Shown: one piece after another, positions 1 to 64,000 of the stretch | Numbering within the stretch: the first letter of the stretch is position 1 | How the letters are laid out: the number at the start of each line of letters is the position of its first letter | Assembly: GCA_963663165.1 (NCBI GenBank) | Contig: OY760175.1 | Coordinates: 3,840,001-3,904,000 of the forward strand | DNA from: an uncultured Desulfospira sp. | GTDB taxonomy: Bacteria > Desulfobacterota > Desulfobacteria > Desulfobacterales > Desulfobacteraceae | Length of the DNA stretch: 64,000 nucleotides | Reading direction: 5' to 3' | Translations under genes and position numbers: made by a program | Notes under the pieces: model-generated | The model's database searches: none | What the model saw: only the letters and a program-made list of their open reading frames with translations | What the model was told of the DNA's origin: nothing

Positions 1-142
1 GCCCATTTTATAACCCCTGCGCGCTATGCCAAATTTCTTAAGTTAATGGCATTGACCCCCCATTTGATACCGATGATGGACGAACGGTGACGGCCTGATA
101 GCCTTCAGTCTTAAACAACCTTCAGCCTTTCCTGAAAACAAC

Positions 143-181
143 TGCGGGCCGATCCGGATGATACATCCGATTCGGCCCGCA
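143..181 (-). terminator. Stem-loop downstream of dctM, probable terminator
   Basis: Imperfect inverted repeat TGCGGGCCGATCCGGATG / CATCCGATTCGGCCCGCA just past the dctM stop. Confidence 0.45.
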
Positions 182-226
182 GCAAGATCAAACCGCTAAT
201 GGCTAATAGCTAACAGCTTTTCCCCA

Positions 227-1537
227 TCACAACGCATGCTCAGGAAGCCATATCACGATGTCCGGGAAGAGCAGCATCAGGATAATTACCGACACGTCAA
301 TGATGATAAAGGGCAGCGTGGCCTTATAAATGGTCGCCATGGTGATGTTTTCCGGCACCACGCCTTTCATGACAAAGAGCAGGAATCCGAACGGCGGGCT
401 TTCCATGGCCACTTCCAGGTTCACCAGCATGATCAGGGCGAACCAGATTTCATTGAATCCCAGGGCCTGGACCATGGGCATGAAGATGGGCAGGGTGATG
501 AGCATGATGGAAACCTGCTCCATAAACATGCCAAGGATAAGGATGACCCCCTGCATGGCGATCATCAGTACCAGGGGCGGCAGGGGAAGTGAGGTAACAA
601 CTTCCACCATGCTCGAGGTGGCGCCGGAGTATGCCAGGATCTGGCTGAAGGCCAGGGAGCCGGTGACGATCAAAAACATCATCACCGTGATTTTCATTGT
701 CCCGGCAAGGGATTTCTTGACCAGGTCCATGTTGAGCCGCCCATAGCAGGCAGACAGGATAAAGGTGGACAGGGCACCCATGGCGGCAGATTCCGTCGGA
801 GTGGCAATGCCAAGGAAAATCAGGCCGATGACCGAAAAAATAACCACACTTAACGGCAGGATGTACTTAACTGTCACCCGCATCTTTTCTTTAAAGGAAA
901 CCGGCTCCGGTGTGTAGGAAGGCGCCATCTCGGGCTGAATGATACACCGGCCGACAATGTAGCCAATATAAAGGACCGCCAGCAGCAGTCCGGGCATGAT
1001 CCCGCCGATGAGCATCTTGCCAACGGACACATTGGCTATGGCCGCCAGAATAACGGCTAGGGCACTGGGCGGTATGATCATGGCCAGGGCCCCGCACATG
1101 CAGGAGCCAATGGAAATACAGGGATGATACCCGCGTTTTTCCATATCCGGAATCATGATGGACCCCAGCATGGCCGTGGTCCCGATACTGGACCCGCTCA
1201 AACAGGAAAACATGGTGCCCGATGCCAGGGCCAGCACCCCCAGACGTCCGGGCACCCGGCCCAGCCATTTATCCACAACGTCTATGGCCTTTAAGGCCAG
1301 CTGCGAGTGAAACAGCACCTCCCCCATGATGACAAACAGCGGCACCGGCAGCAGGGAAAAGGTCGACACTGAACTGAAGATACTGTCGGCTAGCTGATAA
1401 AATCCGACTACCCCGTCCCAGTAAAAATAGGCCCCGACCAGATTGACCACCAGAAAGCAGAACGCCACAGGCATGCCCGTAACCAGCAATAACATTAGCC
1501 CGCCGATAATCAGCGTTAACGCAGTATACCATTCCAT
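227..1537 (-). CDS. dctM: TRAP transporter large permease
   Basis: Polytopic membrane protein with LLPVPLF, IIPPS, ATPTESAA and SPPFG motifs; start moved to MEWY (ATG 1537), adjacent to the dctQ stop. Confidence 0.93.
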   Translation of the reverse strand: MEWYTALTLIIGGLMLLLVTGMPVAFCFLVVNLVGAYFYWDGVVGFYQLADSIFSSVSTFSLLPVPLFVIMGEVLFHSQLALKAIDVVDKWLGRVPGRLGVLALASGTMFSCLSGSSIGTTAMLGSIMIPDMEKRGYHPCISIGSCMCGALAMIIPPSALAVILAAIANVSVGKMLIGGIMPGLLLAVLYIGYIVGRCIIQPEMAPSYTPEPVSFKEKMRVTVKYILPLSVVIFSVIGLIFLGIATPTESAAMGALSTFILSACYGRLNMDLVKKSLAGTMKITVMMFLIVTGSLAFSQILAYSGATSSMVEVVTSLPLPPLVLMIAMQGVILILGMFMEQVSIMLITLPIFMPMVQALGFNEIWFALIMLVNLEVAMESPPFGFLLFVMKGVVPENITMATIYKATLPFIIIDVSVIILMLLFPDIVIWLPEHAL

Positions 1538-1538
1538 A

Positions 1539-2102
1539 TCACATAGCCTCCGTTTCTGATGATGAGAAGGAAGTCCCCTGTTCGTCCTCGTCTGATTGAC
1601 CATGCTTTGAGCCCCACAGCTCGTTATAAAACTGCCGGAAGGCTTCAATGCAAAGGAAAAAACTGCCAAAGGGAATCACCCAGACCACCGACCATTTCGG
1701 AAGGGTCAGCATTTTGATCATAACGATATCACGCTGGAACAAATCCCATGTGGCGCCGCAGGTTGAAAGAAAGAGAACCAAAATGGCAATGGCCGCCACA
1801 AAAGATGCAAATATTTTGAATTTGCGGGTGATATGGGTAGGGCAAAAGAAAAACAGGATATCCACATTAACATGCCCTTTTTCCCTTAAAAGCCAAGGAC
1901 TTCCCAGAAAGGTAAGATAAACCAGCAGATACTCACACACCTCCATGGCCCATCCTGTGGGATTACGAAAAAGGTAGCGCATTACAACATCATAACAAAT
2001 TAAAAGCATCATAAAGAGTAATATGGCACCGGACACAACGGCCATTGCGTTGAGTATGCCATCGAACCATCGTCCGGACCTGTTCAGCAGTGTCGTCATC
2101 AT
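1539..2102 (-). CDS. dctQ: TRAP transporter small permease
   Basis: Four TM helices, DVVMRY...W..E...GHVNVD pattern, lies between dctP and dctM. Confidence 0.92.
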   Translation of the reverse strand: MMTTLLNRSGRWFDGILNAMAVVSGAILLFMMLLICYDVVMRYLFRNPTGWAMEVCEYLLVYLTFLGSPWLLREKGHVNVDILFFFCPTHITRKFKIFASFVAAIAILVLFLSTCGATWDLFQRDIVMIKMLTLPKWSVVWVIPFGSFFLCIEAFRQFYNELWGSKHGQSDEDEQGTSFSSSETEAM

Positions 2103-2227
2103 TACCTTCCATTTTCTTTCTTGTTGGGGGATATTCCGGCTGCCTCGCTTAGGGGTTGCCTAAAGGGACCGGCAGCCGGAGCTTAAACCTTACTTAACGT
2201 TTACTTATTTGCTTATTGTTAACTTCC

Positions 2228-3250
2228 TTATTTCTTCAATGGTTTTGAAATCAATTCTTTGAGCTTGGCGCCGCCCTCAGGGGCTTCTTTAATCACCGTG
2301 GCCCAGGTTTCATCATAGGCCATGTTGCTGTATACTTCAGCTTCTTCAGGTGACAGATGAACTTCCTGAACACCGGCCGCCTTCATAATTTCCCAGGCAT
2401 GTTCCTTTTCACGCAGAACCCGGACCGTATCCACCCCCTCAAAGACTTCCACACAATGTTCAAGTATTTCCTGAAGGTCTTTGGGCAGGCTGTTATACTT
2501 GGTCAGGTTGACGAGCAAAGCGTTTTCCAGCTGGAACACGCCGGGCAAAATTTTATACTTGGTCACCTCGTGCCATCCCCAGTCGGGAATCTCAAAATCC
2601 GAGGTCCACATATACCCGTCCACAACGCCCCGCTGCATGGCCGTGTAAACATCCGTGGGCGGAATGATGATGGGCTTGGCACCCAATTTTTTGATAAACG
2701 GGATGTAAAGGGGCATGGCCCGGATTTTCAGGCCTTTGAAATCCTCAAGTTTTTCTACTTTCTTAGAGGTGTAGATGTTAAAGTCAATAACGGACTGAAT
2801 GGTGCCGATGTACTTTGCATTGATCTTTTCCTGACAAATTTTATCCCAGATGTCATGGACCCCTGTCAGCCGTTCCTCCCAGGCCGCCAGCCGGGAAAGG
2901 CCTTTTGCCTGAAGTTCGGGCGCAAAGGCTTTAAGATAAGCAAAGGGCGTATGCAGAATCATGTCGATGGTGCCCCGCCGGACCGCCTCGCCCTGGTCAA
3001 ATGACTTGACCACTTCCGGACCGCCCACATAATTGATTTTCAACCGTCCGTCGGACTGTTTTTCAATCATCTTGATCAGATCGGGCAGGGCCCGGTTGAC
3101 CATGGCGGTTTTGGGAAAGGCCGTCACCGCCTTGAGCGTAATTGTGTCTGAGGCCATAGAAGCCCCCGGTGCGGACAACATCGCACCCATTACCATTAGA
3201 AGAGCTGCAGCAGGAAGCCAAATCCAGGAATTTCTCATTTTCATGTCCAT
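2228..3250 (-). CDS. dctP: TRAP substrate-binding protein
   Basis: Signal peptide, DFKGLKIR and VYTAMQRGVVDG motifs. Confidence 0.92.
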   Translation of the reverse strand: MDMKMRNSWIWLPAAALLMVMGAMLSAPGASMASDTITLKAVTAFPKTAMVNRALPDLIKMIEKQSDGRLKINYVGGPEVVKSFDQGEAVRRGTIDMILHTPFAYLKAFAPELQAKGLSRLAAWEERLTGVHDIWDKICQEKINAKYIGTIQSVIDFNIYTSKKVEKLEDFKGLKIRAMPLYIPFIKKLGAKPIIIPPTDVYTAMQRGVVDGYMWTSDFEIPDWGWHEVTKYKILPGVFQLENALLVNLTKYNSLPKDLQEILEHCVEVFEGVDTVRVLREKEHAWEIMKAAGVQEVHLSPEEAEVYSNMAYDETWATVIKEAPEGGAKLKELISKPLKK

Positions 3251-3494
3251 TCTCCTTTTCAGTGTTTATGGTTTGGGTTGGCATTAAGACGGATCAAGCA
3301 CAGCTGAATCCGTTTCCATTTACATTTTGACTCAACACCTGTCTTTCAAAAAAAAATGCAATCCTTACAAATTAAGAGATTGCTTGGGGTTGCAATTTTT
3401 TTGCGCCTTGCATCTCGAGCTGCTTTACATCCAAAATTGGTGGGGCCGGTCACATTTTCCCGGCCCCGGTTTTATTCATGTTGGCCAGTAATGG

Positions 3495-4328
3495 TTACTT
3501 GGCCAATACAATGGTTCCCATGTTTCTATCAACATCGGTTTTGATATCAATGGTCTGGGTTTTATAGCCGTCATATTCAACATTGATCTGAAATGTTTTG
3601 CCGGCTTCAAGGCCCTTAAATTCAAAATCACCCAGAAAATCCGTTGTGCTGGTCATTTCGGTGCCGTCGCCTTTAAGGGTTACCTTAACCCCCTGGCTGC
3701 AAACATCCTGCTGATCTTCAAGCAGGACTTCGCCCATGACCACCCGCTTGGGAACATTCCGGTAAACCACGTTGGAATGCAATCCAAATGCGGGATTCAG
3801 TTGCTCGGTGGGGGCCGATGCAATGTCCTTTGAAAGCGCGCTGTTGGGATCATCAAGGTCACCAAACAAGATGGCGCCGCTCGGACATGCCTCAGCGCAT
3901 CTGGGCTCTTTTGCGCCCTTTTCGAGTAAATGGACACAAAAGCTGCATTTCTGGGGAACATCCAGAACCGCATTCCAGGAAATGGCCCGGTAGGGGCAAT
4001 AGGTCATGATGTCTCTGTTGCCTTTTGCCTTTTCAGGGTCAATCACGACGATACCGTCATCCCGGCGGTAAACCTCTCCGTCTACGGCCTTGGCCACACA
4101 AGGAGCATCCTTACACTGAAGGCATGGCATGGCAATGTAATCCACCTTAACCTTGGGGCAGGTTCCCATTTCTTTTTCCGTGACCTTCATAAAGGGTTTG
4201 CTGTCATGGGGAATGGCTAACGAAAAGGGCGGATAATCGTTTCCGGAATATTCGTCCTTGCATGCCAGAAAGCAATTATAGCAGCCATTGCATTTGTTTA
4301 CATCTATTCTCATTCCATATTTGGCCAT
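3495..4328 (-). CDS. Fe-S beta subunit, pyrogallol transhydroxylase BthL-like (three [4Fe-4S] clusters)
   Basis: CxxCxxCxxxC motifs; APCVAKA...IDPEKAKG segment lacks the Cys set of a fourth cluster, as in BthL; C-terminal beta-sandwich domain (TDFLGDFEF); start at MAKYG. Confidence 0.88.
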   Translation of the reverse strand: MAKYGMRIDVNKCNGCYNCFLACKDEYSGNDYPPFSLAIPHDSKPFMKVTEKEMGTCPKVKVDYIAMPCLQCKDAPCVAKAVDGEVYRRDDGIVVIDPEKAKGNRDIMTYCPYRAISWNAVLDVPQKCSFCVHLLEKGAKEPRCAEACPSGAILFGDLDDPNSALSKDIASAPTEQLNPAFGLHSNVVYRNVPKRVVMGEVLLEDQQDVCSQGVKVTLKGDGTEMTSTTDFLGDFEFKGLEAGKTFQINVEYDGYKTQTIDIKTDVDRNMGTIVLAK

Positions 4329-4332
4329 TGGT

Positions 4333-6849
4333 TTAACCCTCCCATTTTCCAATTTCAATCAGACAGGTATTTGGTGTCATCCCCGGTACATTCTGGGACA
4401 TCATGGTGGATGATGTAAGGATATTGACACATCCGCCCCTGTCTACCGAGTCTGCTTTGCCGGGTTCCAACGGATCATAATTGGCGGCTGATCCATAGCT
4501 GTGAACCACCCCTTCGGGAACCCTTTCGGTAATCACTGCGGCACACAGAACCGTGCCCCGGTCATTGTAGAGTTTAACGATATCTTCCTGCCGAATTCCG
4601 CGTTTGGCGGCATCGGCCGGGTTGATCCTCACCGGCCAGTAGGCATAGCCGTCCTTTTTGATCCGGTGGGTGGGGATATCATTGAGCCAGTCCGTGTGTT
4701 TATCATACATGGTATGGAAACTGAACCGCGGATGGGGGCTGATGATCTGAAGCGGGTATTTTTCCCGGATGGGGCTCTTATGACCTTCCCAGCTTTCAAT
4801 GTAATGGGGCACAACAGGCCTTTCCTGGTCATCGGGAAGATTTGCTTTAAGGCTCTGAGAGGCAAATTCAAACTTTCCGCTGTAGGTACTCAGCTCATTG
4901 GCTTTGTCTGTTCCCCGTTTGGGATTCATGGAATCCGGGGTATCGCAGGCGCGGCCTTCATTGAACCAGCGCAATGCCGGGGTCGCCTTGTAATCATCGG
5001 ACGGGCTGATAATAATGTAGCCTTTTTTATCAAACTCTTCCCAGCTCATGATTTTGGGCAGGTCTGAAATTTCATAATAGGCCTTGGCCCAGTCCATGGT
5101 CGTTCTGCCACCGTCGGTATAAAGGTCCTTTTTACCCAGTTTTTCAGAAAGCGCCGTAAAAATTTCATAGTCAGGCCTTGACTCCCACAGGGGCTCAATG
5201 GCTTTTTGCTGGCGGACAATGATCCGGTAGTTGCACCCATTGTTGCCATGGTTGCTGTAGCCGCCGGCGGCGGCCCATTCTGCCCAGTCATCTCTTTCAA
5301 GGGCCGTACAGGCCGGAAAGATGATGTCGGCAAACTTGGTTTCACTGCAGTACCAGCAATCCTGGTTAACCACGAATTCCAGGTTCGGGCTCTGGTACAT
5401 CTTTACCCATTTGCTGGTATCGCTCATGGTCCCGATGAAGCTACCGCCGTATCTGTAGAACATCTTTATGTCGGAATACCCTTCCAGGGGATAGGTGAAT
5501 TTCTGGAACTGCATTTCAAGGTTCTGACCGCAGAAACCGGCACCGGTCCAGGCATCTTTCTTATTTATAATGGCATCGGGAAGGGTCAGTCTGTAAAGGC
5601 GCTGCTTGGTGGGGTTGGTGATCTTGGTCCGGGCGGCTCTGGTAATGGCCATCCGGGTGTCGAGATCCGCATATCCGGGAACATAAAAAGAGGTGTCGGC
5701 CGGACAGCCCATGGTGGTTCCCCAAATGGAGGTACCGGGTTTGCCAAGTCCCTGCATGGCTTGAAGAAGAACCATCAGTCTGGCCCACTCCGTTCCGAAA
5801 GCAGTTCGGCACGCCCCGCCTTCACCGCCCCTGGTACCGGCGGAAAGGATGGTCTTTTTGGCAGCCCACTCTTTGGCCAGGGACCGAATCTTTCTGGCGG
5901 GAATTCCGGACTCTTCTGAAGCCCACTCAGGGGTTTTGGCCTGGCCGTCTTCTTTTCCGGTGACGTATTCTTTGAACTCGTCAAACCCCACGGTCCTGTT
6001 TTCAACAAAGTCCTTGTCATAGGTATCGTCTTCAATCCAGGTGTAGGCGATGGCCAGGGCAACCGCGGCGTTTGAATCCGGGTTGGGGGGCAGCCAGGTG
6101 CCGTCCATATGAGCTGCGGTATAGTTGAAGTAAGGATCAAGGAAAACCATTTTAACGCCTTTTTCCTTGAGCCACTGCCGCCAGATAACAGAATCCTGGC
6201 CGCAGTAAATGGCATGGGTCGTATCCGGGTCATTGGACCAGAAAACGATCATCTCAGCATTCTGCATGGCATCTTCAAGAAGGTCATACTGCTCGGGCAT
6301 GCCCAGGCGCCAGAAAAATCCCCAGGCATGGGTGGCACCCCAGTGCCAGCCTTCCCAGGAGTCCGGGTTGTCCAGTACCGGCGTAAATTCCAGCATGTCC
6401 ATGAAGCGGGGGAAGGGTCCCATTTTATAGCCGACAATACCCCAGTTATGGTGGGATGATGTGATGCCGGTAATGGCAGATCCGCCGTATTCGCCCTGGA
6501 TTCTCTTGATCTCATTGGCCGTAATATCCAGCGCCTCTTCCCAGCTGATCCGTTCGTAGCCGGACTTGCCCCTGTTCTGGGGATTTCTCTCCCCATTGGG
6601 ATCAAAATCCACTCGTTTCATGGGGTATTTAATTCTGTCAGCGGAATACAGGCGGGTCCTTTCGGCATGGACAAAAGGCGCCAGGTTTGCCTTTAACGGC
6701 GGGCTGTATTTTTTTCCATCGGCCTCAATTGTCCAGGGTTTAAAATCCTCTTCCTGCATAATCAAAGGCTGAACCCTGGTAACTTTTCCGTCGGTTACCG
6801 TTACTGATATTGGCCCTTCATTTGTGCAGCTTGAATAGACTTTTTCCAT
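4333..6849 (-). CDS. Molybdopterin oxidoreductase alpha subunit, close homolog of pyrogallol-phloroglucinol transhydroxylase AthL
   Basis: SSHHNWG, NPDSWEGWHWG (Ser Mo ligand), WRLGMPEQYDLLED, GGACR, SPHPRFS, DRGGCVNIL; no Tat signal and no N-terminal Fe-S motif. Confidence 0.9.
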   Translation of the reverse strand: MEKVYSSCTNEGPISVTVTDGKVTRVQPLIMQEEDFKPWTIEADGKKYSPPLKANLAPFVHAERTRLYSADRIKYPMKRVDFDPNGERNPQNRGKSGYERISWEEALDITANEIKRIQGEYGGSAITGITSSHHNWGIVGYKMGPFPRFMDMLEFTPVLDNPDSWEGWHWGATHAWGFFWRLGMPEQYDLLEDAMQNAEMIVFWSNDPDTTHAIYCGQDSVIWRQWLKEKGVKMVFLDPYFNYTAAHMDGTWLPPNPDSNAAVALAIAYTWIEDDTYDKDFVENRTVGFDEFKEYVTGKEDGQAKTPEWASEESGIPARKIRSLAKEWAAKKTILSAGTRGGEGGACRTAFGTEWARLMVLLQAMQGLGKPGTSIWGTTMGCPADTSFYVPGYADLDTRMAITRAARTKITNPTKQRLYRLTLPDAIINKKDAWTGAGFCGQNLEMQFQKFTYPLEGYSDIKMFYRYGGSFIGTMSDTSKWVKMYQSPNLEFVVNQDCWYCSETKFADIIFPACTALERDDWAEWAAAGGYSNHGNNGCNYRIIVRQQKAIEPLWESRPDYEIFTALSEKLGKKDLYTDGGRTTMDWAKAYYEISDLPKIMSWEEFDKKGYIIISPSDDYKATPALRWFNEGRACDTPDSMNPKRGTDKANELSTYSGKFEFASQSLKANLPDDQERPVVPHYIESWEGHKSPIREKYPLQIISPHPRFSFHTMYDKHTDWLNDIPTHRIKKDGYAYWPVRINPADAAKRGIRQEDIVKLYNDRGTVLCAAVITERVPEGVVHSYGSAANYDPLEPGKADSVDRGGCVNILTSSTMMSQNVPGMTPNTCLIEIGKWEG

Positions 6850-7231
6850 AACATTTCCTTTTAAAAGTCAATTAATATTAATTGGTATAAAATTACCCAT
6901 AAATGTTAATTTTTTTGCCAATCTATTTTTCTTATGCTAATGATAAGCATTTTGTCAATAAAAAACCGGCTTATCATTGACATCTTGGTCAAAAAGCCGG
7001 GCTTATTTACACATTATCGCTGTGGTGAGACCGTGTTTCCCTTTTTTACAGCTTTCCCCACAGTACCGGAGGGTACCGGGAAAAGTCGCACAAATTGATT
7101 TGGATCTGAACTGATTACGCCTGTAGTATTCCCAGGTAACATAACGCATCCTTTATAAATAATGCCATTAAAGAAGCATTTACTGTCCCAGCGATTTAGA
7201 CTGAACCGATCATTATAGATCGAAATAAATA

Positions 7232-7328
7232 TGTCAATATAAAAAAGCCTTTTTTTTCAAAATTTTATTCAAACTGAAAAAAAAATGGAATTTTATATTG
7301 ACAGATTTCCTAATATTCGTAGTATCAT
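7232..7328 (+). promoter_or_regulatory. Divergent promoter region with a 13-bp inverted repeat overlapping a TTGACA -35 box
   Basis: TGTCAATATAAAA (7232-7244) / TTTTATATTGACA (7291-7303); TAGTAT/TATCAT downstream, upstream of the Lrp gene. Confidence 0.4.
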
Positions 7329-7365
7329 GGTATAAATTCACTTCTATCAGGACAAAAATTAAAAA

Positions 7366-8358
7366 ATGAAACTCAACAAAACCGACTTTCTGTTGATCAA
7401 GGCACTTCAAAAAAACGGCAGCGCCAGCTATTCGGATCTTGCCGGGGAACTGGGCATTACCGCCAAAACCGTTGCCAAAAAAACCGACCGGCTGCTGAAG
7501 AACAAAGTGATCTCCATCATTGCGCGACCCAACCCATACAGGCTCGGGCTTTTGGAAAGCGCCTTCATTGCCCTGAAAACCAACTTGTTAAAAAACGGGG
7601 AAATCTGCCGCTATCTGTCGGATAACTTTAATGTCAACCTGGTCCAGACCGTGTTCGGCAGCTATGACATCATAGCCGTTGTCTATTTTCAAGACCTGCA
7701 GCAGCTTCACAAGTTCATTGATGAAGAACTGTATACCCTGGACGGGGTCATCAAGGTGAAGACCTATTTCATTAAAGACACCTATAAACGGTACGATCGT
7801 TTTTTTGAAAAAGAATCCTTTTCCCAGGAGCCCGTTAAGATGAAAGAGACGGACTGGGAGCTTGTCAAAACCCTGTCCTGTGACGCCCGGGCCAACCCGG
7901 CCCATTTGGCGGAGGCTTTCGGGATTCACTTATCCACGGTCTACCGGCGCATTGAAACCCTGCAGAAAACCGGGGCCATCAGTATCAGTGCCGTGCCCAA
8001 CCCGTCGCGCCTGACCCCCCATTCATCCAATGCCTTTGTTATTTTAGAAACCCCTCCCCAGGAGGTGACGCTGCTCTTTAAAAAGCTGCGGGATTGCCCT
8101 GAAGTCCATTTTCTGATGACCACCAACACCCACTCCGGCCTGATCGCCTGCATCCACTCAAGGGACAATGCCTCGCTGTTTCAATTCATCCAGCAGTATA
8201 TCTCATCTCCCAACGGGCTTCTCAATGCGGATGTCTTTATCCGGGCCATGGTCCATAAAACTTATTACAACTGGTTTAAGGATGATGCTGTCCCGGTGGA
8301 CGGTGAAAAAACTGTGGAACTGGTAGATTCGGGCCTTGAATTGTCAAAAGGGCTTTAA
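7366..8358 (+). CDS. Lrp/AsnC family regulator, tandem double domain
   Basis: Two HTH-AsnC plus RAM repeats (LNKTDFLLIKALQKNGSASYSDLA; ETDWELVKTLSCDARANPAHLA). Confidence 0.88.
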   Translation: MKLNKTDFLLIKALQKNGSASYSDLAGELGITAKTVAKKTDRLLKNKVISIIARPNPYRLGLLESAFIALKTNLLKNGEICRYLSDNFNVNLVQTVFGSYDIIAVVYFQDLQQLHKFIDEELYTLDGVIKVKTYFIKDTYKRYDRFFEKESFSQEPVKMKETDWELVKTLSCDARANPAHLAEAFGIHLSTVYRRIETLQKTGAISISAVPNPSRLTPHSSNAFVILETPPQEVTLLFKKLRDCPEVHFLMTTNTHSGLIACIHSRDNASLFQFIQQYISSPNGLLNADVFIRAMVHKTYYNWFKDDAVPVDGEKTVELVDSGLELSKGL

Positions 8359-8632
8359 CTGCCTGAACTATCAGTTAAAAAATAATGGCAATATCTTGTC
8401 TTTGAATTGGCGGTTTTTTTTAAAAATAGAGAAAAAAAAGAAAATTTAGAATTTTCTCTTTACTTTTTGTTCAATTTATCTTATTCGCTGTAATCAATGG
8501 CCTCGCTCATGTTGCCCTGCTTATCTTGACTACTTTATGTTAACTGGCCTTGCTTTGCTGATGTTGTCGTGTGTCGTGGATTTGGTTTTGCCGGATCCTT
8601 ATCGAAATAATTTTTTCAACGGGGAGAAATGA

Positions 8633-11275
8633 ATGGCAGCAAAAAAAATTGACGAATCAAAAATGAAAGTCGACAAAACGGTTTACAAAGCCTTAGGGCT
8701 TAGTGGCGGGATCTTCGGTGCCTCGCCTTGTGCCGTGGACGTGAAAGACGGGAAAGTTATTCGTATCAGACCGATGCATTGGGCTGAAAAATACGATTAT
8801 AACAGCTTTAATCCCTGGAAGATCGAGCGGAACGGAAAGCTGTTTGAACCCCTTCACAAATCCGTACCTTCACCGTGGAGTCTGGCTTACAAAAAGCGGA
8901 CCTATTCGCCAAACCGGGTCAAGTACCCCTTAAAACGCGTTGACTGGGACCCTAAGGGGGATCGGAACACCCAAAACCGCGGCAAAAGTAAATTCGTACG
9001 GATCTCCTGGGACGAAGCCACTGATCTTATTGCAGATGAAATCAAACGGGTTCACAAAGAGTACGGCCCATTGAGCATCCTGGTCCAAGGCGACGGACAC
9101 GGTGAATGTAAGATGCTTCACGCGCCTCATGGTTGCTCCACCCTGCTGTTCGACAAGATGGGCGGTTTTACTCAGCAAGTGCGAAATCCTGACTCCTGGG
9201 AAGGCTGGTACTGGGGTGCCAAGCACGTCTGGGGAAAAGGCTTCATCGGCATGATGGCCCCGGCTGAAAACGTGGTAAAAGATATCTGCGAAAACAGCGA
9301 CATGGTTGTCGTCTGGGGCGGTGACCCGGAAACCACCCACTGGGGCTTCCGCGGCCAGCTGGCCAGCCGTCTGCTCTATTACTGGACGGAAATCGGTATC
9401 AAACAGGTCTATATCTGTCCGGACCTGAACTACTCCGCCTGTATCCACGCCGACAAGTGGATCCCGGTCCTGCCCAACACAGATGCGGCCCTTCAGCTGG
9501 CCATCATCTACCTGTGGGTGACCGAAGACACCTATGACAAAGAATATGTCAAAACCCACTGCATCGGCATGGACAAAATCGAAGACTATGTCCTGGGTAA
9601 AGTAGACGGCGTCGTCAAAACACCGAAGTGGGCATCAGAAAAATGCGGCGTTCCGCCATGGACCATCAAAGCCCTGGCCCGCGACTGGGCCAAGAAGATT
9701 GTCACCATCGGCCATTACTTTGCCGGCGGTATGGCCAGAGGGCCCTTCTCTCACGAACCGGCCCGCCTTGAATGTATCTTGCTGGGCATGCAGGGCCTGG
9801 GTAAACCCGGCGTTCATCAGGCCCAGATCGCTTACACGGGCATGCCTAAAAATGTCACTGCCGGCGGCGCCGACCATATGGGCACCTTTGGCAACCTTGA
9901 AGGCACACCGGCAGGCGAACGTATCCTGAAACCCCACCGGGGCACACCCACCGCCTGGGGCAAACAGATGATTCCCAAAACCCTTATCGAAAAGGCCATC
10001 AAAGAGGGCACCGTGGAATTCTGGGGCACTGGCGGCCATGAAGAAGATTCCACGAACCAATACGTAAAATATACCTATCCCATCCCCAAGGAAGAAGGCG
10101 GGACAGAAGTCCACTTTTTCTGGACAGACACCCCCTGCCGCCAGACCTGCTGGGGCCATGGCAATGATATCGCCGATACGGTCCGTGATCCCAAGATTGA
10201 AACCGTTGTCGCCCAGCATCCCTGGCTGGAAAACGACTGCCTGTTCGCCGATATCATTCTGCCCACCAACACCACCCTTGAGGTGGATGACATTTCTCCT
10301 TGTCTTCGTGACGGCGACAGCTTCCAGAGCGTTATCAACATGCGCAAGGCCGTTGAGCCTGTGGGCGAATCAAAGTCTGACTTTGAAGCCATTGTTGAAG
10401 TGGCCAAAAAGCTGGGTATGGAAGAAGCGGTTACCGAAGGTTTCACCATTGACGACCTGATCCGGGAAACTTATCTGGGCATGAAGTTTGACAAAGTCAT
10501 TCCTTTTGAAGAGTTCCTGGAAAAAGACTATGTGATTCTGCCGGTTGCCAAAAACTGGGAAGAGCATCCTGCAGGTCTTTACAAGTTCTACGAAGATCCG
10601 GAAGCCAACCCGCTTCCCACACCAACCGGAAAGCTTGAGTTCTACTCAAAAAGCCTTGAGGAAGCCTTCCCCTGTGACGAAGAACGTCCTCCCTTCCCCA
10701 AATGGCTGGAGAAAACCATCACCCATGATGAAAGAACCTCCAGTTACCGCGCCAAGAAATACCCGCTGCTCGTACTGTCCAACCACGGCCGGTGGAGAGT
10801 TCATGCCCAGGCCGATGATATCCCCTGGAGCAAGGAAGCCATGACCGGTAAGGTCAGAGGGTTTGACGGCTATCTGTATGAACCCTGCTGGATCAATACC
10901 CAGGACGCTGAAGCCCGCGGCATCAAGTTTGGTGATATTGTCCGGGTCTACAACGAACGCGGCAGCGTTCTGTGCGGTGCCCTGGCTTACGAACGGGTCA
11001 TGCCCGGAGCCGTCTCCATCGATCACGGTGCCCGGGTGGATTTCATTATCCCCGGAGAACTGGATCGCGGTGGCGCCATCAACCTGATCACCCCGGGCGG
11101 TTTAACATCAAAACATGCAGCCGGTCAGGCCACCACTGCCTTCCTGGTAGAGGTTGAAAGGGTCAGCATGCAGCAAATGGATGAATGGCGGCAGAAATAT
11201 CCGGAAGCCTTTGAAAGACAGTATGATTATGCGTCAGGCCTGCACTTTAACGGATGGATCGAGGAGGAAAAATAG
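8633..11275 (+). CDS. Molybdopterin oxidoreductase alpha subunit, transhydroxylase-related paralog 2
   Basis: YPLKRVDWDP, QGDGHGECK, NPDSWEGWYWG, SNHGRWRVH, DRGGAIN. Confidence 0.9.
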   Translation: MAAKKIDESKMKVDKTVYKALGLSGGIFGASPCAVDVKDGKVIRIRPMHWAEKYDYNSFNPWKIERNGKLFEPLHKSVPSPWSLAYKKRTYSPNRVKYPLKRVDWDPKGDRNTQNRGKSKFVRISWDEATDLIADEIKRVHKEYGPLSILVQGDGHGECKMLHAPHGCSTLLFDKMGGFTQQVRNPDSWEGWYWGAKHVWGKGFIGMMAPAENVVKDICENSDMVVVWGGDPETTHWGFRGQLASRLLYYWTEIGIKQVYICPDLNYSACIHADKWIPVLPNTDAALQLAIIYLWVTEDTYDKEYVKTHCIGMDKIEDYVLGKVDGVVKTPKWASEKCGVPPWTIKALARDWAKKIVTIGHYFAGGMARGPFSHEPARLECILLGMQGLGKPGVHQAQIAYTGMPKNVTAGGADHMGTFGNLEGTPAGERILKPHRGTPTAWGKQMIPKTLIEKAIKEGTVEFWGTGGHEEDSTNQYVKYTYPIPKEEGGTEVHFFWTDTPCRQTCWGHGNDIADTVRDPKIETVVAQHPWLENDCLFADIILPTNTTLEVDDISPCLRDGDSFQSVINMRKAVEPVGESKSDFEAIVEVAKKLGMEEAVTEGFTIDDLIRETYLGMKFDKVIPFEEFLEKDYVILPVAKNWEEHPAGLYKFYEDPEANPLPTPTGKLEFYSKSLEEAFPCDEERPPFPKWLEKTITHDERTSSYRAKKYPLLVLSNHGRWRVHAQADDIPWSKEAMTGKVRGFDGYLYEPCWINTQDAEARGIKFGDIVRVYNERGSVLCGALAYERVMPGAVSIDHGARVDFIIPGELDRGGAINLITPGGLTSKHAAGQATTAFLVEVERVSMQQMDEWRQKYPEAFERQYDYASGLHFNGWIEEEK

Positions 11276-11277
11276 AT

Positions 11278-12099
11278 ATGGGAAAAAAAGTATTTGTAAT
11301 TGATTTGTCTATCTGTAACGGATGTTATACCTGCCAGTTTGCCTGCAAAGACGAACATTGCGGCAATGACTGGTCGCCAATTGCCAAATCCCAGCCCGAA
11401 ATCGGGCAGTTCTGGGTAAAGCTGACCGAAGAGGTTCGCGGTACGGTTCCCAAGGTCAAGGTAGCATACCGTCCCCATATGTGCATGCATTGCGACAATG
11501 CCGCCTGCATGGCTTCCTGCCCCACTGAAGGTGCCATCTACAAACGCGACGACGGGCTGGTCATCATTGATGCTGAAGCCTGCACCGGATGCCGGAACTG
11601 CATGGACGCATGCCCTTATGACGCTATCTATTTCAATGAAGACCTCAACCTGGCACAGAAATGCACCGGTTGCGCCCACCTGCTGGACAGCGGATGGGAA
11701 GAACCCAGATGCGTGGATGCATGCCCGACCCTGGCCCTCAAGTTTGTGGATGAAGACGAAGCAAAAGATATAATTGCCGCGTCTGAAGTCTGGAAACCCG
11801 AGTTAAAAGACACGGCCAAACCCCGGGTCTACTATCAGAATGTGCCGGGACAGTTTATTGCCGGCACCCTGTATGACCCTGCCGAGGAAGAAGTGATCAT
11901 CGGTGCTGTCGCCAACTTGACCGGCAGCGACGGAAAGGCGTTGACCGCAGAAACCGACGCCTATGGCGATTTCTGGTTTGAAGGGCTTGACAAAGGGGTT
12001 TTTGACCTTGAGCTGAAAAGTAATGGAAAGGTCAAAAGCTTTACCGGGCTCGACATAACTCAAAAAGACTTGAACCTCGGGGATATTCCCTTAGTATAA
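11278..12099 (+). CDS. Fe-S beta subunit with four [4Fe-4S] motifs and C-terminal beta-sandwich
   Basis: CNGCYTCQFAC, CMHCDNAACMASC, CTGCRNCMDAC, CTGC...CVDAC; start at MGKKV with GGAGG RBS. Confidence 0.9.
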   Translation: MGKKVFVIDLSICNGCYTCQFACKDEHCGNDWSPIAKSQPEIGQFWVKLTEEVRGTVPKVKVAYRPHMCMHCDNAACMASCPTEGAIYKRDDGLVIIDAEACTGCRNCMDACPYDAIYFNEDLNLAQKCTGCAHLLDSGWEEPRCVDACPTLALKFVDEDEAKDIIAASEVWKPELKDTAKPRVYYQNVPGQFIAGTLYDPAEEEVIIGAVANLTGSDGKALTAETDAYGDFWFEGLDKGVFDLELKSNGKVKSFTGLDITQKDLNLGDIPLV

Positions 12100-12389
12100 C
12101 GGCCGCGGCCGGCCTGGATGGAGAAACCAACACTTCCCCTTCCAGGCTGGCCTGCTGGTAAAGCCATTGCGCAACACCGGATGGCTGACGGCTAAAAACC
12201 ATAGTTTATTGCAAATGAATTAATCCATAGCTGGACTTCTTAATTTTGGCTCTTGCTCAAGACCATAAATTCAGGTAAGAGCAAGATGACGCGCAGGAGA
12301 AACAGATCTAGTCATTTGCGGCAGACTATAGCAGCTTTTACATAAACTGTTCTGTGCTGGGAGCAACGGCCCCTGACATAGGAGAATTG

Positions 12390-13415
12390 ATGATGCTGAC
12401 AAGGGAAACCCCTAACGCCTTCTTCCTGAAACCAGGTTCAGTAAGCCAGTCCATCGGCGTCACCACAGGGGGATATCGAAATATCCGGGAACTTTTACAC
12501 CATTCCTGCCCCGGGCTGATGGCCTCGGCAAGAAAGGTGATTGAAGACTCGGAATTTACCTATTGCAACAATGCCAGAAAAGAGAGCTTTTTATGGCAGC
12601 ATACGGTATACGTTGCCTCCATGGCCATGACCCTCTCATATAAAGAAGGCATTGATCCGCTGTTTCCGGTTCTAATATCCCTGTTCCATGACAGTGGAAA
12701 ATTTGATAAGGGTAAATTTCATTCAGGCAACACACCGGAAGAAGAAAAAGGCGCCGCTATTGCGATAGACCTGATGAAGGCGGCAGGCTTTTCCCGGGAA
12801 GCATGCGGGCAGGTCAGGAGCAGCCTTTTGGCGCTGCACAATGATAATGTAAAAGGAGATATCAACACCCGTATCGTTAATGACGCTGATTTTCTAGTCA
12901 AATTCGGGCATATGGGATTTGCCAATTTTTTTGAAAAATCCGTACTCAGGGGCATGGTGATCCGCAGCAGTATCCTTAAAACCCTAAGCAAGGAACTGAC
13001 TTATGCGGCAAGCCTTGCCACCCATATGCATACCCGGTCCGGAAAGGCCATGGCCCGAAAAAAAGCGGCCGTGTCCATTTCCCTGTTCCGCAATTACCTT
13101 GAGGAGTTAAGGATTGCCGGGATTGCCGATTATGAGATCCGGAAAACCAGGGTTTCCTGGTGTAAGGATATCCGGATTTTTCTGGTTTTGCCCAGGGTTT
13201 GCGAGCATTGCTTTGGCAGGCTTTCGGCAAGCTTTGGCCGGGAAAAGGGGATCAAGCGTGAACGGTTGGTGGTTCATATCGACTGCCCTGTGTGCAAGGG
13301 GAACAACCGGTATGGGTTTTCCTTTTGTTTGCCCCGGATAGATTCTCACCGGACCATCACCAGCGGATCTGATTTTGAAACCACCGGCTTTTGTCCACAA
13401 CTGCAAGGAGGATGA
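12390..13415 (+). CDS. HD-domain phosphohydrolase with C-terminal CxxC...CxxC Zn-ribbon-like segment
   Basis: QHTVYV...LFHDSGK...VNDADFL HD motifs; CEHC and CPVC; GGAG RBS before ATG 12390. Confidence 0.75.
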   Translation: MMLTRETPNAFFLKPGSVSQSIGVTTGGYRNIRELLHHSCPGLMASARKVIEDSEFTYCNNARKESFLWQHTVYVASMAMTLSYKEGIDPLFPVLISLFHDSGKFDKGKFHSGNTPEEEKGAAIAIDLMKAAGFSREACGQVRSSLLALHNDNVKGDINTRIVNDADFLVKFGHMGFANFFEKSVLRGMVIRSSILKTLSKELTYAASLATHMHTRSGKAMARKKAAVSISLFRNYLEELRIAGIADYEIRKTRVSWCKDIRIFLVLPRVCEHCFGRLSASFGREKGIKRERLVVHIDCPVCKGNNRYGFSFCLPRIDSHRTITSGSDFETTGFCPQLQGG

Positions 13416-13557
13416 CCGCTAAAAGCTACCGGCTAAATGCCAATAGCGAATAGCTTGCAAAATAAACATTTAGCAATGAAAGGAGGTGAACTTCCCGGCA
13501 GTACCGTTTCAAGATGGCGAAAATTGGGTAACACTAAACTAAAGAAAGGAGAAGTAA

Positions 13558-14571
13558 ATGCAAAAGAATCGTTTGATGGTTAGATTATTGTTCGCAGCTC
13601 TTTTCATTATGGCCGGAGTGTTTTCTACTACATTCCTTTCACCTGCAACCTCTCAAGCCGCCGATGTCATAGAGCTCAAAGCGGTAACCTCTTTTCCCAA
13701 AAGTGCAGTTGACAACCTGGCACTGCCCGACCTGATTAAACTGGTTGAAAAAAAGACCAATGGGCAGATCAAAATCAAATATGTGGGTGGCCCTGAAGTT
13801 GTTAAGACCTTTGACCAGGCCGAAGCACTCCGTCGCGGCAACATTGACATGATTTTGTTTACCCCGCTGGGGTATTTAAAGTCCCTTGCGCCTGAACTCC
13901 AGGCCAAAGGCCTTTCAAAACTGACCGCCTGGGAAGAGCGTAAAAAAGGGGTTAATGAGATCTGGGATAAAATCCTTCAGGAAAAAGTCGGTGCCAAATA
14001 CCTGGGGAACATCCACTCTGTGGTCGATTTCAGTATTTATACCAATAAAAAGGTATCCGGACTTGCCGATTTTAAAGGCCTGAAAATCCGGGCCATGCCG
14101 CTGTATACTGCCTTCCTCCAGAAATTGGGGGCCAAACCCATCATTATCCCGCCCACCGATATCTATACCGCCATGCAGCGCGGCGTTGTGGACGGATTTA
14201 TCTTCTCAACCGACTTCGAGGTTCCCAACTGGGGATGGCACGAAGTCAGCAAGTACAAAATCGTTCCAGGCTTTTTCCAGCTTGAAAACGGTACGTTGAT
14301 CAACTTGAAAAAATTCAACTCGCTTCCCAAAGACTGTCAGGAAGCCCTTGAAACTTGTGTAGAAATTTTTGAAGGCATTGATACCGTCCGGATCATCCAG
14401 ACCAAGGACAAGGCCTGGGAGATCATGAAGGCCGCTGGTGTTCAGGAGATCGTACTGCCTGATGAAGACGCCAAGAAACTGGTAGAAATTGCCGAATCAG
14501 CGACCTGGGAAGCAGTTCTCAAGGATGCGCCTGAAATGGCAGAAGTAAAAGAGCTGATTACCACGAAATAA
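13558..14571 (+). CDS. dctP: TRAP substrate-binding protein, orphan paralog
   Basis: Long identical blocks with 2228..3250 (LKAVT.FPK, YVGGPEVVK, APELQAKGLS, KGLKIRAMPLY). Confidence 0.92.
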   Translation: MQKNRLMVRLLFAALFIMAGVFSTTFLSPATSQAADVIELKAVTSFPKSAVDNLALPDLIKLVEKKTNGQIKIKYVGGPEVVKTFDQAEALRRGNIDMILFTPLGYLKSLAPELQAKGLSKLTAWEERKKGVNEIWDKILQEKVGAKYLGNIHSVVDFSIYTNKKVSGLADFKGLKIRAMPLYTAFLQKLGAKPIIIPPTDIYTAMQRGVVDGFIFSTDFEVPNWGWHEVSKYKIVPGFFQLENGTLINLKKFNSLPKDCQEALETCVEIFEGIDTVRIIQTKDKAWEIMKAAGVQEIVLPDEDAKKLVEIAESATWEAVLKDAPEMAEVKELITTK

Positions 14572-14676
14572 TTTTCGTGTTGTACAACGCTTTTTTAAGG
14601 CGTTAAATATAACGCCGGCTGATACCTTGCTGTTGACCTCCACTATCTGAACTGAATCTCTTATCAGCACCTTTAT

Positions 14677-14761
14677 ATTAACCCGGCAACTTCTCGTTTA
14701 CGGTTGCTGGTCTCGGTTTTCTATGTCTCTACGGATCTTGTAGTAGAATTGCCGGGTTAAT
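14677..14761. repeat. Perfect 13-bp inverted repeat with long loop
   Basis: ATTAACCCGGCAA / TTGCCGGGTTAAT downstream of dctP2. Confidence 0.5.
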
Positions 14762-14809
14762 AAACGCCTTTGAATCCGGGTTTTACCCGAACCTTAATGA
14801 AAAAGGGAT

Positions 14810-14996
14810 ATGGCCGAGAAAGACCGGACCTATTCCCACCACAGGATAAAATATCCAATGGTTCGTGAGGATTTTGATCCCAATGGAGAAACGAAATACC
14901 GAGAACCGCGGAAAATCAGGCTGCCGCCGGGTTAGCTGGAACGAAGCATTGGATATGGTATCCTCTGAAATCAAGCGGGTCCAGGACACTTATGGT
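14810..14996 (+). pseudogene. Frameshifted fragment of a transhydroxylase-like alpha subunit N-terminus
   Basis: Translates MAEKDRTYSHHRIKYPMVREDFDPNGE/RNTENRGKSGCRRVSWNEALDMVSSEIKRVQDTYG with one extra A near 14890. Confidence 0.85.
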
Positions 14997-15239
14997 AAGG
15001 GTTTGGCGATTTTGAATTTGAAAACCTGCCCAAGGGAAATGAATATACATTAAAAATAGAACTAGAACTGCCCGGGTATTTGCCCTGGGAGACCATTTTA
15101 ACAACAGATGAGCATTGGGTTGACGGCCGGATTCAATTGACCAGGCAGTAAGCAAACCTTAAGGTTAAAGATACCGGCCCGTCATCGTCCATGTTTTAAA
15201 GACGACTGGAAAAAAATTATTTGACGAAAATTAACATTG

Positions 15240-15322
15240 ATTGTCGTCTTCAGTACAGTCACAGAATTTTATTTCTGAGAAGATCTTAAATCATCACGGT
15301 TAAAGAAGTTCTCGGCAATAAT
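15240..15322 (+). promoter_or_regulatory. Conserved upstream element copy 1 with Crp/Fnr-like TGT-N10-ACA site
   Basis: 22-bp identity ATTGTCGTCTTCAGTACAGTCA with 21223-21244, then TTTCTGAGAAGAT at the same spacing and AAGAAGTTCxCGGCAATAAT. Confidence 0.7.
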
Positions 15323-15462
15323 ACCGGGTATGCGCGCTGCCCATGAAACGGGTTGATTGGAACCCAAACGGTGAACGGAACCCCCAAAACAGGGGGAAAA
15401 ACAAATATGAATGAATCAGTTAGGCAAAAGCTGCAAAAATCGCATTAAATGAGATTGACCGC
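15323..15462 (+). pseudogene. Second alpha-subunit remnant with in-frame stops
   Basis: Translates PMKRVDWNPNGERNPQNRGKNKYE*IS*AKAAKIALNEIDR, colinear with 21625-21750. Confidence 0.85.
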
Positions 15463-15493
15463 TTTACGCCTGGGTTGTGGGAGGTGACAAATT

Positions 15494-16315
15494 ATGAAAG
15501 TATTTGCTATTGACTTATCCATGTGCAACGGATGCTATTGCTGTCAGATTGCCTGCAAAGACGAACATGTGGGCAATGACTGGGCGCCTTATGCCAAACC
15601 CCAGCCCGATACAGGACAATTTTGGATCGGCTTGGAAGAACAGGTTCGCGGCCAGGTGCCCAAGGTCATGGTGACCTACATTCCCCACCTTTGTCAGCAT
15701 TGCGACGATGCGCCGTGTATCAAGCAGTGCGAAGTGGGTGCCATCCTGAAACGGGACGACGGCATTGTGTTGATTGAACCTGATTTATGCACCGGCTGCC
15801 AGCTGTGCGTCAGCACTTGTCCTTACAATGCCATTTTCTTTAATGAAGATTTGAACATTGCCCAGAAATGCACGGGATGCAGCCATCTGCGGGACAATGA
15901 ACCCGATGAATGGACCGTGCCGCGCTGCGTGGACCAGTGCCCCACCGACGCCCTTCGTTTCGGTGAAGAGGAAGAGTTTGCCGATTTTATCAAAGACGCC
16001 CAACAGTTGAACCCGGATGCCGGCACCAAGGGCCGGGTCTATTACAAAAATCTTCCTAAAAAGTTCATTGGCGGCACCATCTACGATCCCAGCGAAAAAG
16101 AGGTGATCATCGGCGCCGCATGCACGCTAAAGGACAACGATTCCGGCCAAAGCTTTTCCACTGAAACGGACAACTTTGGTGACTTTTGGTTTCGAGGGCT
16201 GGACGATGACCGCAGTTTTACCCTGACCTTTGAAAAGAACGGTAAAACCCATACTATCGACGGCATATCCACGGATAAGGATCTTTCTTTGGGGGATATC
16301 CCTATAACCTTTTAA
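15494..16315 (+). CDS. Fe-S beta subunit with four [4Fe-4S] motifs
   Basis: CNGCYCCQIAC, CQHCDDAPCIKQC, CTGCQLCVSTC, CTGC...CVDQC. Confidence 0.9.
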   Translation: MKVFAIDLSMCNGCYCCQIACKDEHVGNDWAPYAKPQPDTGQFWIGLEEQVRGQVPKVMVTYIPHLCQHCDDAPCIKQCEVGAILKRDDGIVLIEPDLCTGCQLCVSTCPYNAIFFNEDLNIAQKCTGCSHLRDNEPDEWTVPRCVDQCPTDALRFGEEEEFADFIKDAQQLNPDAGTKGRVYYKNLPKKFIGGTIYDPSEKEVIIGAACTLKDNDSGQSFSTETDNFGDFWFRGLDDDRSFTLTFEKNGKTHTIDGISTDKDLSLGDIPITF

Positions 16316-16371
16316 TTTAATATAAGAAATTCTTATTCGATCAATTACAATGCTGGAGGCAAATATACGTT

Positions 16372-18972
16372 ATGGCAACAATAAAAACCAAAGATAAAAC
16401 AGTTCTCAGGAGTCTCGGATTAGGTGGTTTTTTCGGGGGCGGTGCCGAAGGGATGGTGGATGTTAAAAACGGCAAGATCGTCCGCGTTCGCCCCATGAGA
16501 TACGGCTGGAAATACAAAGAAGACGATGTCCGGCAGTGGACCATTACCAAAGACGGCAAATCCATTGGGCCCGGCTGGAAAAGCCTTCCCGGCCCCTTTT
16601 CCCTGGCTTACAAAAAACGGGTTTATTCCCCCAACCGGATCCTGTTCCCCCTAAAACGGGTGGACTGGGACCCCAACGGCGAACGCAACACCCAGAACCG
16701 GGGAAAAAGCAAATATAAACGGATTTCCTGGGATGAGGCCTCAGATCTGATTGCATCTGAAATCAAACGAATTCATAAAAAATACGGGGTCCACGCCATC
16801 CTGATGCAGGGTGACGGCCATGGCGAGTGCAAGTCTATTAACACCCCCCACGGCCATCCGGGAAACCTTCTGGACCACATGGGCGGGTTTACCCTTCAGG
16901 TCCGTAACCCGGACTCCTGGGAGGGCTGGTACTGGGGGGCCAAACATGTCTGGGGCCACGGGGTCCAGGGCAACATGTGGCCGGCCGCCAATACGGTAAA
17001 AGACTGTACCGAACACTCTGAAATGGTCCTGTTCTGGGGATGTGATCCCGAGACCACGCCCTGGGGCTTTGCCGGACAGTTTGCCAGCCGGCTGTGCTAT
17101 TTCTGGGAACAACTGGGAATCAAACAGGTCTATATCTGCCCGGACTTAAACTATGGGGCTGCGGTTCATGCGGACAAGTGGATCCCCATCCTTCCCAATA
17201 CGGACGCGGCCCTGCAACTGGCCATTGCCCATGTCTGGATCACTGAAAATCTTTATGACAAGGCTTATGTGGACACCCATGTGGTGGGCATGCAGGAATT
17301 TGCCGAGTATGTTCTGGGCGAAGAGGACGGCATTGAAAAAACACCGGAATGGGCATCCAGAAAATGCGGCATCCCGGAATGGACCATCAAAGCCTTAGCC
17401 CGGGAATTTGCCCGGAAGATTACCTCTATTGCCCATTATTTCGGCGGCGGACTCATCAGGGGACCCTTTTCCCATGAAAACGCCCGTCTTGAGGTGGTTC
17501 TGCTGAGCATGCAGGGCCTTGGCGGCCCCGGGGTTCACCAGCTTCAGTTCACCTATTTTGGCATGCCCAGAAAAGAGAACCTGGCCGGCGGTATCTGGAA
17601 TCCGGATATTGAAGAACGGCTCTCCATCCCGGTCATGTCATCCATCAGCTCCTGGCAGAAACAGGCGCTTCCCAAATGCCTGGTCCATAAGGCCATCCAG
17701 GCTGAAGGGCCTATTACCTTCTGCGGGACCGGGGCCATTGAGGGGTTGACCCGGGACCAGTTCAACGAATACACCTTTCCCATCCCCAAAGAAGAAGAAG
17801 GCAGTGAGATCCACATGATGTGGACCGACACCCCCTGCCGGATCACCTGCTGGAACGGCGGCAATGAGACCGAGGTGGCGTTACGTAACCCTAAGGTTGA
17901 AACCATTGTGGCCCAGCACCCCTGGCTTGAAAATGACTGCCTCTACGCGGACATTATCCTGCCGTCCAACACCTCCTTTGAAGTGGATGACATTGTCACC
18001 AACGTGCGCCAGGGAACGCCCCAGCCCAATATCATGATCCAGGACAAGGCCATTGAGCCCATCGGGGAATCCAAGAGTGACTTTGAGGTGGTGGTTGAAG
18101 TGGCCAAGAAAGTCGGCCTGGAAAAAGAGATGACCCAGGAACTGACCATTGCCGATCTGCAAAAGCGGATCTGGCATCACATGGGCGGCGAAAAGCTGCT
18201 TCCCTGGGAGCAGTTGGAAGAAAAGAAGTACTGGATGTACAATACCGCCAAAGACTGGGAAAATGATCCTCCGGGGCTGCGGCAGTTTTATGAAGACCCG
18301 GAACGGCATCGCCTGGGCACCCCCAGCGGCAAACTCGAATTTTATTCCGAGTCCCTGGCTGCCCGGTTTCCCGATGACCAGGAAAGACCGCCCATCCCCA
18401 AATGGATCGAAAAAAGCACCATGCACGACGAGCGCCTTTCCAGCAACCGCTCCAAAGTCTACCCCCTGCTGCTCATGTCCAACCACGGCCGCTGGCGGGT
18501 TCACTCCCAGTGCGACGACATTACCTGGACCAGGGAAGTGGGCACCTGCAAGGTTACCGGACCGGACGGGTACAAATACGAACCCTTATGGATGCACACC
18601 TCTGAAGCGGCAAAACGCGGCATAAAGAACGGGGACATCGTCAAAATCTTTAATGAACGGGGAATTGTTCTGGCCGGCGCCTTTGTCACGGAACGCTTAC
18701 GTCCCGGTGTTGTCTATATTGACCACGGTGCCCGTGCCGACGCCATCAAGGTCGGGGAAATTGACCGGGGCGGTGCCATCAACACCATATCCCCTGACGG
18801 CATCATCTCAAAGAACTGTGTGGGCCAGGCCACCAGCGGTTATCTGGTTCAGATCGAGAAGCTCAGCGGGCATGAGATGGAACAATGGCGCAATGATTAC
18901 CCGGATGCCTTTGAAAGGAAATATGATCCAGCCGCAGGTCTCAGGTTTGACGCATGGGTTGTAAAAGACTAA
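16372..18972 (+). CDS. Molybdopterin oxidoreductase alpha subunit, transhydroxylase-related paralog 3
   Basis: QGDGHGECK, NPDSWEGWYWG, SNHGRWRVH, DRGGAIN. Confidence 0.9.
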   Translation: MATIKTKDKTVLRSLGLGGFFGGGAEGMVDVKNGKIVRVRPMRYGWKYKEDDVRQWTITKDGKSIGPGWKSLPGPFSLAYKKRVYSPNRILFPLKRVDWDPNGERNTQNRGKSKYKRISWDEASDLIASEIKRIHKKYGVHAILMQGDGHGECKSINTPHGHPGNLLDHMGGFTLQVRNPDSWEGWYWGAKHVWGHGVQGNMWPAANTVKDCTEHSEMVLFWGCDPETTPWGFAGQFASRLCYFWEQLGIKQVYICPDLNYGAAVHADKWIPILPNTDAALQLAIAHVWITENLYDKAYVDTHVVGMQEFAEYVLGEEDGIEKTPEWASRKCGIPEWTIKALAREFARKITSIAHYFGGGLIRGPFSHENARLEVVLLSMQGLGGPGVHQLQFTYFGMPRKENLAGGIWNPDIEERLSIPVMSSISSWQKQALPKCLVHKAIQAEGPITFCGTGAIEGLTRDQFNEYTFPIPKEEEGSEIHMMWTDTPCRITCWNGGNETEVALRNPKVETIVAQHPWLENDCLYADIILPSNTSFEVDDIVTNVRQGTPQPNIMIQDKAIEPIGESKSDFEVVVEVAKKVGLEKEMTQELTIADLQKRIWHHMGGEKLLPWEQLEEKKYWMYNTAKDWENDPPGLRQFYEDPERHRLGTPSGKLEFYSESLAARFPDDQERPPIPKWIEKSTMHDERLSSNRSKVYPLLLMSNHGRWRVHSQCDDITWTREVGTCKVTGPDGYKYEPLWMHTSEAAKRGIKNGDIVKIFNERGIVLAGAFVTERLRPGVVYIDHGARADAIKVGEIDRGGAINTISPDGIISKNCVGQATSGYLVQIEKLSGHEMEQWRNDYPDAFERKYDPAAGLRFDAWVVKD

Positions 18973-19026
18973 TATAGAGGCAGTCAGTGAAACAACTTAC
19001 GCCTAAGAGACAAATAAGGAGATAAA

Positions 19027-19848
19027 ATGGCCATTATAACAATTACAAAAGCCTCATACAGCAGCGGTGAACAAATTGCCGAACGTCTCTCCAAACGGTT
19101 AAAATACCCCTGGATGGGAAGACGGGAACTGTTTGCCCGTGCGTCTGAAGATTTTCATTTTCCTGAAAAAGACCTGGTCGAGGCCGTGGAAGAACCGGCC
19201 AAGATCTGGCAGCAGGACCGTGAAAAGCAGGCGGCCAACTACAATTTAATCCGGGCAACCTTTCTCAAACGGTGCAGCGAAGAAAAAGGGAATCTCGTTT
19301 ACCACGGCCATGCCGGCCCGGAATTTGTCAGACGGATTCCCCATGCCTTGCGGATACTGGTGGTCGGAGAAATGGAATACCGGATTGAACAGGCCATGAA
19401 AATAGACGGCCTGGACCGGGACAAGGCGATTGAAACCATTCACAAAAACGACAAACGGGTCACCAAATGGTCCCAGCAGATGCATACCGTCAACTGGCGG
19501 GATTTCTCCTGGTACGATATGGTCTTTCACCTTGGCCGCCTGAGCGCCGAAAGCGCGGAAGAAGCGGTGGTTGGCATCATCGAATCCGGCGGGTTTAACA
19601 TTACGGAAGAGTCTAAAAAAGCCTTTTATGATGAATATCTGGGCAGCGTTGTCTGGACCAAGCTGACCAATAATGATGAGACCAGCAGCGCCGTTATTGA
19701 GACCATTGCCGAACATGGCCGGGTTACCATTTCAGGGGTGGCGCGCTCTAAAGAGCAAAAAGAGGCCATCACGGCTTTGACCGCTTCCATCGAAGGGGTT
19801 GAAAGTGTGCAGAACAACGTCGGCATCGGCGCCATCTGGCGCTCCTAA
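19027..19848 (+). CDS. Cytidylate-kinase-like family protein fused to a BON domain
   Basis: IITITKASYSSGEQIAERLSKRL degenerate P-loop, YDMVFH; C-terminal GRVTISG...IEGVESVQNNV BON pattern. Confidence 0.75.
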   Translation: MAIITITKASYSSGEQIAERLSKRLKYPWMGRRELFARASEDFHFPEKDLVEAVEEPAKIWQQDREKQAANYNLIRATFLKRCSEEKGNLVYHGHAGPEFVRRIPHALRILVVGEMEYRIEQAMKIDGLDRDKAIETIHKNDKRVTKWSQQMHTVNWRDFSWYDMVFHLGRLSAESAEEAVVGIIESGGFNITEESKKAFYDEYLGSVVWTKLTNNDETSSAVIETIAEHGRVTISGVARSKEQKEAITALTASIEGVESVQNNVGIGAIWRS

Positions 19849-20028
19849 GCAAAAAGCGTTAAGGCCTTTCCTAAAAAAGAGGCCGGACATGAATTGTGCC
19901 GGTATCTTAACGGTGCTGGATGGATCTGTTTTTTAAACCATGAAGAACAAGGAGAGCATGAAGCAACAAATACTTCATGCTCTTCATGTTCCGGGTAAAT
20001 ATTTTGACTCATGAATTTGGAGATAAGT

Positions 20029-20547
20029 ATGATAAAACCCATTCAATCGATTCTTTTTGCCACAAATTTGAACAAAACCTGTATCCCGGCTCTTGAAATG
20101 GCCGCCGCCATGGCCACCCGGCATCAGGCCACCCTGGTGCTGATGCACGTGGTGGAACAGATGCCCGAATACATTGAAACCCGCCTCAAAGGGCTGTTCG
20201 GCGAACAGGAGTATGAGGATATGGTTCAAAAAAAATCCAATACCGCCCGTGCGGCCCTGATCGGCAAAATCTCTGCTTCCGGCCTTGTCCGGGAGGCCCT
20301 TGAACAATTTTGCGCCAATGCCGGCATAGATGATGATGCCTGTGATTACCAGGCCAGGGAAATTGTGGTGACCGGGGGCAATCTGGTGGAAGAAATCATT
20401 GCCACCTCAAAAAAATACGATTGCGGTTTCATTGTCATGGGGGCAAGAGAAGGGTTCCTTACCGACAATTCCATCGGCCATACCATCAAATCGGTCATGC
20501 GCCGGTCTAAAATTCCGGTAATGATGGTCCCCCCGCCCCAGGAATAA
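20029..20547 (+). CDS. Universal stress protein
   Basis: ILFATNL, LVLMHVV, IVMGAR...IG...VMRRSKIPVMMVP. Confidence 0.9.
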   Translation: MIKPIQSILFATNLNKTCIPALEMAAAMATRHQATLVLMHVVEQMPEYIETRLKGLFGEQEYEDMVQKKSNTARAALIGKISASGLVREALEQFCANAGIDDDACDYQAREIVVTGGNLVEEIIATSKKYDCGFIVMGAREGFLTDNSIGHTIKSVMRRSKIPVMMVPPPQE

Positions 20548-20565
20548 TGGGCTTGTTACAGGTAA

Positions 20566-21213
20566 ATGGGGATGGATAAAATTAAATTAGATACCGTTTT
20601 ATCCCGGGTTGGGAGGTTAAAGGAATATGCCAGAAATCAGATCATTTATCGGCAGATGGAAGAACCTTCCGGACTCTTTTTTATCAAAAAGGGCAAGGTC
20701 AGAAATTATATTGTCACTGAAGACGGAAAAGAGAAGACCTGTACCATATCCATTGAGGGGGAATTTTTCGGGCTGGCCTATTTTTTCGATGACGGATTAA
20801 ACGATACATCGGCCCATGCCATGGAAAAGTCCCAGATTTATACCATCGGCCATGACGGGATGGAGCATATCTATCGCCATGAGCATGATGTGGTGGTACA
20901 GATCCTCAAATCAATGGCCCAGAAAATGCGGTTCCTCTCTTTTCAGATGACCAGCCTGGCCTTCCTGTCTGCTGACCGGAAAATTGCACAAATGCTGGTT
21001 CACCTTGCCGAGCGGTTCCATCCCCCAGAGCCGGACCCGTTCCCGATTACCATCAACTGTACCCATGAAGATATCGCCCTGCTGTCCAGCACCTCCCGGA
21101 CAACGGTTACCCAGGTGCTCAACGACCTGGAAAAAAGGCATCTGGTTTCAAAAGGATACCGGTCTGTCATTATCCATGATCTGGAAACCATGAAACGCAT
21201 TATTTTTGAATAA
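20566..21213 (+). CDS. Crp/Fnr family transcriptional regulator
   Basis: cNMP domain (LFFIKKGKVR, GEFFG) and HTH (THEDIALLSSTSRTTVTQVL). Confidence 0.92.
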   Translation: MGMDKIKLDTVLSRVGRLKEYARNQIIYRQMEEPSGLFFIKKGKVRNYIVTEDGKEKTCTISIEGEFFGLAYFFDDGLNDTSAHAMEKSQIYTIGHDGMEHIYRHEHDVVVQILKSMAQKMRFLSFQMTSLAFLSADRKIAQMLVHLAERFHPPEPDPFPITINCTHEDIALLSSTSRTTVTQVLNDLEKRHLVSKGYRSVIIHDLETMKRIIFE

Positions 21214-21222
21214 TCGGCTGTA

Positions 21223-21318
21223 ATTGTCGTCTTCAGTACAGTCATGGCGCCCCGTTTCTGAGAAGATGATAACCATCAGCATAGCAAATTAAAAATTTAA
21301 GAAGTTCCCGGCAATAAT
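21223..21318 (+). promoter_or_regulatory. Conserved upstream element copy 2 with Crp/Fnr-like TGT-N10-ACA site
   Basis: Matches 15240-15322; TGTCGTCTTCAGTACA at 21225-21240, directly after the Crp gene. Confidence 0.7.
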
Positions 21319-21345
21319 CTCTTTTAATGATAGGAGTACCATCTT

Positions 21346-23931
21346 ATGCCCAGTCAAGACAAAGAGCACGAGATTGAGAAATCAATATTCAGAGGGCTTG
21401 GCTTTTGTTCAATCACCGCAGATGCCAACAGTGTCCAGGTGGACTGCAACAAAGGCAAAATCATCCGAATACGCCCCCTTCGCTATGATTTAAAATACCC
21501 GGACATCACCCCATGGGAAATCAAAGCAAAGGGAAAGAGTTTTTCCCCGTTGAAAAAATCACTGATTCCCCCCTACAGCCTGGGATACAAGAACCGGGTA
21601 TATTCCCCCAACCGGGTTCTGTTCCCCATGAAACGGGTGGACTGGGACCCCAATGGCAACCGCAATCCCCAGAACAGGGGAAAAAGCAAATACGAGCGGA
21701 TCAGCTGGGAAGACGCCATTGAGATCATGTACAACGAAATCAACCGGGTAAAAGAAACCCACGGTATGGAGGCGATCCTGTCCCAGTCCGACGGCCACGG
21801 GGAAACCAAATGCGTCCACTCGGCCCATGGCTGCCACAGACGGTTGTTAAGCCTTCTGGGCGGATACACCCTCCAGACCCGGAATACCGACTCCTGGGAA
21901 GGCTGGGTATGGGGCGCCAAACATGTCTGGGGCTGTGAGAACTTAGGCGAAATGGTACCGGTCAACAACGTTATCGAGGATGTGGCCAACAATTGTGACG
22001 CGGTCTTCTACTGGGGCTGCGACCCTGAGACCACCCCCTGGGGCTTTGACGGACAGCTGGCCAGCCGCATCTGCTACTGGTTTACCGAAGTGGGTGTTAA
22101 ATCCCTTTATGTGTGTCCGGACCTGAACTACGGGGCAGCGGTTCATTCAGACAAGTGGGTTCCCATCTACCCCAACACCGACGCCGCCCTTTACCTTGCC
22201 ATCGCTTACATGTGGATGATTGAAGGCACTTACAACAAAGAATATATCAAGACCCACGCCGTGGGATTTGACAAGTTTGAAGAATATGTCCTGGGCAAAG
22301 AAGACGGGATTGCCAAAACCCCCAAATGGGCCGCTGAAATTACCGGCATTCCCTCTTACACCATCAAGGCTTTGGCCCGGTACTGGGGAAAGAAAACCGT
22401 GTCCATTGCCATTGGCAACGGCGGCCCGGGCATCCGGGGACCCTATGCCACGGAACCTGCCCGGCTCCAGGTGCTGCTGCTGGCCATGCAGGGTCTTGGC
22501 GGCCCCGGGGTTCACCAGTTCAAAATGATCGAATGGGGCATTTACAATAAAAAGCACAATATCCCGTTGCCCCCGCCGTCCAAATATATCCCCGTACTTT
22601 TGGACGCCAACCGGGGATGGAAGTATCAGGATACCCCCCGGCAGTTTATTCCCAAAAACCGGATCCACGACGCCATCCTGAACCCGCCCATCACCTGGTA
22701 CGGCACAGGCCTGTCTCGGGACAGTGTAGAACAGCAGTTCATCCCCTACAAATATCCCCTTGACGATGCCCCGGAAGTTCACATGATCTGGACTGACTCC
22801 CCCTCATGGATGAGCTGCTGGAACGATACCAACATGCTGGTCAAAGCATTTAGAAGTGAAAAAATTGAATTTATTGTGGCCCAGCATCCATGGATTGAAA
22901 ACGACTGCCAGCTGGCCGACCTGATCCTGCCCTCGGCCACGGTCATGGAAGTTAAAGACATTGGTGTGGAAACTATGAGCGGCCAGTTCTCCTGCGTCTT
23001 TTATGAAGACCAGGCCATCCGTCTGCGGGGAGAATCCAAAAGCGATTATGAAATCGTCTGCGCCATTGCCGAGCGGTTCGGCATCCTGGATGAATACACC
23101 CAGGGCAAAAGCGTGGATGAATGGATTGAACGCGGCCATGAGACCTCAGGGGCCGGCGATGAAATCACTTTTGAAGAGCTCAAGGAAAAAGGCTACTACG
23201 TGGTTCCGCCCGACACCAGCGAACGGGGAACCAAGGCCGGAAAGTACGAATTCTATGAAGACCCGGAAAAATATCCCCTGTCAACGCCGTCGGGAAAAAT
23301 CGAGTTTTACTCAGAACGGCTGGCCACCCATTTCCCCGATGACAACGAACGTCCGCCGGTGCCCCGGTATATTGCCTCAGGCGAATCCCATCAGGAAGAC
23401 CGCTTAGGGCCCCGGGGAAAAGCGTATCCGCTGCTGGTGGTCTCCAACCACCCCAAATGGCGGGTCCACTCCCAGCATGACGACATGACCTGGCTTAGAG
23501 AAATCCATACCTGCAAGGTTAAAGGTCCGGACGGCTACCAGTACGAACCGGCCTGGCTCCACCCGGTGGAAGCTGAAAAAAGAGGCATCAAAGACGGCGA
23601 TGTTGTGATCATCCGCAATGAGCGCGGTAGTGTCATGGCCGGTGCCTGGGTTACCGAACGGCTGCGGCCGGATGTGGTTTACATTGACCATGGCGCCCGC
23701 TGGGATCCCATTGTCCCGGGCGAACTTGACCGGGGCGGTGCCATCAACACCATCACCCCCCATAACGTGACCTCAAAACATGCCGGCGGCATGGTGAGCA
23801 GCGGCTTTCTGGTTGAGGTGGAAAAAGCCGACTTGGATGAGCTGCGCAAGCAATATCCGGAAAGCTTTAACCAACCCTACCATGACGGGGCAGGACTGCA
23901 CTCACAGCGCATTATCAATGGAGGAGAGTAA
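21346..23931 (+). CDS. Molybdopterin oxidoreductase alpha subunit, transhydroxylase-related paralog 4
   Basis: QSDGHGETK, NTDSWEGWVWG, SNHPKWRVH, DRGGAIN. Confidence 0.9.
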   Translation: MPSQDKEHEIEKSIFRGLGFCSITADANSVQVDCNKGKIIRIRPLRYDLKYPDITPWEIKAKGKSFSPLKKSLIPPYSLGYKNRVYSPNRVLFPMKRVDWDPNGNRNPQNRGKSKYERISWEDAIEIMYNEINRVKETHGMEAILSQSDGHGETKCVHSAHGCHRRLLSLLGGYTLQTRNTDSWEGWVWGAKHVWGCENLGEMVPVNNVIEDVANNCDAVFYWGCDPETTPWGFDGQLASRICYWFTEVGVKSLYVCPDLNYGAAVHSDKWVPIYPNTDAALYLAIAYMWMIEGTYNKEYIKTHAVGFDKFEEYVLGKEDGIAKTPKWAAEITGIPSYTIKALARYWGKKTVSIAIGNGGPGIRGPYATEPARLQVLLLAMQGLGGPGVHQFKMIEWGIYNKKHNIPLPPPSKYIPVLLDANRGWKYQDTPRQFIPKNRIHDAILNPPITWYGTGLSRDSVEQQFIPYKYPLDDAPEVHMIWTDSPSWMSCWNDTNMLVKAFRSEKIEFIVAQHPWIENDCQLADLILPSATVMEVKDIGVETMSGQFSCVFYEDQAIRLRGESKSDYEIVCAIAERFGILDEYTQGKSVDEWIERGHETSGAGDEITFEELKEKGYYVVPPDTSERGTKAGKYEFYEDPEKYPLSTPSGKIEFYSERLATHFPDDNERPPVPRYIASGESHQEDRLGPRGKAYPLLVVSNHPKWRVHSQHDDMTWLREIHTCKVKGPDGYQYEPAWLHPVEAEKRGIKDGDVVIIRNERGSVMAGAWVTERLRPDVVYIDHGARWDPIVPGELDRGGAINTITPHNVTSKHAGGMVSSGFLVEVEKADLDELRKQYPESFNQPYHDGAGLHSQRIINGGE

Positions 23932-23933
23932 CT

Positions 23934-24758
23934 ATGGCGAAAGTATTAATCTTTGATGTAAATAAGTGCAACGGCTGTCATAACTGCCAGATCGCCTGCA
24001 AGGATGAACACTGCGGCAATGACTGGCAGCCCATAGCCGCCCCGCAACCGCTGACCGGCCAGTTCTGGTGTAAAATCCATGATAAGGTAAGGGGCCAGGT
24101 GCCCAAGGTCAAAGTGGCCTATACCCTGAACATCTGCCGGCATTGCGACGATGCGCCGTGTATCGGTGCCTGCGCTGATGAAGCCATCTACAAACGGTAT
24201 GACGGCATTGTCATCATCGATCCCACCAAATGCACGGGTTGCCACTCCTGCTTAAAAGCCTGTCCTTACGACGATGTGATCTACTACAACGACACCCTGA
24301 ACATTGCCCAGAAATGCACCCTGTGTGCCCATCTGCTGGACCAGGGTGAAAAAGAGCCCCGTTGTGTAGAGGTCTGTCCCACGGACGCCCTTGTTTTTGC
24401 CGAGGAGAGCGAGGCCAAAGATCTGTTAAAAGATGCCGAAGAACTTCAGGGTTCTTTTAATACCAAACCCCGGGTCCACTACCGCAACCTTCCCAAACGG
24501 TTTATTGCCGGCCTGATCTATGATCCGGACAAGGATGAGATCGTTGAAGGGGCATCGGTAACCGTGACGGCCTCGGACAACAGTGAAGTGGTCACCCTTT
24601 CCACCGATGAATTCGGCGATTTCATGAAAGACAGCCTTGAGAAAGGTGTTTACACCCTGACCATTGCCAAAGAGGGATACAACAGCCGGACCATTGAAGC
24701 CGATGTGGTTGACAAAGACATAAACGTAGGGGATATCCCCCTTTATGCGAACAAGTAA
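23934..24758 (+). CDS. Fe-S beta subunit with four [4Fe-4S] motifs
   Basis: CNGCHNCQIAC, CRHCDDAPCIGAC, CTGCHSCLKAC, CTLC...CVEVC. Confidence 0.9.
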   Translation: MAKVLIFDVNKCNGCHNCQIACKDEHCGNDWQPIAAPQPLTGQFWCKIHDKVRGQVPKVKVAYTLNICRHCDDAPCIGACADEAIYKRYDGIVIIDPTKCTGCHSCLKACPYDDVIYYNDTLNIAQKCTLCAHLLDQGEKEPRCVEVCPTDALVFAEESEAKDLLKDAEELQGSFNTKPRVHYRNLPKRFIAGLIYDPDKDEIVEGASVTVTASDNSEVVTLSTDEFGDFMKDSLEKGVYTLTIAKEGYNSRTIEADVVDKDINVGDIPLYANK

Positions 24759-24776
24759 CCGGGAAGGAACCAGACC

Positions 24777-25079
24777 ATGAGAGCGATCATCAATATTTTC
24801 TCTAATTATCTTGCTGAAAGTACCGGCTGGCGGGCAAGGGCCATTTCCGTGGAAGGCAAAGAGGCATCATTGAAATCCATTCTGGAAAACAGCCCTCTGG
24901 AAAAAGCTCAGGGCACCCTCCATGAGCTTTTGAGCGCCGGTGACACCTTTAAGGATGATATATCCATTTTTATCAAAGGAGACCTCTACTTTGGGGACAA
25001 AGTAGACGTTCATACCATGATAAAGGACAATGAACAGCTTCATATCGGGGATTGGCCATTTGAGGTCAGAGACGGATGA
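24777..25079 (+). CDS. MoaD/ThiS-like beta-grasp protein with atypical C-terminus
   Basis: 100 aa, ISIFIKG...TMIKDNEQLHI..WPFEVRDG; ends in DG rather than GG. Confidence 0.55.
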   Translation: MRAIINIFSNYLAESTGWRARAISVEGKEASLKSILENSPLEKAQGTLHELLSAGDTFKDDISIFIKGDLYFGDKVDVHTMIKDNEQLHIGDWPFEVRDG

Positions 25080-25262
25080 TTAGCAGCTGTTGGCTATTAG
25101 CTTTTAGCTGTTAGCCGTTAGCCATTAGCTTTTAAGGGATGACGGCTGTCAAGAAATTTGCTGGAAAAGAAAAGCCATACGGCTTTCTTAAAAAAGGGTT
25201 AAGGGGAGTGAACACAATGTTCACCCTTAACAAATTAAAACATATTGATAAAGGGGGTAACA

Positions 25263-25802
25263 ATGGAAAACAACGCACAGAAAAAATCATGGCCGCCCGG
25301 AGATCTGCCTTACGCCCACAACAGTATGGATCTTAAAAGCGCTGTGACATTAATGGAAGGTGCCCAGAACAAAGCCCGTGAGCTGGGATTTGCCATCACC
25401 ACGGCCGTTTGCGATGCAGGCGGGAACCTGGTTGCGATTCAAAAGATGGATGATGCGGCCCTGCTTACCCTGGAAATCGCCCAGAACAAAGCCAAAAGCG
25501 CTGTTTATGGAAAGATGCCTACTGCACTGTGGCAGCAGTCTTTTAAGGGGCCCTCTGCGGAACTCATCCCCCTTTATTTTCACAGTGACTGGATCACCTT
25601 CATTGGCGGATTCCCGGTCATCATTGACAAGCAGCTCATCGGCGGCTTCGGCATTTCCGGCGCCACCTGGGAAGACGGACTGATTGCCAGGGCCGGATTA
25701 GAGGCCTTAGGGGCCGAGACCCAGGGGGTTGACAAATGCCTGGAAATCATGGGCCCCCCAAAAGAGATGCCCAAACTGCGGTATACCTTTCCGGGATGGT
25801 AA
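25263..25802 (+). CDS. GlcG/HbpS family heme-binding protein
   Basis: AVCDAGGNLVAIQKMDDA, AQNKAKSA, GGFPVI...IGGFGISGAT..D. Confidence 0.88.
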   Translation: MENNAQKKSWPPGDLPYAHNSMDLKSAVTLMEGAQNKARELGFAITTAVCDAGGNLVAIQKMDDAALLTLEIAQNKAKSAVYGKMPTALWQQSFKGPSAELIPLYFHSDWITFIGGFPVIIDKQLIGGFGISGATWEDGLIARAGLEALGAETQGVDKCLEIMGPPKEMPKLRYTFPGW

Positions 25803-25871
25803 ACACCTTCACCTGAATGGAACCGGTCACGATCAACCGGAACCGCATGAAACTTAATTTTTTAGAACCCG

Positions 25872-25915
25872 TAAAGCGCATAGAGGATCTCTTCCTTTAT
25901 GCGCTTTATGGTTTT
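25872..25915 (+). terminator. Intrinsic terminator ending the cluster
   Basis: TAAAGCGCATA / TATGCGCTTTA stem followed by GGTTTT. Confidence 0.6.
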
Positions 25916-25952
25916 AATTCAAAGGCACAAAAAACGTTCCCACCCTGGCTAT

Positions 25953-27491
25953 CCCTACAACGTGACTTATATTTAATATTATTATTTTAGTTAACATAAT
26001 CTGCTATACTCCGCAATATAACTTTTATATAGGAGGTAGAGTATGTTGCCTGAAATCCGAAAAGATGAGTACCTTTATCCTATCCCCAAATTTGATATCT
26101 GTGAAGGGGATGTAAAAAATTTTTTCAATGAACTTAAAGGGTTTCATGAAATTTTCCACGACTGTTTTCATCGTTCTGAGTCAAGGGAACATTTTTTCAG
26201 GTATATGGCTGGGCAATTTAGTGACCTGGAAAGAAAATCAATTGAACCCATTGCTCTGGCCGTTGAAGATGGCAATGTTAGGGCAATGCAGCGTTTTATT
26301 AGCGATGCTGAATGGAATGGCGCCAATATTATGGCCAAGTATCGTAATCTCATAAATGAAGATATGGGGACACCTGATGGCGTTCTTATTTTTGATGAAA
26401 GCGGTTTTGTTAAAAAAGGCAATGAATCCATCGGTGTTGCCAGACAATATTGCGGGAATGTCGGCAAGGTTGAAAACAGCCAAGTGGGTGTTTTTGCAGC
26501 CTATGCTTCCCCAAAGGGCTACGGATTGATTGATAAACGACTGTTTATACCTGAACTATGGTTTAAAGACGATCACAAACAGGGAAGAAAAAAGTGCAAA
26601 CTGCCTGAGTCTGTTTCGTTTAAGACAAAACCGCAATTGGCTTCCGAAATGTTGAACGAACTCGCAGAAGAAGCCATCGTGCCGGTTAAGTATGTTACCG
26701 CGGATTCATTGTATGGCAACAGTGATGATTTTATTGAAGCTGTTGAGCAACATCCGGATTTGACCTATTTTGTAGAAGTTCCTTGTAATACTCAATGCTG
26801 GTTTAACAGACCTATTACCGTTGAAAAAACTTACAAATACAAAGGAGAGCAGCGTACAAAAATAGTTGTTGAAAAATCCTCCAAAAAGCCGGTCGATGTC
26901 AAAACTATCGCAAAAAATATAAATGATTTTTTCTGGTACCGCCGGAAAGTATCTGAAGGTACCAAAGGACCTATTGAATATGAATTTACCAAAAGACGAG
27001 TGGTACTTTCCAAAGGAAACACGCCTACAAAATCGGTGTGGCTGATCATGAGGCGAACCCTTGGGAAATCCCCGGATTATAAATTTTTCCTTAGCAATGC
27101 CGGGGTTAGTGCCAGATTAAAGCTTTTTGTATGGCTTAGTGGTATTCGTTGGGCAATTGAACAGTGTTTTGAGGAAACCAAGACTGAACTCGGCATGGAT
27201 CATTATGAGGTCCGTAAATACCCAGGCTGGAATCATCATATAATAACGTGCATGCTTGCACATTTTTTCTTGTGGCACCTGAAAATCAGGATGGGAAAAA
27301 AAAGCTCCATCTATTACAGTGTCGCAGCTTAGAATACTAATGGAGGTGGTTTTGCCATTGAGACCTTGTCATTTTCATACCGTTATACAATCGGTTTTGT
27401 ATTACCAAAGGCGCAATCACGCTGCATATCTATCGCATCGAAAAAGGAGGCTTCTTGATAGAAAGAATACACACTAAGTCACGTTGTAGGG
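25953..27491 (+). mobile_element. IS701-family insertion sequence, copy 1 (1539 bp)
   Basis: Perfect 17-bp TIR CCCTACAACGTGACTTA / TAAGTCACGTTGTAGGG; CTAT direct repeats at 25949-25952 and 27492-27495. Confidence 0.93.
26043..27332 (+). CDS. IS701-family transposase, with likely frameshift extension to 27477
   Basis: RKSIEPIA, IFDESGFVKKG..SIGVARQYCG..GKVENSQVGV, VTADSLYG, RWAIEQCFEETKTELGMDHYEVR. Confidence 0.93.
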   Translation: MLPEIRKDEYLYPIPKFDICEGDVKNFFNELKGFHEIFHDCFHRSESREHFFRYMAGQFSDLERKSIEPIALAVEDGNVRAMQRFISDAEWNGANIMAKYRNLINEDMGTPDGVLIFDESGFVKKGNESIGVARQYCGNVGKVENSQVGVFAAYASPKGYGLIDKRLFIPELWFKDDHKQGRKKCKLPESVSFKTKPQLASEMLNELAEEAIVPVKYVTADSLYGNSDDFIEAVEQHPDLTYFVEVPCNTQCWFNRPITVEKTYKYKGEQRTKIVVEKSSKKPVDVKTIAKNINDFFWYRRKVSEGTKGPIEYEFTKRRVVLSKGNTPTKSVWLIMRRTLGKSPDYKFFLSNAGVSARLKLFVWLSGIRWAIEQCFEETKTELGMDHYEVRKYPGWNHHIITCMLAHFFLWHLKIRMGKKSSIYYSVAA

Positions 27492-27679
27492 CTATAATGG
27501 CTTAGTGAATTTTATGTTCTATAAAATTGATTTTTGACCGCTAAATTCAGATACAACATATAGCGGTTGGTCGATTTATGAAAAAAACCGGAGTTTTAGG
27601 ACTTGGAAAATTCGTAGAATTTACCACCCTGTCTTTTGATCGAATTACCACCCGCCTGGTGAATGAACTCCAAAGATAG

Positions 27680-27712
27680 AAAAGCCCCTGAGTAAAGAGC
27701 TACTCAGGGGCT
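27680..27712 (-). terminator. Intrinsic terminator of the interrupted cold-shock gene
   Basis: AGCCCCTGAGTA / TACTCAGGGGCT stem with a U-tract on the minus strand, 27 bp after the csp stop at 27740. Confidence 0.75.
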
Positions 27713-27739
27713 ATAATGTCACTGGATTAAAATGGTATA

Positions 27740-27755
27740 TTAAATCACGGTCACA
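27740..27755 (-). pseudogene. Displaced 3' end of the cold-shock gene (V-T-V-I-stop)
   Basis: Minus strand GTG ACC GTG ATT TAA; joins in frame with GCA AAT at the other side of the transposon. Confidence 0.85.
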
Positions 27756-27893
27756 TGAGAATGGTCACAAAAAATCATGGAAAAATTGAAGATAATTTGC
27801 AAGATATGTCAGGTTTGAGGCAGAAGTTCCCCTGTTTATCTCGCAAATAATCGTGAAACTCCTGCCTCCCCACCCAATAACAGGGCAGGAGAT

Positions 27894-28481
27894 ATGCTAT
27901 CAGAAGTTCTGAAAAACGAAAGTTTTTTTTGGGATCTATACAAAATAGATCTGGCAACAGCCGAACGTTATAGACAGATGAAGTGCCCCCACTGCCAGGG
28001 ACCGTTGTATTATGCCAATTATCCGCGCAAACCCAGGGGGGAGCCTGAAGGGTTGTCTGAAGAATGTTTTTTACAATTCAGTTTATGTTGCGGAAGGGAA
28101 GGCTGTCGACGTCGTTTGATCCCGCCAACCTGCCGTTTCCTTGGTAAAAACATTTACTGGTATGCGGCCATTCTGACGATTGTGTCCGACTGGCAGAACC
28201 AATCTGTAGGTATCACGATGTCCAGGTTTGCTGAAACAATCGGTATCTCCCGCAACACCCTTAGCCGCTGGGTCAGCTTATTCAAAGAAATATTTCCAAC
28301 AAGCTCTCAATGGAAGAAAATCCGGGGCCGAGTACCTGCAAGCGTAAAAAATGATCGTCTTCCAGCAAGTTTGGTCAACTTCTATCTGCATCAACAGGCG
28401 TCCATCAAAAAAACGTTGATCTCCTGTTTGTCATTCTTGTCTCAAGGCAGTGAAATATCACAAAAAATAAGGGCCGGGTAA
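27894..28481 (+). CDS. Transposon orf1: Zn-finger plus HTH protein
   Basis: CPHCQG...CCGREGCRRR and HTH-like IGISRNTLSRW. Confidence 0.75.
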   Translation: MLSEVLKNESFFWDLYKIDLATAERYRQMKCPHCQGPLYYANYPRKPRGEPEGLSEECFLQFSLCCGREGCRRRLIPPTCRFLGKNIYWYAAILTIVSDWQNQSVGITMSRFAETIGISRNTLSRWVSLFKEIFPTSSQWKKIRGRVPASVKNDRLPASLVNFYLHQQASIKKTLISCLSFLSQGSEISQKIRAG

Positions 28482-28596
28482 TCTCACGCAGAAGATGGGC
28501 GTGGCCTTGGGCGCTCAACTGTTCTATCAAAGGGGCCGGGATTTTTATCAGCATTTCGCTGAAAATTTTAACTCAAAATTGAAAGGACCCCGGCCT

Positions 28597-30042
28597 ATGA
28601 ACAGTAAAAACCAAAGTCCGGTTGATAACTGGGCTTTGTTTCGCTTCTCAGTCGTTGGCGGTTTGCTGGCAAATCCGCCGGCCAAAGGTGAGCTGCGCAA
28701 GGAACTGGAAAAGCTTTCCTATCAGATTTACACCCATCCCATCACGAACGAATCAACGGTATTTCATTTTTCAACTATTGAAAGCTGGTATTACAAGGCA
28801 AAAAATGCCCAGGACCCCATTATTGCTTTAGGGCGGAAAGTTCGTTCTGACTATGGCGGTTCAATTGTATTCACACCTGAACTGATCCGGATGCTGGGCA
28901 GACAATACCGGACTTATCCGAACTGGAGCTACAAACTGCACGCAGATAATTTCGCAGCAGAACTCCAGGAAAAGGAGGCTTCAGTATCGGTACCATCCTA
29001 TGCCAGTGTCCGGCGGCGGATGATCGAAAGGGGGTGGACCAGGAAGCCCTCAGCAAAGAAAAAACAGACAGCGGGTATGAAAATTGCCGCAAAGCGGTTC
29101 GAAAGCCATGAAATCCGAGGATACGAAGCAGAATATGTTCACAGCCTGTGGCATCTGGATTTTCATGAAGGCAGTCTGCGGGTGGTGGATAACAACGGTA
29201 ACTGGTATACGCCCAAAGCCTTATGTATTCTTGACGACCACTCCCGCCTGTGCTGCCACATCCAATGGTATTCAGGAGAAACCACCCAGGATTTGATTCA
29301 TGGATTGACCCAGGCCTTTTTCAAAAGGGGGCTTCCCAGGGCACTGATGACGGACAACGGATCTGCCATGACCTCCCATGAGTTTTGCAACGGGCTTAAG
29401 AAAACAGGGATACTTCATGAAACGACATTGCCCTACAGCCCTTATCAAAACGGTAAGCAGGAAGCCTTTTGGGGCACCCTTGAAGGCAGATTGATGGCCA
29501 TGCTGACCCGGGTGGACCCTCTGACACTGGAATATCTCAATCACCGCAGTCAGGCTTGGGTCGAGATGGAATATAACAAAACCAGGCATAGTGACATCGG
29601 CACATCTCCTGTTCAACGCATGCTTGAAGGCAAAGATGTTTCCCGGCCGGCACCGGATGAAGAACAATTACGTTTCGCCTTTACAGTTTGCGAAGTCAGA
29701 AATCAGCGCAAGTCTGACGGTACCGTGTCCATCAACGGGGTAAGATTTGAGATCCCTTCCCGGTTTCACCATATCCCTCGGTTACATGTCTGCTTTGCCA
29801 ATTGGGATAAATCCATGGCCTGGCTCATGGACCAGAGAACCGGCAAACAGATTGCGCCGATCTACCCCCAAGACAAAATCAAAAATGCTTCAGGAAAACG
29901 AAAGATCAAGTCGAGACCTGAACATACCATTCTACCGGATGAAACATTGAAAGAATCCGAGCCTGCATTATTAAGAAAACTGATGGCCGAGTATGCCCAA
30001 AGCGGCATGCCCCCAGCCTATCTGCCCAAAGGAGAATCATGA
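28597..30042 (+). CDS. DDE transposase with rve/Mu-like core and Mu-type C-terminal domain
   Basis: WHLDF, MTDNGS, QNGKQE with DD(35)E spacing; RKSDGTVSINGVRFEIP; GAAAGGA RBS before ATG 28597. Confidence 0.9.
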   Translation: MNSKNQSPVDNWALFRFSVVGGLLANPPAKGELRKELEKLSYQIYTHPITNESTVFHFSTIESWYYKAKNAQDPIIALGRKVRSDYGGSIVFTPELIRMLGRQYRTYPNWSYKLHADNFAAELQEKEASVSVPSYASVRRRMIERGWTRKPSAKKKQTAGMKIAAKRFESHEIRGYEAEYVHSLWHLDFHEGSLRVVDNNGNWYTPKALCILDDHSRLCCHIQWYSGETTQDLIHGLTQAFFKRGLPRALMTDNGSAMTSHEFCNGLKKTGILHETTLPYSPYQNGKQEAFWGTLEGRLMAMLTRVDPLTLEYLNHRSQAWVEMEYNKTRHSDIGTSPVQRMLEGKDVSRPAPDEEQLRFAFTVCEVRNQRKSDGTVSINGVRFEIPSRFHHIPRLHVCFANWDKSMAWLMDQRTGKQIAPIYPQDKIKNASGKRKIKSRPEHTILPDETLKESEPALLRKLMAEYAQSGMPPAYLPKGES

Positions 30043-30866
30043 ACAACAAACAGCTTCTGGCTTATTACGGCCTTAAATGGAATCCTTTTTTGTCCAATAT
30101 CCCCGTGGAGGCTTTATGGCATCCGCCATTGATGAACAGTTTTATTTTTCGTCTTGAGAATATGACCCTGAACGGGGGCTTTGCTTTGATCAGCGGGGAC
30201 CCTGGCCTTGGCAAATCCAAGGCGTTGCAGATGATTGCCCAAAAGTTCGGTAAACTTGACGAGGTAGTTGTCGGGGTAATGGAACGTCCCCAAAGCAGTG
30301 TCGGAGACTTTTACCGGGAAATGGGAGTTTTGTTTGGTGTCAATTTAAGCCCTGCCAACCGGTATGGCGGGTTCAAGGATCTTCGGGAGCGCTGGAGGCA
30401 TCATGTAAAAACCACCTTGTTCCGGCCCATCCTGCTCATAGATGAAGCCCAGGAGATGCTGACCGGATGCTTAAATGAACTGCGTTTGTTGAACAGCGCG
30501 GACTTTGACTCCCAAAACCTGTTGACCACCGTGATTTGCGGCGATGACCGGCTCCCGGAACGGTTCAGATCAAGATCCCTGGTATCGCTGGGAAGCCGGA
30601 TGCAGTTCCGGTTGACGCTGCTTCCCTATGTCCGGGATGACCTGCTGGATTACATGGATCACAGCCTGAACCAGGCCGGCGCCCCGCACTTAATGACGAA
30701 AACTCTGATCAGGACCCTTGCAGACCATTGCGCCGGCAACCTGCGGGTTCTTAACAATATGGCCGCAGACCTGCTGACTGCGGGGATTGAAAAAGAACTC
30801 AATCAATTGGACGAAAAGCTTTTTATGGAAGTCTATTCCAGACAGCCGCCCAATAAAAAATCATAG
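30039..30866 (+). CDS. ExeA-like AAA+ ATPase, transposition helper
   Basis: Walker A GDPGLGKS, Walker B LLIDEAQ, GNLRVLNN; overlaps the transposase stop (ATGA). Confidence 0.88.
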   Translation: MNNKQLLAYYGLKWNPFLSNIPVEALWHPPLMNSFIFRLENMTLNGGFALISGDPGLGKSKALQMIAQKFGKLDEVVVGVMERPQSSVGDFYREMGVLFGVNLSPANRYGGFKDLRERWRHHVKTTLFRPILLIDEAQEMLTGCLNELRLLNSADFDSQNLLTTVICGDDRLPERFRSRSLVSLGSRMQFRLTLLPYVRDDLLDYMDHSLNQAGAPHLMTKTLIRTLADHCAGNLRVLNNMAADLLTAGIEKELNQLDEKLFMEVYSRQPPNKKS

Positions 30867-30875
30867 GAGAACAAT

Positions 30876-31058
30876 ATGGGTATTTATGATGATCCGGACA
30901 TGAAACTGGAAGAAATCACACAGGAATTGGAACATTTTATCCTGGATATGGTCCTTGCCGGACTTGAAAGCTTGAATATGGAATATCGGGCCTTCAGGCG
31001 ATTCCAGAAACAAAGGCTCACGGAAAAGAACCGTCATAAAGAACACGAGCCGTTTTGA
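30876..31058 (+). CDS. Small helical hypothetical protein within the transposon
   Basis: 60 aa, AGGAG RBS, in operon with the ATPase. Confidence 0.55.
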   Translation: MGIYDDPDMKLEEITQELEHFILDMVLAGLESLNMEYRAFRRFQKQRLTEKNRHKEHEPF

Positions 31059-31095
31059 ACGTACGCCCGGACTCCAAAGGTCCGGGCCTGCCTCA

Positions 31096-31884
31096 ATGGA
31101 AAAAATACTTTGGAAAATCGGCAATTATTTTAAGCACCGCTTCAGCCTGGCAGTTCTTGATGAAATTAAGGGCCGGTGGCCCGTTCTCCCCTCTTGTAAA
31201 AACATCCCTTATCTTAAAGCTGAAAATGCCGGAGGAAGGCACATCCTGATCAGACCTGATCCTGTTATTCAGCCTTATTATTTTCTTGCCGACGATTTAA
31301 ACATTGACCTGCTTATCCGGCATCATCAATCCATATCAAACCGCTTTAAACCAGGCAGGATGGTTATAGAAACATCTCCCGGCAATTATCAAATTTGGAT
31401 TCACAGTGACCGTCCGTTAAGCCTTCCCGAAAAAAAGTATTGGTTGGAAAACATGCACAGTGATCCCGGCGCCGACCCGAAAAACAGGTGGGGCAGATGC
31501 CCCGGGTTCAGGAACAGAAAAGCAAAACACAGAACGCCTTCAGGACAATACCCTTTGGCAAAGCTATTATGGGTGGACTGGAAATGCCAGGCTATTGTCC
31601 CTGAAATAGAATTATCCTCCCAACCTCAAGAAGTCTTTTCCCATCAACCCCGGGGGGGAGTGTGCCATAACGGTAATATTTCCCGCTCCCTCTATGATAA
31701 GGGTGACGAATCTGCCACTGATTTTGCATATGCTCTGGCCCTCTATAGAAGAGGTTTCTCACGAATGGAAATTTACAATCGCATTATCAATGAAAGGCAG
31801 GATTGGATTAATCATGCGGGTGAACGAAAAAAAACACAGTATCTGATCAGGACATTACAGAAAGCTGAAAAAATTATCAGTTAA
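31096..31884 (+). CDS. RepB'-type (RSF1010-like AEP) DNA primase
   Basis: LADDL, VIETSPGNYQIW, DPGAD...RCPGFRN, C-terminal DESATDFAYA...YLIRT helical bundle. Confidence 0.82.
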   Translation: MEKILWKIGNYFKHRFSLAVLDEIKGRWPVLPSCKNIPYLKAENAGGRHILIRPDPVIQPYYFLADDLNIDLLIRHHQSISNRFKPGRMVIETSPGNYQIWIHSDRPLSLPEKKYWLENMHSDPGADPKNRWGRCPGFRNRKAKHRTPSGQYPLAKLLWVDWKCQAIVPEIELSSQPQEVFSHQPRGGVCHNGNISRSLYDKGDESATDFAYALALYRRGFSRMEIYNRIINERQDWINHAGERKKTQYLIRTLQKAEKIIS

Positions 31885-31915
31885 AATCGGGCTCTCTTGG
31901 CCTCCGGGAAAGCCC

Positions 31916-32152
31916 TTATTTACCATGAAACGTTGTCCATGAATTATCGTGATTGCTCTCAACATTTGCAGCTGACGGTCCTTTGGGACCCTGTTCAATG
32001 TCGAATGACACTTGATCACCCTCATTGAGAGTTTTAAAACCAGTTGCATTGATGCCTGAATGATGGACAAATACATCTTTGCCACCACCTGCATGTTCAA
32101 TAAATCCAAAACCTTTTGACTCGTTAAACCATTTTACGATACCGTTTGCCAT
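31916..32152 (-). CDS. csp: Cold-shock protein interrupted by the transposon, now with a chimeric C-terminus
   Basis: [31 protein letters not shown]; the last 14 residues ([14 protein letters not shown]) are read from the transposon end. Confidence 0.92.
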
Positions 32153-32801
32153 GTAGGCGTTCTCCTAAATAAGAATAAAAATAAATCGTCTCGATCTTAA
32201 AGAATAATCACTGATTTCTCGGGGAAAATATCTAAGGAAGAAACTCAAGCACTTCAAAATAGCGCAATGTTGGTCATTTTACAGATTACTGAGGAGAAGT
32301 CAAGAAAAAAAATATTATTTCAAAATAACATTTTTTTTGCAACAATTTTGAGTAGGATTAGCAGGAATTGAAGTGTTATTTGCTATATATCAAAATATTG
32401 TAATTATATATAATAAATCAAATTGTTAGAAGAGTTTCAAAAGCACTTTTTAGCACTTTTTGGTTAGAATGAAACCCTAAATTACGATTAAATGAAATGG
32501 CAAATCCACTACTTTATATTTAATTCAGTTGCAATTCTTACCCAATGTTGTATGCTGTTTATAAAATAAATCAGCCAGAGTAAATTCCCCCTTGGTTAGA
32601 CTAAATCACTTAGGCGGTCCTCGCTACTTAATCTTTACCCTATCTTGTATATTTTTGTCTGATTTTTTATTGATTATCACAAAAGTTGATTAGCTGTTTG
32701 ATTAATCATTAACACCTTAAATTTAAACCCAAATTCGAATCCTTAAGTTGTTTTGGATGTTGTTTGGTACTTTCGGATGAGATTACAGGAAAGGATTGGA
32801 A

Positions 32802-32966
32802 ATGCAAAAGAAACCTAAATCGAAGTATGGATACAGTAAGAGTGAGTTGATTGAAATTATAAATGAAATTGATGCCGACCGACATCAAATGAGAATTAGA
32901 ACCGAAAATCCGAACACTCATAGGAGAAGCAATCGCCCCCATTTGGTTTTGAGAAATGAAAAATAG
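32802..32966 (+). CDS. Possible small hypothetical protein (54 aa)
   Basis: MQKKPKSKYGYSKSELIEII... open frame with a purine-rich RBS; below the ORF-track cutoff. Confidence 0.3.
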   Translation: MQKKPKSKYGYSKSELIEIINEIDADRHQMRIRTENPNTHRRSNRPHLVLRNEK

Positions 32967-32986
32967 TCAGAATTAACTTACATACA

Positions 32987-33193
32987 TTGAAGAGCCCAAA
33001 TATGACTGATAGCCTTGATCAATCAACAGTTTCGTCCAATAATAATTACGAATTACCGATTGATGTTTGTGATCATATGATTTCCACATCGCTTAGAGAC
33101 TTGAGAAAAAAGTATTCGGATTTACGTATCAAGAAATCGTCTGATGCTGATATAGAAGGAAAAACGTTAAAAAAAGAAGAAGAACCAGACTGA
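32987..33193 (+). CDS. Hypothetical protein
   Basis: Open frame only. Confidence 0.3.
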   Translation: MKSPNMTDSLDQSTVSSNNNYELPIDVCDHMISTSLRDLRKKYSDLRIKKSSDADIEGKTLKKEEEPD

Positions 33194-33848
33194 AAACAAA
33201 CCTGGTGCTAAGTTAGAAGGAATTGAATAGGATTCGCTTATGTCTGACATCCGGGTTCGCTATACCACATTGGAAGTTGGGAATATTGATATTCATATCC
33301 GTATGCTGAGGGATTTGCTTCAGTTCAGGGATAATGACGGTATTGCTAGAAGCCTTGGGATTTCTTCTGCCGCCTGGCCAATGTTCGGTGTGATCTGGCC
33401 TTCAGGTATGGTTCTGGCAAATCTGATGTTGGATTACAATGCCAAAGGGAAACGCGTTTTGGAGGTGGGGTGTGGAATCGCTTTGGCCAGTTTGGTTCTG
33501 AATGAGCGGTTAGCTGATATTACCGCAACGGACCATCACCCAGAAACAGGGGGTTTCCTCTTTTATAATGTAAGTCTGAATAACGGGAAAAACATTCCCT
33601 TTGTGCAAACTGGATGGGCTTATTCCGATATCGATCAACTTGGGACATTTGATCTTATTATCGGATCTGATCTCCTATACGAGGAACAGAATATTGAGCT
33701 TTTATCCACATTTATAGATAAGCATAGTCGACGTCAGTGCGAAGTGCTTATGGTTGATCCTGGCCGAGGATTGCATGCAAAATTTAGCAAAAAGATGGTG
33801 GGCCTTGGGTATTCGCATTCTCAAAAAAAACCAAACAATACAGACTAT

Positions 33849-35387
33849 CCCTACAACGTGACTTATATTTAATATTATTGTTTTAGGTAACATAATCTGC
33901 TACACTCCGCAATATAACTTTTATATAGGAGGTAGAGTATGTTGCCTGAAATCCGAAAAGATGAGTACCTTTATCCTATCCCCAAATTTGATATCTGTGA
34001 AGGGGATGTAAAAAATTTTTTCAATGAACTTAAAGGGTTTCATGAAATTTTCCACGACTGTTTTCATCGTTCTGAGTCAAGGGAACATTTTTTCAGGTAT
34101 ATGGCTGGGCAATTTAGTGACCTGGAAAGAAAATCAATTGAACCCATTGCTCTGGCCGTTGAAGATGGCAATGTTAGGGCAATGCAGCGTTTTATTAGCG
34201 ATGCTGAATGGAATGACGCCAATATTATGGCCAAGTATCGTAATCTCATAAATGAAGATATGGGGACACCTGATGGCGTTCTTATTTTTGATGAAAGCGG
34301 TTTTGTTAAAAAAGGCAATGAATCCATCGGTGTTGCCAGACAATATTGCGGGAATGTCGGCAAGGTTGAAAACAGCCAAGTGGGTGTTTTTGCAGCCTAT
34401 GCTTCCCCAAAGGGCTACGGATTGATTGATAAACGACTGTTTATACCTGAACTATGGTTTAAAGACGATCACAAACAGGGAAGAAAAAAGTGCAAACTGC
34501 CTGAGTCTGTTTCGTTTAAGACAAAACCGCAATTGGCTTCCGAAATGTTGAACGAACTCGCAGAAGAAGCCATCGTGCCGTTTAAGTATGTTACCGCGGA
34601 TTCATTGTATGGCAACAGTGATGATTTTATTGAAGCTGTTGAGCAACATCCGGATTTGACCTATTTTGTAGAAGTTCCTTGTAATACTCAATGCTGGTTT
34701 AACAGACCTATTACCGTTGAAAAAACTTACAAATACAAAGGAGAGCAGCGTACAAAAATAGTTGTTGAAAAATCCTCCAAAAAGCCGGTCGATGTCAAAA
34801 CTATCGCAAAAAATATAAATGATTTTTTCTGGTACCGCCGGAAAGTATCTGAAGGTACCAAAGGACCTATTGAATATGAATTTACCAAAAGACGAGTGGT
34901 ACTTTCCAAAGGAAACACGCCTACAAAATCGGTGTGGCTGATCATGAGGCGAACCCTTGGGAAATCCCCGGATTATAAATTTTTCCTTAGCAATGCCGGG
35001 GTTAGTGCCAGATTAAAGCTTTTTGTATGGCTTAGTGGTATTCGTTGGGCAATTGAACAGTGTTTTGAGGAAACCAAGACTGAACTCGGCATGGATCATT
35101 ATGAGGTCCGTAAATACCCAGGCTGGAATCATCATATAATAACGTGCATGCTTGCACATTTTTTCTTGTGGCACCTGAAAATCAGGATGGGAAAAAAAAG
35201 CTCCATCCATTACAGTGTCGCAGCTTAGAATACTAATGGAGGTGGTTTTGCCATTGAGACCTTGTCGTTTTCATACCGTTATGCAATCGGTTTTGTATTA
35301 CCAAAGGCGCAATCACGCTGCATATCTATCGCATCGAAAAAGGAGGCTTCTTGATAGAAAGAATACGCACTAAGTTACGTTGTAGGG
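33849..35387 (+). mobile_element. IS701-family insertion sequence, copy 2 (1539 bp)
   Basis: TIRs 33849-33865 and 35371-35387 (one mismatch); CTAT duplications at 33845-33848 and 35388-35391. Confidence 0.93.
33939..35228 (+). CDS. IS701-family transposase
   Basis: Differs from copy 1 at only three residues (G/D, V/F, Y/H). Confidence 0.93.
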   Translation: MLPEIRKDEYLYPIPKFDICEGDVKNFFNELKGFHEIFHDCFHRSESREHFFRYMAGQFSDLERKSIEPIALAVEDGNVRAMQRFISDAEWNDANIMAKYRNLINEDMGTPDGVLIFDESGFVKKGNESIGVARQYCGNVGKVENSQVGVFAAYASPKGYGLIDKRLFIPELWFKDDHKQGRKKCKLPESVSFKTKPQLASEMLNELAEEAIVPFKYVTADSLYGNSDDFIEAVEQHPDLTYFVEVPCNTQCWFNRPITVEKTYKYKGEQRTKIVVEKSSKKPVDVKTIAKNINDFFWYRRKVSEGTKGPIEYEFTKRRVVLSKGNTPTKSVWLIMRRTLGKSPDYKFFLSNAGVSARLKLFVWLSGIRWAIEQCFEETKTELGMDHYEVRKYPGWNHHIITCMLAHFFLWHLKIRMGKKSSIHYSVAA

Positions 35388-35944
35388 CTATTTGAATGAT
35401 GGATTTAAAGGCTGGATTCTTAACTATACCAGATAGCCAAAATTAAGATAATTCACGTGTATCAATTTTGATTTTGACAGGCAGCGCTTAACAATCAAAT
35501 CCTCCAACTTCTTTCTTCTTTGTTTCTGATCATCAAGGCAGAGTGTACCCTTTCCGAAATGAGTGAAGCCAAAGTCCGCAATAATGGTGTCCCCTGATCC
35601 CCAATCTGAATTCAGATACCATATCTTGTGGTCCGGTTCAAATCTCCAGATTACATTTTATATATTAAACTCCTGACTCTGATGGAATCTCTGAAAAAGA
35701 GACCCATACGTCCATGATCTGTCGTTTGGAACACGGATTCTGAAGCAACAATATATTATTAACCTTGGCCATCTCCGGCAAAATTAAATTTTATAATCCG
35801 TATCCCATTCAACATCGACATCAGACTTAACGCCAGTTTCAACCGGTTTCCCAGAGCCGAATGCATAAGAAGTATTGACGTCATGTTCAACATCCCCTAT
35901 ATATTTGTGCATTATGAAAATAATTTATGAAATTGGAGATATGT

Positions 35945-36463
35945 ATGTTAAAACCCGTTCAATCTATTCTGTTTGCAACCAACCTGAATAAAACCTGCAT
36001 TCCGGCCTTTGAAATGGCCGCGTCCCTCGCTGCCCGGCATCAGGCCACCCTCGTGCTGATCCATGTGGTGCAGCAGATGCCTGAATACGTGGAAAACCGC
36101 CTCAAAGGGCTGTTCGGGGAGCAGGGATACGAGGATATGGTCCAGAAAAAATCCAACACTGCCCGTGCGGCCCTGATCGGCAAACGGTCCTCTTCTGACC
36201 TGGTACGCGACGCCCTTGAACAATTTTGTGCCAATGTCGGCATAGATGATGACTCTTGTGATTACCAGACCAAAGAAATCGTTGTTACCAGCGGAAATCT
36301 AGAAGATGAAATTCTGGCCGCCGCTAAAAAGTACAATTGCGGCCTCATTGTCATGGGCGCAAGGGAAGGATTTATCAGCGACAATTCCATCGGCCACACC
36401 ATTAAAACCATCATGCGCCGGTCCAGCATTCCGGTGATGATGGTGCCCCCGCCCGAAGAATAA
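35945..36463 (+). CDS. Universal stress protein, paralog of 20029..20547
   Basis: Same motifs and long identical blocks. Confidence 0.9.
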   Translation: MLKPVQSILFATNLNKTCIPAFEMAASLAARHQATLVLIHVVQQMPEYVENRLKGLFGEQGYEDMVQKKSNTARAALIGKRSSSDLVRDALEQFCANVGIDDDSCDYQTKEIVVTSGNLEDEILAAAKKYNCGLIVMGAREGFISDNSIGHTIKTIMRRSSIPVMMVPPPEE

Positions 36464-36521
36464 TCCGGCTGTATATTGCGGACGGGCATATTGAATTTGG
36501 CCGTCCCAAAAACTTAAAAAT

Positions 36522-36558
36522 AAGAAAACCGCTTTTTGTTTCAAAAAGCGGTTTTCTT
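36522..36558. terminator. Bidirectional intrinsic terminator
   Basis: AAGAAAACCGCTTTTTG / CAAAAAGCGGTTTTCTT between convergent genes. Confidence 0.8.
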
Positions 36559-36586
36559 TTTGTTGTAAAATAAAAACGGCCCGGAA

Positions 36587-37081
36587 TTACCCGGCAACAA
36601 GTCCGGAAAACACCTTCCTTAAATACTCCTGGGGAACCGGGGTTAAATAAGGCTCATCATCCATTTCAAATTCAGCAGGAATCGATTCACGGCTGCGACC
36701 CCCGGTCTGGTCCTGGACATGAACGCCTACTATGTCAAAAGCGTCCATGCTCAAGGCCCTTTTATGGGGTCTTTTCTTGGAATTCTGGTCAAACCAGGCG
36801 TCACAACTTTCGTGATCTCCCACATGCATCACATAAATGGCCCTCCGGGTTTTGATACAAATCAACCTGAACCCTGATCCGAGATCAAACTTTTTGCTGT
36901 CTTTGACCCGCTTGTCAGATCTTGACCTGAGCAGCCCGGGAGATTCCGTCTCCTGGCCCTGGATCAGGGCATCAATGATCTTTCTGGCCCGGCCTGCGGC
37001 AATAGAAGGGGCATTGGCCTGTTTTTCCATGGCCGTCAGCTGCTTTTCAATTTTGGGATGAATCTGGACCTGGTCTGCCAT
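36587..37081 (-). CDS. Hypothetical protein, possible RelE-like fold
   Basis: KFDLGSGFRLICIK...VMHVGDH pattern; start MADQV with GGGGG RBS. Confidence 0.55.
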   Translation of the reverse strand: MADQVQIHPKIEKQLTAMEKQANAPSIAAGRARKIIDALIQGQETESPGLLRSRSDKRVKDSKKFDLGSGFRLICIKTRRAIYVMHVGDHESCDAWFDQNSKKRPHKRALSMDAFDIVGVHVQDQTGGRSRESIPAEFEMDDEPYLTPVPQEYLRKVFSGLVAG

Positions 37082-37092
37082 AATCCCCCCTT

Positions 37093-37410
37093 TTAGCTGC
37101 CGCAGCAGGAACCGCTGCTGCCGCATGAAGAGCAGCCGCCGCCAAGGCTGAGGTTTGAATCCAGGGCAAATCCCATGCCCGTAAAATCCACCTTTACCGG
37201 GGTGGCCTTGGCCATCAGGTCTTTCTCCATGATGTATTCCACCCCGTCGTAAACAAAACCGTCGTCGGTGTCCTTTTTTTCATCCAAGGCCATGGCCAGG
37301 GACGGTCCGCCGCAGCCCATATTATTGACAAAAATTCTGACGGGCTGCACCTCTTTGCCATTAAAATACTCTCTTACCTGCTCCTGGGCAGCCTCTGTAA
37401 CACTGATCAT
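37093..37410 (-). CDS. HesB/IscA-like protein (Cys form)
   Basis: ISVTEAA, VRIF..MGCGGPSLAMALDE, C-terminal CSSC...CC. Confidence 0.85.
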   Translation of the reverse strand: MISVTEAAQEQVREYFNGKEVQPVRIFVNNMGCGGPSLAMALDEKKDTDDGFVYDGVEYIMEKDLMAKATPVKVDFTGMGFALDSNLSLGGGCSSCGSSGSCCGS

Positions 37411-37506
37411 CTTAATCTCCTCTTTAAAGCTGTTAGCCTTTAGCTGTTAGTTGTTTGCCTTCAGCCGTTCAAAAAAGCCAAAGGCTGATAATCCTTCTTG
37501 TTTTTT

Positions 37507-37583
37507 TGTGTTTGGACGAGAATTTGCTTGAGAGGCAAACTTTCCTGCAACGCAGCAGATGGGTGAATTCTCGTTCAAACACA
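37507..37583. repeat. MITE/REP-like palindromic element
   Basis: 18-bp IR with one mismatch, TGTGTTTGGACGAGAATT / AATTCTCGTTCAAACACA. Confidence 0.55.
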
Positions 37584-37585
37584 TG

Positions 37586-38431
37586 TTAATATTCTCCTGG
37601 TGTCTTTTGTAATTCTTCCAGCGTAAACACCGGGCCGTCTTTGCAGACCAGTTCCCGGCCGATATTGCACCGGCCGCACATGCCGAATCCGCACTTCATC
37701 CGGTTCTCAAGGCTCATAATAATATCAGAGTCGGTATAGCCCAGATCCTGAAGCACGGGCCGGGTGAACTTGATCATAATGGGCGGACCGCAGACAATGG
37801 CCAAGGTGGACCCGTCTGCTTTGGGGGCGCACTCCCCGGTCACCGTGGGAACAAATCCCGTGTGATAGGCCCAGTCAGGATCATCAGTGCCGTCAACGGT
37901 GATGTGCATGTTGATGTCATCGCGTTTTTCCCATTCCACCAACTCGTCCCTGTAAAGCAGCATGCCCGGATGCCGGGCCCCGTATACCACGTCAATGTTG
38001 CCGAACCGTTTCCGGTTTTGGGGGTCCAGCATCATGTGGACGGTGGACCGCAGTGTGGTAAAGGCAAACCCGCCGCCAATCACCAGCAGGTTTTTTCCCT
38101 CTATCCGGTCCATGGGGAACCCGTTTCCCATGGGACCCCGAAGCCCCATGAAATCGCCTTCTTTCATGTTATGAAGATGACGGGTGACTTTCCCGGTCTT
38201 GAACACCGTGAACTTGATAATGGGTTTTTCCAGGGGAGAGGATGCAATCCCGATGGGAATCTCGCCCACCCCGGGGATGGACAGCATGCCGAACTGGCCG
38301 CAGTTAAAGTCAAAGGCTTTCTCGTCTGCCGGGTCATCAAAGGCAAAGGTAAATGTTTTCAAAGAAGCATCACTGGTTTCCGTGGTGATTTTCTGTATTT
38401 TGACCGGGTAAGGTTTGTACGGATTTATCAT
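37586..38431 (-). CDS. flxA: FAD/NAD-binding oxidoreductase subunit FlxA (AsrB/PyrK-like)
   Basis: GQFGML, RGPMGNGF, IGGGFAF, CGPPIM, MKCGFGMCGRC...VCKDGPVF; start MINPY. Confidence 0.85.
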   Translation of the reverse strand: MINPYKPYPVKIQKITTETSDASLKTFTFAFDDPADEKAFDFNCGQFGMLSIPGVGEIPIGIASSPLEKPIIKFTVFKTGKVTRHLHNMKEGDFMGLRGPMGNGFPMDRIEGKNLLVIGGGFAFTTLRSTVHMMLDPQNRKRFGNIDVVYGARHPGMLLYRDELVEWEKRDDINMHITVDGTDDPDWAYHTGFVPTVTGECAPKADGSTLAIVCGPPIMIKFTRPVLQDLGYTDSDIIMSLENRMKCGFGMCGRCNIGRELVCKDGPVFTLEELQKTPGEY

Positions 38432-39516
38432 GATGCCACCTCCCCTTGTTTCTTGTTTCCTGTTTCTTGTATCTTGTCCAAGGTGGTGATGATGTCCCTG
38501 ATGTCGATGTTGACCGGGCAGGCCGATACGCACCGTCCGCACCCCACGCACATGATGCCCTTTTCATATTTATCGCTGAAATATTTGAGCTTGTGCATGA
38601 ACCGGTTCCTGAAGCGCTGGGCCCCTTTTTCCCGGGGGTTATGGCCCGAGGCATGGGCTGAGTAAAGATCGCTCATGCAGGTGTCCCACAACCGCACCCT
38701 TATCCCCTTGTCTCTTTTCACCTCGTCCTGGATGTCAAAGCACCAGCAGGTGGGGCAGGAAAAGGTACAGGTGCCGCAGTTGATACAGGCAAAGGCTAAG
38801 GCATCCCAGTCCGTGTCATTGTAAAGGGACAGGGTGTCGGCCTTTAAGATATTGTCAAAAGCAGGCCCTTCGGGAATAAGCTTTTCGGCCGCTTCCTTGA
38901 GCTGGGCCATCTGCTGTTCAATGGCTTGGTCCCCTTCTTCAAACCCGGCTGCCTTTGAAAATGCCTCGCCCTTAGGGGTTAAGACCTTGCCGATAAACCC
39001 GTCTCCAACTTCCGCCAGGAGGATGTCCAGGCTTGATTCGTCAAAGGGGCCGGTGCCGCAGGCCAGAGAAAAATTGGTGGCATCCGGCTGATTTTCAGCA
39101 AGCCCGATCAGGGTTAAGGCCTCAATGCGCCGGATAAAGTAGGGGTCTTTGTACTCGCTGGTATCAAAGTTGAGTTTAAGCAGGTCAAAGGCCCTGGCAT
39201 CATAGGGCCGTATCCCCACAACTGCCAGGGGGGCATTGTCCGGCTCAATGGCGGTCAGGCTCAGGGACCTGGGGGCATCGACGGTTTCCTTTTTGACCTG
39301 GACCGGATAGGAGAATAAGGGCTCAACTGGGGGAAAAACCAGGGATTTGGGGGACAGACTTGTTTTTTTGTATGACAGATCCGGGGTTTCATTCGCTTGA
39401 AGACGCCGGAATTCGAAAGCCTCGCCTGTCCGGACAGGTCCTGCCAGAGCATAACTTTGCCTTGCCTTTGCCATGGCAGCGGCCAGATCCTGTTTTGAAA
39501 ATCTGATATATTTCAT
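38428..39516 (-). CDS. flxB: Fe-S protein FlxB (AsrA-like)
   Basis: CINCGTCTFSCPTCWC, RFMHKL, CVGCGRCVSACP. Confidence 0.82.
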   Translation of the reverse strand: MKYIRFSKQDLAAAMAKARQSYALAGPVRTGEAFEFRRLQANETPDLSYKKTSLSPKSLVFPPVEPLFSYPVQVKKETVDAPRSLSLTAIEPDNAPLAVVGIRPYDARAFDLLKLNFDTSEYKDPYFIRRIEALTLIGLAENQPDATNFSLACGTGPFDESSLDILLAEVGDGFIGKVLTPKGEAFSKAAGFEEGDQAIEQQMAQLKEAAEKLIPEGPAFDNILKADTLSLYNDTDWDALAFACINCGTCTFSCPTCWCFDIQDEVKRDKGIRVRLWDTCMSDLYSAHASGHNPREKGAQRFRNRFMHKLKYFSDKYEKGIMCVGCGRCVSACPVNIDIRDIITTLDKIQETGNKKQGEVAS

Positions 39517-39586
39517 GGAGGTTCCTCTTTGAGAGCTGTTAGCTGTTAGCTGTTAGCCGTTAGCTTTTAACGGCGTTCAGACGCAA

Positions 39587-40549
39587 TCACCGGATAAATT
39601 CGTTGGGATCCTTTAAGCTGAACTGGTCCAGGGCCGGCCGGCTGTCGGGATTCATTCCCGTTTCCCAGCCATAGGCCTGTTTACAGTCATAAATGGTCTT
39701 TCGGGTAAAGGCCCGCATTTTAATATCCATGGGACAGGCGGCCTCACACGCCCCGCAGTCCGTACAGCGGCCCGCGTCGTGAAAGGCACGGACCAGGTGA
39801 AAGGTCATCACGTCGGTGGGGTCACAGGTCTTGCCCACCCATTGGGGCGCTGACTCGTCCACAAAACAGGTGGGACAGTAGCACAGGGGGCAGGCGCTGC
39901 GGCAGGCATAGCACCGGATACACGAAGAGACCATATCGGCAAAAAAGGCCTTTCTTTTTTCCGTGTCCATGGCCGTAATGCCGGTCACGTCTTTGAACCG
40001 GTCCTCTCCCATGTCAAGCTCATCCACTTTTTCCCCGACAAGCTCATCAAACATCACCGGATTCCGGCTGATACAGGTTTTACAGTTGTCCTGGAGCAGA
40101 TCGGCCCTGGCCAGGCGTTTTTCGCCGGTGGCAAGGGTAAGCACCAATTCCTCTCCTTGTTCTGTCATGGAAAGGATGTCCCCGCCGGCCTGTTTAAAAA
40201 GCCTGGTTTTATCCACCATTCCCGTACAGGGAAGGCCAATGATATGAATCTGTTCCCGGCGGTACCGGTTTTCCTGGATCTGAGTGACCATGTTACGGCT
40301 GTCACATCCCTTGGCAAAGACGGCTATGCGGCCCGTTTCCCCCTTGAACCGGTCCGGGTTCAAATAGGCGGCAAGGTTCATCCGGCAATGGGCGTTAAAC
40401 ATCAGTTTCTTTGCCTGTTCAGGGGTTCTGGCCATAAAGGGCTGGGTCATCCAGGGCAGGCTGCCCCGGCAGTAGCCGATAACGGCATCCACCTCTCCTT
40501 TTTCCAACAGGCCGGCGGCCATACTTTGAATGTCCTGGTTGGTTGTCAT
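39587..40549 (-). CDS. flxC: Fe-S protein FlxC (FrhB/FdhB-like)
   Basis: KGCDSR, CIRCYACRSACPLCYC..C, GRCTDCGACEAACP. Confidence 0.82.
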   Translation of the reverse strand: MTTNQDIQSMAAGLLEKGEVDAVIGYCRGSLPWMTQPFMARTPEQAKKLMFNAHCRMNLAAYLNPDRFKGETGRIAVFAKGCDSRNMVTQIQENRYRREQIHIIGLPCTGMVDKTRLFKQAGGDILSMTEQGEELVLTLATGEKRLARADLLQDNCKTCISRNPVMFDELVGEKVDELDMGEDRFKDVTGITAMDTEKRKAFFADMVSSCIRCYACRSACPLCYCPTCFVDESAPQWVGKTCDPTDVMTFHLVRAFHDAGRCTDCGACEAACPMDIKMRAFTRKTIYDCKQAYGWETGMNPDSRPALDQFSLKDPNEFIR

Positions 40550-40980
40550 ATGGCCACCTCCGGCAGTTTTTTAATCAGATGGGTGGCAGGCCCTAAGGCG
40601 GCAACCTCAGCAATGACCTGCCGGGCCACTTCGGAAAACTTGACCCCTTCGGCCGAGGAGATCCAGGAGAACTGGAGACGGCCCGGTTCCAGGCCCGTAT
40701 ACTCTAACAGCTCTTTTAAGAGATGAAATTTTCTGCGGGCATAATAATTGCCCTCAATATAATGACAGTCTCCGGGATGGCACCCGGAAATCCAGACCCC
40801 GTCGGCCCCGTTCCGGATAGCATGAAGGATCATCTTGGCCGACACCCTGCCCGAGCAGGGAACCCGGACAATCCGCATGTTGGGCGGATATTGAAACCGG
40901 CTCACCCCGGCCAGATCGGCAGCACCGTATGAACACCAGTTGCACAGAAACGTTACAATTTTCGGTTCGAATTCAGTCAT
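40546..40980 (-). CDS. flxD: MvhD-like [2Fe-2S] subunit FlxD
   Basis: FLCNWCSYGAAD, VPCSGRV, GCHPGDCHY, WISSAEG. Confidence 0.9.
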   Translation of the reverse strand: MTEFEPKIVTFLCNWCSYGAADLAGVSRFQYPPNMRIVRVPCSGRVSAKMILHAIRNGADGVWISGCHPGDCHYIEGNYYARRKFHLLKELLEYTGLEPGRLQFSWISSAEGVKFSEVARQVIAEVAALGPATHLIKKLPEVAI

Positions 40981-40992
40981 TTTAATTCCTTA

Positions 40993-41090
40993 TGGGGTAT
41001 GGGATTTGGGATATGGGACTTGGGGCCGTTATACACTTTCTGTTTCTCAAACCCCAAGTCCCAAATCTCAAGTCCCAAGTCTAATATCTA
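40993..41090. repeat. Inverted arrays of heptamer repeats (TGGGAYT / TCCCAAG)
   Basis: About 5 units at 40993-41025 facing about 6 complementary units at 41045-41090. Confidence 0.75.
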
Positions 41091-44000
41091 ACAGGCAAAA
41101 TCCACCATAGCCATAATCTGGGACTCCTCAAACCCGGCAAGCCCGGCGGCACCGGAGCGGCAGGAAGACACGCACAGGCCGCATCCCTTGCAAAGCACCG
41201 GATTGACGGCGGCCTTGCCGGCAAACCGTCCCTCTTCGATAAAGTAAGGGGCATTGTAGGGACAGACCGCCACGCAGACCCCGCAGGAACTGCACAGGTT
41301 GACATCCACCGATGCGGTGTTGCCAAGGGTCTTGATTTCGGTTTTGGCAAACAGCCGGCACACACCAGCAGCGGCGGCCTGGGCCTGGGCAATGGATTCG
41401 TCAATGGGCTTGGGATAATGGGCAAGGCCGGCCAGGAATACCCCGTCCACGGCAAAGTTGGACGGTGCCAGCTTAACATGGGCTTCGGCAAAGAACCCGT
41501 CACTGTCCATGGGCACCTTGAACATTTTGGCCAGTTCCTCGTCCCTTGTGGAAACCACGGCCGATGCCAGGATCAGAAGATCGGTTTCAATCTCTATGGG
41601 CTGTCCCAGGACATGGTCTGTGACCTGAACGGCTAAGGTGTTCCCTTTATCTGAAACCACCGGCTTATCCGATACATTGTACCGAATAAAGATCACCCCA
41701 AGCTCCCGGGCCTTCTGGTATAGCAGCTCTTTTTCCCCGTAGGTCCGGATATCCCGGTACAGGATATATACGTCCATGTCCGGGGTTTTCTCCTTGAGAT
41801 GGATGGCCGAGGAAATGGAATGGGAACAGCAGACCCTGGAGCAGTATGGCCGGTCCGGTTCTCTTGACCCCACACACTGGATAAAGACCGCCGTCTCAGC
41901 CTTTTCAACCAGATCGGTCTTGTCCATGATCTGCCGGTCAAGCTCCAGGCTGGTCACCACCCGGCTGTCCTGGCCGTAAAGGTACTCGGCAGGTTTGTAC
42001 TCCTCACCGCCCACGGCAATAATGGCGGCCCCGTGACGGATCTTGGCCGGTGCAGGCCCGTCAATGGTGGTATCAAAGTTGCCCACAAAGCCTTGAACTT
42101 CATCAAGGACACTGGACAGGTGAACCGTGATCCCGGAATGGTCCGTCACCTTCTGACACAGGTCGGCCAGTTCTTTTTGAACATCCACACCCGTGGCGGT
42201 CTGATATATATTGAGGGCGTTGCCGCCCAGGCGGTCTGATTTTTCCACCAGGTCCACTTTATACCCCTGGTCGGCCAGGGACAGGGCCGAGGCCATGCCG
42301 GTGATGCCGCCGCCCACTACCAAAAGGCCCTTGTCAATGGAGAGGCTCTCCTCTTTCAGGGGCTTAAACAGCGCCACCTTGGCCACGGCCATGGCCACAG
42401 AGTCCATGGCCTTCTGGGTGGCTTTTCCCGGGGTGTCCTTGTGGACCCAGGAGTTATGGTTTCGAATATTGACCATCTCAAACAGGTACTTGTTGATGCC
42501 GGCGGCGGCCAGGGTTTCCTGGAACAGCGGGTCATGGGTCCGGGGACTGCACGCTGCCACAATCACCCGGTTCAATCCCTTTTCACGAATGAGTGCTGCA
42601 ATCTTGTCCTGGGTATCCTGGGAACAGGAGTAAAGGTTGTTGTCGGCAAACTCCACAAAGGGAAGGGTGGCCGCAAAATCCCGCACTGCCGGGACATCCA
42701 CCACAGACCCGATGTTAATGCCGCAGTGACAGACAAATACACCGATCCGGGGCACATCCGCAGATACATCCCGTTCTTCGGGCGGGACTATGGTCTTGAC
42801 CAGGGTCCCCCGGCTTTCGGCAATAGCGGATCCGGCAGACAGGGCAGCGGCACCGGCTTCAATGACCGACTGGGGGATATCCTTGGGTCCCTGGAAAGCG
42901 CCGCACACATAAATGCCGTCCCTGGATGTGGCCGTGGGGGTAAAACTCAATGTTTTACAGAACCCCTGTTCGGTCAGGTCAATGCCGATTTTCCCGGCCA
43001 GGGCACGGGTTTCTTCATGGATCTCCATGCCTACGGAGAGGACCACCAGGTCGAACTGTTCCTGGTCCAGGGTCTGGTTTTGCTCGTCAAAATAGGTAAT
43101 GGTCTGGTTGGGCTGGCCCGGGTTCTGGTGAACCGAATGGACCCGGCACCGGACAAACTTGATGCCGTGCTTTTCTTTTGCCTCGTTATAGCAGGCTTCA
43201 AACCCTTTGCCGTGGGTTCTCATGTCCATGTAAAAAATGGTACAGTCCAGGGACGGATCATGTTCCTTGGCAATAATGGCCTGCTTGATGGCATACATAC
43301 AGCAAACTGAAGAACAGTGGCGGTTATCACATTTGTTCATGTCCCTTGAGCCCACGCACTGGAGCCAGGCAATGGCCTTGGGCTCGGCATGGTCGGACAG
43401 TCTTATCACATGCCCCATATGGGGGCCTGAAGCCGATAAAAGCCGTTCAAATTCCAGGGAGGTGACCACGTCCGGCGTGGTGTTCCAGCCGTAGACCTGA
43501 GAATTCCCGGGATGATAGGGCTTGAACCCCGGGGCCAGGATAACGGCACCCGCGTTCAGGGTAAAGGTCTTGTCCCGGTCCTGGTAGTTGACGGCCCGGG
43601 CCGGACAGACATTTTCGCAGATACCGCACCGTTCCATGTTCAGCTGGATACACTGGGCGGGATCAATACAGAACTTTAAGGGAACCGCCTGGGCATAGGG
43701 AACATAAATGGCCTTTCGTTTGGCCAGCCCCTCATTGTACATATCGATCACTGTTTTGGGGCATTTTTCCGCGCAGAACCCGCAGGCCACACATTTGTCC
43801 GGGTCCACGTACCGGGCTTTCTGGAAAATCTCAACTTGAAAATTTCCCTTTTCACCTTTGATATCCTTGATATCGGCCAGGGTGACCAGCTCAATGTTGA
43901 TGTGCCGTCCTACTTCAACCAGCTTGGGGGACATGATACACATGGAACAGTCATTGGTCGGAAAGGTCTTGTCCAGTTGGGCCATGACCCCGCCAATGGC

Positions 44001-44117
44001 AGGGCTTTTCTCCACCATGTACACATAATATCCGGAATCGGCCAGATCCAGGGCCGCCTGAATGGCTGCGATGCCGCCTCCGGCTATCAGTACCGAGCCC
44101 AAGGGTTTGTCAGTCAT
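41088..44117 (-). CDS. hdrA: Heterodisulfide reductase subunit A-like flavoprotein, long two-FAD-domain form
   Basis: GGGIAA, LDKTFPTNDC, QCVGSR...CSSVCC, FQGPKDIP, VGGGITG, AHYPK, terminal 2x[4Fe-4S]. Confidence 0.93.
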   Translation of the reverse strand: MTDKPLGSVLIAGGGIAAIQAALDLADSGYYVYMVEKSPAIGGVMAQLDKTFPTNDCSMCIMSPKLVEVGRHINIELVTLADIKDIKGEKGNFQVEIFQKARYVDPDKCVACGFCAEKCPKTVIDMYNEGLAKRKAIYVPYAQAVPLKFCIDPAQCIQLNMERCGICENVCPARAVNYQDRDKTFTLNAGAVILAPGFKPYHPGNSQVYGWNTTPDVVTSLEFERLLSASGPHMGHVIRLSDHAEPKAIAWLQCVGSRDMNKCDNRHCSSVCCMYAIKQAIIAKEHDPSLDCTIFYMDMRTHGKGFEACYNEAKEKHGIKFVRCRVHSVHQNPGQPNQTITYFDEQNQTLDQEQFDLVVLSVGMEIHEETRALAGKIGIDLTEQGFCKTLSFTPTATSRDGIYVCGAFQGPKDIPQSVIEAGAAALSAGSAIAESRGTLVKTIVPPEERDVSADVPRIGVFVCHCGINIGSVVDVPAVRDFAATLPFVEFADNNLYSCSQDTQDKIAALIREKGLNRVIVAACSPRTHDPLFQETLAAAGINKYLFEMVNIRNHNSWVHKDTPGKATQKAMDSVAMAVAKVALFKPLKEESLSIDKGLLVVGGGITGMASALSLADQGYKVDLVEKSDRLGGNALNIYQTATGVDVQKELADLCQKVTDHSGITVHLSSVLDEVQGFVGNFDTTIDGPAPAKIRHGAAIIAVGGEEYKPAEYLYGQDSRVVTSLELDRQIMDKTDLVEKAETAVFIQCVGSREPDRPYCSRVCCSHSISSAIHLKEKTPDMDVYILYRDIRTYGEKELLYQKARELGVIFIRYNVSDKPVVSDKGNTLAVQVTDHVLGQPIEIETDLLILASAVVSTRDEELAKMFKVPMDSDGFFAEAHVKLAPSNFAVDGVFLAGLAHYPKPIDESIAQAQAAAAGVCRLFAKTEIKTLGNTASVDVNLCSSCGVCVAVCPYNAPYFIEEGRFAGKAAVNPVLCKGCGLCVSSCRSGAAGLAGFEESQIMAMVDFAC

Positions 44118-44852
44118 GGGATACTCCTTTGATAATTGGTGAGTTGGGGGGAATTAAGGAAGACAGGGGCAGATAGAGGGCAGCACCCATTGCCCAGGTG
44201 ATACCGGCACTGAAACCGTCGCCCGGGAGCAATGGTTCCAACTGGTCCCTGATGCCGATAGCGTTACAAACATTTTTCAGGGCATTTTGCATAAGCCCGT
44301 TTCCTCTTAAATTTACCGCATGAAACAGCAACCACATGTTACTTTATGATAAGGGGAAACCGGCTGGTTTCTAATGGCTGTCGGCAGGCGATTTCCCCGT
44401 TATATCTTGCACCAGCCGGTCACGGGCGGTGCGTGCTAAGCTGCCTCAGTGTCTGTTGGGAAAATCAGCCATAAGCGCCTTTTTCTAAAAGCTTTTGTTA
44501 TGTTGCGGCCCTGAAAATAAGCCGTTTAAACTTTAAAAAATTATAAGAAATCAATAGGTTTGGCAAATTGATAATTCTTATGCCCTCTTATTTGCGACAT
44601 CGAAATATTCAATTTGTTTGATTTGTGACGGAGGGGTGGACGCATTTAATATCAAATGCGTTGTTTAACCCGTGTGGCAGGGGCAAATTAAAGCAGTAAA
44701 AGAAGAATTGATTTCAGCATTCTTTGAATAACATTTTTAATAGCATCATGGGAAAGCCGGCCAATAATTTGGGCATCCCAACTGCTTTTCAAGGATGAAT
44801 GTACCGGTGTCCCATCTCATCAGGTTGGGGTGTGGAAAGCATGAATTATTTT

Positions 44853-45707
44853 TCAGTTGGCTGATTTTATATCTTTAATCAGTGTTTTTATCTCAGAGGA
44901 GATCACATTCTGTTCTTTTATCATTTTTGCGAGGTTATATCGGTGGTCATCTTTGAGTTCATATTTTGATTGAAGTCTTAAAATCAATCGTTTGCCGTCA
45001 ATAATGCGGCTAAGACGCCAATATTGATCAAGGTTGTTGTTGCCATCGCAAAAGGCTAATAATCGCGTAGATACACTTTCGAAGTCGCATTCAACATGGC
45101 GTTTATCCAGATGTTCAATGCATTTGGCTTTTATTTGTGCCGGATTGTTCTCTCCGGAAACAAAGTGTGGGACCAACGCTTTTTCACCGGCCATATGCAA
45201 GCAAATATTGGTGGCTGTCACAGGGACAAGATTTTGAGATTGTTGTAAAAGCTGATCTGAAAGCAAATCGTTATCTATACCATCCGGAGAATATTTCCCG
45301 TAATCGGTAAGGAGGGCAAAAATAACTTTTGGATTTAAGAGGTAGTTTTCAATTTCCCATCGGCCAAGGGGTCTGATGTAATCCCCAAAAGGCCTGCTCC
45401 TCTGATAAATTCGATCATCATTTTCCCAAAACAAATCCCACGCATTTTCACGCATCAAGGCATCTCGATCAACGATTCCAAATGAGGGGATCCCCATGGA
45501 ACGATCTTTATCCACAAATCCCACCACTGTTGCACATCCCCCGGACCCGCCATTTTTACTGGATAAAAATTCAATGAATTCACCTTCGTCAAAAAACCAG
45601 CGCTGGAAAATTGCCAGATCAGTTTTAGATTCAAGATAAATCAGTTTGCGTCCGGAATACTTGCCGTCAACCGTATCAGATTTATTTAATGACTTGAATG
45701 TCGCCAT
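44853..45707 (-). CDS. TOPRIM-type (OLD/DUF4435-like) nuclease
   Basis: IYLES..D, GGC..V, GIVDRD, EIENYLL, DGK motifs. Confidence 0.7.
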   Translation of the reverse strand: MATFKSLNKSDTVDGKYSGRKLIYLESKTDLAIFQRWFFDEGEFIEFLSSKNGGSGGCATVVGFVDKDRSMGIPSFGIVDRDALMRENAWDLFWENDDRIYQRSRPFGDYIRPLGRWEIENYLLNPKVIFALLTDYGKYSPDGIDNDLLSDQLLQQSQNLVPVTATNICLHMAGEKALVPHFVSGENNPAQIKAKCIEHLDKRHVECDFESVSTRLLAFCDGNNNLDQYWRLSRIIDGKRLILRLQSKYELKDDHRYNLAKMIKEQNVISSEIKTLIKDIKSAN

Positions 45708-45722
45708 GAAAAATTTCCGATC

Positions 45723-46871
45723 TTATAAATTTTCTTCAATTATGTGTCCGCCTTTTCTCAATCCGGCTTCTTTTGTTTCAAACTCAAAGCCTTTAAGAAT
45801 TTCCCTTGAATGAGTCGTCGCAATAACATGTATTCCAGGCGTTTCAACCACAATTTGTTTTAGAATGTTCAAAATCCGATGCTGCCATTTGGGATGAAGA
45901 TGAACATCCACTTCATCAATCACAATCCAGGTATTCCGGGTCATATGTGCCCCGATCCGAAGCATCATCTGGGCCAGGCTTTTTTCTCCACTGCTCAGCC
46001 GGTCCAGCCTGTGCCTGGACCCTTTATTTGAAATCACGGCCTGTGGCGGATCCTTTTCAACCTCCTCAAGACGCTTATGGGTCCCTTTAAATACCCACTG
46101 GTTGACGTCTTCTATGGCCCTCTGGAAACGATCTTCGTCAATCCACTTGAGCCAGATCAGAAGATTATCAAGGGAATGGTTCCATTCTGCCCTTGAGAGA
46201 AACGGCTTAACCGGACGGTATCTCCAATCTTCCGGTGCTACAATTGCCCTGTCATAGTCTTCAATTTTAGGGATATCCCTGTATGCAGAAAAGTAGAGCA
46301 AAGTCGGTTCGGCAACCCCGCTGTCTCCAAATCCGTCAGGAGGAACGGACATCTGGTTTTGAATGGACCCCAGAAGGTCCTGAATAAAGGTATCACTGGC
46401 TCCGATTTTTTCCATTCGCCCGGAGAAATGGCGCCTGTAGCCGAAGCGATTCCAGGACCCTGCACCGGCAGATTTTAATTCAGAGTCTGTCCAGGCCCGG
46501 ATTGAAGCGGTGTCTTTGGGGCCTGCAATCAGGGACAGAACGGCACTTTGCTGTTCCTGGTTCTGATAGAACCTTACCAAAATATCAAGCTGAGCCCGGG
46601 AGGGGTCTTTTCCCAACATCTCAACCCGGTCAAGGTCTTCATGCCCGAAGGATGTCGGATTCTCCTTTTCAAGCATCCCCATCAGGGTCACCATTACATC
46701 CAGTAATGTCGTCTTTCCCTGCCCGTTTTCGGAAATAAGGAGAAACATATTGCAGGGATCTCCATTTCCATCTGTAAAATCCAGCTCAAACCTATCCCTG
46801 AAAGGGCCGATATTTTCCACCCACATGCGGATGGGCTCAAATCCCTGAATGCTAAAATCACCTGCAGGCAT
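45723..46871 (-). CDS. ABC-type (AAA_21/OLD-like) ATPase
   Basis: SENGQGKTT, signature LSSGEK, IDEVDVHLHPKWQ, ATTHS. Confidence 0.88.
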   Translation of the reverse strand: MPAGDFSIQGFEPIRMWVENIGPFRDRFELDFTDGNGDPCNMFLLISENGQGKTTLLDVMVTLMGMLEKENPTSFGHEDLDRVEMLGKDPSRAQLDILVRFYQNQEQQSAVLSLIAGPKDTASIRAWTDSELKSAGAGSWNRFGYRRHFSGRMEKIGASDTFIQDLLGSIQNQMSVPPDGFGDSGVAEPTLLYFSAYRDIPKIEDYDRAIVAPEDWRYRPVKPFLSRAEWNHSLDNLLIWLKWIDEDRFQRAIEDVNQWVFKGTHKRLEEVEKDPPQAVISNKGSRHRLDRLSSGEKSLAQMMLRIGAHMTRNTWIVIDEVDVHLHPKWQHRILNILKQIVVETPGIHVIATTHSREILKGFEFETKEAGLRKGGHIIEENL

Positions 46872-46873
46872 CT

Positions 46874-48364
46874 TTATTTCCTTTTTAAAGTTCTGACCGC
46901 CTCTTCAATATGGCTTTGTTTTACATGATAGCCATGAACCCTGACAGGTTTTTGGCCTGATAATTTGACAATCATATCTCCATCTCCGGTCAAACCTTCA
47001 GCTCCGGTTTCATCCAGAATAATTTTAGACTCAGAGGCTTTTTGGACGGTTAAGGCAATTCTTGATGGGATATTTGAACGCAACAACCCGGTAAAGGTTT
47101 TGGCATCCGGGCGCTGTGTGGCTAAAACCATATGAATTCCTGAAGATCGCGCTTTCTGGGCCAGAAAAACCAATTGGGTTTCCGTATCCGGACTTCGAAG
47201 TACCAAATCTGCCAATTCATCAACGAAAACAATAATTCTTGGCAAGCTTTGAGCCCCTGAAGCATGATACTCATCTATATTTCTGACTTTTTGGGCGGCA
47301 AACAGCTTTTCACGTTTTTCCATTTCCATGCAAAGCTCCCCCAACGTTTTGGTCACATCTTCGGGTTCTGAAATTATGGGCTGGTAGAGAAAATTTTCCA
47401 GGTCATTATAATCGTTAAATTCCACCCGCTTGGCATCAATAAAACAAAACCGCAGTGACTGAGGGGTGTTTGTTGTCAGCAAAGAGAGAATAAGCGCATG
47501 AATGCATATACTTTTACCACTGCCCGTAGTTCCACCGATCAAAAGATGGGGGGTCTTTGCCAGATCAAAAATAAAAGGATCTCCCATAATATCCACACCT
47601 GGACAGACCGGCAAGTGCCCCTTTCCTACATCCGGAGTCAAACCTGAAAAATCGATCTCAATTTTTTTCCAGGAAGTTTTTTTACGGGGAATATCAATTC
47701 CGATCAGTCTTGGCTCATTTGTTCTGCTAAGAACCAGAGACCCGGTATCTTTTCCCAAGGAAAACGCCAATTTATCAAGATTTTTTTCAAGCCGTTCAAG
47801 GTCCTGAAGGTTCTCCAGATACACAAGATAACGGGACAGCCTTACCCCTTCTATCTCATTTTGGATTTTTCCGGTAACACCGATCTCAGGCAAGACAGAT
47901 GAAAGGTCAGCGGTATCATCCGGTTCCACCGATGTCACCGGCCTGTCCGGTCCGTCGGAAAATAAATCATAAGCCAGAAAAGAATGAAAATCATGCCCAT
48001 CCTTCCAGGATGTGCGGATTTCATGAAGCCCCCTTCGAACGTGGCGCTGCATATATCTCCGGAAAAGCTCCGGATCAGCAAACAGGTCTTCTTCATAATA
48101 GGCACTTAGAACAGCACAGAAGACATCGGTATAATCATCCTCCTGCCGCTCCCCGGTCAATTGTTCAAAACTGTATTCACTGCCCCCTTCTGACCGGTCT
48201 TCAATTTTCTCCCATCCCTGTTCCGGATATTCGGGGATTTTAAGGGAAAGGGCCAGGGCCAGCCTCAATGATACCCATTTGGGAAGGCCTTTAACCCCTA
48301 ACCCTTTGGAGATGATCTGGTCGATGATTTTTTCATCTGAATGGCCGGTATATATTTTTGCCAT
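46874..48364 (-). CDS. DndE-like DNA-binding domain fused to an FtsK/SpoIIIE ATPase
   Basis: N-terminal KWVSLRLALALSL...HVRRGL DndE-like pattern; PHLLIGGTTGSGKS, IDAKRVE, VDELADL, KARSSGIHMVLATQRP, GAEGL.G.GDM; no TM or gamma domain. Confidence 0.78.
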   Translation of the reverse strand: MAKIYTGHSDEKIIDQIISKGLGVKGLPKWVSLRLALALSLKIPEYPEQGWEKIEDRSEGGSEYSFEQLTGERQEDDYTDVFCAVLSAYYEEDLFADPELFRRYMQRHVRRGLHEIRTSWKDGHDFHSFLAYDLFSDGPDRPVTSVEPDDTADLSSVLPEIGVTGKIQNEIEGVRLSRYLVYLENLQDLERLEKNLDKLAFSLGKDTGSLVLSRTNEPRLIGIDIPRKKTSWKKIEIDFSGLTPDVGKGHLPVCPGVDIMGDPFIFDLAKTPHLLIGGTTGSGKSICIHALILSLLTTNTPQSLRFCFIDAKRVEFNDYNDLENFLYQPIISEPEDVTKTLGELCMEMEKREKLFAAQKVRNIDEYHASGAQSLPRIIVFVDELADLVLRSPDTETQLVFLAQKARSSGIHMVLATQRPDAKTFTGLLRSNIPSRIALTVQKASESKIILDETGAEGLTGDGDMIVKLSGQKPVRVHGYHVKQSHIEEAVRTLKRK

Positions 48365-48374
48365 GAAAATTCCT

Positions 48375-50392
48375 TTAGCTGTCCGGGTACATTTGCTTCA
48401 GTCTGGGTTCAGTGGACTCTCCGTCCCAATTCTCCAGTTGGTATTCTTTGTATATGTGTGGGCAGAGCAGCCTGTATTTTTCCTCATCCAGTTCAGAGTC
48501 CGTGGGCAAAAGGATGACCTGCTTTCCCACGCTTGGGTAATAATTTTTCAGCAAGCTTCTTTGATTTACCGCATCCAGCCTTCCTAAAGGAGTATCTATG
48601 ACAACCGGAACCTCCTTTCTTGAAACTGTTTTTAAGGCCCATAATAGGGCCGTAGCAACCAGTTGTTTATTGCCCGAAGAAAGGTTGGTCCGTCCAATCT
48701 CATCCCCGGAATCATCCAGATAGGTTAATTCAAAGGTGTCCGATACCGATATCTTTTTGACCTGGGGGAGATTTGAGATCAATATCTTTGTGTACTTATC
48801 CAAAGTCTCCTCTACATCCCCCCTTTTTAATATTTTCAGATCCTGTTTATACTGGTTGAAAAATTTGCGAAGACCTTTTGCCAGATCAACCTTTTTCCTG
48901 GTCCTTTTGCTCAGTTCAACCTGTTTCTCCTGGTCCCGGATCTCTTTTTTTAATTGCTGGATATGTCTTTGTCTGATTTCTTTCTCAGTCTGGGATTTTT
49001 GAATTTCCTTTTTTATTCCTCCCCGCTCTTCGATTTGCCTTTTAGTTCCTCTGAAAGAAAATTAATTCGTTCCCGCTCTTCATCGGTCAGCCCTGCTGCC
49101 TCGGAAATATCGAAATCAATGCCTGCTATTTCCCGATTAAAGTCATGAATCTGTGCCAGGGTTCGTTTGATCTCCTCCCTGGCCCTGTTTAAGCCCCTAT
49201 ACTGAATAAATTGTTCATGCAATTGTTTGGCCGTTTTGAGGTCCAGTGATACCACGCCTGAATCCATATCCGGTATCCTTGCATCGATCAGGCCAATAAG
49301 ACGTTTTTTCAAGAATCGTTTCTGGCCGGGTTCCAGCTCAGGATTTGGATAGGGCGGCTCATCCAGCAGTCCCGGTACCAGGCTCTTTTTCAGGCTTTCC
49401 AATATTTCGGCCGCTTCACCCAGTTTGCTGCCGGCTGCTTTTTCAATATATTTTTCAGCTTTTTCTACAAGGCCGGGATTGGCCAGCAACGGGGATTCTT
49501 TGCGGATCAGATCCGCAAACAGGGCCTCCCTTTTTTCTTTTTCCGCGACGGCTATCTCACGGGAAGTATTCAAACGCCCAATGTCCTGACGATTCCGGAG
49601 ATATTCCAGTTTTTTCAGTTCATTTTCAATCTCATTGACCTCATGGTCCAGATCCATTTTCTGGTCTTCCCAATCCCGTTGTTTTTCATTTTCCTCTGCA
49701 ATGGCCAATTCATCTTTCTTTAACTGGTCCTGGGTTTCATATAGAATTCGTCTTTTTTCTTCCTCCATAGCATCCTGCTGCCACTCTTTTACCACTGTTT
49801 TAAGCTCTGAACGAAGGTAGTCAATGGGGGCAATATCCAAAAGCCTTTCCATATCCGTTTTAAAGGATTCTTGATCTGTGGATTCCACAAGACGTTCAAT
49901 CTGTTCACTGTCAAAAAAGAAAAACGGAATATAAGCCGGTGGCAGGCGTTGTTCAATAAATTCCCTGGCGTCTTTATCCTGAAGCCGGTTTCCATTATGG
50001 ATAATTTCCAATTCCCCGAAAAAATTTTTGCCATTCAGATCCCATGACCGTTCAGCCAAAACCACTGAACCGGCTTCGGTCCATTCAATGGACACACTGC
50101 ACCGGGTATCCCCCCTCTGAACAGCCTTCCGGTTCACGATTCCCAGCCAGGTTCTACCGTCTCCAATGACAAACCGTTTTTGACCCAGAGGCCGGCCGGT
50201 AATATCCACGGCCAAAGATTCCGTGGTACCGGCAAACAGCAGTTTGAGACTGCGGATAAAGCTGGTTTTCCCGTATCCGTTTCTCCCTGAAATTAAAACG
50301 ATATTTGCCTGTTCACTTCCTCCTGTCAGGTCAAATTCAACCGGGCCAAAATAGGAAAATAGATTGTTGAGGATGATTTTATTGAATTTCAT
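48375..50392 (-). pseudogene. dndD: DNA phosphorothioation ATPase DndD split by a 1-nt frameshift near 49041
   Basis: N-half GRNGYGKTS, FFFDSEQI and coiled coil; C-half LSSGNKQ, IDTPLGRLD, QVILLPTDSE; one extra base at CTAAAAGG restores a 672-aa ORF. Confidence 0.85.
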
Positions 50393-51723
50393 GCGTCAGC
50401 TGTCTCTTGCTGGACCACGGATCGTTCCAGCATTTTTTTTATTTCCCGGGTCAATTGCTTTTTGGCCCCGTAGGTATTCAACGTGGGAAGCTGCTCTTTA
50501 ACCATGTCTAAAAGACTTCGAATCAATTCAGGCGGTAATTCCTCGTAACTTGGCAGCAGTTCATCCAAGAGCCGGTCTTCCTCTGAAGTGCGAAAACTCT
50601 GTTTCATTTCAGATACCTCCCTGTTATATTGAGCGGCAATTTTCAGTGCTGAATCCTGAAAATCAATTTCTTTGGTCCATGTGTCATGTATATAAGCGAT
50701 TTCCATATCAGAAATCAATTGTCGTCCCATCTGCTGTTCTATTTCCAGCAAGTAGTTAAAGATTTCTTTACGGGTATCAAATGTGAAAGGCCCTATGCCT
50801 TTTGAACCGTCCCGTCTGAAAGGCATCCTCCTGCCAGGTTCTTCCCGGATCTGCTTGATCCAGTCCCTGAATTCATTAAGCGGCTTCATCCAGGCTTCCC
50901 CGGTTTGGATAAAACCCTGCATGGAAATATCTTTTTTTACAACCGTACATGTCCAGCAGCCAAACCGGCTTCCACCACAGGAAGGGGACAGCATGTCAAA
51001 AATCATATGACATTCATTCCCTGTAGCTTTGCTGTAGAGTGAGATCAGGTCGTTATGATTGCTTCCCCATGGCGATGGCCTGGTTTGTAAATATTCCCAT
51101 ACCTGATCCGTAGTCCACTCCGCGATCGGAGTTGAAACCAGTGCATTGGAGATTTCATGATGTGGATTTAGCCCCCGATAGCTTTTTTCCCGCCCATTCA
51201 TTCGATTCCGCCGCTCGGAACTCTCATCCATCCGGGTCCCCAAGAGAAGGATAACGCTTCCTTTTTCTCTTGTTATTCTTTCAATTACCTTACGGGTAGG
51301 CCGGATTTTAAGACTGCTGGTACACCAGCGAAACCATCTTGTGGGTGCCGGATACCCCTTTCCAATAAGTTTGGCCCAGAAGGTGGATTCAACTTCCGGT
51401 ACCACGACTTTTACCTGAATGGGCAGCAATCGTTTCTCAACATCCTTTTTAATACAATCAATGGTTTCATGTAAATAAGCTGCAATGTTGGGTGGTTCCA
51501 CACCAGTATCGGAATATATGATATAGACAGGCTTTAGCTTTGAAGGGTCCGTGTCTATCAACATGTGATACACCAATTCCAAAAGGAGTGTGGAATCTTT
51601 GCCCCCTGAAAAGGCAACAACCCATGGGCGCATGTCTTTTTTATATTCTTTTGACAGTTGCTGAATAGTATTTTGGGCAATCGACCCTATGCGGTCTATG
51701 GATATTAAATTTGAATTCATCAT
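50389..51723 (-). CDS. dndC: DNA phosphorothioation sulfurtransferase DndC (PAPS-reductase fold)
   Basis: AFSGGKDS, GKGYPAP..FRWCT..LKI, GTR..ES..R, SCGGSRFGCWTCTVV, GPFT. Confidence 0.92.
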   Translation of the reverse strand: MMNSNLISIDRIGSIAQNTIQQLSKEYKKDMRPWVVAFSGGKDSTLLLELVYHMLIDTDPSKLKPVYIIYSDTGVEPPNIAAYLHETIDCIKKDVEKRLLPIQVKVVVPEVESTFWAKLIGKGYPAPTRWFRWCTSSLKIRPTRKVIERITREKGSVILLLGTRMDESSERRNRMNGREKSYRGLNPHHEISNALVSTPIAEWTTDQVWEYLQTRPSPWGSNHNDLISLYSKATGNECHMIFDMLSPSCGGSRFGCWTCTVVKKDISMQGFIQTGEAWMKPLNEFRDWIKQIREEPGRRMPFRRDGSKGIGPFTFDTRKEIFNYLLEIEQQMGRQLISDMEIAYIHDTWTKEIDFQDSALKIAAQYNREVSEMKQSFRTSEEDRLLDELLPSYEELPPELIRSLLDMVKEQLPTLNTYGAKKQLTREIKKMLERSVVQQETADA

Positions 51724-52021
51724 AATTATGGTTAGGTGGTAATTGTTTTAAATTTTAAATGTATACACATTTTTCCAGGTCATGTCTGCATGTTTTCATT
51801 TAAAAAAGTTGTGTTTGGCAATTAAAGTTTTAGTTTTCTTGCTCGTTGGCGGCAGAAAAGAGGCGGAAAAATTAAAATGAAATAGATAAAAAGTGCCTTA
51901 AGGCCGGAACCACCTATTCTCGGTTTTCTACAGATTCAGAGGGTAACGTCAAAATGCTTTGTGACAGTTTTTCATGCCCGGATTGACAAGAAACAGGGTC
52001 TTGGCCTACAACTGTTCAATC

Positions 52022-53353
52022 ATGAATTCCGGACCAGACAATGTGGAGTACCAAACCCTGATGGAATGCCTGCCCGAAGGCGTTTTTGCCATCAATACCA
52101 AATGGCAGGTGGCTTTTTTTAACCGGGCTGCTGAAGACATTACCGGATATAAACGGCATGAAGTGCTGGGCCGGTACTGCCATGAGGTGTTTCAATCGGA
52201 TCTTTGCGAGCTGGGCTGTCCCTTTAAGGCGGTTCTTGAAACCGGCCGGGAGGCTGAACCCCAGGCGGTCCGGATTTTGTCCAGGGACAGGGTCCTGAAA
52301 ACCATTCTGGTGAATGCCGGGGCGTTGCGGGATGATTCAGGGGCCATGGCCGGTGCGGTCGGAACCTTCAGGACTTTGGGCAGGGAGGAGCAGTCGTCGA
52401 CCACACCAAGGGTGTCCCAGGCCACTTCCCGGATTATCGGGAAAAGCCCGGCCATCCGCCGGCTGTTCAGCATTCTCGGGGATGTCTGTGCCAGTCAGGC
52501 CAATGTGTTTCTCACCGGGGAGAGCGGGACCGGAAAGGAGTTGTTTGCCCGGACCATTCACCAGAACTCTGCCCGTGCCAAACATCCGTTTATGGCCGTT
52601 AACTGCTCTGCCCTGGCCGAGACCCTGCTGGAGTCGGAATTGTTCGGCCATGAAAGATTTGCCTTTACCGGTGCGGTTAAGGCCAAGGCCGGCCGGTTTG
52701 AACTGGTGAAACAGGGCACCCTGTTCCTGGATGAAATCGGGGACCTTAAACCCGGACTTCAGGTTAAACTGCTCCGGGTGCTGGAACAAAGGGAATTTGA
52801 ACGGGTGGGCGGCATCTGTCCTATCCCTCTTGAGGCCCGGATTATCTGCGCCACCAACCGGGATCTGTCCCGGGCACTGGCGGACGGCTCCTTTAGAAAG
52901 GACTTTTATTACCGGTTACAGACGGTTCCCCTGGTGATCCCGCCCCTTCGCCGGCGCAAAGAGGACATCCCCCTGCTGGTCGATTTTTTTATCCGGACCT
53001 TCAATGTTTCATTTAAAAAAAAGGTGAAAGGGGTGGCCCCGGAGGTAATGACATTTTTTGCCCAATACCACTGGCCCGGCAATGTAAGGGAGCTTGAACG
53101 GACCATTGAACATGCCTTTGTGTTTGTAAAGAGCGATGTGATTGGTCTGGAAAACCTGCCCTCCCGTGATATGTTCAGCCCGGAACCGGCCCCAAGGCCG
53201 GCAGCGGACAGCCGTAAAATCGAACTGACCATGGACGAAATTTCCAGTGCCCTTGAGCAGGCCGGCGGCAGAAAAGAAAAAGCGGCTGAACTTCTCGGCA
53301 TCAGCCGGACATCCCTGTGGCGGAAAATAAAGGCCTTTCCTCCTCTCGAGTAG
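52022..53353 (+). CDS. PAS-domain sigma54-dependent activator
   Basis: PAS; GESGTGKE, ESELFGHE..AFTGA, WPGNVRELE, Fis HTH; start probably MNSGP. Confidence 0.92.
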   Translation: MNSGPDNVEYQTLMECLPEGVFAINTKWQVAFFNRAAEDITGYKRHEVLGRYCHEVFQSDLCELGCPFKAVLETGREAEPQAVRILSRDRVLKTILVNAGALRDDSGAMAGAVGTFRTLGREEQSSTTPRVSQATSRIIGKSPAIRRLFSILGDVCASQANVFLTGESGTGKELFARTIHQNSARAKHPFMAVNCSALAETLLESELFGHERFAFTGAVKAKAGRFELVKQGTLFLDEIGDLKPGLQVKLLRVLEQREFERVGGICPIPLEARIICATNRDLSRALADGSFRKDFYYRLQTVPLVIPPLRRRKEDIPLLVDFFIRTFNVSFKKKVKGVAPEVMTFFAQYHWPGNVRELERTIEHAFVFVKSDVIGLENLPSRDMFSPEPAPRPAADSRKIELTMDEISSALEQAGGRKEKAAELLGISRTSLWRKIKAFPPLE

Positions 53354-53370
53354 GCCCGTTCCAGCAAGAA

Positions 53371-53480
53371 TGTTTCAAACGTTTCAAGCGTTTCAACACT
53401 TAAACACATTTCGATTGCTTATGTAAATTCAAATTGTTATAGTGAAACGCTCGCCTCGTCGGTTTAAATAATGTTTCAAT
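53371..53480. promoter_or_regulatory. Candidate enhancer (UAS) repeats GTTTCAA
   Basis: Three tandem GTTTCAA at 53372-53396, TGAAAC near 53443 and TGTTTCAA near 53472, upstream of the sigma54 site. Confidence 0.45.
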
Positions 53481-53552
53481 TTAACCCGGGCCAGAGGGCC
53501 AGCTGACTCCCGGATCGTCTGCATTATCAGTAATTCAGACAAGATATGCCGG

Positions 53553-53569
53553 CTGGCCTGATTTTTGCT
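53553..53569 (+). promoter_or_regulatory. Sigma54 -24/-12 promoter
   Basis: CTGGCCTGATTTTTGCT with GG-N10-GC spacing. Confidence 0.7.
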
Positions 53570-53661
53570 GTCCATGAATAAGGCCCGGAAGAGGAACACA
53601 TCAATCAAAGAGAGCTGACACATGATGCCGAACCGCCGCACCACAAAGGGGATCAACACCA

Positions 53662-55017
53662 ATGCCTGACAGACCGGGGATTAGAAAAACGGTCCGGGGG
53701 CTATCCTTTCTTCCCCGCATGGATTACCCGGACCTGTTTGACGGTCTGCCCCTTGGGGTTTTTGCCGTTGACCGGAACCAGCGGATCACGGCATTCAATA
53801 AACAGGCCCAGAAACTTACGGGGGTGACGCCCCAGGAGGCGGTCGGCGCCCCTTGCAGCAAAATCTTCCAGGGCGGTGACTGCCGTCATGAGTGTCCCTT
53901 CACAGACCTGTTTGACAACCACCTCCCCCCTTCAAGAAAAGAGATGACCCTTCAAAATACCCGGGGTGTCCCCCTCAGGGTCAGCATGAAAACCGCTGCA
54001 CTGACAGACAGTTTTGGACAGATCACCGGCGGGATTGCAAGCTTTGGCAGATCTTTGGGGCCGTTGAGCCGGACCATGCCGTTAAACGGGCCGGATACCT
54101 TTGAGGGAATGGTGGGCCGGAGCCCGGCCATGAAATCCATTTTTGAAAAACTGCCCGACATTGCCCAAAGCCCTGTCAGCGTTTTGATAACCGGCGAAAG
54201 CGGCACGGGAAAGGACATGGTGGCCAGGGCCATCCACAACCTGTCCGACAGAAAGGAAAACCCCTTTCAGGTGGTCAACTGTTCGGCCCTGTCCGAGACC
54301 CTGCTGGAGTCCGAACTGTTCGGCCACGAAAAAGGCGCCTTTACAGACGCGGCCTATGCCAAGCCCGGCCGGTTTGAATTAGCGGCCGGCGGCACCTTTT
54401 TCCTGGATGAAATCGGGGACATGAAACCCTCCCTTCAGGTCAAGTTTTTAAGGGTACTGGAACAAAAAGAGTTTGAACGGGTGGGATCGGACCGGACATT
54501 AAAAATGACCGCCCGGATCATTGCGGCCACCCACCACAATTTAGAGCATAAAGACAGCGGTTTCAGGCCGGATCTCTATTACCGGTTAAGGACCATCCCC
54601 CTTCATCTGCCGCCCTTAAGGGAACGCAAAGAAGACATCCCTCGGCTGGTAGACCATTTTATCACAGCCTTTAACCACCAGTATAACAAACAGGTAAGGC
54701 TGCTGGACCCGGCGGTCCAGTCCATATTTTTAGACTATGACTGGCCCGGCAACGTCCGGGAACTTTCCCGGGTCATGGAACACGCCTTTGTTTTTGTCAA
54801 AGGGCCCATTATTTTTCTTCGGTATCTGCCGGAAAACCCGGCCTTTACTCGGGGCAGGGGCCGGAAAAAATCAGGCGCCCGTCCCATATCTGAAAAAGAA
54901 AGGATCACCAGAGCATTGGAAAAAACCGGCCGGAAAAGAGCGGCTGCCGCGCAGCTCTTAGGCATAAGCCGGTCTACATTATGGCGTAAAATGAAACACT
55001 TCGGCCTGCAGGGCTAA
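53662..55017 (+). CDS. PAS-domain sigma54-dependent activator 2
   Basis: GESGTGKD, ESELFGHEKGAFTDA, WPGNVREL, HTH; true start may be MDYP (53719). Confidence 0.92.
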   Translation: MPDRPGIRKTVRGLSFLPRMDYPDLFDGLPLGVFAVDRNQRITAFNKQAQKLTGVTPQEAVGAPCSKIFQGGDCRHECPFTDLFDNHLPPSRKEMTLQNTRGVPLRVSMKTAALTDSFGQITGGIASFGRSLGPLSRTMPLNGPDTFEGMVGRSPAMKSIFEKLPDIAQSPVSVLITGESGTGKDMVARAIHNLSDRKENPFQVVNCSALSETLLESELFGHEKGAFTDAAYAKPGRFELAAGGTFFLDEIGDMKPSLQVKFLRVLEQKEFERVGSDRTLKMTARIIAATHHNLEHKDSGFRPDLYYRLRTIPLHLPPLRERKEDIPRLVDHFITAFNHQYNKQVRLLDPAVQSIFLDYDWPGNVRELSRVMEHAFVFVKGPIIFLRYLPENPAFTRGRGRKKSGARPISEKERITRALEKTGRKRAAAAQLLGISRSTLWRKMKHFGLQG

Positions 55018-55074
55018 GCTATCCTGACAGGTGAACACCAATTTTGTTCAATACCATATTAAAGGAGATCATCC

Positions 55075-55572
55075 ATGAAAGCATCCATGCAACCTATTGA
55101 TGAATTGCTGGATAAATATCCGGCCAAGCCGGAGTACCTGATCGGGCTGCTTCAGGATATCCAGGCACAGCAGGGCTACATCTCATATGATGCCATGCGC
55201 CTGGCCAGCGAACACACCCGGGTCCCCTTAACCCGGGCCTATTCGGTGGCGACCTTTTACCAGTCTTTCAGGCTGGATCCCCCGGGCGAGCATGAAATCA
55301 AGGTCTGCCTGGGAACCGCCTGCCACCTTAAAGGCGGACAGCAGCTGGTGGAAGGGGTGGCCCGTAAACTTGGGGTCGAGCCCGGAGAGACCACCGGTGA
55401 CATGATGTTTACATTGAGTACGGTCAACTGTGTGGGGGCCTGCGCCATTGCACCGGTGGCCATTGTGGATGAGGAGTACCACCCCAAATCCACCATTCAG
55501 AAGGTTGAAAAAGAGATCAACAAAATCCTGGATCCTTCATCAGACAGTGAAAAAGGAGACCCCAATGAATAG
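55075..55572 (+). CDS. NuoE/HydC-like [2Fe-2S] subunit
   Basis: VATFY, VCLGTACHLKG, VNCVGACAIAP. Confidence 0.9.
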   Translation: MKASMQPIDELLDKYPAKPEYLIGLLQDIQAQQGYISYDAMRLASEHTRVPLTRAYSVATFYQSFRLDPPGEHEIKVCLGTACHLKGGQQLVEGVARKLGVEPGETTGDMMFTLSTVNCVGACAIAPVAIVDEEYHPKSTIQKVEKEINKILDPSSDSEKGDPNE

Positions 55573-57466
55573 TCAAGCGATTGCTGTAAGAAAAAGCCCT
55601 GGAAGGCTTCAATCCCTGGATGACCTGAACAAGCTTCAAGAACAGATTAAGGCAGGGATTGATCCGGACCGGACCCAGATTCTGGTATGCCACGGAAACG
55701 GCTGTCTGGCCAGCGGCGCTGAAAAGGTGACCCAGGCCCTTAAGGCGGCCCTGGAGGAATCCGGGGCAGACGCCAAGGTCATGGCCGGGATCAAAACCAC
55801 CGGATGCCAGGGATTCTGCTCAAAGGGTCCCTTGCTGGTCATCGAGCCCAAGGGCATTTTTTACCAGAAGGTCAAGCCCAAAGACGCTAAAGAAATTGTT
55901 GAAAAGACCATTCAAAACGGCGAGATCATCGACCGGCTGCTGTATGTCGATCCCAATACCGGGGAAAAGATTCCCCTTGAAGATGACATCCCCTTTTACA
56001 AACACCAGGACCAGAAAGTCCTTCGCAATATTGGCAAAATTGACCCCACCGAGATTGACGACGCCATCATGACCGGCGCCTATCAGGCCCTGGCAAAGGC
56101 CTTGACCTCCATGACCCCGGAAGAGGTGGTCAAAGAGGTGGAGATTTCAGGCCTCAGGGGCCGGGGCGGGGCCGGGTTCCCCACCGGGCGCAAATGGCGC
56201 AGCGCACTCCAGGCCATAGAAAAGAAGGGACGGCCTGTTTATGTGGTGGTCAACGGGGATGAGGGTGATCCCGGGGCCTTCATGGACGGCGCCATTATGG
56301 AAGGCGATCCCCACGCCGTGGTGGAAGGCCTGATCCTCGGGGCCTATGCCTTAGGGGCCAGCCAGGGGTTCCTCTATGTCAGGGCGGAATATCCCCTGGC
56401 CATTAAACACCTGGAAAGGGCCATGGCACAGGCCCGGGAGTACGGGCTTCTCGGCGACAACATCCTCAATTCCGGATTTTCCTTTGACGCCCGGATCGCC
56501 CGGGGCGCCGGGGCCTTTGTCTGCGGGGAATCCACAGCCTTGTTTACCTCCATTGAAGGCAAACCCGGCAACCCGAGACCCAAGTATGTCCGTTCCGTTG
56601 AAGAGGGCTTGTGGAACCGGCCCACGGTATTGAACAATGTGGAAACCTGGGCCAATATCCCCATGATTATCTCCAACGGCGGGGAATGGTACAGCAAAAT
56701 CGGCGCCCCCCACAGCACCGGCACAAAGGTGTTCTCCCTGGTGGGCAAGGTCAACAACGTCGGCCTTGTGGAGGTTCCCATGGGCCGTCCGCTGTCGGAA
56801 ATCGTTGAGACCATCGGCGGCGGCATCCCGGGCGGGGGAAATTTCAAAGCGGTTCAAACCGGCGGTCCTTCCGGCGGCTGTATGCCCTACCACCTCAAAG
56901 ATACGCCCGTGGACTTTGACTCTCTGACCAAGGCCGGCTCCATGATGGGGTCCGGGGCCATGATCGTCATGGACGATACCGACTGCGTGGTTGACTTAGG
57001 CCGGTATTTCCTGCGGTTCCTGGAAGAGGAGTCCTGCGGCAAGTGCATGCCCTGCCGGCTAGGGCTGTCCAGGATGCGCGAAATCCTGGACAACTTCAGT
57101 GAAGGCAAGGGAACAAGGGCCGATATTGATGATTTAAAGAGCCTGGCCCAGGCCATCCAGGATGGGGCTCTGTGCGCCCTTGGCACCAGCGCGCCCAACC
57201 CGGTGCTGACCACCATCCGGTATTTCGAGGACGAGTATATCGCCCATGTGGAGGACCATAAATGCCCGGCCGGCGTGTGCAAGAGCCTGATTACCTACGA
57301 AATTGATCCGGACAAGTGTACGGGCTGTACCAGCTGTGCCAGAAAATGTCCGGTGGGCTGTATTACGGGAGACAAGAAAGAACCCCATACCATTAATGCC
57401 GATGAATGTATCCGGTGCGGCATCTGCAGGCAGTCCTGTAAATTTGATGCCATCCGGGTCATATAA
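55565..57466 (+). CDS. NuoF/HydB-like FMN/NADH-binding subunit
   Basis: N-terminal [2Fe-2S], GRGGAGFP, DEGDPGAFMD, GAGAFVCGE, GGPSGG, ESCGKC.PCR, C-terminal 2x[4Fe-4S]; start MNSQ. Confidence 0.93.
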   Translation: MNSQAIAVRKSPGRLQSLDDLNKLQEQIKAGIDPDRTQILVCHGNGCLASGAEKVTQALKAALEESGADAKVMAGIKTTGCQGFCSKGPLLVIEPKGIFYQKVKPKDAKEIVEKTIQNGEIIDRLLYVDPNTGEKIPLEDDIPFYKHQDQKVLRNIGKIDPTEIDDAIMTGAYQALAKALTSMTPEEVVKEVEISGLRGRGGAGFPTGRKWRSALQAIEKKGRPVYVVVNGDEGDPGAFMDGAIMEGDPHAVVEGLILGAYALGASQGFLYVRAEYPLAIKHLERAMAQAREYGLLGDNILNSGFSFDARIARGAGAFVCGESTALFTSIEGKPGNPRPKYVRSVEEGLWNRPTVLNNVETWANIPMIISNGGEWYSKIGAPHSTGTKVFSLVGKVNNVGLVEVPMGRPLSEIVETIGGGIPGGGNFKAVQTGGPSGGCMPYHLKDTPVDFDSLTKAGSMMGSGAMIVMDDTDCVVDLGRYFLRFLEEESCGKCMPCRLGLSRMREILDNFSEGKGTRADIDDLKSLAQAIQDGALCALGTSAPNPVLTTIRYFEDEYIAHVEDHKCPAGVCKSLITYEIDPDKCTGCTSCARKCPVGCITGDKKEPHTINADECIRCGICRQSCKFDAIRVI

Positions 57467-57477
57467 GGGAGGTTGTC

Positions 57478-58080
57478 GTGATCAAATTTAACATAAACGA
57501 TAAGCAGGTAGAGGCCCAGGAAGGCTGGACCGTTCTGGAGACGGCAAAAGAATACGGCATCGACATCCCGACCCTGTGCCATCACCCGGCGGTGGCGCCT
57601 TCCGGGGCCTGCCGGATGTGCATGGTGGAAATGAGGGAAGGCGACTGGTCAAAGCTGGTGGCATCCTGTATCTATCCCGTAAAAGAGGGGCTCAATATCT
57701 ATACGGAAACCCCCAGGGTTCATAATGTCCGCCGGTGGATTCTTGAAATGCTGCTGTCTGAATGCCCGGCAAGCCAGCAGGTCCGGGACATGGCCAAAGC
57801 CCATGGCGTGGAAACCACCCGCTTCCCGGTGAAAAATCCCCTTCAAAGCTGCCTGATCTGCGGGCTGTGCCAGAGGGTATGCGAGGAAGTTGTCGGTCTG
57901 TCCGCCATTTCCATCATCGACCGCGGTGTTCACAAAAAAGTAGGCGCGCCGTACTTGAGGCCCACGGATTTTTGTGTGGCATGCGGATCATGCGTGACGA
58001 TTTGTCCTACTGATGCCATGGCTGCCATTTTTGACATGGTCCGGGGTAAACCTGAAGTGGAAATGGCCCCGTTGGTCTGA
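57478..58080 (+). CDS. NuoG N-terminal-like Fe-S protein without a catalytic domain
   Basis: IPTLC, GACRMC, ASC, CLICGLC.RVC, CVACGSCVTICP. Confidence 0.88.
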   Translation: MIKFNINDKQVEAQEGWTVLETAKEYGIDIPTLCHHPAVAPSGACRMCMVEMREGDWSKLVASCIYPVKEGLNIYTETPRVHNVRRWILEMLLSECPASQQVRDMAKAHGVETTRFPVKNPLQSCLICGLCQRVCEEVVGLSAISIIDRGVHKKVGAPYLRPTDFCVACGSCVTICPTDAMAAIFDMVRGKPEVEMAPLV

Positions 58081-58096
58081 ATCAAGGAGAGATATC

Positions 58097-60376
58097 ATGA
58101 ATACAACAGCAAGAACCGGAATTTTTCTTTGCAAATGCGGCGAGAATATTGAGCCGCTGATTGATCTGAACAGCCTTGAAGGCGCTCTCAAGGCCGACGC
58201 AGCCCATTGCGAAATCCTGGCCTGGTCCTGTTTAAAACCAGGCATGGACCGGATCATGTCGGCGGTTTCAGAACATGACCTTAACCGTGTGATTATTGCC
58301 GGGTGTGACGGCCGGATCATGTGCAAAAAGTTTGAAGAGGCCCTGGAGCCATCCGGAATCCTCAAGGGGCAGATCAGCATGGTCAACCTGCGCGGCCATG
58401 TAGCCGCCGTATCCGACGCCCCCATGGAGCAGAAAACCAAAAAATCGGAAAAACTGATCCGGGCGGCCATGGCGGAGATGGAAACCTTGAATCCCACCCC
58501 GAAAAAAGCCATGAAACTCAAAGGGACGGTGGCCATTGCCGGCAACGGCATCGGTGCCTTCCCCGCGGCCTGGAATCTGGTCCAGGCGGGCGTTGAGTGT
58601 GTCCTGTGTACGGATACCACCGACCCGAATGAAATTATAAAAAAGCTCCCCCTGGTCTATCCCGGGGAACGGAACCAATATGACCGGGTCAGGGCCATCA
58701 TTGAAAAGGTGCTGGAAAGCGACAAAGTCACGGTAAAGGAAACCAGCGGCGTGGATGCGCTGTTGGGCATCACCGGTGCCTATACCCTGATGACCCTGGA
58801 CCCTTCAGGGGAAAAACAGCCGGTTAAGGCTGACCTGGTGATCGCGGCCCTGGATGCCGAGCTGTTTGCCCCGGAACCTGAATTTGGGTATGACGGGAAC
58901 CGGGTGCTGATCCAGCCTGAGATGGAAGTGCAGATGGATGAATATGGCATTCCCAAAAAGGATGTGGTGTTCTGGGTGAGCGACCATGAATACGGGGATG
59001 GTGATTTTGCGCAGCTTTCCGCCAAAGCCGCCTGGAACATGGCCCGCCATATCAGAAAGGCATCGCGCAGCTCCCGGGTGGTCATCCTCCATAACCAGAT
59101 GATGCCCGTCCCCCTGTCTGCCGCTGAACGGGGAATCAACCGGGAACTTGGCATCGAGTGGATCGCCTACGATAAGACGGTCCGGCCCATTGTTCAGGAC
59201 GGGTATATCACCTATTGCAATTTAGAAGATCATATTGAACATGAAATCAACTGGGAATTCCTGGTGCTCTCCCCCAAAAGAGGGCTCAGAGGGGAGACCC
59301 TCGCAGCCGCCAGGGCTTTGGGCATGATCCAGGGACCCACCCGGTTTCTGACGGTGCACCAGGCAAAGGTCAGGCCTGAGATGGTGGGCCGGCAGATGAA
59401 CTGCATCGTGGGCAGCGCCAAATTCCCCTGCGATCTCCAGGAGACCATCAACCAGGGCCGGGAAGCCGGCAACAAAAATGCGGACATGATCGAACTGTCA
59501 AAACAGGGGCAATTGTTTATCCCGCGCCATGTCTCCTGGGTTGACCCGGAAAAATGCGTGGGCTGCGGCCGGTGCCAGGAGCTTTGCGACTGCAATGCCA
59601 TCGGCAGCATGGACTACCCCGGGGGCGGCCTGTCCAGAATTGTCGATCCCATGCTCTGCACCGGCGGGGGAACCTGCGCGGCGGCCTGTCCTGAAAACGC
59701 CATGGAGATCCGGAACAACAACACCGCCCAGCGGGAAGCCGGGATTGCCCAGCTGTCACAGGCCATGGATGCTGAAGAAATCGTCTGCATGGCCTGCGTA
59801 TGGGGCGGACTGCCCGCGGCGGACCATGCCGGCCACAAAAAGCTTGCCTATGATCCCGGGGTTCACATCATCGGGGTTCCCTGTGTGGGCCAGATTGACC
59901 CGTCGGTCATGGCCCGGGCCTTTGTGGAAGGCGCTTCGGGCCTGATTCTGACGGGATGCCTGCCGGACAGCTGCCACCATTCCTTCGGGGTGGACCATAC
60001 CTGGACCCGGGTGGCCATGATCAAGAAACTGTTCACCCTGTGCGGGTTTGACCGCCGAAGAATCGCTCTGGCCCATGCGGACCTGAACAAACCCGAAGAG
60101 TTTGTTAAAACCGTGAATGCCTTCAGCGACCAGATCCGGGCGCTGGGCACTATTGAGAAGACCAAAGCCAACCAGGACAAGCTTGCGGCCATTTATGACC
60201 TGTGCAAGAACAACACAAGGATCAGGACCCTTCTGGCCGTCAGCCTGCGCCGGGCCAAAGAAACCACCTTCAGGGGCGACCAGCTTTATGCCCCGGCCTT
60301 TGACCGAGACTTCACCCAGGCCCTGGAAGAAGAGTATGATTTTCCCGAGAGCGCTCTGTTTGAAGCCGTGGAATAA
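58097..60376 (+). CDS. QmoB-like HdrA-MvhD fusion protein, degenerate
   Basis: GIFLCKCG, IIAGC, 2x[4Fe-4S], C-terminal MvhD domain (ACVWGG, VPCVGQ, GCLPDSCHH); start MNTT. Confidence 0.8.
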   Translation: MNTTARTGIFLCKCGENIEPLIDLNSLEGALKADAAHCEILAWSCLKPGMDRIMSAVSEHDLNRVIIAGCDGRIMCKKFEEALEPSGILKGQISMVNLRGHVAAVSDAPMEQKTKKSEKLIRAAMAEMETLNPTPKKAMKLKGTVAIAGNGIGAFPAAWNLVQAGVECVLCTDTTDPNEIIKKLPLVYPGERNQYDRVRAIIEKVLESDKVTVKETSGVDALLGITGAYTLMTLDPSGEKQPVKADLVIAALDAELFAPEPEFGYDGNRVLIQPEMEVQMDEYGIPKKDVVFWVSDHEYGDGDFAQLSAKAAWNMARHIRKASRSSRVVILHNQMMPVPLSAAERGINRELGIEWIAYDKTVRPIVQDGYITYCNLEDHIEHEINWEFLVLSPKRGLRGETLAAARALGMIQGPTRFLTVHQAKVRPEMVGRQMNCIVGSAKFPCDLQETINQGREAGNKNADMIELSKQGQLFIPRHVSWVDPEKCVGCGRCQELCDCNAIGSMDYPGGGLSRIVDPMLCTGGGTCAAACPENAMEIRNNNTAQREAGIAQLSQAMDAEEIVCMACVWGGLPAADHAGHKKLAYDPGVHIIGVPCVGQIDPSVMARAFVEGASGLILTGCLPDSCHHSFGVDHTWTRVAMIKKLFTLCGFDRRRIALAHADLNKPEEFVKTVNAFSDQIRALGTIEKTKANQDKLAAIYDLCKNNTRIRTLLAVSLRRAKETTFRGDQLYAPAFDRDFTQALEEEYDFPESALFEAVE

Positions 60377-60460
60377 GGCGGCACCGCGCTGAACATGATA
60401 AGCCCATAACCCATTGCTGGGCCGCCTTTTTCGGCGGCCCGGCAACATCTAAAAGCAGCA

Positions 60461-60865
60461 ATGACCGACAAAAACAATCCGCCCTACTCAGAAAATTACA
60501 TCCGGATGGCCTTTGGAAGCAAAATGCCAGACCGGCCGGATCACCCTGACGGATACGGCACCCGGACCGGGGAATGCGGCGATACCGTGGCCATGTTTTT
60601 AAAAGGGGACAAGGCCATGATCCGGTCGGTTTCCTTTGATATCAAGGGCTGCATCAACACGGTGGCCTGCTGCCATACCGTGGCCCATCTGGCAACGGGC
60701 CGGTCCCCTGAGGAAGCCTGGGACATAGACCCGGAACAGGTCATTGATTTTTTAGAAACCCTGGAACCCGCATATCATCACTGTGCCGAGCTGGCGGTCG
60801 GGGCCTTTTACCTGGCCCTGTCAGACATGATGAACTCGTCCCTTACCGCCTGTTATCGAAAATAG
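60461..60865 (+). CDS. IscU/NifU-N-like scaffold protein
   Basis: GECGDT, GCINTVAC, HHCAELA. Confidence 0.85.
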   Translation: MTDKNNPPYSENYIRMAFGSKMPDRPDHPDGYGTRTGECGDTVAMFLKGDKAMIRSVSFDIKGCINTVACCHTVAHLATGRSPEEAWDIDPEQVIDFLETLEPAYHHCAELAVGAFYLALSDMMNSSLTACYRK

Positions 60866-60872
60866 CCTCGTT

Positions 60873-61721
60873 TTGAACCCGGATAAAGTCATCAGAGAAC
60901 AGGTCACGAAGCTGACGGACCTGCCCAATATCGGTCCGGCCATGGCAAGGGACCTGATGGCCATCGGCATCGTTGCGCCCGACAAGCTTTGGGGCAGATC
61001 TGCCCATGAGATGTACGAAACCCTTTGCCGGGTAACCGGGGTGCGGCATGACCCCTGCGTGCTGGATGTGTTTCTTTCCATCACCCGGTTTATGGAGGGA
61101 AATGACCCTAAGCCCTGGTGGCATTACACCCGGGAAAGAAAAGAATATCTTAACGGGCGCCATCTGCTGGCGGTTACCGATATCTTCGGCCGCACCGGCA
61201 GTTTTGATGACCTGTTAAGGCAGATCGCGGGGAATTATATATCCGTGGAAGTCATAGACCCTTATGGCGGAGCCGATTTAAACTTTGAAAATGAGACTGA
61301 AGCCTATGCCTGTTTTCAACGGAAGATGGGGTTAAACGAATATATTCGGAAAGTATCCGATACGCTTTCAACCAGGCGATTTTTAAACCAGACCCTGCTC
61401 GGGTTCAGTGTGGGCGCTTCGGCAATCTGGGCCGTGTCGGGGAATTTATCCGGATTTGACCACACCCGGGCGGTCTGTTTTTACAGCTCCCAGATCAGAC
61501 AGTTCCCGGACGTCTCTCCTGCAATCAAGACAGATCTGTACTTTTCAAAATCAGAACCGGCATATGATGTTGAGAAGATAATGGCCTGCCTGTCGGAAAA
61601 AGCCAATGTCCGGTGCATTAAAACGGGATACATGCACGGGTTCATGAACCAAAAATCCCAAAACTTTGACCAACAGGGCTATGCCGAACACTTAAAAAGG
61701 CTAAAACACCGGCAGGGGTAA
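60873..61721 (+). CDS. Fusion of a Cdd1/mitomycin-resistance-like HhH domain and a dienelactone-hydrolase-like domain
   Basis: LTDLPNIGPAMARDL...HDPCVLDVF...WWHYT followed by VTDIFG, GFSVGASA, HGFMN. Confidence 0.7.
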   Translation: MNPDKVIREQVTKLTDLPNIGPAMARDLMAIGIVAPDKLWGRSAHEMYETLCRVTGVRHDPCVLDVFLSITRFMEGNDPKPWWHYTRERKEYLNGRHLLAVTDIFGRTGSFDDLLRQIAGNYISVEVIDPYGGADLNFENETEAYACFQRKMGLNEYIRKVSDTLSTRRFLNQTLLGFSVGASAIWAVSGNLSGFDHTRAVCFYSSQIRQFPDVSPAIKTDLYFSKSEPAYDVEKIMACLSEKANVRCIKTGYMHGFMNQKSQNFDQQGYAEHLKRLKHRQG

Positions 61722-62060
61722 AGCGGATCTATCTTCGTTCCAGGGTCGGCGAAATAAAGCCTTTTACCGGGCGACGACACTATTGCAAAAACGGCTTGAC
61801 ACCCCTGCAGGACCTCAACTTGGGCGGTGATGGCCGGTAATATACCGATTTATTGGTGAAAGCCCGGCAATTTAATTTTAATTAAGGGCTGGATAATGTG
61901 GTGAATAGTTGTTATTTTAGCCTTTATAAGCTGCGGTATCCGGCATGAGGGTGGGTACACCGTTGCTTTTTTTACAACTTTGAGCATTGAAAGCCGGCTT
62001 AAAATTAACGTCCCTTATGATTGGGGAATGATACCGGAGGCCGGCGATCAAGGAGGATCC

Positions 62061-62510
62061 ATGCAGAATCGTTTCACCTTAACATTAAGTGTTGTACTGA
62101 CCATAATTATGTTCACTGCCACGGCATTTGCCCAGGAGACAAAGGTCGGGTTTATCAAATCGGTTACAGGAGATGTGACCATCAAGCGCGGGGAGTCCCT
62201 TGTTGCCGCGAATAAAGGGGATCAGCTCTATAAATCAGATGGGTTGGTCACACAGAGCAACAGTTCCGCCGGCATCATGTTTACGGACGGCACCACCTTT
62301 GCTGTGGACCAGGATACGGAAGTCAACGTCAAAGACTATCTGTTTCAACCCGAGTCCAATGCTTATGCCTTTGATCTCTATCTAAAAAAGGGAAAGGCCA
62401 TCTACAGCTCAGGCAGAATTGAAAAGCTCGCACCGGACAAAGTGTGCCTGTCCACACCCAAGGCGACCGTCGGTGTCAGGGGAACGCATCTCATTGTCCA
62501 GGTAGATTAA
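62061..62510 (+). CDS. FecR-domain periplasmic protein
   Basis: Signal peptide, FTDGT, TPKATVGVRGT; AGGAGG RBS before ATG 62061. Confidence 0.85.
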   Translation: MQNRFTLTLSVVLTIIMFTATAFAQETKVGFIKSVTGDVTIKRGESLVAANKGDQLYKSDGLVTQSNSSAGIMFTDGTTFAVDQDTEVNVKDYLFQPESNAYAFDLYLKKGKAIYSSGRIEKLAPDKVCLSTPKATVGVRGTHLIVQVD

Positions 62511-62566
62511 CCTTCAGTTCCCCATAATTCATTAAACATAAATTGATATTCCGTCTTGCCTTTAAC

Positions 62567-62623
62567 TTAATCTTGCTCCTGACGCCTGCCCGAAACCGTG
62601 AATTCAGTCAGGAGCAAGATTAA
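62567..62623. repeat. REP-like 17-bp inverted repeat
   Basis: TTAATCTTGCTCCTGAC / GTCAGGAGCAAGATTAA; a related TCTTGCTC...AATTCAG...GAGCAAGA occurs at 12251-12286. Confidence 0.6.
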
Positions 62624-62673
62624 CAGGTTCCAATCATCTGTTGCAGACGCCAACCAAAGCAAAGGAAACAAAA

Positions 62674-63270
62674 ATGATACGCTGGTATTTTTTTATTGTC
62701 GGGACGCTGTTCCTTTTTTCGTGCGGTGCCGGCCATAAAACCACGGTGATCCTTCTGCCGGATCAGGACGGCCGTACCGGTGCGGCAACCGTTAAAAACG
62801 ATACCTCCTCAGTGATGCTCCAGGAGCCCTATGCCGCAGCAAAGGTCACTGATGAGCAGTCAGACGTGAGTGCGGAAACCCTCCAAAGAAATGATGTTCT
62901 GGAGGGTTACCAGATACTGCTTCAGACAGAACCCCCAAAGCCGGTCTCTTTTCTTCTATATTTTGAGTACGGGTCAGACCGTTTGAAACCGGAATCGGCC
63001 GCACTCATTCCCGAAGTGCTTAAAGTGGCAAAAGAACGGGAACCCTCAGAGATAAGCATTATCGGGCATTCCGACACCAAAGGGGATGACCAGTACAATT
63101 ATGAGCTTGCACTGGAGCGGGCCAAAGCTGTGGAAAAATGTTTAGATACGTCACATCTCGAATTAATCGGGCTTTCGGTGACCTCACACGGTGAAAACGA
63201 TCCCCTTGTCGATACCGGGGACAATGTATCTGAAGAAAAAAATCGCAGGGTTGAAATAATGATCCGGTAA
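62674..63270 (+). CDS. OmpA-family lipoprotein
   Basis: Lipobox LFSC, IGHSD..G...N..LALERA, NRRVEI. Confidence 0.88.
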   Translation: MIRWYFFIVGTLFLFSCGAGHKTTVILLPDQDGRTGAATVKNDTSSVMLQEPYAAAKVTDEQSDVSAETLQRNDVLEGYQILLQTEPPKPVSFLLYFEYGSDRLKPESAALIPEVLKVAKEREPSEISIIGHSDTKGDDQYNYELALERAKAVEKCLDTSHLELIGLSVTSHGENDPLVDTGDNVSEEKNRRVEIMIR

Positions 63271-63281
63271 ATGGGGCCCCT

Positions 63282-64000
63282 TTGAAAATTGATTCTGAAA
63301 GCTATCTGCGGTTCCAACCATCAAAACTAAGGCTATTCATATCTGTGTTATCGGTCACCCTTGTCCTGGGTTCCGGATTATATTTTCAACACCCCCTATT
63401 TAAAACAGTAGATGACTTTTTTTATGATACCTTCCTTAAACTAAGCGCAACCGGAGAGGTCTCTGATCAGATCACCATTGTTGATATCGATGAAACAAGC
63501 CTGGCCGCCGTAGGGCAATGGCCCTGGCCCCGATATCTTTTGGCAAAGATTGTCAAGGAGTTGTCCGACCACCAGCCGGCCGCCATGGGAATTGATATCC
63601 TGCTGCCGGAGACGGACCGGACCTCCTTGAAAAATATTCACCGGCAGTTTGAAAAAGACTTTGGCCTTGACCTTGGGTTTACCGGGGTTCCGCCGGCATT
63701 GCAGGATAACGATGCATACCTGGCACATATTTTCAAGAGTACTGAAATGGTGGGGGCCCGGTATTTTTATTTTGACTATATCAACCAGAACCCGGTCCAT
63801 TTATTTACCCCCTTCACCATAACCGATGAATCCGGACAGCTCAAACTCAATGAATCCGTAGGGGTCATGACCAACACCCCCCAGATTGAAAAAGCCCTCC
63901 GGTTTACCGGATTTCTCAACAACCAATCAGACATGGACGGTCTGATGCGGTCCACCCCTGTTTTAATCTCCTATAGTGACCGAATATTTACCAACCTGTC
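63282..64000 (+). CDS. CHASE2-domain sensor protein, truncated by the window end
   Basis: Translation gives a TM segment then ITIVDIDETSLAAVGQWPWPR...GIDILLPE.D...DMDGLMR. Confidence 0.85.
   Translation, partial: MKIDSESYLRFQPSKLRLFISVLSVTLVLGSGLYFQHPLFKTVDDFFYDTFLKLSATGEVSDQITIVDIDETSLAAVGQWPWPRYLLAKIVKELSDHQPAAMGIDILLPETDRTSLKNIHRQFEKDFGLDLGFTGVPPALQDNDAYLAHIFKSTEMVGARYFYFDYINQNPVHLFTPFTITDESGQLKLNESVGVMTNTPQIEKALRFTGFLNNQSDMDGLMRSTPVLISYSDRIFTNL

Follow-up and report, generated by a model that had tools for sequence, protein, structure and literature searches.

The window analysed here, 64,000 nucleotides of DNA from an uncultured Desulfospira sp., contains at 27756-31961 a 4,206-bp transposon with five intact, co-oriented ORFs, which is inserted in a csp gene. 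The features of the element and of its insertion site are listed in Table 1. The ORFs and their domains are as given in the preliminary description, and for none of the five was a match to resolvase, helicase or conjugation families obtained; the absence of such genes had also been claimed there.

Table 1. Features of the transposon and of the interrupted csp gene (positions in the window)
Feature	Position	Strand	Remark
csp 3' remnant: terminator hairpin (27683-27712), last codons and stop (27740-27755)	27683..27755	-	
Left target duplication copy, ACA	27753..27755		empty-site joint skips 4,209 = 4,206 + 3 bases
Left terminal inverted repeat	27756..27784	+	starts TGAGA, contains TCATGGA; boundary identical in 11 of 11 copies
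Left non-coding region, two inverted repeats (~27791-27851 and ~27859-27891)	27791..27891	+	second repeat immediately precedes ORF1 start
ORF1, 195 aa, Cys-rich zinc-ribbon-like part and helix-turn-helix (HTH), first core gene	27894..28481	+	weak HTH_3/HTH_23
DDE transposase, 481 aa from the Met used by homologues	28597..30042	+	rve domain
AAA+ ATPase, 275 aa	30039..30866	+	AAA_22; start overlaps transposase stop
Small ORF, 60 aa, no family	30876..31058	+	position conserved in relatives
RepB'-type DNA primase, 262 aa, catalytic and helix-bundle domains	31096..31884	+	RepB_primase N and C domains
Right terminal inverted repeat	31933..31961	-	ends TCTCA; further TCATGGT 14 bases inside
Right target duplication copy, ACA	31962..31964		ACA flanks both ends
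csp 5' part, codons 1-64	31962..32152	-	CSD domain, E 1e-28

It had been claimed that the boundaries are exact and that excision restores csp, and both claims were confirmed. Joining the flanks in silico with a script gave a 67-aa csp ending in ...NVTVI, and two csp paralogues of the same genome (88% identical) are both 67 aa long and have an identical ending. Furthermore, one contig each in the public runs X1 and X6 connects 27752 directly with 31962 and lacks the 4,209 bases in between; therefore, the empty allele exists in nature. The interrupted csp ORF now runs into the element (31916-32152, 78 aa). The TGAGA...TCTCA ends that had been described were also found, and they lie inside an imperfect inverted repeat with arms of 29 nt that are 72% complementary to each other. 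The subterminal motif TCATGG(A/T) does recur, with one copy close to the left end and two close to the right end, but it carries little weight alone, because two of these three copies belong to the terminal repeat itself and the window has many matches to the 7-mer (39, where 23.8 are expected). We also folded the left non-coding region as DNA, which gave z-scores of -1.5 for the plus strand and -2.4 for the minus strand. Both left-end hairpins are also present in the primase-less relative L017, a 3,541-bp element whose ends are nearly the same as those of the Desulfospira element, its counterpart of the left arm included. Therefore, these hairpins are not primase-specific.

A recently active transposon of the Tn6049 family

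The 6.74-Mb genome contains 11 copies of the element, all of them chromosomal, which are 98-100% identical and all end at the same bases. They fall into three subfamilies (0, 38 and 74 differences), and members of one subfamily do not differ from each other. Nine full-length copies were checked, and each of them has all five ORFs intact (9/9). The Desulfospira element is real, far beyond chance, and it is a recently active transposon of ~4.2 kb that belongs to the Tn6049 family. The earlier view of a complete, compact and mobile transposon with a primase that moves along is thus confirmed by 11 copies with identical ends. The target duplications of these copies are 3, 4, 6, 3, 5, 6, 6, 5, 5, 5 and 5 bp long, and those of the Tn6049 family overall vary between 3 and 7 bp, so that the 3-bp ACA duplication is true of the csp site but is not a rule of the family.

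ORF1, the transposase and the ATPase are 34%, 47% and 50% identical, respectively, to the proteins of Tn6049 from Cupriavidus metallidurans CH34, and the order is the same: a small Cys-rich/HTH protein, a DDE transposase, a ‘gspA’-like AAA_22 ATPase and a small ORF. Given this match, the possibility that the family is undescribed was dropped. The milder statement that it is poorly described holds for the mechanism, which is uncategorised, but not for the core genes, which are those of a named element. Tn6049 is named in PMC2864759 and PMC4739549, and a passage of PMC6210171 states that its transposition module ‘could not be categorized’. As had been supposed, no experimental characterization of the mechanism turned up in the literature, and we found there no paper describing self-primed, replication-dependent transposition of such elements. 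Tn6049 has 12 copies in CH34 and also occurs on the Pseudomonas aeruginosa plasmid pHS87a; PMC2864759 describes that it is present in many copies per genome and inserts into genes. Its pMOL30 copy is 3,517 bp long, with TG...CA ends and a 6-bp duplication, and a 4-bp duplication is given in PMC4739549.

We also analyzed the core proteins individually. In an alignment of 24 ORF1 sequences, C34, C65, C66 and C71 are invariant and C31 is nearly so. The ORF1 model is confident (pLDDT 89) and its fold matches generic HTH only (Z 4.5 or less), with no Pfam TniQ match and no TniQ/TnsD fold match. The longest transposase ORF starts at 28495, and the homologues are 478-502 aa long. The profile of the transposase family finds ShCAST TnsB, in its DNA-binding region (E 7e-8), Mu-transpos_C is weakly present in 7 and HTH_32 in 13 of the 24 members, and the protein matches phrog_310 (PHROG ‘transposase’) with E 5e-33. 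Judged from these profile matches, the transposase is TnsB/MuA-like. Against the IS481 model it scored 105 bits, where the cut-off is 224. The ATPase model (pLDDT 87) is predicted to fold like MuB/TnsC: Foldseek matched it to ORC/Cdc6, to MuB 8xvb (E 4e-11, TM 0.71) and to ShCAST TnsC 7m99/7plh (TM 0.73-0.75), and the sequence matches phrog_296 ‘DNA transposition protein’ with E 4e-14. The small ORF has no Pfam or NCBIfam match; its identity is 61% in L072, 54-68% in L091-L098 and 34-39% in L027, L100 and L101, and it is 33% identical to an 80-aa ORF of primase-less relatives. Neither TnsA nor a resolvase is found among the five ORFs, none of which gave a significant match in PADLOC.

The primase and the slot behind the core genes

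The primase matches PF16793 (58 bits) and PF22448 (34.6 bits), both above the Pfam cut-offs, and the RSF1010 RepB' structures 3H20/3H25 with E 4e-12. Its residues D66, D67, D123 and R134 are invariant in 23 sequences and align to RepB' D77, D78, D134 and R145, the roles of which are described in PMC8567376. It is a true RepB' homologue with its catalytic residues intact. In one pair, dN/dS was 0.107 in the primase gene, 0.106 in that of the transposase and 0.076 in that of the ATPase, which indicates that the primase is under purifying selection equal to that on the transposase. No ssi-like hairpin travelling with the primase was found: the tails 3' of the gene are specific to each element type, and the right-end folds are no better than those of shuffled sequences.

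The primase had been expected to look like a passenger gene if homologues mostly lacked it. RepB' is indeed carried by only 7 of 78 related genome loci, and Tn6049 does without it. However, among 43 distinct informative relatives, the slot after the core contains an AAA_25 RepA-type helicase in 22, RepB' in 7, a DnaG-type primase (Zn-ribbon and Toprim) in 2, an ORF of unknown function in 2 and nothing in 10, so that replication proteins of three unrelated folds fill it in 31 of the 43. The AAA_25 gene, which a small DnaG zinc finger accompanies in some cases but not in others, matches RSF1010 RepA 1G8Y (E 2e-9). Because the slot holds replication genes and the primase is under purifying selection, ‘passenger’ is not a good fit, and this comparative evidence supports a link between Tn6049-type elements and DNA replication. 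Three primase-less elements (L016, L017 and L026) nest within the RepB' clade (SH-aLRT supports 100 and 98), and at least 12 copies of L017 are present in a genome without a PF16793 match, for which a positive control was run. Since this nested lineage has multiplied where no RepB' occurs, the primase is not needed for movement, and we regard it as accessory and dispensable in that respect.

We also examined which genes precede the primase at 92 loci with a full-length match. These were a Tn6049-type ATPase at 41 loci, a second rve+AAA_22 family at 29 and three tandem tyrosine recombinases at 11. In other words, the same primase clade ends Tn6049-type elements, elements of a second DDE+ATPase family and recombinase-in-trio elements, and the primase tree needs several switches between element types. 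For L091 and L097-L099, identities are 74-77% in the primase but no higher than 45-49% in the transposase, so that the primase has been exchanged between divergent Tn6049-type lineages.

This distribution, together with the prototype and the many relatives that lack the primase and the primase-less derivative that multiplied, would fit a portable cargo gene with no role in transposition, which performs a host service (e.g. repriming after replication blocks) or a conflict function and is simply carried along as the terminal gene of various small transposons that are frequent in these sediment bacteria. However, chance cargo hardly accounts for a slot that contains replication proteins, of three unrelated folds, in 31 of 43 relatives. 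Moreover, PADLOC gave no match for the primase, the selection on it equals that on the transposase, and its gene is always last and co-oriented and, where copies are comparable, tightly packed at 73-92 bp from the element end. We consider this explanation rather unlikely.

A possible role of the primase in transposition

The core (zinc-ribbon/HTH protein, DDE transposase, AAA+ ATPase and small ORF) moves the element into many different sites, with duplications of 3-7 bp. Given that neither a second-strand nuclease (TnsA) nor a resolvase is encoded, the transposase would be limited to nicking and joining of 3' ends, so that copying of the element would have to rely on replication. Copying may take place at the donor, where copy-out would yield a circle or a tandem with abutted ends, or at the target, on a Mu-type strand-transfer fork. 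By either route, a fork would have to be set up on a DNA branch that the transposase has made, instead of at an origin. We propose that the primase was captured from an IncQ-like strand-displacement replicon and primes complementary-strand synthesis on the displaced single strand of the element at this fork, so that the element would rely less on the restart primosome of the host. Replication-dependent transposition as such seems fairly probable, and a priming role of the primase in it is tentative, at somewhat less than an even chance. Our best reading, replication-dependent transposition that is helped but not required by self-priming, stands evenly balanced. A portable cargo cassette would likewise ride unrelated elements, which speaks against this reading, and the recombinase-in-trio elements should excise conservatively, with no obvious need for priming. 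Of the self-priming proposed in the preliminary description, the link to replication is thus supported by comparison, while the specific role (copy-out, replicative or on a circle) is still conjectural. The presence of a plasmid-type primase in a slot that is empty or filled by different DNA-copying enzymes in relatives suggests that elements of this kind contribute to the initiation of their own copying during movement.

Abutted ends of the kind expected from copy-out were found in a relative, the contig of which (L098) overlaps with itself by 129 bp at its ends (unit 4,299 bp) and carries the right inverted repeat, then TTTC, then the left inverted repeat. L097 spans the same junction; both come from one metagenome only, and a tandem dimer is possible. 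If the element excised as such a circle, the primase could let the circle replicate temporarily as a small episome and thereby supply more donor molecules before re-insertion. The circular assembly of L098, with its ends abutted across 4 bp, is consistent with this, as are the origin of RepB' in IncQ plasmids, which replicate by strand displacement (PMC8567376), and the IncQ-type RepA helicase that relatives carry instead. However, there is no RepC-like initiator among the five ORFs, no iteron array in the non-coding parts and, as noted above, no ssi-like hairpin. In run X2, the contig word depth was ~1,500 inside the element and 172 in the flank; this ~9-fold ratio, although contig depth is not a copy number, roughly matches the expectation from 11 chromosomal copies. 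Moreover, no joint of the ends of the Desulfospira element was seen in the contigs of four runs, and no related small circles were found in a viral-contig collection. Such an episome seems quite improbable.

The RSF1010 primase primes the incoming plasmid strand. By analogy, the primase may act after horizontal transfer and prime the complementary strand of an element that enters as single-stranded DNA by conjugation or transformation of a carrier replicon. The homology to RepB' with both domains intact would allow this, and the spread of the family across several phyla implies frequent transfer. However, the recipient would first have to express the primase gene from double-stranded DNA, each of the 11 copies is chromosomal, the element has no transfer genes or oriT-like features, and the helicase-bearing relatives do not fit such a role. 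We regard this explanation as very unlikely.

Comparison with known systems

Tn6049 and the Desulfospira element are alike in their TG...CA ends, short imperfect inverted repeat and variable short duplications. Tn6049 differs in its size (3.5 kb), in the lack of a primase, in its end sequence (TGTGCATAAGCA, compared with TGAGAATGGTCAC in the Desulfospira element) and in its host, which belongs to the Betaproteobacteria, whereas the named relatives of the Desulfospira element are mostly Desulfobacterales MAGs. Mu and TnsA-less Tn7-like elements (the TnsB/TnsC core of type V-K CAST) are similar in the TnsB profile match and the predicted MuB/TnsC-like fold of the ATPase. Their duplications are fixed at 5 bp, and Mu replication relies on host restart proteins. 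In contrast, duplications in the present family vary between 3 and 7 bp, and the Desulfospira element has no recognised TniQ/TnsD and no resolvase, is much smaller and has no cargo except the primase. A passage of PMC8649781 discusses, for Tn7-like elements, that the absence of TnsA predicts copying by replication.

IS21 (IstA/IstB) also combines a DDE transposase with a separate AAA+ helper and has a variable duplication length. Abutted ends form a reactive junction in IS21, to which the L098 junction can be likened. Unlike IS21, the Desulfospira element additionally encodes ORF1 and a primase; moreover, it scores only 38 bits with the IS21 model (cut-off 160), and the ATPase matches AAA_22, not IstB_IS21. 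The RepB' of RSF1010 (IncQ) shares both Pfam domains and the catalytic equivalents (PMC8567376), but it is 323 aa long compared with 262 aa here. In addition, no ssiA/ssiB-like hairpins were identified in the element, which has no RepA or RepC partner, and its primase lies on a transposon and not in a plasmid origin region, although RepA-like helicases fill the same slot in relatives. Finally, the self-synthesizing casposons (PMC4779613) and IEE, a PrimPol-helicase (bioRxiv 10.1101/2023.06.07.543989), are similar in that element movement is tied to a primase or polymerase function. However, casposons depend on Cas1 together with a family B polymerase, and the IEE gene lies on a host island and works in trans, promoting the loss of IS3-like elements, whereas in the Desulfospira element a small RepB'-type primase is part of the DDE transposon itself.

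The element at its insertion site

The interval had been described as a compact transposon with five co-oriented ORFs, and this was confirmed: the ORFs are tightly packed, and Pfam gave no family match to the resolvase, helicase and conjugation genes that the preliminary description had reported as absent. The terminal inverted repeat is 29 nt long and 72% complementary. The element is inserted in the 3' end of the cold-shock gene csp. The proposal that excision restores csp also held, as joining the flanks in silico gives a 67-aa product that ends in NVTVI and agrees in length and end with two paralogues in the genome (88% identical). The described 3-bp duplication, ACA, is present on both sides of this copy, but it is not a rule, because the 11 copies in the genome give 3-6 bp (3, 4, 6, 3, 5, 6, 6, 5, 5, 5 and 5 bp).

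Features of the element and of the csp gene that it splits (window positions)
Feature	Position	Strand	Description
Whole element	27756-31961		4,206 bp; TGAGA start, TCTCA end; from ORF listing and end reading
ORF1	27894-28481		195 aa; weak HTH in Pfam
DDE transposase	28597-30042		481 aa, counted from the Met used by homologues; longest ORF from 28495; Pfam rve
AAA+ ATPase	30039-30866		Start overlaps transposase stop; Pfam AAA_22
Small ORF	30876-31058		60 aa; no Pfam match
Primase	31096-31884		262 aa; both RepB_primase domains above Pfam cut-offs
csp terminator	27683-27712	minus	

The left non-coding region (27791-27891) contains two inverted repeats that are conserved in the primase-less relative L017 (4215-4318). 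The first is long and imperfect, and the second, CTCCTGCC...GGCAGGAG, immediately precedes the start of ORF1; they may serve as an operator or in translational control of ORF1. The left end of the element showed no promoter-like site. On a larger scale, two plus-strand copies of a gene for a 429-aa DDE_5 transposase (26043-27332 and 33939-35228; 3 of 429 residues differ) bracket a region with the element, csp and a 210-aa ORF (33240-33872). This pair could be a composite-transposon-like arrangement, or merely two IS insertions.

The element is mobile. The window's own genome (contig G000:C1, 6.74 Mb) carries 11 copies that are 98-100% identical and have the first and last base in common (positions 1253998, 1419658, 1531839, 1904029, 2584992, 3867757, 4276671, 4929063, 5560456, 5603622 and 6740861). 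All five ORFs are intact in each of the nine full-length copies checked. Measured against the window copy, these nine sort into three subfamilies that show 0, 38 and 74 differences; inside each subfamily the copies are identical, a mark of recent bursts. In addition, one contig in each of the public sequencing runs X1 and X6 joins 27752 to 31962, skipping 4,209 bases. Given that these contigs differ slightly in the flanks, they indicate that a related strain has the site unoccupied and are not proof of excision; the best-matching runs used for this search may come from the window's own source sample. Two other insertions interrupt one copy (G000:C1 4929063-4939242), at about element positions 219 and 3985-3990. 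Another lies across the contig ends (1-4041 and 6740861-6741034, with an 11-base overlap) and is a leftover from circularising the assembly, not a variant. Ten of the 11 copies are on the plus strand. By cumulative GC skew the origin lies at about 4.1 Mb and the terminus at about 0.75 Mb; a tie between insertion orientation and replication direction was rejected, as six copies are co-directional and five head-on. The plus-strand bias may reflect chance or selection against inverted repeats.

A primase-bearing variant of Tn6049

A search of plasmid proteins found a transposase 47% identical to ours on the megaplasmids of Cupriavidus metallidurans CH34, where it is labelled 'IS481 family transposase'. 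The annotated order on pMOL30 of CH34 is a 'transposase' of 181 aa, the DDE (IS481-family) gene, an 'AAA family ATPase' and a hypothetical protein of 71 aa. The window element matches the gene order of Tn6049, that is, a small Cys-rich/HTH gene, a DDE transposase, the AAA_22 ATPase 'gspA' and a small ORF, all co-oriented. Identity to CH34 Tn6049 is 34% for ORF1 (E 1e-24), 47% for the transposase (E 9e-139) and 50% for the ATPase (E 3e-85), with no detectable similarity between the small ORFs. The pMOL30 copy compared is 3,517 bp long, with the published ends and a 6-bp flanking duplication, and the window element shares TG...CA termini with Tn6049, along with a target duplication and an imperfect inverted repeat that are both short. 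Published accounts put Tn6049 at 3.5 kb and 12 copies in CH34, with the ATPase named gspA (PMC2864759), and describe the element on pHS87a as having imperfect inverted repeats of 12 bp and direct repeats of 4 bp (PMC4739549). Whereas Tn6049 is about 3.5 kb long and consists of the transposition module alone, the window element has 4,206 bp and a 262-aa primase, which makes it a variant within the Tn6049 family. It is a primase-bearing variant of a known, mechanistically uncharacterised transposon. The 'poorly described family' of the preliminary description therefore has a name; the phrase still fits its mechanism, for which no experimental study was found in the available portions of the literature naming Tn6049. 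Homologues of the transposase number more than 7,000 at E <=0.001.

The transposase and ATPase form a Mu/Tn7-like pair. With NCBIfam the transposase scored 105.4 bits for IS481 (NF033577, cut-off 224), 72 for IS3 and 38 for IS21 (NF033546, cut-off 160), and these scores place it outside all three families. Moreover, IS481 is a single-gene IS, whereas the window element has five genes, and IS21 has an IstB_IS21 ATPase (PF01695), whereas the window ATPase matches AAA_22. The IS481 label on the CH34 homologue reflects catalytic-core likeness only. A profile built from 24 family transposases matches TnsB of the type V-K CAST ShCAST in the N-terminal DNA-binding part (E 7e-8), and Pfam finds HTH_32 in 13 of the 24 and, weakly, Mu-transpos_C in seven. 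The PHROG matches are phrog_310 'transposase' (E 5e-33) and, for the ATPase, phrog_296 'DNA transposition protein' (E 4e-14). The ATPase model (pLDDT 87) matches ORC/Cdc6, MuB (8xvb, E 4e-11, TM 0.71) and ShCAST TnsC (7plh and 7m99, TM 0.73-0.75). The pair is alike to the TnsB and TnsC of Tn7-like elements in fold and domains, a likeness that implies no placement in the TnsB tree. ORF1 has conserved Cys residues, a zinc-ribbon-like part and an HTH, and its model is confident (pLDDT 89). Compared with TniQ/TnsD it gave no Pfam TniQ match and only generic HTH folds (Foldseek best E 0.48; VIA-align wide best Z 4.5), and it is a predicted DNA-binding accessory, whose role may be TniQ-like or of another kind.

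In Tn552 and Tn5053-Tn402 a cognate resolvase lies beside the transposase and ATPase, whereas no serine or tyrosine recombinase match was found among the five ORFs here; a TnsA-like nuclease is likewise absent from the window element. Tn7-like elements without TnsA offer a comparison point for replicative copying (PMC8649781). By analogy with these elements and Mu, we infer from the absence of TnsA and resolvase that only the 3' ends would be nicked and joined, so that copying would proceed by replication. We place Tn6049 beside the Mu/Tn7 machinery.

Replication genes in the slot and the spread of the primase

We surveyed the slot, the gene position after the ATPase in Tn6049-type elements, in 78 related loci from species-representative genomes, together with 80 metagenome loci, all chosen by similarity to the queries. 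ORF1, transposase and ATPase were found in the 78 loci wherever the contig permits. The preliminary description would have regarded the primase as a passenger gene if homologous elements mostly lacked it. RepB' was indeed found in only 7 of the 78 loci, but the slot often holds other replication genes: an AAA_25 protein encoded right behind the ATPase in 32, in some cases with a small DnaG-type zinc-finger protein, and a DnaG-type primase (Zn-ribbon and Toprim) in two. Otherwise it contains an 80-aa ORF alone (14 loci), nothing (11) or an unknown ORF (2), the remaining 10 loci being cut or broken. The AAA_25 protein matches the RepA helicase of the IncQ plasmid RSF1010 (1G8Y, E 2e-9), and three unrelated kinds of replication gene therefore occupy one slot. 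Within a single Acidobacteriota MAG, one of two sister Tn6049-type elements has a divergent RepB' (L042 3349-4170) and the other a DnaG-type gene with Zn-ribbon and Toprim (L045 7337-8266). The slot ORFs of L033 (4428-5273) and L076 (7367-8194), of 275-281 aa, have no Pfam, PADLOC or PHROG match. A defence role for the slot genes was rejected: the primase has no PADLOC match, and the DnaG-type gene of locus L041 matches only primase-like parts of DRT models.

When 54 distinct transposase rows were placed in a tree, a single clade took in the AAA_25 elements (22 of 24 rows), and the RepB' elements made up a 13-row clade (SH-aLRT 100%). The primase-less loci L016, L017 and L026 fall inside the RepB' clade, as sister to the RepB'-bearing L028 (98% SH-aLRT), and the simplest reading of this branching is that their ancestors had the primase and then lost it. 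At 3,541 bp, the L017 element has ends nearly as in ours, and at least 12 copies of it, with duplications of 3-7 bp, are present in one Desulfobacter MAG chromosome. The tally of target duplications was made without the Isosphaeraceae and Planctomycetaceae groups, whose duplications were not cleanly readable with the boundaries used. A search of the L017 genome for PF16793 gave no match, and the same search recovers the full set of 11 in the window's genome. Such a thriving primase-less lineage indicates that the primase is not required for transposition. It could then be plain cargo, a reading that we consider rather unlikely, and beside this lineage stand the properties of the protein itself.

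The primase is an intact RepB'-type protein. Its catalytic and helix-bundle domains score 58 bits (cut-off 24.3) and 34.6 bits (cut-off 26.1) in Pfam, and it matches the solved RepB' of RSF1010 (3H20/3H25) with an E of 4e-12. Residues D66, D67, D123 and R134, invariant in 23 homologues, align to D77, D78, D134 and R145 of RepB', which are needed for primer synthesis (PMC8567376). The dN/dS values between the window copy and the related locus L072 are 0.107 for the primase, 0.106 for the transposase and 0.076 for the ATPase. Judged from its sequence, the primase is a working, selected gene with a predicted function.

Homologues of the primase number 578 at E <=0.001, most of them on contigs of 1-5 kb. 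A scan of metagenomes with the primase alignment yielded 80 loci, and pooling with the genome loci gave 92 that match the primase over its full length. In 41 of these the neighbouring upstream gene is a Tn6049-type ATPase. In 29 it is the ATPase of a second, more remotely related rve(+Mu-transpos_C)+AAA_22 family, whose transposase is 25-28% identical to ours, and in 11 it is the third of three tandem tyrosine recombinases (recombinase-in-trio). Single cases (an IS110 transposase, IS21 and two unknown types) may be nested insertions, and seven contexts are unrecognisable or cut by the contig end. In pairs of copies open to comparison, similarity stops 73-92 bp past the primase stop in the trio type and the second DDE family, so that the primase is the last gene inside these elements as well. 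Contigs of about 4 kb with three tyrosine recombinases followed by a RepB'-type primase are exemplified by L142 (1038-4761), L133 (159-3872), L161 (67-3730) and L153 (985-4676); trio-element primases are 52-54% identical to ours, and copy similarity stops about 75 bp after them. The primase tree is grouped largely by element type, with several switches needed. Within the Tn6049 family, L091, L097, L098 and L099 are 74-77% identical to ours in the primase, 45-49% in the transposase and 55-59% in the ATPase, and L092-L096 are about 80% identical in the primase and 86-89% in the transposase. These identities suggest that divergent lineages within the family have exchanged the primase. PF16793 occurs in 18 of 401 genomes of the phylum (400 drawn and the window's own), most matches lying in long ORFs of another kind, and a scan of viral contigs with the primase alignment gave one irrelevant weak match.

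Abutted ends and the route of transposition

An abutted-end form occurs in a relative. The metagenome locus L098, whose transposase is 49% and primase 74% identical to ours, is a 4,428-bp contig with a 129-bp terminal overlap, and was thus assembled as a 4,299-bp circle. Positions 2268-2330 hold the right inverted repeat, TTTC and the left inverted repeat, and L097 spans the same junction at 3189-3250. The junction belongs to a circle or to a head-to-tail dimer, and this one case from one metagenome gives a hint at the INTERMEDIATE. Abutted-end junctions are the form used by copy-out-paste-in elements and IS21. No sigma-70-like site spans the L098 junction. An apparent abutted junction in locus L032 was rejected as a scaffold gap with a second right end. 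For the window element itself, no end-to-end joint was found in the contigs of four public runs, from which rare forms are dropped. An excised circle might replicate via the primase, which we hold to be improbable, and it is more improbable still that the primase acts after single-strand transfer. DNA folding of the left and right non-coding parts of the window element and L017, and of the L144 and L133 tails, revealed no ssi-like hairpin specific to primase-bearing elements. There is also no conserved non-coding tail that travels with the primase, tails being specific to each element type. This lack of a recognisable priming site counts against all replication roles for the primase.

We propose that transposition of the window element probably depends on replication, the element being copied at the branch that the transposase would make, whether on the donor or the target side. 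At that branch the primase may start the complementary strand, a step to which we give somewhat less than an even chance. The proposed step resembles the way in which RepB' starts each IncQ plasmid strand in leading-strand mode (PMC8567376). In IncQ replicons RepB' has RepA as its partner helicase and RepC as its partner initiator, neither of which is in the window element. More tentatively, 'self-primed' replicative transposition might be a general strategy, with at least three unrelated recombinase types of small bacterial transposon carrying a replication starter, namely the Tn6049-type DDE+AAA+, the second DDE+AAA+ family and the recombinase-in-trio. The RepB' primase, or the DnaG-type primase or RepA-type helicase in sister lineages, would then build the fork that copies the element.

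In the literature searched, to which most subscription journals and ISfinder/TnCentral did not belong, we found nothing linking Tn6049 or recombinase in trio with a primase, and the portions available held no description of a DDE transposon carrying its own primase. A query combining TnsB/TnsC, primase and replicative transposition surfaced only a survey of Tn7 cargo, where 'primase' occurs solely within the term Toprim. The window element belongs to a wider pattern, apparently undescribed, in which small transposons carry replication genes. The analysis also brings to notice a RepB'-type primase clade resident on transposons, not plasmids, and should the primase prove to be no more than cargo, a widespread element has still gained a useful annotation.

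Phage Mu is the only element for which the handover of a transposase-made branch to replication is known in detail; there it proceeds via host restart proteins. Primases and helicases that are interchangeable in one slot would provide a natural genetic handle on this step, and Tn6049, named but uncategorised, gains a place near the machinery of Mu and Tn7.

Follow-up and report, generated by a model that had tools for sequence, protein, structure and literature searches.

The closest described relatives of the locus reported here are the phosphorothioation (PT) systems DndABCDE-DndFGH and DndCDEA-PbeABCD, the pair PARIS (AriA-AriB) and the DNA-modification system MADS. MADS comprises eight genes. 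Its mark is described as methylation, and it includes a split ATPase/TOPRIM pair, MAD3-MAD4, together with MAD7-MAD8. AriB of PARIS is a tRNA nuclease; R28 and R31 are its AriA-binding arginines. According to the account in PMC10853773, DndFGH is missing from the majority of genomes that have Dnd modification genes. The cassette described below, which lies in a 64-kb stretch of DNA from an uncultured Desulfospira sp. (the window), is a candidate answer to the question of what reads PT marks in such genomes, with an effector of a different class.

Comparison with described systems

With DndABCDE-DndFGH the cassette shares DndC, a DndD-like protein, DndE and an effector arm that includes, like DndH, a motor of the FtsK class; it differs in lacking dndA, dndB and dndFGH, in having a TOPRIM protein as the putative nuclease, and in a motor that is fused to DndE and carries no restriction-endonuclease domain. 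The resemblance to PbeABCD extends to a small protein, a coiled-coil ABC ATPase, a DndE cognate, a motor and a nuclease, and a rhizobial-plasmid block likewise stands after a separate dndACDE; however, the cassette has neither the HKD-SF2 PbeA nor the CxC hook, its ATPase falls in a separate clade, and the window type has a single DndD/DndE pair. As in PARIS, a gene for an AAA_15/21 ABC ATPase is followed by one for an AriB-fold TOPRIM protein with the acidic active-site set, but the ATPase (382 aa versus 464 aa for AriA) is nearer PtuA in its modelled fold, the pair sits inside a Dnd operon, and AriB R28/R31 are not conserved at like-numbered positions. PADLOC matches to mad3 (E 2e-14) and mad8 (E 2e-30) were obtained within the cassette; its putative mark is PT, whereas that of MADS is methylation.

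The sequence-only reading had listed no dndA, dndB, dndFGH, pbeABCD or ssp genes in the window, and profile searches for DndB, DndH, TIGR04095 and SspD agreed. DndB was not found in the genome; the DndH profile gave no match in G000, G114 and G131, and matched the positive control G018; TIGR04095 had no match over cut-off in the genome, and the HKD nuclease-SF2 helicase PbeA is absent from the cassette; the sole genome match of the SspD profile was dndC itself. TIGR03238 matched nothing anywhere searched and is hence uninformative. PADLOC profiles matched the cassette piecemeal, as a partial Dnd with fragments of Pbe, Ssp, Septu or PARIS, so that it is easily missed by standard detectors. Literature searches found no paper on the five-gene system; Krishnan 2020, which lay beyond their reach, may describe it.

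Locus layout and composition

The cassette consists of five co-oriented genes on the minus strand (51723-44853; 6.9 kb; Table 1). These had been described as tightly coupled, and they are: dndC and dndD overlap by 4 nt, and the subsequent gaps measure 10, 2 and 15 nt. The description as an AT-richer island likewise holds, with a G+C content of 44.7% against 54-56% in the flanks (whole genome, 50.0%); as 7.9% of the 7-kb windows of the genome are equally low, the contrast is local and moderate. GC3 is 0.39-0.50 in the cassette versus 0.64-0.70 in four flanking genes.

The slot that holds the cassette is a mobile or variable cargo site. A congener (G001) matches the flanking sequence up to 44735 and again from 51964 but carries 3.3 kb of different cargo in between, and an abundant co-occurring relative departs from the window sequence at about the same slot ends. 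No tRNA was found within the window, and the sequences at the slot ends are not repeated elsewhere in the genome. Promoter and terminator scans stayed near shuffle level (19 vs 12.7 +/- 3.3 and 10 vs 10.0, respectively). In the congener, a ParE/RHH toxin-antitoxin pair was found in the same slot.

Table 1. Coordinates of the cassette genes and of their slot within the window.
Feature	Coordinates	Strand	Basis or context
Variable cargo slot	44736..51963	.	between hdrA-like operon and PAS sigma-54 regulator
dndC, PP-loop Fe-S sulfurtransferase, 444 aa	50389..51723	-	TIGR03183
DndD-like coiled-coil ABC ATPase, 672 aa after one-base correction	48375..50392	-	own clade
DndE (residues ~1-135) fused to FtsK alpha domain and motor, 496 aa	46874..48364	-	PF08870 and PF01580
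AAA_15/21 (OLD-family) ABC ATPase, PtuA-like fold, 382 aa	45723..46871	-	AAA_21/AAA_15 match
AriB-like TOPRIM putative nuclease, DUF4435 neighbourhood, 284 aa	44853..45707	-	fold and PADLOC AriB

DndC and the DndD-like ATPase

DndC passes TIGR03183 with 334 bits (cut-off 290). Its SGGKDS motif and C134, C238, C249, C256 and C259 are invariant in 52/52 aligned homologues, and the last four cysteines are spaced like C262/C273/C280/C283 of E. coli B7A DndC, as numbered in PMC12193691. The C-terminal ~70 aa form an Sp-DndD-like domain. A profile of this tail matches a small Mesorhizobium protein (iE 7e-10) that is PF20306 (Sp-DndD) and, on this profile evidence, the tail is homologous to Sp-DndD. 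The equivalent of the small protein is either fused to DndC as a tail or encoded by a separate ORF (21/58 loci); the small protein is predicted to be the DndD-docking domain of DndC.

In the window as assembled, dndD appears frameshifted, and the gene had been thought to need repair. One extra base after position 49033 is present in all four contig sets aligned to it (four runs from 3 samples and 2 studies, one of which runs may be the source of the window itself), and opens a stop-free frame of 672 aa. Because contigs of four runs carry the missing base, an error of assembly is the very likely cause of the frameshift; the call for repair falls away, and a pseudogene was rejected. Six of seven intact DndD-like homologues score over the TIGR03185 cut-off. 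The CxC zinc hook was found in 0/57 DndD-like ATPases and in 3/3 Pbe-type controls. In a quick tree with four canonical DndD proteins, the DndD-like ATPases form their own clade (SH-aLRT 100) apart from these, and their support of PT writing is therefore not assured. The CxC/PbeC identity hinted at by PADLOC scores was rejected on hook and clade alike. The cassette has the parts by which Dnd modification genes are recognised: a DndC with PP-loop and Fe-S/sulfur-transfer cysteines, and an intact CxC-less DndD-type ATPase with DndE after it. Elsewhere in the genome, a nifS over the TIGR03402 cut-off is a candidate cysteine desulfurase for DndC; a second dndC or dndD homologue was not found in the genome.

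DndE-FtsK fusion

DndE and FtsK domains were matched within one protein, in which neither an FtsK membrane nor a gamma domain was detected. FtsK_alpha was scored in 24/41 family members, but not in the window protein itself. Walker A, TQRP and R429/R435 are conserved in 70 aligned homologues, and the motor nests among cellular FtsK in a tree.

A clade-3 DndE-HerA/FtsK fusion beside a CxC-less DndD-related ABC ATPase was described by Rakesh, Aravind and Krishnan in 2024 (PMC10853773), and the window also has DndE fused to a HerA/FtsK-class motor near such an ATPase. In that account, however, the clade-3 motor stands outside cellular FtsK and without FtsK-alpha, a domain limited to cellular FtsK, clade-2 DndH and an Orc/Cdc6-linked set, and the window family departs from this. 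A cellular-type motor with an alpha domain is thus a misfit to the DndE-HerA fusion, and identity with clade-3 was judged unlikely on motor type (FtsK-alpha and nesting among cellular FtsK). The main text of PMC10853773 names no ABC/TOPRIM partner for clade-3 and mentions TOPRIM twice, one passage being unrelated. A separate HerA-type DndE fusion, in methylase context and with a PADLOC DndH match of 1e-40, was found at three loci (L224, L225 and L227); it fits the 2024 description better than the window fusion. DndE is predicted to have captured a motor twice, independently.

ABC ATPase and TOPRIM pair

Walker A, LSSGEK, DE and the H-loop of the ABC ATPase are conserved in 63 homologues. Its tree is poorly resolved; its model gave a VIA Z of 22.9 to retron PtuA versus 17.1 to AriA, and the modelled fold is nearer PtuA than AriA.

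For the window TOPRIM protein no Pfam or NCBIfam name was obtained, and the TOPRIM profile matched no PDB sequence. It was matched by PADLOC AriB (E 1.7e-5) and by Foldseek to 8ux9_A (E 4.8e-4), its homologues carry PF14491, and its model aligns with AriB at VIA Z 15.3 (rmsd 4.1; 243 aligned), OLD being next at Z 8.4. E26, D30, D80, D82, E118 and E120 are present in 58/58 homologues. On the model, the last gene encodes a putative nuclease with an AriB-type TOPRIM fold. Positions 28 and 31, which were matched to the AriB arginines by number and not by superposition, are variable. The pair occurs without Dnd genes in G122 and G587 (2/4 strong matches among 200 relatives), and stand-alone and CRISPR-linked copies were found; the Dnd core is therefore unneeded for persistence of this subfamily. 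The TOPRIM protein has no added DNA-reading domain, which, together with the portability of the pair, would suit a gated suicide effector.

Distribution and conservation

The full order dndC, dndD-like, dndE-FtsK, ABC ATPase, TOPRIM was found in 50/52 metagenome loci of sufficient length, and the five-gene set in 20/20 clusters at 70% identity. At 73 DndE-FtsK fusion loci, where there was room, dndD was present in 68/68, dndC in 57/58, the ABC ATPase in 64/64 and TOPRIM in 60/61. The cassette is an intact, self-contained and conserved five-gene unit, and the test set by the sequence-only reading, co-occurrence of the FtsK, ATPase and TOPRIM genes with dndCD elsewhere, was passed at these fusion loci. 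Over 25 loci, DndD, DndE-FtsK, ABC and TOPRIM are correlated with one another in their pairwise identities (Spearman 0.59-0.82); DndC tracks the other four less closely (rho 0.36-0.42).

In a variant seen at 7/80 loci, DndE is free and has no FtsK fused to it, so that FtsK is not obligatory. Two of these loci (L151 and L152) also lack TOPRIM, another (L162) keeps the ABC/TOPRIM pair, and the ABC gene is retained within the dndD-dndE interval. The earlier proposal of a distinct PT system with an effector arm of FtsK plus ATPase/TOPRIM is supported, with qualifications: the linkage is conserved, but FtsK is not obligatory and the pair also occurs free of Dnd.

The cassette is sporadic (2/150 relatives; 0/400 phylum genomes) and its neighbours, which vary from locus to locus, are unrelated housekeeping genes. 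The 87 flanking ORF representatives that were scanned included no family of cysteine desulfurase, DndB or DndFGH, and families of integrases, relaxases or replicons do not recur beside the cassette. Plasmids gave 2 matches among 72,556 records, and none when searched with the window TOPRIM; viral contigs searched with the TOPRIM alignment held no cassette and gave 2 weak matches, both to fused AriAB-like genes. When the genome collection was searched with the whole DndE-FtsK alignment, cellular FtsK dominated the matches (fusions at 2/80 loci; one part of 64 scanned). On Mesorhizobium amorphae pM0123d, dndA-dndC-dndD-dndE is followed by Sp-DndD, a second ATPase of the cassette clade, DndE-FtsK, ABC and TOPRIM. 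The effector block of rhizobial plasmids adjoins a separate dndACDE at the place usually taken by PbeABCD, which follows the dnd genes in other genomes by the account in PMC10853773.

Proposed mechanism and alternatives

The cassette may well be a compact PT-linked anti-phage system that combines self-marking, scanning and an abortive, most likely tRNA-cutting nuclease; we favour this reading, tentatively, on the sequences compared. Host NifS/IscS would give sulfur to DndC, which would write PT marks on self DNA and use its Sp-DndD-like tail to dock on the head of the DndD-like protein, as the conserved catalytic residues and canonical DndCDE chemistry suggest. DndE would provide site recognition, and an FtsK hexamer would move the complex or the DNA. 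By analogy with AriAB and retron PtuAB, the ABC ATPase would keep TOPRIM in check; an encounter of the scanning complex with unmarked DNA, or its jamming by a phage inhibitor, would release the AriB-like nuclease, which would then abort infection, most likely by cutting tRNA. In favour are the five genes in 50/52 long loci, active-site motifs conserved in all five proteins, the sporadic spread, the correlated gene identities, the host nifS and the rhizobial block at the PbeABCD position; the closest solved folds to the models, AriB and retron PtuA, point the same way. Against it count the Dnd-free pairs (G122 and G587), the FtsK-less loci, the weaker tracking of DndC, the variable R28/R31 positions and the DndD-like ATPase outside the canonical clade, as well as two published results: in vitro cleavage of DNA by the related pair MAD3-MAD4, as reported in PMC13662399, and the absence of PT from 10 gut isolates that carry dndCD or sspBCD (PMC12914056).

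The DNA cleavage by MAD3-MAD4 fits true restriction-modification, a somewhat unlikely alternative in which FtsK would bring the ABC/TOPRIM pair to unmarked DNA, TOPRIM would cut invader DNA as MAD3-MAD4 does, and the cell would survive. TOPRIM is the only nuclease of the cassette, the block occupies the place of the nuclease-helicase Pbe module, and DndH joins a nuclease to a HerA/FtsK motor; yet the fold is much closer to AriB than to the OLD/GajA DNases (Z 6-8; MAD4, absent among the matches, may postdate the library), and the pair persists without PT genes and in FtsK-less variants such as L162. The stand-alone and CRISPR-linked copies would also suit a looser arrangement in two layers: a PARIS-like pair would sense phage DNA-mimic proteins directly and be inherited along with a Dnd-FtsK module as its backup, the two being linked neither physically nor by signalling. 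PMC12839542 describes OLD-ABC/TOPRIM pairs that serve as backups alongside BREX. The two-layer arrangement is unlikely, given that the genes stay tightly coupled and in almost the same order across 20 clusters, that no nuclease is left once the pair is subtracted, and that the ABC gene stays inside the dndD-dndE interval in FtsK-less variants. Quite improbable is a cassette without PT or defence, acting as a selfish addiction module, whose nuclease would kill any cell that lost the other genes, or as a DNA-segregation helper. The non-canonical DndD clade, the cellular-type motor and the toxin-antitoxin pair in the congener slot speak for it; the invariant catalytic cysteines of DndC, the want of a recurrent integrase, relaxase or replicon family beside it and the rarity of plasmid matches speak against it.

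A more specific version of the PT-linked abortive reading, rather doubtful as a whole, is that the single DndD/DndE core doubles: it would write PT with DndC, read unmarked DNA through a captured chromosome-segregation FtsK and fire the PtuA-type ATPase/AriB-type tRNA nuclease. Such a core may have arisen by collapse of a rhizobial-like two-core ancestor, with Sp-DndD as an exchangeable adaptor by which enzymes would dock on the head of the ATPase. At 6.9 kb, with five intact genes, the cassette is small enough to be cloned whole.

Cassette layout and genome context

All five genes of the cassette were found on the minus strand at the positions assigned by the sequence-only reading, and the tight coupling it described was confirmed (a 4-nt overlap, then gaps of 10, 2 and 15 nt). 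The first four genes were assigned by family scans to DndC, an ABC ATPase of DndD-like type (split over two frames), a fusion of DndE with FtsK and an AAA_15/21 ABC ATPase; the last gene product (284 aa) gave AriB matches only, all weak. The lower G+C content also held, with 44.7% in the cassette stretch versus 54-56% in the flanks and 50.0% in the whole genome. Genome searches detected no second dndC or dndD and no DndB in the window's genome; DndH was absent in a search with a positive control, no PbeA-type protein matched over the cut-off, and the sole SspD match was dndC itself. A nifS gene over the cut-off is present. A second nifS-like gene carries a TAG inside its profile match; the match could overrun the end of the gene, or the assembly could contain a further error there.

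Coordinates of the features discussed (L, loci compared; G, genomes; C, contig within a genome)
Feature	Position	Content
Cassette	window 44853-51723 (-)	dndC, dndD-like ATPase, dndE-FtsK, ABC ATPase, TOPRIM
Second nifS-like gene	G000:C1:5777304-5778428	
Mesorhizobium plasmid locus	L179:724-12812 (NZ_CP015322.1)	dndA-dndC-dndD-dndE, Sp-DndD, second ATPase (cassette clade), DndE-FtsK, ABC, TOPRIM
Free-DndE loci	L149, L151, L152, L155, L156, L161, L162	without fused FtsK
Stand-alone ABC/TOPRIM pair	L223:3975-6003 (G587:C336)	flanked by housekeeping genes
CRISPR-linked ABC/TOPRIM	L222:1047-9385 (G122:C962)	end of type III-like CRISPR operon
Second DndE-motor fusion	L224:6588-10950, L225, L227	508 aa, HerA/DndH-like motor
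Congener (G001) cargo in slot	L172:894-4195	ParE/RHH toxin-antitoxin pair and other ORFs
Second low-GC island	window 26043-35228	two DDE_5 transposase copies, rve integrase and AAA gene, RepB primase, methyltransferase
Four paralogous molybdopterin oxidoreductases	window 4333-6849, 8633-11275, 16372-18972, 21346-23931	

Reading frame of dndD

The contigs of all four public runs compared with the window (at most three samples from two studies, one run being possibly the window's own source) contain one extra base after position 49033, and with this base dndD forms a 672-aa frame with zero stops. Because the base occurs in all four runs and restores the frame, the frameshift in the window is very likely an assembly error.

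Conservation of the cassette

A metagenome scan was carried out by using the DndE part as query. It confirmed 109 loci, of which the best 80 comprised 73 DndE-FtsK fusions and seven loci with a free DndE, which were kept apart. Among the fusion loci in these best 80 of 109 with room to show the respective gene, dndD was present in 68/68, the ABC ATPase in 64/64, dndC in 57/58 (the exception, L148, has the tail only, at a contig start) and TOPRIM in 60/61 (in L095 it is cut by IS110). The proposed co-occurrence of the ATPase/TOPRIM and FtsK genes with dndCD elsewhere was borne out: all five genes occur in 50 of the 52 long loci of the best 80 of 109, and the 52 form 36, 20 and 11 clusters at 90, 70 and 60% identity. 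Gene order is identical in G114, G131 and L002. Of 1.84 billion representatives searched by profile, 101 matched, and an FtsK-type motor is present in 46 of the 49 long matches. Within 1.5 kb of the cassettes, 105 flanking ORF representatives were collected; the 87 scanned were mostly housekeeping genes that varied from locus to locus, and included no desulfurase, DndB or DndFGH families.

Across 25 non-redundant loci, pairwise identities of DndD, DndE-FtsK, ABC ATPase and TOPRIM correlate at 0.59-0.82, versus 0.36-0.42 for DndC with the other cassette genes. These correlations show co-inheritance and not contact, because kin share history.

Protein anatomy

The catalytic motifs are all kept in the five proteins (homologue alignments, redundant loci included). 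DndC retains SGGKDS and five cysteines, the last four of them spaced as the E. coli B7A residues in an excerpt of PMC12193691. In 57/57 cases the DndD-like ATPase is without a CxC hook, and in a quick tree it stands in a clade of its own, separate from the canonical DndD (four), methylase-linked (five) and Pbe-type (three) proteins included. An FtsK-alpha domain was found in the motor of 24 of 41 DndE-FtsK members; in a tree the motor is nested in cellular FtsK and adjoins one alpha-bearing DndH on a long branch. The TOPRIM model (pLDDT 91) matched AriB over its full length (Z 15.3, rmsd 4.1, 243 aligned), well ahead of OLD (8.4). Its acidic residues E26, D30, D80, D82, E118 and E120 follow the same order as E26, D30, D88, E90 and E122 of AriB in an excerpt of PMC11464382. 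The ABC ATPase model scored Z 20-23 with retron and Septu PtuA versus 16-17 with AriA, and is thus predicted to be closer to PtuA than to AriA of PARIS.

A gap follows dndC in 26 of 58 loci, and in 21 of these 26 a 60-110-aa ORF resembling the last 70 residues of the window DndC was found. A profile of DndC tails and small ORFs matched a small protein of Mesorhizobium amorphae pM0123d (iE 7e-10), annotated 'DNA modification system-associated small protein' and assigned by Pfam to Sp-DndD; this protein matched the C terminus of PADLOC DndC models weakly (E 0.001). Four canonical DndC tails aligned weakly (hhalign probability 35%, E 4e-4; reversed control 0.07%). The DndD head is predicted, in an excerpt of PMC12193691, to bind DndC residues 433-482; Sp-DndD may be a DndD-docking adaptor. 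As the Pfam family attests, DndD systems that include a small protein were already known.

Variant loci

A fragmented copy of the Mesorhizobium plasmid locus lies on a Rhizobium plasmid. Both rhizobial loci (L179, L178) carry dndACDE, the full effector block (DndD-like ATPase of the cassette clade, DndE-FtsK, ABC ATPase and TOPRIM) and a divergent DGQHR gene. These loci indicate that the block probably also serves beside a separate canonical Dnd module, like PbeABCD. The window type, in contrast, has a single DndD/DndE core; its origin by loss of the canonical pair is possible but unproven. Since the first DndD in these loci has 726 aa and DndC is short, the DndC tail may have moved.

The free-DndE loci have the order dndD-ABC-(TOPRIM)-dndE, with TOPRIM present in L162 and missing from L151 and L152. 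Downstream, L151 and L156 each carry an additional ABC ATPase/TOPRIM-like pair of unrelated type (DUF4276, DUF4435); DruF/DruL-like genes also occur in L156. The HerA-type fusions occur with DndD, a small protein and, in some loci, a RAMA-domain gene; an N6-methylase is their neighbour, and dndC is absent; DndD of this methylase-linked type was found in 9 of 200 relatives, and three of the nine loci were examined for the fusion.

Comparison with described systems

A single sentence in the text available of PMC10853773 (Rakesh 2024) places DndE-HerA/FtsK fusions in clade-3, and this text gives FtsK-alpha only for groups other than clade-3; the HerA-type fusion suits the sentence better than that of the cassette. 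TOPRIM is not among the Dnd-linked nucleases named in its section 17. The effector arm is unlike DndFGH and unlike PbeA. The cassette is not described in the excerpts available of PMC11464382, PMC12914056, PMC12065111, PMC12193691 and PMC12345140; no experimental study of it was found in the literature searched, and it may be listed in Krishnan 2020.

Proposed mechanism and rival readings

The cassette is a real, intact and conserved Dnd-type system of putative function; content, order, intactness, active sites, folds and co-inheritance are what the analysis shows. We infer that phosphorothioate (PT) would be written using host NifS, that the ATPase together with DndE-FtsK would scan DNA, and that the ABC ATPase would hold the nuclease, released on encountering unmarked DNA or a phage inhibitor, with tRNA as substrate. 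The mechanism as a whole is tentative, with somewhat less than an even chance of being correct.

Direct restriction of DNA is a rather unlikely alternative to tRNA cleavage; MAD3-MAD4 cleaves DNA according to an excerpt of PMC13662399, and the TOPRIM model is closest to AriB. The pair of ABC ATPase and TOPRIM genes might also be a PARIS-like backup with no link to the Dnd genes, as OLD-ABC/TOPRIM pairs are backups beside BREX in an excerpt of PMC12839542. Strong TOPRIM matches were found four times in 200 relatives, two of them without Dnd genes nearby (G587, G122; no DndE match in these incomplete genomes), which counts against strict dependence on Dnd. Given together with the joint conservation of all five genes, such a backup is judged improbable. 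A non-defensive or non-PT role, set beside the invariant catalytic cysteines of DndC, is very improbable. The pairs of G587 and G122 belong to the ABC/TOPRIM subfamily of the cassette; in G122 a single 1081-aa ORF joins the ATPase to a RAMP protein, and a Card1-like gene lies upstream.

Slot and mobility

The congener G001 matches the window on both sides of the slot, as far as 44735 on the left and again from 51964 on the right, and holds 3.3 kb of different cargo in between; in three of four runs a more abundant relative departs from the window near the left boundary of this slot. Searches for the DndE part gave two positives among 150 relatives and none among 400 phylum genomes. The cassette is rare, exchangeable cargo. 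An 82-bp repeat is common to the congener cargo and the left edge of the slot. In L090, L107, L119 and L143 the cassette lies inside housekeeping gene runs (e.g. ahcY-metF, dapF-DUF484-xerC, cobT-cobS), with no recurring mobility gene beside it. Elsewhere in the window, a second low-GC island was observed, and the first domain of the four molybdopterin oxidoreductases is AhtL-like (pyrogallol transhydroxylase type).
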